Notes under the pieces: model-generated | Database searches by the model: none | Told to the model about the DNA's origin: nothing | What the model saw: the letters and a program-made list of their open reading frames with translations, nothing else | NCBI GenBank assembly: GCA_003344405.1 | Contig: NOWV01000179.1 | Span: forward strand, 124,001-160,692 | Direction of reading: 5' to 3' | DNA: 36,692 nt | Source of the DNA: Trichoplax sp. H2 | Lineage: Eukaryota | Translations under genes and position numbers: made by a program | Part shown: one piece after another, positions 1-36,692 of the stretch | Layout of the letters: each line of letters starts with the position of its first letter | Position numbering within the stretch: the stretch's first letter is position 1

Positions 1-246
1 ATCCTAATGCACGTGAACATTTGTAGCATGTGATCTTAATCTAGTACAGTAGATAAGGTTTAGATAAGCCGTAAATAGTACGATATCTAGGATTCCCCAC
101 GTTGTATGGCGCGTGCACTACAAGGTAACAAGCAGTAGTTTACGGGACAGGCGATGACTCTAAAGTTAAAATGCTAATTTTCAATCTAATTTACAAGATA
201 ATATACTAGGTCAACGAGGGGTAATCATAATTTAGCAAGCATTAAT

Positions 247-3200
247 TTAGTGTACAGCCGTATAAGATGAAACTGTGCCAATGACAACAGCTCTCTGTCC
301 TAAGCTGCCTTCAGTGGTTGGCATATCATGGTAAGCGCCATCATCCTTAATATCGCCAACAGTAGTTGAATCAACTTCTTTCTCCCATATTACTACGTCG
401 TCTAACATAGATAAAAAGACACATGCTATTATTATGATTTATACATCAACTATTATTAAGTATTGGTGCTATTGATATCAAGACTATCGCGAATCGATCG
501 TGAAGTAAATGCAGTAGTGTAATGAAAGTTAATTTTTAGAATTCTCCTTCTAATTTTAGTAACTATTGTAAGTTTAAAAGCAACTTAATTTGGTACTACG
601 GTAGATTCTACCTAGTATTTTAGTATATCGTAAACCCCGACCATTTTATTCGGTTTAAGAATTTAATGACATACGATAACTTGATTTTGTTTAAGAGTTG
701 TACAAGGTGAGATTGTAAACTTAGCTACGGTATATATTTAGATAGCACACAGCAATCCTGATTAAAAACTAGCCGGTAATTTTGATTAGAACTTACATTA
801 GAAACGATATTACTTTATGATAAAATACAGTAGAAACCCGAACGTTCTAAATAGGGTTTTAATTTAAGAGTAATGATCTTTTATGATGTTTTATAGTTAC
901 ATTTTGTATACTGCAAAAAATACTTTTTGTACAGTAGTTAAATTACGATTAACTATTATTAATTTAGTCATTTGGGAATCTAAGGTATAATTTGCTTTGT
1001 CATATGTGTTTAATTGCTAGTTTAATTTGAATTACTTTAGAATGGTAAGACAGTAGTCTGATACTACCTACTGCTCTGCGTAGTAAATAAAAGGTGACAT
1101 AGTTCAGTAGTTTAGTAGTTCAAGATAGAGAAGGTGAAGTTAAGGACTTTCTGAATTCGTAAGTAAACCGTAATTTACGCTGGTAGTTTGATTGATGAAG
1201 GCAGTAATTCTGTCCTTTTGTAATTATCAAGTACAGTTTAATATGATTTTTAGACATTTATTATAATAAACTGGTATTTTCCCCAAATTTCGTTGTATTG
1301 GAATTAAAAAGTTGGTAGTTTTACTCTAAATTTTCGTCTACTATTACTGTAGCATGTATGCCTACGGTTCTTTTCCTTATCTATCTACCTACTATTATTT
1401 TTAGATAACGAATACTAGTATTAGATTATTTTGATTAATATCATGTTATTTTTCTATAAATAGGTATAATTAGTAAACAATGGAGCAGTATTTTGTGCTT
1501 CCGTTACCTGAATTATCACTAATATCATTACTGCCATTTGCTAATCAGTTCGGTAGCTGCTAGATATGCACTAACAATAACTTTACCTTATATCGTGCAA
1601 AGTATCAACTACAGTACAGGAATAGATAGTACAAGAATATTTCAGTCTGATATGAAAGTATCAGTATCATTGTCGCTATTATTTAGTACGGTAGTCATTC
1701 AGGAAAGCTGCAATTAGCAAGGCATAGACAATAGAAGAGTAATTATCTGCGATGTCAGTAAAGATATCAAATCGCCGCCTTATTTTTAACAATCAATTAA
1801 TTAGGAAGCTATAATTAGCAAAGAATAGACAGTAAAATAGAATTTATCTAACTTTGATGTCAGTGAAGGTGTTAATATCATAACCATTATATTTAGCAAT
1901 CGGCTAGAAAGTTGTAATTAGCAAAGAATAGATATCACCGATGTCAGTAGAGATATCAGTATCATCATCGCGATCATTAAGTAATCGATTACAAAAGTTA
2001 TAGATGGAGAAGGCTGTTTATGTTTAGCAATGACGAAGGTATCAGCATTACCGTTGTTTTCATTTAGCAGTCAGTTAGAAAGCTATAATTGGCTAGAAAT
2101 ACGATACTAGAAGAGTGCGACGTATTTATCTTAAATGTTAGCGCAAGTGTTAGTACGATCATCGTATCATTTAGATATCAGTAAGAAAGCTGTAATTGTT
2201 GAGGAATAAACAGTAAAAGAGCATTTATCTACCTCCGATGTCAGTGGAAGCATCAGTAATGTATCATTATTGTTATCATATAGCAATCAGTTAGAAAGCT
2301 GCAATTGGCAATAAATAGGCAATAGAGTATTTATGCCTGATATTTACGAAGGTATCAGTATCATTATCGTTCTCATTTGTCAATTCGAAAACCTACTATT
2401 AGCACGTAATACTTCACTAAGTGCGACTTAGAGCTATAAAGTACGTATTAGCTGAGGTAGTAAGATCATCAAATCATTAGTTGCATATCACCATCACTTA
2501 TCATTTTGCTATCAATTCGACTAGCTGCATTGCCAGAAGGTAAAATAGATTATTAAAGAAATAAGTATCAGCGCTTATTATTTTGACTCGTCCAGTCATC
2601 ATCACTACTATTCTACTCATAAGAATACTATGACATAATTTCTAGCATTTATACACTGTATAATAATCCGAATTCAGTCTTTACTCCACGATCCATTCAC
2701 CCTCCCTTCTAATGATCAAGCGACATGTATAGTTTCCCAAGAAACTTCTAAATAGAGTTTCTTATTAACTATACAAAAATCAAAAAATTATAGCATTCTC
2801 TCACCAATTAAAAGATCTACATCCTGACTTGAGCTTAAGTCCGGCGCCTTGCCAATAATTAATGCTGAATTACTGTCAGCAACATTAGTAGTACTGCCAC
2901 AGCTTATAGCAGGAAAAAGGCTTGCAGTACCATCCTTATAGATTTTAAGATCTAATTCAAGAAAAGAATATCAACCGTAAGATTGTTTTAGCAGTAATTC
3001 ATAACAAGTTTTAGGCCAACCAATAAATTAGTAGTGAGTAAGAATAAAGATTCTAACAGACTACTTATAGAGGATTAGTATCTCCTATATCTAAATCATA
3101 ATACTGCAAGCTGTAAAAAATACATATTAGGAATTGCACTTTTCAAAAATTGAAATCTAATCGCTGCTGTCGTTTATCGAACGTTATGTTTACGTACCAT

Positions 3201-6200
3201 TTGTGGCGCTGTAGGTAACAGCAATATGAGTCCAAGAAGTAAATGTACCTAAGACAAAGACTGCACGACAAGAGTCCTTCAATTGGTATATAACCTCTAC
3301 TTTTTGCGAACCTGAGACTGGCTTAACATATTTAATGTCAAAGCCACGATCAGTAGCCGTTGGACTTGCATAAACATGACTGGAGAGTAAATGTTGTGGA
3401 GTGACAGTTGCATCAACTACTTTAAACCAAAATAGTGCTGAAAACCCGTTACTGCATTCGTCCGGATCGACAACACATTTACCAGGGTGTGAACCTAAAA
3501 GAAATTACACTATTATTTTTGTCGTTTTTTTACCCTTCTAGTAAATAGAAATGGAACATAGACCCAAGTTAAGTATCGTGATATCATTTTAAATTAAAAC
3601 CTCTGATTATTTAACCGAAGATTTCAGATCTATTGACGATTGGTCTGATGCATTTCTTTCTAGTCGTCATAAAGTTACCATAGATTAAGTGTACAAACCT
3701 AAGTCAGCATAAGCATAAGTAGTCTGTAATCGGAGTGCATTGAGTGTATTGCCAGCATCTAATCCAAATTTGAAATTGATGTGAGAATTATCAGGGCCTG
3801 TTATTTCTGTAGTTCCTACAATAATTTCATCAACTGCATTAATTTCATCCATGGGCCATGAGTGCGGTGTTTCATCTAAAGATCATTAGAATAATTGATA
3901 TTAATTTTATTTCAATAATGTTCGTATTTTTGTTATTTAAGTTCTAGACAAGTAAGTAGAATACTATCAAAAGATGACGATGAATTCCCGCACCATATAT
4001 TAAATATAGAATGCCATCCGCTAAATATTTATATTAATTTTCTTTTATTAATTTATTATTCTTGTTTTAAGAATTCCAGAAAGGCAAGTAGAAGGATATC
4101 AAAGGTGACAATGAATTGTTATATATAAATTAATGAATGCTTATTTTCTTTATTATATTTTGACATTGACTTTATTTCATTACTATAGTATTCTTGTCGT
4201 ACGAATTTTAAACGGGCAAATGGGTAACTATCAAAAAGTAACAATGAATTACTGTATCGTATATAAAATATTTATTGCTTATATTCTTCTTTTGTAGTAT
4301 CGTTATGATCGCGAAATAACTATTAAGCATTAACTTTAATTCGATTTAATTCGTAAGATATTGTATATCAGCAATATAAAATCTTGTTATGTTAAATTAA
4401 GTGAACTTATTATTAAGTAATCCTACCATATCATCGATAAGAGATGGTTAAAACTTTTGCACTCATTCCATCTGCTATGTATTCATGTTAACAACTACTT
4501 GACTCACCGTAACAGCCATACATCAAATTGATCTGGGTATAATCTAGAAAGCTACCACCAGTACGTTGGCCGAGACTTGCAGTTGAAACATTTGGATTTA
4601 TTACTGTAGACACACCATCGGTGCTATAGTCAATTTTGCCATAGTGCATAACGGATTGATAGTCATATTCAATTCCAAATGGGTCTGCATGTTGATTAGC
4701 ATGTATATCAAAGTGGACTAAATTGGCTAAAGAAGCAATAAATGATCAAAATGGTGAATGAAATTGCATATCATGAGCTAATATTCCTGTGTTAACTGCA
4801 TAAGCTCTATGAAACGCGAACTACTGTTCTAAAATGCATTCCTAATTTTAATTTAGTAAAGTTATGGTATCGTCAAATTCTCTTTCTTTATACTAAAAAA
4901 TATGGTCTATTCGATTAATTGTATCGCATAGAAGACGAAAATTACTATAGTACTATGGGGTCTTTATTTCAGTAACCGTGGATTAAACTTAATTATGATG
5001 CAATCTTTGAGAAATACTTTGCTCCACATTCGCGTTATGTTAGAATAAGCACACTATAACGTAAAATGGAAGTAATTATAATTTCCGTATGATTTATCAT
5101 TAATACGATATTCCAAGATTAAATTTAGTACATACTTTATGATTATTTATATAGTACTAGAAGAAAATCATCTCAGAATATAACATAAATAATCCATATT
5201 TCCATATTCTTTATTGTGCTTAAGATTTCAGGATTTTTTAATAATGCATACTTTATACTGTAGTCACATTATGCTAGACGAAAATCATCTCATAACGTAA
5301 AATGAAAATAATGCCAACTCCCGCACTGTTTATCATACTTGAAGATTCCAAGACTTAATGTATATTTTCCATTTATATTGCACTAGAAAGGACTTGTACG
5401 CAATATAGAATACAAATAATTTTAATTTCTGCACGTTATATTTACAGATCTACTATCAATAGGTATCGTTGCTGATAAATTATCGTTAAAAATAATTTAT
5501 ATGAATTCGGTAACAAGATTGCAAAGTGAGAAAATCACATTACTAATATATTCAACTTACTTGAATCTACTTTGGTAGTATCAACTGATACATAAGAATT
5601 GCGGTCTAATCGAGAATGAGTATGGTGCAATCCCAAAGCGTGGAAGAGCTCGTGAATGATAATTCCTTCGGTGTCAACACAAAAATTATCTAACGACAAC
5701 AGTTGTGCTCCACCATGTTTTCCGATAGATGATGAACATCTAAAAACAGATCAAATTAATTTAAGGAATAAGGAAAGGGAACTAATACAAGAAAGAAAAC
5801 ACCTTTGATTGAATGCTATAGTGGTGAATTTCCTTTTATCACTAGAGAGTTAATTTATTGTAAAAAATTGATAGCGGCACCGATACTAATTCGCACAGTT
5901 ATATAATTTACCCAGTAAGAGATCCGATGGATAAGTAATCGACATCGCTACTTAGTTTAGTTGCAAAAGTCAAGCAAGTTTTTGACTCGATTGTATCCAT
6001 AGCATTTCGGACTTTAGTTTGGCTTGCAGTTGCTATAATCAATCAAATATGCAATGAGAATTCACCAGTAATATATCGAGATATCAATTTATTATTTTAT
6101 ATTATGTGGGTATACACAAGTGTGTCTTGTACTATGAACGCATATAAATTATATGGTAACCAGAACTAAATATATTATAAATCTACTCGTCGTGTACGAT

Positions 6201-7584
6201 ATATTTACTTATATCCTATTCCATTTGTGGTTTATACCGTAACGATTTACAGATCTATACAATATGTTATATAATTTATGAGTCTAGCACCGTGAGGATT
6301 TTGATCGTATGCTACTAAGATATACGATCTTGCGTCATTTACATCAACTTAACGGTTCCGATAACTAATTAAGAATTCAATGTCGGTAACGTTTGAATTA
6401 TCGACCGGAATATTTTTATATCTGCTTATAGGATTAAGATTATTTGATAGCAGAAAAATGTCTTCATTATAAATTCAATTAAAGACAGACAATTTAGTAT
6501 GAAAAAATATCCAAATTCGAGGCTTAATTATGCTAAAAGAAACTGCCATCGTATATATTATCAAAACAAATATCCGATCTAGTAAAGCAGATATACCAGA
6601 TGTTCAATAAATAGATACAAGTATTCGTTGTCAACAGGATTAAATTTGTTGGTTAACAGAGCATAAGATAGTTCGTCATTAAAGGCATTAAAAGAAAATA
6701 TTCTGCTAGATATCAGTAATTCATTGAAATAGAAAGATAATCTATACTTGTACTTTGTAAGTACCTAAATGATTGGCTAAAGTAGAGATAGATTCTAGTT
6801 ATTGCACTTACGGTATCCTGTTACGAACTTATATGGTATTGTTGAGCCCCATAGATTTCCAGCAATTCCAAATGCACCTAAGCTGCGCTTCTTCCTAGTT
6901 CCCATCATTACGGTATCAGGAACCAAGATATCTCCTTCAATAACATTATTTAGCACTTGTCTCTCTATAAAGGGTTAAACATAATAAGCAACAAGTAAAT
7001 TGAGTTGGTCTACTACTGAAAAACAGTTTTTATGCTGATTAGCTAAACATAAATGTAATTAGTCTGCAGTTCCTTCTAGGCGCATCTTATTGTTTAGGTT
7101 AAGAATTGACGATATAGAAAATATTGATTCTCTCAATTACTTCTGCTTATAAGGAAATTGAGTTTCAACAATTATTATAATTATTATACTTTTAAATGTT
7201 ACCTGAATTTCCTTCATATATGTTAGCCATAGCAGGGGCTAGAGGATCTAAGATAGGTGGTTGTGGTTCATCATAAGTAGAATGCACCATGTATCTATAG
7301 GTCGGACTAGTACTGTACATAAAGTGGTTATAGGGTATGAGTTCCCCAGACTGAACTTGCTGAACTATATTAGCTTGCATAACAAGCTCCAAAGCAAATA
7401 AATAATAAACACTCATTTTACTGGATATTCCATGGGCGGACATAATATTTGCCATATTTGATGCGTCAAGGAAAAGAGGTTGAATTACACCTGGATTATT
7501 TTTTTTAAGGCTTTTTTTGGCGTAAGTTAATGCAACAAGGGCCAAAATGCCGATGGTAATCCTCCAATATGATTTTATAGGCAT
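247..7584 (-). CDS. Secreted astacin-family (M12A) zinc metalloprotease with C-terminal pentraxin/laminin-G-like domain; 9 exons, 609 aa
   Basis: Hand-spliced exons, all GT-AG and frame-consistent, 1830 nt: 7584-7203, 6964-6812, 6032-5912, 5739-5561, 4726-4508, 3875-3699, 3494-3198, 2951-2805, 401-247. Signal peptide MPIKSYWRITIGILALVALTYA; prodomain motif IEGDI; furin site RKKR; LWGSTIPY; zinc motif HELFHALGLHHTHSRLDR; Met-turn YDYQSVMHY; GQR...INLMYGC. These are followed by WPMDE...YADLG..KCVVDPDECSNGFSALFWFK...WTHIAVTY...LKIYKDG...LIIGK...IDDVVIWEK (LamG/pentraxin-like). Confidence 0.93.
1600..2410. repeat. Degenerate tandem repeat, about 100-bp unit, about 8 copies, in last intron of the astacin gene
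   Basis: Recurrent GAAAGCT(G/A)(C/T)AATT(A/G)GC...GATGTCAGT..AG.TATCAGTATCAT motifs at about 1702, 1805, 1907, 2078, 2185, 2294 and 2387. Confidence 0.75.
3930..4290. repeat. Degenerate tandem repeat, about 130-bp unit, 3 copies (intronic)
   Basis: Variants of AAGTAGAA..ATATCAAA..TGACAATGAATT recur at about 3950, 4085 and 4215. Confidence 0.6.
5030..5450. repeat. Degenerate tandem repeat, about 110-120-bp unit, 3-4 copies (intronic)
   Basis: Recurrent CTAGA.GAAAATCATCTCA / ATAACGTAAAATG / AGATTCCAAGA motifs. Confidence 0.5.
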
Positions 7585-10500
7585 TATGAAATTGATTTGT
7601 GAAATTATTCTTCGGATCAGAGTAGACTTACTGAGGATTACTTAGTAAACGCAGCAGGTTTCACTTTATAACTAATAATCTTACGAGAACCAGATCGGGG
7701 GAAGCGATATTAGACGGGAGTAATCTTATTGCCAGTCTAAGGTACGTAAGATCATTCGTTTGATTCACTTCCTATTTTATCTCTGATATGACTAACTGAA
7801 AACAATTGAAATATTATATAGTAACTTTGAGCTCCAGTAAAACTTAATTATTTATTTAGCTATAGTATTGGAATGGTTAAATTTCATGAATATATAAGTT
7901 ACAGGAAATTACAGTCACAGCATCCATGAATAATTCTAATTAACTATAGGTATTAAACAGCTCCAGACTTGAGGAAGAAAGAATAGATTCTACGTGAAAA
8001 TAGCTAAAAATATTCGCCAATTACTAATTAAAAATAAATATAGCAGGTGCATCACTTACTCTATTGCTTATACTCTATCATGGTCGTGGCAATAACAGGA
8101 TTTTCACACGTTCATTTATTTGTACTAATGCATTCTAATAGTAGCTGTCATTTGATTACGTATTTTTACGTTTATGCTAGGCCATAAATAACTTTCTATG
8201 ACTTTAAAATATAATTAATGACATAGACACCAAGATTAAATAGATGGACCTTGTTAGAAAATCATTATCGCTAGCATAAGGTTTATTATTTTCGAAATAG
8301 TAATGAAATTCGAATTCATTTTTGAGTATTTTAAATGGTTATATGATAGTTTAGATTAGGCGGCATGCAATAGCGATAGGTAGGTAATTTACGGTATATT
8401 CTACCGCAATATTTTTTGGTAGCTTGATCTCTCAATATATAGAATTAGTAAGACTTGAGCTACATATTTGCTAGGATACATTTTTATAAGTAATGAATAT
8501 TTTATGTCTTTATTGATAAATGTTTCTAAAGATTTTTATCTCGTATTTCAATTTGAGGTTTATTGGTATTATCTAGTCTTAAAATAGCTCTCTCGTTCAA
8601 TATAAGTTTCATCTATGAAAATTCTACATTTCCAAGTTGAATTGTACATATTTTAGTTCATAAATATAAAGCACAGGTTAAAAATAACGATAAATACTGG
8701 AATGAAATCTAACTGCAATAGAGCTTATAGTGAGTACTAATCAAGGATGAATAAATATACGACATCTATTTCCTTAACTAATTTAAAAATGATTTCAGAT
8801 GACTAGCATTCTTTCGTCGGTCATACCATGTATTAATATCAAAACCAAAATCAAATTTTGACGATTAATATGATATACTAAATTGAGTAACTATAAATGG
8901 AATTATACAGCTTATAATAGTCATCTTCATATTGATCGCTATTGGATGCAGATATTGACGTAGTTGGATTATTTATTAACGAAGATATGACGGATTCGAC
9001 GGTAAAGTTTAGTGCACATCCGAAATAGTTAATAAACCGTAACATAATATATATTTTTGTTAATACTACGAAGTGCTTACTATATTGAGGTCTAATATAG
9101 TGTAATTATTGATATTTCATTTTAAGGATCATTTACTTAATTAATAAATACATTTTATTAATATTTGTTCTCGATTTCGGAAAGGTATTTAATTGATTTA
9201 TTAGTATAAATAGGCGGATTTGGTGGTAGCGAGTAAACAAACTCTGATAATCAACAATAATGCATAAACGCATTATTGCCTCAATAATTAACATATCCCA
9301 GAATTGTAATAAGAATTGAGACTTCCGTAAGTGATATTGAGAAAACTAAGGAGGTCATGAATTACGACAATACTTGCTAAATTGGAAGAATTTGCCCTGT
9401 TGTCGATCTTAATAGGCATAGAAAAATCTTTGATTAAAGCTATTGTAAGCATGCATATATTGCACTAGATTTAATTAAATATACGCGTATGACTATATAT
9501 TATGTTGAAAGTCATAGAGAGTCGATCTATACTTTAGACAAAAGTTATGATATCATTTCACGCATGTCTGGGTAATGCATATTAAATCAAACTATCGATT
9601 TCCATTCATTAAAGTCATTTCCTAGATCAACATTGTACTATACGTGATAGAAGGCTAGCAGTTACTTCTATTAGGACATACGAGTACTGTAGATAGATGC
9701 AGTATTTGCGTAATTTAATACCCCTTTAGCAATCCCATAGGAATTAAGAAAAATCGCCAAGAATATCGTGTTTATCACTCTACTAAGCATTAATGGTAAG
9801 ATCTGAGGTGATCCATGGGTATGCCAATAATCTTTAATATCGCTATAGCGAAAACAATGTTATTGGAATTTTTCAATGTATTCGATATTGACATTATCAT
9901 TATATTTAATAATGAGCAATTGGGCTTAATTGCCGTTTAGACAAATGGTGTAAGCGCTTCGGATATTAACTAGTACACGGGTTTAGTTTATTTATAAGAG
10001 AGTATCCCTTTTAATTAAACAATACATGTGGCTCTTACTGTTCTGCATGTTAGTTGCCACTAGAAAATCTTTGATATTTAATGCCGATTCATCGGAATTT
10101 ATGGTCTGGATGATGTACAAATGGTTACATCGACTTACACAGTGGTGTAAGGATATACAAGGTGGGCTCGCAAATGATAACGGAATTGACATAGAGCGTT
10201 GGGCTGAATCATGACGTCTAACATTGCTGTTTTCTCCTTAACATTTGTTAAAGTAGCTATATTTTTTGCCGTTTTAAGTCTTGAAGTGGCTAAAGTTTCA
10301 TAAGAATAAATAATTACTTTAAAATTGACCCAATCATTAATTAAAATTTTATAGTTAGCTGAGTAGCAATGCTGGCGTATTAAATTATCATCTCCAAGTT
10401 TTAGGTATATTAGATTTTGAACTGTGTATAGTGTGTAATTCATAATCAGCGCTACCGCTGATATAGAATAGTTATAGTAACATGATGGCATAATTATTGA

Positions 10501-11184
10501 AACTAATACTTTTAATTATTAATTAGATAAATGTTGAATGCAACCATCTATATTTTAGTGATATTAATACAGTATAGGAAATACACGCTAATTTGTTATC
10601 TTAGATTTATTTGGATTATTAACATCAGATTCTTGGATAACCCTAATTTTTGACCATTATTTTTGATATGAATTATCCGTTATTTCGGTGATTCATTACT
10701 TATAGCAATAACTTAAATATACATAACGATATGTAAATTTCCAAAGGTCGGAATATGTTTTTACAGTGACCATAGGCATTTTTGACTGACAGAAGAGAAG
10801 AATAATAAAGATGCTAGATTACAAGTCGTGTCGATAGAAATCATAATTTCGACACTATAGAAAGATAGTTAATTTAGGTTTTCGCTCTCTTGGTTTTACA
10901 ATAGTCGAAGGCAGATATAATTAAATATGGATAGAGTTTAACTAAAGGATTACTACAGTGTCATCTTGATAGAGTCAGACGGTCAACATCTGTGTAAACT
11001 TGGTATGACTTTCTAATTTGATATATACGAGTAATATCGGACAGTCACTAAAATACGGGTGTGTTCAACTTAGATACTAAACAATAGCCAACAGGAATTC
11101 TTCTCTGCAGCCAAAAAAGTAACGTAATACTTAAATTTTTAACTAAAACGTTAAAAAAATGTCTAATCTTCTAAACATCGTTAG

Positions 11185-13580
11185 TTATTTCTTTCCATGC
11201 GACATTGCTTTTTTGATAAGATTCATTCTCTATGGTGAAAGAAATAATGACAGTAAGCTCAGGCTGCGAAACAAGCGTGATACCGCGATGCTCAGGGACA
11301 TTACCTGTTTATGAGCTTCAGTAGAAATCAATTTCTTATATGGACGTACTTCATCACATCCCATGCCTGGTATCCACATATTCCATTTATGTTCTATAAA
11401 ATGAATGAGATTTATCTTTTGCGGTTCAAGAAAAGCGTTTCATAGGATATGCAGTACTAGATAATATCGGATAAATCCAAACCTAAATGCAGCATGACAT
11501 CTTTAACTTCTAACGTATTGGATTTGCGATGCTTAGCGAGAGAGCAAGATCCGCTAACAACGCTTTCGATGAAATCATCAGCTAATTGCAATAAATGCTA
11601 AAAATATTAAGAATGATATCAATTATTATTTTGTACGTTACGTCGTTTGAGTATGATCAATGCCAAGTATATGTTGTTTAAGTGAGCATTTTCGTGTAAG
11701 ATTTTGCACAAAGGTAAAACTACCTCTTCTACATCTTCATCTAATTGCTGGAGAGGATCAACTTCAAGAACAAGTTCTTGCAATCTAGCTTTGGTTAAGA
11801 CCTAACGAAGGAGAATTGTTATGATAGGATTTGATCTTCGTTAGCACCTTGTTTCTAGATATAATTATTTGATAAAATGTTAGTTACCTCCTTTGCTTGA
11901 GTGTTGATTGGATCTTTTGCTGATATTAAATGTTAAATAAAAAGCAATATCGTTCAATAAATAAAATAGTGTTTATCAAGAGATACGTAGTTTGATTAAA
12001 GGCCATTAGAGTGTCTTAAGTTTTTACTCTTCTAAGTTAGTAGTCAATATCTAGTATGATATAATGTGCATTGCTATAATTTAGCAAAATGATAAATCAA
12101 TCATTACTTGTAGTGCCATTAGTAGCTGAAAGATTAGTATTGGATTGTACGCTTTTTAAATTAGTTGCTGATACTGATTGATTCTTGAGAAATACTGTAG
12201 GACTAGCAGGTACACTACTATCGGAAGGTGATAGTAGGGAGGATGATAGCTTTGTGCTAGCCACCATCGGCTGTTGTGATTGCTTTTTTGATTGTAAATG
12301 TTGCTGAGACTGAAGCATTGGAGATTTCGGCTGTATGGCAGGATTAGTACCAACCATGACCGTGGAAGGGGTGGTCATAGCAGCTGCAATTGTATGTGGC
12401 GAGACCGATGACGGTAATGGAGCGATTGGTTTATGCTATAATAAAATATAAGATTGATAGTTTAATTCTACATCGTCGTTTACCCATTAATAAGTCTTTA
12501 TCATACACTAGCTTGTGTTAACAATCCATATTCTGGGGAACCGACAGTAAACATCTAGTAGATCGGGCATGATACATATTAAGGTTTCATGATTTCGTTG
12601 ATGTTATCAACATGATTAATAGCTATTAGACTAGATAATCTTCATTTGATGGATCATCCATGACAGCACATTAAAGTATAGCCCTACTTTGACTACATTT
12701 GATACGTATTAATACACCTTTTCTATTACTACTTTGGACACGTATTAAGGTTTTCCTGATTTCGTTGACGTTATCAATATGATTTATAGACTAAATTAGG
12801 CAATTTTCATTGTCTGATGAACTTGCTTTGATAATACTGTAGAGTGGCCTATAGCTCTACAATTATTACCGTTAGTTCTGATTTAGTAAAGTTTGTCAAT
12901 ATATTAATATGCATCGATTGGACTAGACAATCTTCATCATTTGGCGGATCTAGTACACTATTATATTGAAGTGTATCTATACTTTTACTGCTATTCGTTC
13001 TATAATCTGATTTTACTGATGCTATCGATATGATTAATCTGTAGATTGGGACTAGGCAGTCGTCACTGTGTGCAGATTTTCTAAGATAATACATTGATTG
13101 CATTCGTTGTGATCCTGTTAAGGTTGCTAATACTATTATTAAAACGCGTAGATTTGACAAGACAATCATTATCAATCTGACGGAATTTCTAAAATAATAA
13201 TACAGTAAATTACAGCTGTGCTTTTACTGCTGTTTGTTGCATAGTCTGATTTCATTGACGTTATTAACATTGACTAGTCGATTGGACTAGACAATTTTTC
13301 ATCGTCTGGTAGATCTTGCACGATGCTCCATTGAACTATACAGTAGGTTTATTTTTACTGCTGTTCGTTTTAGCCTGATTTGGCTGACGTGAATCGGTAT
13401 TATTAATACATTGGACAACAGCTTATTCATCGTCTAATACATCGTTGATGATATTACATTGACTTCTAGTTCCATGTTTACTCCTATTAGTACTATAGTC
13501 CAAAAGGACATCAGTTAATTACTACCGCAATGCATTGGTTGATTCTTCTTCTCCCTTACCTGTGACTGCTTGTTGTCCAT
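11185..13580 (-). CDS. TAF12: Transcription initiation factor TFIID subunit 12 (histone-fold TAF); 7 coding exons, 235 aa
   Basis: Exons 13580-13560, 12435-12108, 11919-11888, 11801-11724, 11597-11483, 11393-11305, 11229-11185 (708 nt, frame-consistent). The C-terminal half [97 protein letters not shown] is the TAF12 histone fold and tail. The N-terminal exons are less certain than the core. Confidence 0.95.
12560..13480. repeat. Degenerate tandem repeat, about 125-bp unit, about 7 copies, in TAF12 intron
   Basis: Variants of GATTTC.TTGA(C/T)GTTAT.AA...ATTGGACTAGACAAT.TTCATC at about 12591, 12758, 12880, 13008, 13130, 13248 and 13377. Confidence 0.7.
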
Positions 13581-14479
13581 CGTCTTGGCAGATGATTATC
13601 CACTAAATCTACAATCCAGTAAGGATAAGAGAAATTCATTTTTATCGATTAACAACAACTCTATTCCATTCAATTCGACAAGATAATTTTGCAATAGTCT
13701 ATTGCTAAGATTGCAGCGCTTGCACTCTTGAATAAAATGGAGCCATTTTACTTTCTTCTTAGCAGCAATTTTTACTCATTCTACCATGACACTATCACCT
13801 CCAGTACACTTTATGCATAGAGTACATCAGCATGGGATACCATGTTGAATAAGGCTCACCTAGCTTGGAAGTGATCAATCTATCGTCTTCAACTGTAGCT
13901 TTGATTGGCAGAAAATGGAACTATCTCGTATTTGAAAGCTTGAAAATGGATCAACGATAGCGATGATGGCAGTTAATGACAACTAGATATCCATCATGTC
14001 TGGCCAGGTAGGCAATGGAGAGAAGAAGGGGAAAGCAATTTGATTGTATAGTGTATGGAACCGGTCCGACAACTTTAAGGCTATAGTATAGAGTAGAGAG
14101 TGAAAAGAGGAATGAAATACAATAGTATCCAAGACCCACTCTGGATGCTGGATGTCGACTCGTCCGTCCAGTCGAGGTCTTGGGTAGACGCTGGATCATA
14201 GACAGACAGACAGAAGGCTAGTGTCGCTTTGCCTAGGATATGACATTACTTTTGCGCAGGAATTTCGACTTTCAAGTCTATTGGCTTAGGAACAAGTCAA
14301 GTATTGTTCAGCGACACGATAGCCTATCGAGCAAAAGGGATGTCGGTGTTGTAGCACAGATCATTGCTAATACTAAAATAGTACATCACAAGTGCTTTAT
14401 AGAACAGTAGACTAGTGGTCATCCTGCGTACATCGACAGAGCATGCGTATGAATCGGCACTGGTGCTATGGCTACCGTT

Positions 14480-14650
14480 TCAGCCAGCCGCTCAGCCTCC
14501 AAACACTACGGTAGTAGGAGACAGGCAGCACGTTTTCAGATACTTACCTATATCCAACGGGGTTGAGAGCGAAAATTAGCTGCAAAAAATTCAAGTTGCA
14601 ACTCGAATTTAGACTCCAAGAAGAGGCAAAGCGAATAGATTAGAGAGAAA
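14480..14650. promoter_or_regulatory. Probable bidirectional promoter region shared by TAF12 (minus) and TRAPPC3 (plus)
   Basis: A strong minus-strand donor TAG|GTAAGTA at about 14547 (putative non-coding first exon of TAF12) lies about 100 bp from the TRAPPC3 ATG at 14651; GC is locally higher. The TSS itself is not visible from sequence. Confidence 0.55.
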
Positions 14651-15866
<1,216 letters not shown>

Positions 15867-16748
15867 TAGGGTGGAGCTGTTTAGCCTTATTGTTGTATTA
15901 TTATTTCTTCAATTTTTATTTAATATACCATTACTGCATCCCTGTATTCGCATGCGTGTGCAAACACTCTATACAAGATTATACTGTTTATGGGAAAATC
16001 TTTCACCTATAAGGAATGTAGACCTGTTACTGACTCATTTCTACCACCACTGTTAAATTACCTGAAAAAAATTTTTGTATTATATGATATCACAGGTTGC
16101 TTTTATGGGCATTACTACAGTAGACGGTATCTTTGTTAACGGGTTCTATTTCATAGTTCCTTTAATTTAACATTGGAGTATACAGTATAGTCTTTATGTA
16201 AGTAATTTCATGGTTTGTTGTTAATTAATACTACTTATGATAATATCATTTATTGCTATAGTTAAATCCTATTAGTAATCTATCTTACAGCAATTAGCTG
16301 CTATAGTGGCATAAAAAAGTTAGTTATACTGTACGCATAAACATTGTGTACCTTTTCTCAATAATTTGATTGAGAACCAGATGTTTTCTCATGAAACTTT
16401 ATGTTATAACTTTGTGATGCAATCAAAAGACATTTCTCATTGCGTTTTAAAAGTAGAATAGAATTTATTTTCTGATGATATTTTGCATATTATAAATACG
16501 TGTATGATATTTTAGCTCAGTAATACAGTAATATACTTTGTTTATTATTCTAACAGAGCAAAATAGCTGTTGGGCTATGATAAATGTGATAAGGATTAAT
16601 TCCATGAAACAGTTCAGAGATTATCTAACGTAAAGTAATAAAAAATTAGCTATTTACATTGAATTACGCATAAAGAACCCTTCTGTACACGATTATTTTT
16701 GATTTTAACTTATGATAAAGCAATGAAGGCATGATTGCTGCATATTGA

Positions 16749-19416
16749 TTAAGCATTAGATTTTTCATAATTTTCACTAGGCTTATGGGCTACGATAGCG
16801 TAGTTTACTTTAGTGTTGTCAAGCCACCCAGCATTATTTGTTAATGGATTATAGAAAATTCCTCCAATAAAATCCACATTTAGTCCGCCTATAATTAGAC
16901 AATAAAATACAAAGTATATTAATGTATGTGTGCTGGTAATATACCTCTATAGAGCGAGTAGTGAAGTGAAGTGTACTCTTCCTACATACACGTATACTTG
17001 TACGGCGACAAACGTAAATTAAAAGTGTTGAATAAAACAAGTAATTTAAAAGGATTTCTACAACCATGGACGACGCGACGCTAAAGTGCTATTTTCTTGA
17101 TAGTACTCTATATAGCACCTTATTCTTTTATGTTATAGCTTTTACTTTACACATGTTACAGTTATTTTTTCGTAATACTATCAAGATATGTATAAATTCT
17201 TACATGGACCGTGACATAACCATATACGTACTGTATATTTGCTGTTTATTTAAGTAAAGATTGTATAGATGAAACAAAATATTTTCTTGAGTTTTGATAA
17301 TCACAATTGATTTAGAGATAACAGATTTGATAGGCTATACCTTCCTCTAGCTTTTTCGTTAGCTCCTTAGGAGTAATAAATTTCTTCCAATCATGACTTC
17401 CAGCAGGTATGATTCTAGAAATATATTCGCCGCCAATTATCATTACCGCGTACGATAATGGTGTTCTATTTATGGTCGTAACAATGTGTTTTCCACCAGG
17501 CTGAAATGAGAATCATCGAAGTGGGTTAGTTATCTCATCTTTTCACTTTATGCATAAAATTAATTACTACAGTTATGGATTAATTAACGTAAAGTATTGA
17601 ATTATATGATTTAAGATAACAAGAATAATAATAGCTGTCTATCGTCTACTTGCTAATGACTATTTTTGCACAATTTTGGAAAGTGTATTTTTAGTACTAA
17701 ATTTAAGAGTACAGTATTATCTTTATTGTATACCTTTAGTGCCTAATTATTTGATCTAAAGTAGCAATAATAACGATTACATATCGTTTACTGGTAAATT
17801 ACTATTATTATACGAAATTTTGCTAGCTCGTATTCTTAATGCTAAATTCAGGGATATATTGGTTGGTTTCATTAAATTATTACAATACCTTTATCAACTG
17901 ACAACAGCTAGATACGAATAAATCTACGTTATCAACGTGTTCAATCACTTCTGATGCAATTACAGCATCGAATGATTGTGCGTTTTCTGTCGTTGTTAGT
18001 TGCTCGATTGTTGTACACTGATAAGAAACATTAGCAGCTACTCGATCGCATTTTGAAGCGTGTGCTTTAGCCACATTAATAATTTCAGAAGAGGCATCAA
18101 TACCTGTAACTTGGGCTCCAAGTCGTGCTAAAGGCTTGAGATATGGCAAAAATTACAATTAACATTGCAAATAAAATATTGTAATGCATTATTTTAACTA
18201 AATAGAACATTCTAGGTCAGACTATGTGCTCAGTTAGTAAGAGATTGTAGTTAATGAAGAATATCTATTATAACATCTTTTATTGCACAATATGGATTGC
18301 AGTCATGTAAGTACGAGTAGTTTTAATTTATTTATTACTATTCTGGTAAGATTAATAGTTACAGTATAATGAAATTCTACCTCGCATAGGATACCACCAC
18401 CACATCCAACATCTAAGATTTTGTATCCACTCAATGGTCGAGGTTGATCAATTTTGTGAGACTTTTCATCTCCTAGCAAAGCATCTCTTATAAGTGGAAC
18501 ACGAACCATATTCAATGCATGTAAAGGCATATTTTTATTATTCCACTGCCACCACTTGCTTGCAATATCAGAAAACTGTTTAATTTCCTCCTCATTGGCT
18601 GTTGAAGTGTTTGTGTTATGTCTTTGTGAGCTGATATTGACAGGAAATCGGAGTTTTCCTACATTTCTATCAAGATTTATAACAGCAGTTGCTGATTATC
18701 TGGGCAATTTACAAACGTGGTATTATTACTGCTAGATTAAGAATCTTCCATTGCAGTGTACTGATGCAGGATACGAGCATTAAAAGTGTACAATCCGATA
18801 GGAGGTGTTGCACACTTTGGAAGATACTCCACCGTACTACTGTATCGTGATTGTATTGTCAGGTACGTGTACACGTACTGGCATTTCTCGTTTCTTTATT
18901 TGGATGTTTAACGTAATGGGCTAAAAGATGTTTCTGCTTTCAATTATCTACTGAACACCTGTACCTCTCATCCATTTCATTTTGATAAGAGGTAGTTATG
19001 ATAACATGTTGATGATGTATTACCAGTAGGTAGAAATGCAGAAATTAGACATGAGTAACAAGACTAAGGGATTACGTCATACAAAATTTTGACACTCTTG
19101 ATCTTCGTCGATAACCAATTACAAATTCTAGCTACTTTAGTGTATTATTAAGTGCATAGTATGAATAAATTGTGCTTTACTACTCATCAACATCGCTATT
19201 GAGTTCGATATACGCGTACTTGTGTAGAACACAATCTACATATTGTGCAAATTTGTTCAGCTCGCAGATACGCATTACAGTAGATCGATGCTTCGGTTGA
19301 TTTGTATGTATGAGGGTTATATTCAATACTTTAGCTTACCTGCAAGCATATCCTAGGTGTTTTTTTTGCAAAATAGAATAAATTCTGCATCTACTTTCAG
19401 CAAAAAGAGATCCCAT
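16749..19416 (-). CDS. COQ3: Ubiquinone biosynthesis O-methyltransferase, mitochondrial (UbiG family); 5 exons, about 302 aa
   Basis: Exons 19416-19340 (putative transit peptide, less certain), 18666-18381, 18134-17889, 17500-17341, 16888-16749 (909 nt). Motifs: STANEEEIKQFSDIASKWW..LHALNMVRVPLIRD; SAM motif [71 protein letters not shown]..VNY. Confidence 0.93.
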
Positions 19417-19889
19417 AATGATGCAGTACAGTAATACGAGTTACGGCAATTTCGAGGGTTGATCGTTGATCTTTTGCATAGGATTGTTCAAATACTTTGC
19501 TGTAGCCCGTAGGATGCAGCCGATTGCACATAGACTTGCTGTACTTTAGGTACAGTGTCGACGTACCGCCTTAAGCAGTATTAAAGGCATGTACTTGTGA
19601 CATTATTTTTGCTAGCGATGTATTCTGCTGGTGACTGAATAGGGTTAGGTAAGAACCGTTCGCAAAATTTATGTCGCTCCTTGTTGCCTTGAGTATTGCT
19701 TGGATCAATCAGTGGATGGTCATGGGTGACATTATTATTGTACAGACTGCTATAAGTGTGCTACTGAGCAAGGAATGCTGAGCATAGCTCAGTTCACCCC
19801 CATCCGCTTATAATCACAGACTCATACTAAGATCAATCCTGCGCCCATTTCATATGATACAGTATGGGTATCACAGCGCGGTCTGCAAC

Positions 19890-20080
19890 ATACTGTACAG
19901 GCGTCGTGTTTAAGACGTAAAAAGATTTACAGTTAAAAGCTTTTAAGATGTACTGTACACTGTACCCTACAGTATTTGTACTGTACTGTTGATGACTGCC
20001 TAATGCCTACAGTACTTACACTACGGTTTACAGTACTGTATATTGTGAATACATAAATATATACTGTACAGTATTCCTTA
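19890..20080. repeat. Cluster of TACAG/TACTG pentamers (footprint-like low-complexity tract) in the COQ3-SDF2 divergent region
   Basis: Dense TACTGTACAG, TACAGTA, GTACTGTACTG and TACAGTACTGTA runs read directly from the sequence. Confidence 0.7.
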
Positions 20081-20887
20081 GTCCGGAGCCATTTCATCTT
20101 ACGTAGAAATAGACGAAGGACGATTATTATTACAGTAATATCTAGATTTAAAAGTCATCAAGCAATGAATTATTATAATATAATCTTCTGTTTTTTAATC
20201 TTGGCTGTCCTAAAAGGCGTATGTGTCCATGGAGGTTAGTACGAATATTGCTGTATGGAGGATTAGTTTAGGGTATAGTGTGACATGTCTGCAATTTGCA
20301 CATTACTGTACAGCACATTCCTATCTAGCTAGTAGATTAGAATATCGCTTTCCAGTTTTTAAACGTATTCCGGGTGAAGGAAAGTGCTCGACGAGATTGC
20401 AGTTCATCGGGATTCTGATGTATAATTTTATGAACTGATTTCCACTTCTAGTTAGTTATTGCACGCTAGTAAGCTTGCAAACAAATAATATCATGATTAG
20501 GCGAGACCGTGTAGTCTGATAAGATGGAGGTAATACTCGTACGTATGATTCAGATTGCAGATAAATCAATACTAAAGATAGATTGGAGACGATGGAGATA
20601 CAGATAAATTGATGGGCGTATGTTTTTTACATTTCTACTATATTGTTAACGTAGCGTTACTGTTTAGAGATGTCGAAATGGTATGCAACAGTGCTACATC
20701 ACGTCGAGTTGTTAACTATTTGTGTAAAGTTTTCATCGTTTTACGCGTATGTTTAACAGTTTATAAATTAATGATATGGCAATGGATTGTGCTTCAACTC
20801 GACAGACATAGACGTGTTACTATATACTGATGGGATTGTATTTAGTCTCATAATCCTAACTGTACCTTTACTAACCTTCTATGACAG

Positions 20888-22986
20888 GGAAAGAAATGAC
20901 ATGCGGCTCTGCTGTTAAACTAGTCAATATAAAGTATAATGCTCGCTTACATTCCCACGATGTGAAATACGGTTCTGGTAGTGGACAGCAGGTATGTGTT
21001 GATTTCATCTTCATTTATTGATATGCTCTACAGATGATACTGTTGTAATACTGTATGTATATGCTGTAGACGTATATAAACTATGCATGAATAAATCTCA
21101 TTCTCTTAAACATCGTTATGAGTAATATAAGGAACAGGAAAGGAACTTTTGTTGTTGATGCTACCCCACTGCATTCTTGCATGCTACGCCTGCAAATGTT
21201 GAGATTATTATTAACTTGTTACATATTCTGCAATATCACCATGCATAGTATCACTGCATAGCATGTAGATTTTACTTACTTACTCGCCTTCAGGTTTATG
21301 ATTTACCTTTCTTACTACCTCCTCATGATTCTAGTCTGTCACTGGTCAACCAGCTAAAGATGATGTTAACAGCTATTGGATTATCAAGGGACCTCATGGT
21401 AAAGATTGTCTTCGAGGGTAAGGAGAATTGATAAAATTCGTGCGTTATGGTGTAGTAATAACTGATATCGTCCATGGCATAATACTCTCTACAAAGCGGT
21501 AGAATCTATCTATTACATAAGGCATCATTCTTCCCCTTGCAACTAATTCCTCATGGAGTTATACCATGGACTCTTACATTTACTTGATAAATGTAGAGAT
21601 CCATGGTGCAACTAAAATGTACATTAAGCGTATGTTATAATCAACTATGGAGTTTTGCAGTTGCATTGTCCATGTTGGACATGCTAGGCATCCATCATTG
21701 ATTAGCTTCCAATAGGACACAGTATGGATATCATAATTTGTTATCATTTGTAATAATGATTATGGATTGTAAATGAGTGAATGAGCACCAGTGTAGATGC
21801 GAATATGGCCAAGCTGTTGTCCAATCAAATTTCGCCACGAAGTGATGCGATGTCCCTAAATAGTACAAATAGTACAGTGCTGGAGTCAGCCAGTGTGAAT
21901 GCTATACTTCTGAGTACTGTACTGTACAGTGTACAGTACAGTAGTAACGCTGACTGGATACTGTACTGTACCGTTCCGTACTGCATCGGTCCGTAACTGG
22001 TCCATGGTCCGGTCTAGACCGGACCGATTTTTCAGGTTTGGTCCATACTGTTACTGTACTGCAGACACAGACTGACGTTGCCCGGAAGCTCGCAGCTTTT
22101 AAGAGTATATTGCAAATATATACTTCTTATGCTCGTATATAAATAATACAAATTATTTATATTATCAATTAATTATAACGTATATATACAATCATCTCAT
22201 TCATGGCTAGTTCGCGCTCGAAATGAAACACAGTTTTGCTCTAGTTTAGTAATGTTACTACGAAATCTCTATCGAGTTACGGCCTATGCAAGTGCTATTT
22301 TGATTGCATTGATCTATCTTATTATATACTATACGTATTCTAATAAAATCTGTATTTTTCCTTTATTAATCAATTTTGAAGGACTGCAATCAAGTGTGGT
22401 GCTACGATTCGGTTAATGCACGCTGCAACTGAAAGCCATCTTCATAGTCATCATTTCCCATCTCCTCTTTCTCATAATAAAGAAGTTAGTTGTTTTGGTG
22501 GTAAAGACAAAGGGGATCACTTAGACAATTGGATGGTAGTTTGCAATACCAATCGCAAATATTGGATGCGCGATGAACAGATTCGCCTAAAACATGTAGA
22601 ATTAGCAAGGTATGTGCAGTAAATGTCAGATACATTTTACAATGGTACTTTTATGCTATACCTAACTCTGATCATAAATTAATAGTTAATATTTCAATTA
22701 ATGCGATAAATAGCCACAATTTTGTAACCTGTTTCACTATATTACACATGTTTAGTTATTTGCATCTAACTGGTGACGTTTTCGGCCGACCAATAAACGG
22801 CCAGTACGAAATTTCTGGATATCATGCTACGGAGCGTGGTAACTTATGGAAGGCTGCGGTAGGTCCATGTTATATTAATGTTTTACATTGATGATAAAAG
22901 AGGGTCGATTATAATTATTGGAAAGGCAACTCTGATAGTTATTAATTTTATAGGAGGGTGTATACCTTACTGCCAAGAAAAACTAA
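20888..22986 (+). CDS. SDF2: Stromal cell-derived factor 2-like (SDF2/SDF2L1) MIR-domain ER protein; 5' signal-peptide exon not resolved
   Basis: Exons 20888-20991, 21335-21417, 22382-22609, 22756-22858, 22954-22986. Translation MTCGSAVKLVNIKYNARLHSHDVKYGSGSGQQSVTG..DDVNSYWIIKG..CLRGTAIKCGATIRLMH..LHSHHFPSPLSHNKEVSCFG..GDHLDNW..FGRPINGQYEI..WKAAEGVYLTAKKN. One phase-compatible candidate first coding exon is 19671-19725 (MSLLVALSIAWINQWMVM), with a weak donor. Confidence 0.92.
21860..22060. repeat. Intronic palindrome-rich tract (possible MITE relic) with TACAG/TACTG pentamers
   Basis: Perfect 20-bp palindrome GGTCCGGTCTAGACCGGACC at 22006-22025; inverted pairs ATCGGTCC/GGACCGAT and AGTCAGC/GCTGACT; many TACAGTA/TACTGTA units. 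Confidence 0.55.
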
Positions 22987-23883
22987 GAAAGCTACAATCC
23001 TATGATCGTAAAACATACGCCCGAATATAAAATCGTGTTCACATTGTAACTATAGAAATTGAATCTCATACTTGTTATCTAACTACATAGAAATTGCGTT
23101 AATGAAAGTTTAGGTATGAAAATACTCTTTCATTTGCGCAGCATAGCTGGTATGATTAAGTCCTGTTGGCGAAAGAATTCTCCATGCCAGATAGAATTGT
23201 AGCATCTACAGATGCTTTGATAACCTTAAGATCATACAATACTGATAATTCGTGTTTTAGCATGCTGTTACCAAATTTATATTGTAGTAAATACTGTAAC
23301 AAAGTACGCGTACTCGTGAATCAATACGACATACTGTATAGCTGATTTTATCAGTCGTAACTCACATATTACACTGCGATGATGTCGATTTAGAAATATA
23401 CAACAATAAGGTGAGGAACCTTCTGATTTACTAAAGTTCAATGTTTTCCTTTTTATTAACCTCAATAAACTTGGATTCACACATTTGTAAGCATACTTGT
23501 AATGAATGGCTATTTCGATAGATATATGCAATGTACTGTACATTGTAATATAAATCAGAACTTGTTGCTCATAGGCTGCTTTTGCAACTAATTAATAGTA
23601 TATAGTTAAAGAGCAATCTCCCTAATTAGTCAGCTGCATAGCTGAATGGTCTACGGTAAATTGACGAAATTCTTATCGACATCATGTAGCAGAAAATAAT
23701 ATCATAACTTTTTTAAATAAGTCAAAAAATTTATATCAAATACTGCAAACCTTTAATAAATTCTATATATTTTATACATTATAACTACATATAGATAATA
23801 GATAGATTATAGTAACATAAAACTTCTTACGGCATAAGTTATATCAAATAGTGATATATAGGTAGTTGTAAATCATCTTTTAA

Positions 23884-26800
23884 TTAGCGAGACTTGTTAC
23901 TAGCCTTCTTGGAATGAAGCCAGTAGCTATCATGAATAGAAAAAGCATCCACTGATACAGATAAAACTTTTGATGGTATCTCACGGAATTGTTTAGCTCC
24001 GGTATAGTACCTATGTGCAATTGATCGGAAATGTTCAGTCATAGACTAATTCAAATGAGATCTTACGATGGTATACGTACATAAACGATAAAGTTAGCTT
24101 TTCGCATAAGCTATAACTATATACATAATTATATTCTTGTAAGCACGAATGCAATAACCGTACGTATTACCATGGACCTCTAGAGATTCTAGAGGTCCAC
24201 GGTATTACAGCGAACTTACTTAAAGGATTTTTCAATCATATTCGGAAGCACAAGCCTTGGTCCAGTACCGAATATTTTTTCGGCCTAAGGGTAAGCAGGT
24301 ATTTAAAAAATCAACTTAATCCATATTATACTTCCATTTGCTACGCTAAAAGTTGACAAATATCTAGCAGACTGATAAATCTAAACTTCCTAAATTGTTA
24401 CCTCCTCAATGTCATGAAAAAATGCATACAATCCACGAAATTTGCTGCCATTTTGATCTCGAAAAAGTACCATAAAAATGCTTGCATCTGATTCTTCCAT
24501 TGCCTAGTAAAAAAAAAGCGAAAGTTTAATCGATGGTGAATACTTATGATTTATATTGCATATACATGATACAGTCAAATATATATATGTACTTAGTGTA
24601 TATTTACTGCAAAGTTAATAATCCTATGTAATTTTCAACTTTATAAAACCTTTTTCGCATAAATGATTTTACAAGAGTATTTACAATAATTAATTATTGG
24701 TGACCATATATCCTATGACTTAAACTTTTATGTCGTAGATTTGTATAATATAATCTTCATGTTAAGAAAGTATATAATCAAATTATTAAAACGCATCACT
24801 TCTAACTCTTTTAACAAATATTTCTGGTGTTGCCTACCGACAAAGCGTGTTCACGTTGATCCTTATTTACAGTTCCAGCCAAACAGACATACTCTAATGC
24901 ATTTATCAACACTTTTTTATTAGACTTCACTGACGGTTTGACATAACACGGAAGTGCACCTTAGATAAATATCAATGATATCAACTCGTTAGTATCCAAA
25001 AGTTTCCAGCTGAAATACGTGTGTCCTGTACAGTATACTGAACCGTAGAGGGATTACTGTTATAGAATAGCACATTAGTAACAAGACAATTTAATGTATT
25101 TACCACTTTCTGATCCGAGAGAATTTATAGAATTAGACGATCCATAGCGAGAGCTTGCAGCCGATAATGCTCCAGGGGTTGCTGCTTTGCTGCTACCTCG
25201 AATCTTAGAGCCAATGCCATCGCTTTCATGACGTTGAGAATTTCTCGATGGCGATGCAGCTACTGCTCGTGAACATTGATAAATTTGAAGTACAAATAAG
25301 TATAAGAAAAAGTTTAGACTAAGTAGATAATGCCGTTATTAATATACGTGATAGTGTATAACCTTTCCCCCGATTCGAAGCAGAAGTATTTCTGGTATGA
25401 TTTTTAGGTGGTAGCTGTGACGCTTCCGAATGACCTTTAGACGTAGTCTTTTTATCAGCCATGGCTTTGGCAGCACGGCTTAACGTCGTGTATGTAGATG
25501 TACCCTGACTACCATCACGGTGTCCTTTTGCTTCCATACGGTGCGCTTGAATTTTTTTTCTAATAAATATACAAAGTAGATAATTACATACAAAAACTGT
25601 TATGAAGGTGCTATGAGTACATCGAAGCAACAATATTCGATTCTAATGCTCGCACATATCATGATTACCGTCTTTCTTCTATCTTTTTTTCGTGCGCTTG
25701 ATGTGCTGCCTCTCGCTTGGCTTTATCTTCTTGTTCTTTTTGATGACGAAGTCGTTCAAATTTAACCATCCGCTACAAGATTTAATCATAATATTTTCAA
25801 ACGGTTACTACGCGTTTGTGATTTAATCGTACTAACATAATACTATAGTTTATATGTAACAATAGATGTTACTGATTCGTAATCTTATATCTCTTACATG
25901 CTTGTTTTCGTTCTCATCTTCAGTAATAAATTCAAATCCTTTAGATTCTTTTGATTCATCACAACTAGAATTATTACAATTTCCGTGGACACCAGTTTTC
26001 TTTGTTGAAACTTCCTCATCAAGTTTATGTTCATTTTCTAACTTTTCAGCTTTTTTACTTTCAACTATTTTTGAACCTGAACTGACATCTCTTTTATTGC
26101 TCTCAGGATTAAATTTACTCGGTCTGTTACTACCAGATCCAGTTCGACTGCGATGACTATCGAGCTTTTTATTGGCAATTGGTGAATTTTTACGCCCATG
26201 TGTCAAATCTCTATTCGGTTTAGGGGAATGTGAACGGGCTTTACTCTCAGATGCAAGATTTCTTTTTCCTCCGGCGCCAGCAGAGACTGCCTGATGACCT
26301 TGGGGTGTTGTATTTTTCGAACTGTGCGAGCTAGAAGGAATGGTCTTGCAGGACGATGATACTTTTTCTTGATTTCGAGGACTAATAGAGTTTAATTTTC
26401 CTTTACGATCGCCTTGCATCTGGTTTGGGGACCCAGCAGGGGAAGATAATTTGTTTTGTTCTTGGGTTTTAAGAGATTTAGGTCGGGCTTTCACTCTTCT
26501 AGTTGTACTGTCATCGATGTTGACTTCGAAAGATAGGCCTGTAGGCTTGGAATTGCCAGTATATTCATCGTGTTCTTCTTTCGTATTTACTTTAATCCCT
26601 AGAATTTTAAAAAATGTATGTTGCATAACATTTTCCTTATCAGTAACAAACTGCCGTTTAAGTTCTTCATCCTGTGCAGTTATCGCTTGTCTTATTGACG
26701 TCATTTTTAATTGAGCTTCATTTAATTTGATCATGTCTGCTTTGGACATCTTGCTTATTGCAGCCGAGTAATTATTACTAGTTTCGTCTACATCTGTATT

Positions 26801-29800
26801 GTTTTCTGATACCTGTGGAGCAGTGATAAAGTCTGAATTTGAGCTGATAATATTAACTTCAGAGTCATCTAAGTTAGTTATTTCTGGGTTGGATAAATGA
26901 TTGTCAGTAACTTTTGTTGATAATTCAACTTGAGCATCTTCATCATCGAGAGAAAAGCTATCAGAGAGTTCTACTTTCGAAAGCAAATTGGACTTTATTG
27001 AATTGTCGTGCGATTCATTCGGTATGCGACTGTCAGCGGTAGAGGTAACGCTGTAGCTGCTAGAGCAGATGTGCGTCTTCCTATTGCCATTCCCTTAACA
27101 AGCAAAGTCGAAAGTTTTGAAGTTTTAAGTGTGCTAGGTGAATATTTTTAAGACTAAGTTAAATAATGGTTATACTTACTATCATACTCGAAGAGACGAA
27201 AAAATTCAGAAAGGAATGCTACGATATTAGATTTTAACATCGTAAATCCGTACACGATGTCTTCAATTGAGGGAAAATGCATTTTACGCGATAGTTGTTG
27301 TAAACATATATTTCGAATCAGTGATAAATTTTCGAGTTTTTGTTCAAACGAAGGCTTGTTATGGTGAATATCTAAAATCAGTTAAATGAGCATGTGCAGC
27401 ATAAGTGATGACTTTAGTGCATAATACGTTTTTGGTAATAGCCTAGTACGCAAAGTAAACATTGCACGTTAGGATCTACGGTAGTTCCTAGCTCTAAATT
27501 TAGCTCCAACGTTACAAAGATTTCGTGCAAAAGCAAACAAAAACGTGCATTGACAATTTTACAAATATCAATAATATGGAACTACAATAATTCGGTATAA
27601 CGCTAGCGTAAATAGAAAATTCGGTGTAATAAGTTGTTATGAACTGTATTTGTAGCATAGTTATACAAGGAGTAAGAACTCTGCACAAAAATATGCATTT
27701 ATATTCGGCTTTAATACGCGCATATATATTGAATATTAATAAATATTATGAGAGCGAAAAGATTTAGTCAGCTTAATATGGTAGATGAGATCAAAAATGG
27801 ATTCTTATTAACTACTTTATCTCGGTCAATATCGTAACACTAACTAAATATACAGATGTCGATACAGCAATGCTTACGAAGCACGTCATGTCAGATGATA
27901 ACCGATATTAATTTGTAACATACGCTGTTGCTTTAAAAACGCAATAGCTGACTAAATTATATTGCATGGCATAGCACGGTAATTACCTGCTAAGTCGATT
28001 AAATTAGGTTTGTAGTAGCTGATAACAGCTGCTAGACAGCAACCACTACCCAAATCTTTCAAAAGGTCAAACATATTGGGGATCGTCGGTATGTTAGTAT
28101 CCTTATTACTTTCATTGACTAAGTCACATATTAAGTTGATCCATGTTAATAGAGCTTCTTCAAGGTTCGACAGTGATTCGTTTGCTATATGTTCACGAGC
28201 GCCATCTAACCTCCTATTAATAGTTATTTAATTGCAGCTTTTTAACGTGAAGTAGTTACCGTAAAATTAAATCTCAAAAAGTGAATTTATACTTCAGAAA
28301 CACCTTCGCATAATCACTTTTCGTATACAGAAAATACTTATGTTACATATCGGATATTGACTAATACCTTAAGGAATCAGTGAAAGCTGAGACGCTAACG
28401 ATATTATTCACATAGGCATCCATCATCGCATCAATTAATGTCGTATGGGAAGCCTATCGCATGGATTTACATGATGAAGAGATAGGACAATTATGAGATA
28501 CAAGTTTAATATAATTCGCTGTTAAACATATGATATAAATTAAGAGAGTACAAGTTTCAAAATTTACGTTAAAGTTGGTAAATTCGTATTAATAATGTCT
28601 ACATGATTGCACTTTATTACAATATTGCATTAAAATTTCGAGTTCCTTACCACATGTAGAGCACTACGTCTATTAAGTAATTCCAATGAAATTGATGCAA
28701 TAGGATTTTGTTCAGCATTGTGACCTAATTTTCCCAATTTACGGATAACACTCTCATGTGTAGTGCTGCCATTAGAAGGTGGTGTAGGTGTACTTTCTTC
28801 AAATAAATTTGCATAAACATCTTCATAAATCGCACCAGATGTTAATAAATCGATAGTAGCTGGATCGTTGGGATCGAAATCCTAATCAAATTATAAAGAA
28901 GGTTTTACTTTAAAAAGTTCAATACTTAAATTTTAACATTTGAAAAACGATTTTACAAAAGGATTAAGTCTTCAGACCTTTAAGTAAAGTTGAATATGCC
29001 TATCATAACAATCGAAATCGTAAAACATCACAGTGGATATAATGCTTTGGCGACTAGAACTTACTGAAGGATAAATTTATTGTGTTGTTGCTACTACTAT
29101 ATTATACAATGATTTTGTGATTTCTCCTCCTTCATGAATACAGAACAGTTTAATCGCTAGAATTGAGCGGTGAGGAAAATCTTGAAATAAAATTACTGCG
29201 TAATTTAATACTAAGATAGGCAGTACGACAGAAATTTCAATACTGCAATTTTATTTAAGGGTAAATACTAGTATGCACACATACAAATGTTAACGCACCG
29301 TTTCAATGAAATAAGAACCGATGCCGGTATTTATCATCAATTATCATTAAATCTAGTTTATTATGATGATGAATGATTTCTTAGACGGACTTATGGATGA
29401 GTGGTGATTATATTTGTAAAAACTGACTATAGATAAACTATAACAGTAAATTGGCAAGTATAGGAGACGATAGTTTGTATTAGTTCCTTTTCTTAATGAA
29501 TAAATTAGTAAATTTAATACGAGATCCAAAGCTAATATTCATGCAATACTTTTATACAGATTTTACCTGTAATATTACTCTCTGATCTTAATTTATCTAT
29601 AACTACTAACTGCTGCGATTTGACAAGTGTGTTATAATCGCTTCTTTTACTGCCATTATATATATATGCACATTTAATTGTATTATCTAGGATCCAGATG
29701 TTTTTGTTACTGGTTTACCGATCGATCATGCATTACTTTAAGACATTACATCGGATAGAGAAATGAGAAAATAGTTTATGAGTTTTAACAATTACATTCT

Positions 29801-32800
29801 CACAAAATTAGAATATTTCACAATCTATTCTTCTTTTGTAAAGGCTTTTTTTTATACGTCCTCAATTAAACCGTATAGTACTTAGATACAGAAGATATAG
29901 GTTGTGATAGTTGAAAATTTTGGGTGAAATCTTGAAAGGGATTATAACTTGAGAACTTTAGCTCTCTTATGTGTCTCTAGTAATTATTAATTATGGTTAT
30001 ACAGTACTGTATAATACGCAGATTAATAGATAATACAAAATCCATTGTACAATACAGTAGTTGATATTATTGCGTAAAATGTTGAAAAAGGATTATAACT
30101 TTTAAGATTTTGGTATTTTTTCTTCTTGTACGCCTCAAATATGTAATTTTACAATCTACAAATTACACAGAATCTATGTTATGATAGTTGAGAACTTGAG
30201 GTTTCTGGGTAAATTATTGAAAGTAATGTAATTTGTAGATTTTAGTATTTCATCTTTTTTTTGGATCTAAATGCTTCTATAACGTGTGGATGACATGAGA
30301 TTTTGTGGTATAACCGTTGATATTTCTTGGTAAAAATGTGGAAAGAAATTATAACTTGTAGATTTTAGCGTTCAATCCTCTTAAGCTATCCAAAATAATT
30401 TTTGAATGCTTCAATACAGTATATGAGATTGATAACTTGACACTTTCTGGGTAAATTTTTGAAAAGGATTTACGTATTTCCTGAAAGTTTACTGTCCTAT
30501 AATTGTCATTGTGAATTACATTTTAATATAAGAAATGCAATGATAATAATTTAATTAAGAATAAAGATGTCAATTTATCAATTGTTGTGGTGTATTTTAA
30601 AAGGAAAACCTTAACGAATGCCGGTTATTACAATATAAGAGTGCCATTCTTGTATAAAAAAGTGACGGAGTGTCAACTTTTGAGCAGCGTTGACGTTATA
30701 CAAATTAAGAAAGTGCAGATATATACTCAGTATTATGTTACATATCGAGAACATAACTGAAGATTGAATAAGAAAATAAACTATCACAAGCGATATCAAT
30801 AACAATTTTTGAGTTCATTACTATTATTTTAATGACCTTCTCGGTTGTATATCAGTTATCAGTCAATTTAAAGGATGAGAATTTTTGATCGGACAAGATT
30901 TTGATTGTTGTAATTGATACTGAAAATTGCTTTCGCATCATTTGATTGTAGTGTTATCAAACCAATTAAACGAGTAGGTAAATAATGTTTCCAGTAAGAT
31001 GTACGGTAAAATAAGAGGCCAATGCAATAAATATATTTATAGCCGTCGCGAAATAACATGTAGGCTACGATGTTCAATTTTATATTCACTAAGGTAATGT
31101 ACGTGCATGTATATCCAAATCATTTTTCGATCGAAAGTTAGCACTAAATACGTGTGCCGTGGATAAGTTGATTTATATTGTCACTGTCAAATACAGTTTC
31201 ATCTTTACACTTCTCCAGCACTATAGAATTCAGTTATAATATGATATTACGTTATTAGTATCTGAATAACAGTCAATTAGTTACGCTCTAATTGCCTGAA
31301 GGTGTATTGGGTAAACCATATGTAAGAAAATTGGTCATGGGCGTAGTTTTGCACATCAATACATTTTCCCAGACTTGCCAGAATATCGTACAGTATCTAA
31401 GCTTGTAAAGTTTGGATAAAGTCTTGAACTACTTTATGATTGTAATGGAATAGTACCTTTGTATATACCTATGTAGCATCTTATACAAGTATCGGTGGAT
31501 AATTTAAAAGGGTAGTATCTATCAAATCTTTATTGACAATTTGCATTCAAGAGTAGACATGGTAGAAACAAGAGAGACACATACACTCGAGGTCGTCCAT
31601 TAATACAGGCACTGTACTACCGCTATTGGATTATTTTAAAAAGAATAAAAGTAATTGTAATAACATGCACGATGACTACTCTTTTAAACGGTATAAAAAA
31701 AAAGTTGACATGCTGTCAACGCCAATGAGACATGTGGAATAATTCTCAGCAGGGTTTAAATTGTACGTTAAGCCACTAGCTTAGGGTAAACATTCGACTA
31801 TCCAACAAGGGTATTTGCTAACATACGAGTAAGTTGTTACATGTCGTATCCAGGCAAAATATGAACAAAACAGATTCTCTAGAAAGTTTAAACTAATACG
31901 CTATGTCACTAACTCAGGATAAGCATTGCTCAATTATGTAATAAAAGCATTCTGGTGACATTAGTTCAGTTCTATACATCTAGTAGAAATATAAGCAAAT
32001 GAATGTTTTGTGGAAGTAGATTCGCAAATCAAGCGATATCCCTATACATTCATAATAATTATATATACATTGTATCGAATAAAAACTGGAGTAAAGTATG
32101 ATAAGAGTCTAGGTCGTTTAATAAGTTTCGCAATAATAACAAACTCTATAATACTGTAGTAGAATTTGCTATATTGCAAATAGATATTGAGTATTCCATA
32201 GTACGGAATTCTTACTGAGAAGGCAATATCTGAGGGTAATGATGTATTTACAAGTATACCGGGTATGTTAAGAGTCTAACTCGTTTGACAAGCTGGACAA
32301 GAATAACAAACTCTTTTGTGGTAGGAATTAGCCATACTGTATGTAGACGTTTATTGTTCCACACTCAAGAAGGCACCATCTGAGAAGGCAATGGTGTATT
32401 TACTACAAGTATACCGGGTATGATAGAGTCCAACTCGTTTGATAAGCTTGACAAGAATAACAAACTCTTTTGTGGTAGGAATTAGCCATACTGTATGTAG
32501 ACGTTTATTGTTCCACACTTAAGAAGGCAGCATCTGAAAGCAATACTGTATTTAAAATTATTTACAACGAGTTTTAGAAGCTACAGTATTTTAGTCCATT
32601 TCAATCTGGTAATGGCTACAAAGCCAGCACTGAGCAATGATATTGTGGAATGATGATGATTGCTCATTTGAAATATTTACAAAGTGACTGTGAATTGGAT
32701 AAATTTAGAAGAAATTTATATAATAATAATAATAATAATACTGTGCATTACTGCTGAATTTGTATTGATGGCGTAGTCTTGGTGTATATGAAAATCATGA

Positions 32801-33941
32801 ATACAGGCATAAAGTATTCCTTGTACCGTAATTGATTTCACCTTAGGGATTGTGTAGATTGTAAGAAGTTTACACTAGCAGAATTCGATCTCTGTTATTC
32901 AATTTTGACTTACTTTCAAGTTGGTTATGCTTGCGGCAACATCTTTTGTAATGAGACCAGGAGAGCATTTTGTCGCTAACCAACGCAGACAAGCGTAAAA
33001 TTTCGCCTAGATAAGAGAGAAGGTGAATTGAAATAGAGCGTGAATCCATTTTTGAGCAATTTGCGTTGACAAGGACACGATTGATGTCATTTTAACATTA
33101 GATCCTGTTATGCTGTCAATATCTATTGTAAAATTGCTGGATATTGCAAAATTCTCATTTCATTATATCGTTATGAACAGCAATGATGGTGTTGATACAT
33201 GTTTATCAATACAATCGTTTAAGAAGAGTGACAACACTGTCTGAGCAATTTTGGATTACGTTCAAGTCTCAATTTATTTAATATTGTTTTATTGTAATAT
33301 CTAGTGTCCAATCGTTGGATCTTGCGATATTATCATTCTATTACTAGTAGCAAAAAGAGTGTAAAAATACAATCTTCTTTGGATAAACAATTCTGCTAAT
33401 AGACAGTAAGTTATTTTGGATTGTATTGAAGTCTTGATTGGTTTTAACTTGTCTAATGTGACAAAAATAAGTACTGTTGTATTAGTAGAGTACGTTAGTG
33501 GAATAAGAGTATGGTTGGCAGTAAGTGGAAGAGTGGTGGAAACTTTCAAGTGGAGAATATGTTGACAATTTTGAAGGGCATCTTGACGAATACATAAGAT
33601 TATGATTCTTGTAAGGTTCTTAACATGATTGCTTTACCAAGGCCATATCTATCGTCTACTCTGCTATACTGTATTTTCAAGTAGGTTGATAACATTTTCA
33701 ACAGTAAGACACTGTGTCTAATCTAGTTAGCAAGAGTACAGTATTTGTATTTGTGTTGAATCATCATCTGAATTTATGCAGTGATGGTAGGAATTGAACA
33801 TGTAGCAAAGAGATGAATCCGGATGATTAGACTGCTATACCAACTACTAGCTAATACTCGACGCGTAGATACAAGTTTTTTTATTTTTTTTTTTTTTACC
33901 TTGATTGGATCGTACTGGTTGACTGAGACGATTTGTGCCAT
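23884..33941 (-). CDS. CAMSAP: CAMSAP/Patronin microtubule minus-end-binding protein (CH domain, coiled coils, CKK domain); 14 exons, about 979 aa
   Basis: Exons 33941-33900, 33006-32914, 28881-28651, 28453-28368, 28213-27987, 27371-27180, 27093-25898, 25772-25669, 25559-25363, 25259-25104, 24959-24838, 24503-24402, 24284-24220, 24010-23884 (2940 nt, frame-consistent). N-terminus QYDPIKAKFYACLRWLATK; CH domain LEEALLTWIN..DLLKDLGSGCCLAAVISYYKP..NIVAFLSEFFRLFE; CKK domain KSNKKVLINALEYVCLAGTVN..FMVLFRDQNGSKFRGLY..GTGPR..FKYYTGAKQFREIPSKVLSVSVDAFSIHDSYW. Confidence 0.92.
24164..24208. mobile_element. 31-bp hairpin insertion flanked by 7-bp direct repeats (putative P-superfamily transposon footprint or micro-MITE) in last CAMSAP intron
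   Basis: GTATTAC | CATGGACCTCTAGA-GAT-TCTAGAGGTCCACG | GTATTAC: 14-bp inverted arms with one mismatch and an identical 7-bp flank on both sides. Confidence 0.65.
29890..30480. repeat. Degenerate tandem repeat, about 120-155-bp unit, about 5 copies, in CAMSAP intron 2
   Basis: Variants of TAGTTGA...GGGTAAA..TTGAAA.GGATTATAACTT..AGATTTTAG at about 29901, 30058, 30178, 30305 and 30428. Confidence 0.65.
32090..32555. repeat. Tandem triplication, about 155-bp unit (two near-identical copies plus one diverged), in CAMSAP intron 2
   Basis: AAGTATACCGGGTATG...GACAAGAATAACAAACTCTTTTGTGGTAGGAATTAGCCATACTGTATGTAGACGTTTATTGTTCCACACT.AAGAAGGCA.CATCTGA starts at 32252 and 32407; a diverged copy starts at about 32093. 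Confidence 0.9.
32719..32740. repeat. (TAA)n microsatellite, about 7 units
   Basis: TATAATAATAATAATAATAATA read directly. Confidence 0.85.
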
Positions 33942-34249
33942 TGGTAATCAATTTTGAATATAAGAAACTTTCTCTTCAATCTTGGACGATCTTGCGCGTT
34001 TACAAGTGATGATATCAATTGCATTCGTAAGTCAATCAATTGCCTTGTAGGATATTTTACACGTGAAGTAACTTTGGCGAATATTAGCTCCAATTGAAGT
34101 TGCAAATCATATAGAACCTATGCTAGCGCAGTGTTAATTGTATTGTAGTGAATCAAAGCGTTGAAGACGTTTGAGATTTAAATCTTACGACACGAATCAG
34201 CCAGCAAATGGCCGGCCAATGGATCGAGATTGGACCCTCTGTTACAGTA

Positions 34250-35215
34250 GTGATTCAGACTTTGACAACGTACTGTACTGTACTGTAGGCGAGCTATACA
34301 GTACTGTAAATTCCAGGTTCTCAGACTTCGACAACGTACAGTATGATCAGGGCTAATGGGTCACCTGGTCAGAGACTACAGTATTAGATTGGAAAGAATC
34401 CAGTACTGTACACTGTACAATACAGTGATTTGTATTGTACTCCAGGGCGTACAGTACTGTACAGTCCAACTTTGAATGCTGTACTGTACAGTACCGTACT
34501 GTAGGCGAGCTATACTGTACTGTAAATTCCAGGTTCTCAGACTTTGAAAACGTACAGTATGATCAGGGCTAATGGTCGCCTAGTCAGGGACTATTGGATT
34601 GGAAAGAATCCAGTACTGTACACTGTACAGTACAGTGATTTGTATTGTACTCCAGGGCGTACTGTACTGTACTGTAGGCGAGCTATAAATTCCAGGTTCT
34701 CAGACTTCGACAACGTACAGTATGATCAGGGCTAATGGGTCACCTGGTCAGGGACTATTAGATTGGAAAGAATCCAGTACTGTACACTGTACAATACAGT
34801 ACAGTGATTTGTATTGTACTCCAGGGCGTACAGTACGTACAGTACAGTACTGTACGGTACTGTAGGCGAGCTATACTGTACTGTAAATTCCAGGTTCTCA
34901 GACTTCGACAACGTACAGTATGATCAGGGCTAATGGGTCACCTGGTCAGGGACTATTAGATTGGAAAGAATCCAGTACTGTACACTGTACAATACAGTAC
35001 AGTGATTTGTATTGTACTCCAGGGCGTACAGTACGTACAGTACAGTACAGTACTGTACGGTACTGTAGGCGAGCTATACTGTACTGTAAATTCCAGGTTC
35101 TCAGACTTTGAAAACGTACAGTACTGTACACTATGATCAGGGCTAATGGTCGCCTAGTCAGGGACTATTAGATTGGAAAGAATCCTGTACTGTACACGTA
35201 CAGTACAGTACTGGA
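34250..35215. repeat. Tandem array of about 160-215-bp units (about 5.5 copies) with variable TACAG/TACTG pentamer content, upstream of CAMSAP
   Basis: Anchor TTCCAGGTTCTCAGACTT at 34311, 34527, 34690, 34888 and 35091 (spacings 216, 163, 198, 203). Conserved blocks TATGATCAGGGCTAATGG, GATTGGAAAGAATCC, GTGATTTGTATTGTACTCCAGGGCG and TAGGCGAGCTATA. Confidence 0.95.
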
Positions 35216-35559
35216 TTTCGCACTGGACAGTATTCCACAGGGGCATGTAAAACGGGAAATGTCTTACCAAATGCCAATCGCTTTTTTCTCCCTTTAATAA
35301 CAAGTCATGCAGGTTGATGGTGGTTGCAGAAAGCATCAAGCATGTATCAACGCAAACTACGCCACCCACCTACTATCGTTAGTCTTCATGGACAGTTGTG
35401 TGCGCATATGAATTCAATCATTACGGTTAGAAAGAAGTTTAACCATTTTACAGGTCATTTCCTGTCTCTAATCGATAGCATTATGTTCGCATTCGATTGA
35501 TCAAAAATTGCCTAATTGAAAGTACTGCGCGATGACTGTCGTTAAGAGCAGGGACTATC

Positions 35560-36692
35560 ATGCTTGGAGTTGACCTGCACCTGCAAGAGACCAACTCTAT
35601 CTGCAATTGTAGACCATAGGCTGTCAACTGTACAGTCTACACTATACCAAATACTTGGCCATTTTGCCAATGTATGTCATTTCAATGGGCACTTTAAATA
35701 TCAAATGACTTTCCACACACCCTGTTCATATTGAAAAATAGTTCTACTGTAGTTTGATGCAAGATGAATACGCCAAGAAGAGAGTCTTGGGAGTTGACCT
35801 ACACGTGCAAGAGACTAACTCTATCTGCAATTTTAGACCATAGGCTGTACAGTCTACATTATAATAGCCAAGCCATTTTGAAAAATAATTCGACTGTACA
35901 GTACTTTGATGCAAGATGAATACGCCAAAAAGAGAGTCTTGGAGTTGACCTACACGTGCAAGAGACTAACTCTATCTGCAATTTTAGACCATAGGCTGTA
36001 CAGTCTACACTATAATAGCCAAGCCATTTTGAAAAATAATTCGACTGTACAGTACTTTGATGCAAGATCAATACGCCAAGAAGAGCGTCTTGGAGTTGAC
36101 CTACACGTGTATTATTAAAAGAGACTAACTCTATCTGCAATTTTAGACCATAGGCTGTACAGTCTACACTATAATAGCCAAGCCATTTTGAAAAATAATT
36201 CGACTGTACAGTACTTTGATGCAAGATGAATACGCCAAAAAGAGAGTCTTGGAGTTGACCTACACGTGCAAGAGACTAACTCTATCTGCAATTTTAGACC
36301 ATAGGCTGTACAGTCTACACTATAATAGCCAAGCCATTTTGAAAAATAATTCGACTGTACAGTACTTTGATGCAAGATCAATACGCCAAGAAGAGCGTCT
36401 TGGAGTTGACCTACACGTGTAAGAGACTAACTCTATCTGCAATTTTAGACCATAGGCTGTACAGTCTACACTATAATAGCCAAGCCATTTTGAAAAATAA
36501 TTCGACTGTACAGTACTTTGATGCAAGATCAATACGCCAAAAAGAGAGTCTTGGAGTTGACCTACACGTACAAGAGACTAACTCTATCTGCAATTTTAGA
36601 CCATAGACTGGACAGCCTACACTATAATAGCCAAGCCATTTTGAAAAATATTCCGACTGTACTTTGATGCAAGATCAATACGCCAAAAAGAG
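35560..36692. repeat. 151-bp tandem (satellite-like) array, at least 6 copies plus a diverged lead copy, running off the window end
   Basis: Anchor GGAGTTGACCTACACG at 35790, 35941, 36092, 36251, 36402 and 36553 (period 151; one 159 due to an 8-bp insertion near 36112-36119); diverged copy at about 35565-35665. Confidence 0.97.

What the first reader, a model, noticed from the sequence alone, without database searches (positions are those of the whole stretch)
34250..35215. Repeat copies capture TA -> TA-CAG-TA / TA-CTG-TA additions: a record of serial Tc1/mariner-type excision footprints
Seen: copies of the about 200-bp array differ mainly by exact 5-nt additions at TA dinucleotides. Copy 1 has gacTACAGTAttagattgg (34377-34383) where other copies have gacTAtt(a/g)gattgg, with no adjacent CAG template. 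The site gagcTATAaattcc (34684-34687) is empty in one copy but reads gagcTATA-CAGTA-CTGTA-aattcc (34291) or TATA-CTGTA-CTGTA (34507, 34868, 35071) in the others. The last copy adds CTGTA and CACTA after AACGTACAGTA. Established: Tc1/mariner elements duplicate TA, and the canonical Sleeping Beauty excision footprint is TACAGTA or TACTGTA. Inference: these mixed-orientation pentamer tracts are built by repeated transposon insertion and excision at the same TA sites, each footprint creating a new target. This would be a transposase-driven way of writing new low-complexity DNA. TACCGTA/TACGGTA and TACACTA variants could record further families with CCG or CAC ends.
Basis: partly seen in the sequence, partly recalled or inferred. 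Interest (0 to 1): 0.8.

Follow-up and report, generated by a model that had tools for sequence, protein, structure and literature searches.

The report
Transposon-like scars in placozoan repeats
The five-letter additions seen in this repeat are real and look like scars left when a cut-and-paste jumping gene leaves a TA site, which would explain the commonest and so far unexplained short repeat of this tiny sea animal, but the jumping gene itself was not found.

Summary
Observation confirmed. A second copy of the locus (G000:C566) shows the empty TA state is older and adds new filled sites. The motif is the published, unexplained (ACAGT)n repeat of Trichoplax (PMC2871265). TACWGTA is 968 vs 173 expected in 410 kb. 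In 127 copies of five dispersed repeat families, 9 of 32 distinct insertions of 4 nt or more are exact TA>TA(CWGTA)n; 6 are not duplications (chance 0.09%). Several lie far from any template. A second class, TA-CGAG/CTCG/CGCG-TA inside ATAT, counts 150 and 115 genome-wide vs 4 and 4 in controls, with one polarised insertion. Best reading: Tc1/mariner-type scars seed the units, and local duplication extends tracts (0.6). Against: no CAG-ended element, no filled site and no intact donor were found; three Tc1-like loci stayed unread. The proposed CCG and CAC families are better explained by decay and local copying. Purely serial scarring is rejected (141 of 226 steps keep orientation).

The parts
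34256..35213 (+). Tandem array of about 160-216 bp units (one truncated and five longer copies starting 34256, 34322, 34538, 34701, 34899, 35102) with mixed CAGTA/CTGTA tracts; a second copy of the locus lies on G000:C566
34295..34308 (+). Site A filled: TATA + CAGTA + CTGTA (also filled at 34511-34524, 34872-34885, 35075-35088 with CTGTA-CTGTA)
34684..34687 (+). Site A empty (TATA); also empty in 3 of 3 intact C566 copies, so probably the older state
34377..34383 (+). Site D filled with one unit (TA-CAG-TA); empty in 7 of 10 copies; 3 units in one C566 copy, a 9-nt non-canonical insert in another
34462..34481 (+). Optional 20-bp segment between two tracts, present in 1 window copy and 3 of 5 C566 copies; probably deleted in the others
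35124..35133 (+). CTGTA-CACTA addition in the last copy; 35119-35132 is identical to 34973-34986, so probably copied locally
   Evidence: sequence
35745..36692 (+). Neighbouring 151-bp array; one TA site is filled with CAGTA in 5 of 6 matched window copies and 1 of 3 matched C566 copies
1..156 (+). 3' half of a dispersed 320-bp TG..CA repeat whose copies elsewhere carry polarised TA>TA(CWGTA)n insertions (independent test set)

Best explanation
The array records a genome-wide mutational process that writes CAGTA or CTGTA behind TA. Most likely a Tc1/mariner-type element with CAG ends inserts at TA (duplicating it), later excises leaving two 3-nt CAG overhangs, and end-joining over the central A:A mismatch leaves TA-CAG-TA or TA-CTG-TA. 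Scars then grow into tracts by further hits plus local direct and inverted duplication, and tracts also promote deletions. Shown: exact, polarised, TA-anchored, often untemplated insertions in both orientations, and genome-wide excess. Inferred: the transposase, the insertion-excision cycle, re-targeting of scars. A cut-and-paste element at very low standing copy number (or missing from this short-contig assembly) could leave many scars and few filled sites (inference). A second, apparently older class (TA-CGAG/CTCG/CGCG-TA in ATAT context) would be the scar of another family of the Minos type.
For: Empty state at both loci and new filled sites on C566. 9 of 32 distinct insertions of 4 nt or more in 127 copies of five dispersed families are exact, 6 not duplications; a random 5-nt insert does this 359 of 400,000 times, a 5-nt tandem duplication 271 of 8,720. 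6 of 17 hand-picked non-duplication events lie 70-305 bp from any CWGTA/TACWG 5-mer, against 40% of background TA sites at 70 bp or more. TACWGTA 968 vs 173 in 410 kb; ATATACAGTATAT 626 vs 101 reversed control genome-wide. 85 of 226 steps switch orientation. Identity with SB and Frog Prince footprints. Second class: ATATA-CGAG-TATAT 150 (control 4), CGCG 115 (4), CTAG 11 (5), GCAG 10 (7), CGTG 58 (13), CGGG 36 (3), and TA>TA-CGAG-TA in L202 against 19 of 19 sister copies; it cannot be copied from CWGTA tracts. A DD34E Tc1 gene remnant exists.
Against: No TA-CAG...CTG-TA inverted-repeat pair around 8 of 8 transposase-like loci read and no convincing pair in any of the 161 loci then held; no filled site in 127 family copies or the arrays. 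The best Tc1 gene is single-copy with an in-frame TGA. PMC2871265 reports 0.09% DNA transposons, none active. Shorter SB-type scars, over half of SB footprints in HeLa/HCT116 (10.1101/659086), are not enriched: TACATA 0.81, TACGTA 1.04, TACTA 0.99. 11 of 17 events lie within 30 bp of a template (background 36%). Rates differ among families: 6 of 15, 3 of 9, 0 of 4, 0 of 4, 0 of 0. Isolated scars show little flank preference. Orientation is kept more often than 50:50. The second class rests on one polarised event and could be a degenerate binding motif.
Confidence: 0.6

Rival explanations
1. No transposon: breaks or stalls at TA are patched by template switching onto nearby quasi-palindromic TAC-W-GTA units in either orientation, so the motif copies itself.
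For: CAGTACTG and CTGTACAG are perfect palindromes; an array unit folds at z=-4.6; 35119-35132 equals 34973-34986; the 9-nt insert holds an inverted copy of nearby TTCCAG; 11 of 17 events are within 30 bp of a template; TACASTGTA is 9.6x enriched but 64 of 74 lie within 40 bp of a tract; no donor element found.
Against: 6 of 17 events are 70-305 bp from any template; inserts stop exactly at TA and carry no template flank; the CGAG/CGCG class lies away from tracts (6 of 50 and 3 of 20 within 40 bp, background 13%).
Confidence: 0.2
2. A host enzyme other than a mobile element writes a fixed patch at TA breaks (domesticated transposase, a polymerase with a built-in template, or capture of short fragments).
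For: Constant insert independent of flanks; several single-copy Tc1/pogo-derived open frames without inverted repeats; an extrapolated 1.8 x 10^5 excess sites against almost no elements.
Against: Two-ended telomerase-like addition predicts CAGTA always before CTGTA; observed A>T steps 46, T>A steps 39. A transposase without donor ends has no source of CAG (established mechanism). Two unrelated insert classes would need two such enzymes.
Confidence: 0.12
3. An ordinary slippage microsatellite kept at promoters by selection as a protein-binding site (the 2010 suggestion).
For: 54% of ACAGT repeats lie within 1 kb upstream of genes (PMC2871265); ACAGT came out of a chromatin-insulation motif search (10.1101/2024.11.14.623548); 141 of 226 steps keep orientation.
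Against: 85 of 226 steps switch orientation; units appear de novo at isolated TA in dispersed repeats; 606 of 742 tracts have a single unit. Selection could retain sites but does not explain how they arise.
Confidence: 0.08

Closest known systems
(ACAGT)n microsatellite of Trichoplax adhaerens (Wang et al. 2010, PMC2871265; parts 1-3 of 4 read)
   Same: Same unit; it makes 95 of 137 perfect pentamer runs in my 410-kb sample against 78% of pentamer repeats in the paper.
   Different: The paper treats it as a perfect microsatellite and possible binding site; in the parts read it notes no TA anchoring, mixed orientation, single-unit insertion or transposon origin.
Canonical excision footprint of Sleeping Beauty and Frog Prince, TA-C(A/T)G-TA (PMC6943129, PMC3878927, 10.1101/659086; passages)
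   Same: Identical letters, 5-nt gain at TA, both orientations.
   Different: No donor or filled site found here; shorter companion scars not enriched; little ATAT flank preference; stacked into tracts at genome scale.
Minos 6-bp footprint (length: PMC10992017, PMC3386967 passages; the letters CGAG/CTCG and the ATATATAT target are recalled, from no call)
   Same: 6-nt gain TA>TA-CGAG-TA in TATA context (L202); strong genome-wide excess inside ATAT.
   Different: CGCG is as common as either orientation and CTAG is near background; no Minos-like element found; one polarised event only.
TACATGTA motif of Phytophthora promoters (PMC3520976; passages)
   Same: Abundant TA-flanked promoter motif that equals a Tc1 footprint.
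   Different: Those authors rejected a footprint origin on abundance and conservation, without an insertion test in the passages read; TACATGTA is not enriched here (1.08).
Placozoan promoter Mutator TIR motif (PMC12221973; passages)
   Same: Transposon-derived sequence at placozoan promoters.
   Different: A different superfamily and element remnants, not excision scars; 'Tc1' has 0 occurrences in its main text.

Membership tests
Tc1/mariner (SB-type) excision footprint | TA duplicated around the gained bases | tested here: met
   TA..TA is the top of 256 flank pairs for core CAG
Tc1/mariner (SB-type) excision footprint | 3-nt core CAG or CTG, either orientation at one site | tested here: met
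   sites A, B, D; 85 of 226 steps switch
Tc1/mariner (SB-type) excision footprint | Gain relative to an ancestral empty TA, not copied from the adjacent bases | tested here: met
   6 non-duplication events against most sister copies; 6 of 17 at 70 bp or more from a template
Tc1/mariner (SB-type) excision footprint | A donor element with terminal inverted repeats starting CAG, flanked by TA | tested here: inconclusive
   none around 8 of 8 loci read nor in about 0.84 Mb held, under 1% of the genome; three Tc1-like places could not be read
Tc1/mariner (SB-type) excision footprint | A working DDE/D transposase | tested here: inconclusive
   DD34E gene on C323 has one in-frame TGA and one copy; PF01359 and PF16087 found nothing but their controls were silent
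Tc1/mariner (SB-type) excision footprint | Filled sites coexisting with scars | tested here: not met
   0 in 127 family copies and in the array copies; small sample
Tc1/mariner (SB-type) excision footprint | Shorter companion scars (TACATA, TACGTA, TACTA) as for SB in human cell lines | tested here: not met
   ratios 0.81, 1.04, 0.99 after masking; host-dependent according to PMC6943129
Tc1/mariner (SB-type) excision footprint | Scar formation depends on the transposase | not testable with these tools
   needs experiment
Slippage microsatellite | New units are direct copies of the adjacent unit | tested here: not met
   non-duplication insertions; true for part of tract growth only (141 of 226)
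Telomerase-like addition at both ends of a break | CAGTA units always precede CTGTA units | tested here: not met
   46 A>T and 39 T>A steps
Minos-type 6-bp footprint (second class) | 6-nt gain at TA with a 4-nt end-derived core | tested here: inconclusive
   one polarised event (L202) plus counts; core letters recalled; no element found
   the one CGG case has a CAG sister copy; CCG 67 vs control 21 against CAG 626 vs 101; TACACTA 1.25-1.4x

The most novel reading that the evidence does not exclude
A nearly transposon-free animal genome has been written over by hit-and-run Tc1/mariner elements of at least two families that leave almost no copies: about 10^5 scars, with each scar re-targeted, have become its dominant microsatellite and a promoter/insulation motif, and the CGAG/CTCG/CGCG-without-CTAG spectrum records biased repair of tandem G:A mismatches at excision sites.
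Probability: 0.3. Interest if true: 0.8.

Novelty: new variant of a known kind. Interest (0 to 1): 0.58.

Why it matters
If right, it explains a motif left open since 2010, shows that excision scars alone can become the main simple repeat of an animal genome and raw material for promoters, and gives a way to read past transposon activity in genomes where the elements are gone. It also makes a sharp prediction: an active or very recent CAG-ended element must exist in a genome reported to have none.

Tried and rejected
Writer search: PF13358 2 hits, PF03184 3, PF01498 4, PF01359 0, PF16087 0, one Tc1 protein 6 matches at 5 places; no inverted repeats at the 8 loci read; C808, C264 and C248:42071 unread. 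No close relative of the C323 Tc1 protein (best 53%, longer proteins only). Flanks of 25 assembly gaps showed no recurring end (by eye). Four public runs laid on window 1-20000: 12 of 42 indels were shown, none a clean CWGTA gain in unique DNA; inconclusive. Metagenome scan for the array: 0, so no outgroup species. TACAGTGTA/TACACTGTA as a 5-nt scar revealing CAGTG ends: rejected as independent evidence, 64 of 74 sit in or near tracts, though 17 vs 5-6 remain after masking. TA>TACGGTA at L121: a point change. The 20-bp CAG...CTG segment at 34462-34481 as a mini-element: homologues on C566 lack those ends. Not-in-print claim: ten searches listed no paper linking ACAGT to footprints; the library lacks most subscription journals; preprint supplements, the TE data of PMC12221973 and the five Repbase placozoan elements were not seen, and only one mariner row of the PMC2871265 supplement was displayed.

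Full report
Observation. TACWGTA occurs 118 times in the window against a shuffle mean of 9.73, and 64 times against 13.5 outside the two arrays. The array runs 34256-35213 and is followed by a 151-bp array to the contig end.

Setting. The window is G000:C218:124001-160692 of a 94.9-Mb genome, with intron-split animal genes (astacin, CAMSAP, a methyltransferase, a MIR domain). I take it for a placozoan from this, from the size and from the repeat spectrum; I did not match it to a named record. PMC2871265 (parts 1-3 of 4 read) reports ACAGT as 78% of Trichoplax pentamer repeats, 54% within 1 kb upstream of genes, origin open, with 0.09% DNA transposons and none active. In my 41 stretches of 10 kb (fixed coordinates, mostly larger contigs) ACAGT is 95 of 137 perfect pentamer runs. 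So the motif is known; its origin is not.

Polarity in the array. A second copy of the locus on C566, close in unique flanks, gives five more units. Site A (gagcTATA) is filled in 4 of 5 window copies but empty in the fifth and in 3 of 3 intact C566 copies: one or two gains, then spread. Site D (gacTAtt) is empty in 7 of 10; filled with one unit, three mixed units, or a 9-nt non-canonical insert. Not all differences are gains: the 20-bp segment 34462-34481 is probably lost between tracts, and the CTGTA-CACTA insert equals 34973-34986 over 14 nt. Two other small contigs show the same behaviour.

Independent test. I compared copies of five dispersed repeat families pairwise and kept insertions of 4 nt or more that most covering copies lack (60%, 75%). 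F2 (28 copies; window 1-156 belongs to it): 20 rows, 5 dropped as one non-homologous stretch of L115, 6 of 15 exact TA(CWGTA)n, 4 not duplications; a seventh (L098) was mis-split there but is a 5-nt gain and is not counted. F5 (39 copies): 16 rows, 8 of them one shared duplication site, 3 of 9 exact, 2 not duplications. F1 (20): 0 of 4. F4 (20): 0 of 4. F3 (20, young): none. Total 9 of 32 over roughly 2,000 substitutions. These are best-scoring copies only (20-39 of up to 687 candidates), which disfavours copies with long inserts. Chance is 359 of 400,000 for a random insert and 271 of 8,720 for a tandem duplication. Of 17 hand-picked non-duplication events, 6 lie 70-305 bp from the nearest CWGTA or TACWG and 11 within 30 bp; background is 40% and 36%; two were measured in 356-bp stretches only. 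Local templates help but are not required.

Word spectrum. In 410 kb TACWGTA is 968 vs 173, first of 32 classes; extrapolated, about 1.8 x 10^5 excess sites. TACSGTA is second (122 vs 56), but other A:T>G:C neighbours are also in excess (141 vs 102, 120 vs 94, 91 vs 61), and sister copies in L121 read TACAGTA and TACGGTA at one site, so decay suffices. TACACTA is 1.25-1.4x. Shorter SB scars are not enriched, which counts against a strict SB parallel (10.1101/659086, passages), although PMC6943129 (passages) says canonical scars dominate in several other hosts. Within tracts 141 of 226 steps keep orientation and 85 switch: neither pure slippage nor pure independent scarring; if the rest is slippage, about three quarters of steps are orientation-random (inference). 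A>T and T>A steps are 46 and 39, against two-ended telomerase-like addition.

A second class. TACGAGTA/TACTCGTA (50 vs 19) and TACGCGTA (20 vs 4) are enriched, lie away from tracts and prefer ATA flanks. Whole-genome counts inside ATATA..TATAT: CGAG 150 (reversed control 4), CGCG 115 (4), CGTG 58 (13), CGGG 36 (3), CTAG 11 (5), GCAG 10 (7). One F4 copy has TA>TA-CGAG-TA against 19 of 19 others; a neighbouring base also differs, so a partial duplication is not excluded. Minos leaves a 6-bp footprint (PMC10992017, PMC3386967, passages); that its letters are CGAG/CTCG and its target ATATATAT is my recall (searches did not show it). Annealed CGAG overhangs would carry two G:A mismatches; loss of the A gives CGCG and never CTAG, as seen (inference). 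A degenerate binding motif remains possible. This class cannot be copied from CWGTA tracts, so it favours end-derived scars.

The missing writer. Family and protein searches found a handful of Tc1/pogo-like places. The best, on C323, is DD34E with an intron and one in-frame TGA, single-copy. No TA-CAG inverted-repeat pair flanks 8 of 8 loci read; a scan of all loci then held gave 9 weak pairs, by eye tract-like or chance. Three places were not read. No filled site was seen. A conservative cut-and-paste element needs few standing copies to leave many scars, and a short element could be absent from an assembly whose smallest contigs seen were about 2 kb; both are inference. The laid runs were inconclusive and no outgroup was found.

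Mechanism. Best: Tc1/mariner-type insertion and excision seeds units; duplication and template switching extend and reshuffle them (0.6). Rivals: self-copying by template switching (0.2), a host writer (0.12), selected slippage repeat (0.08). It works like an SB footprint; membership is not established, because donor, filled site and working enzyme are unshown.

Novelty. Footprints are textbook and the motif is published. Ten paper searches listed no link between the two; PMC3520976 (passages) considered and rejected a like idea in Phytophthora. PMC12221973 and 10.1101/2024.11.14.623548 (passages) tie a Mutator motif and ACAGT to placozoan chromatin. The scan's own notes hold the scar idea for other pieces of this genome (18 fit, 8 shown; one mostly against); these are unchecked and not counted as support; I had found the 2010 paper before reading them. 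Verdict: real, a new variant of a known kind, mechanism probable but unproven; interest 0.58.

Noticed in passing
whole genome G000; L202 (C113:216110-216740): Second TA-flanked class CGAG/CTCG/CGCG inside ATAT context, 150 and 115 sites vs 4 and 4 controls, CTAG near background; one polarised 6-nt insertion.
   Followed up: partly
L022:4573-5739 (G000:C323), minus strand: Single-copy Tc1-type DD34E transposase gene with an intron and one in-frame TGA, no inverted repeats found.
   Followed up: yes
L086, L087, L088, L023: Intron-less pogo/Tigger- and Tc1/IS630-derived open frames (361-549 aa) without inverted repeats, probably domesticated; L087 also holds a second long open frame (626 aa or more) that looks hAT-like by eye.
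   Followed up: partly
G000:C808:57905-58561, C264:345496-346383, C248:42071-42847: Three further distant Tc1-like matches with open frames of 243-369 aa; not read.
   Followed up: no
window 1-156 and L092-L121: Dispersed 320-bp TG..CA repeat with 4-5 bp target duplications; two further TG..CA families (about 550 bp; 687 and 241 first-look candidates) and a Helitron-like family (471 candidates), more dispersed repeats than the 2010 survey suggests.
   Followed up: partly
L126:430-760; L155:1547-1583; window 35640-36600: 7-nt units TA-CAGTC-TA / TA-GACTG-TA form their own short tandem runs (18 vs 6 expected).
   Followed up: partly
window 35345 vs C566: The C566 copy holds about 560 bp that the window lacks, not bounded by TA-CAG.
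   Followed up: no
window 1700-2340, 12585-13460, 32096-32537: Several old, diverged tandem arrays of 100-250 bp period.
   Followed up: no
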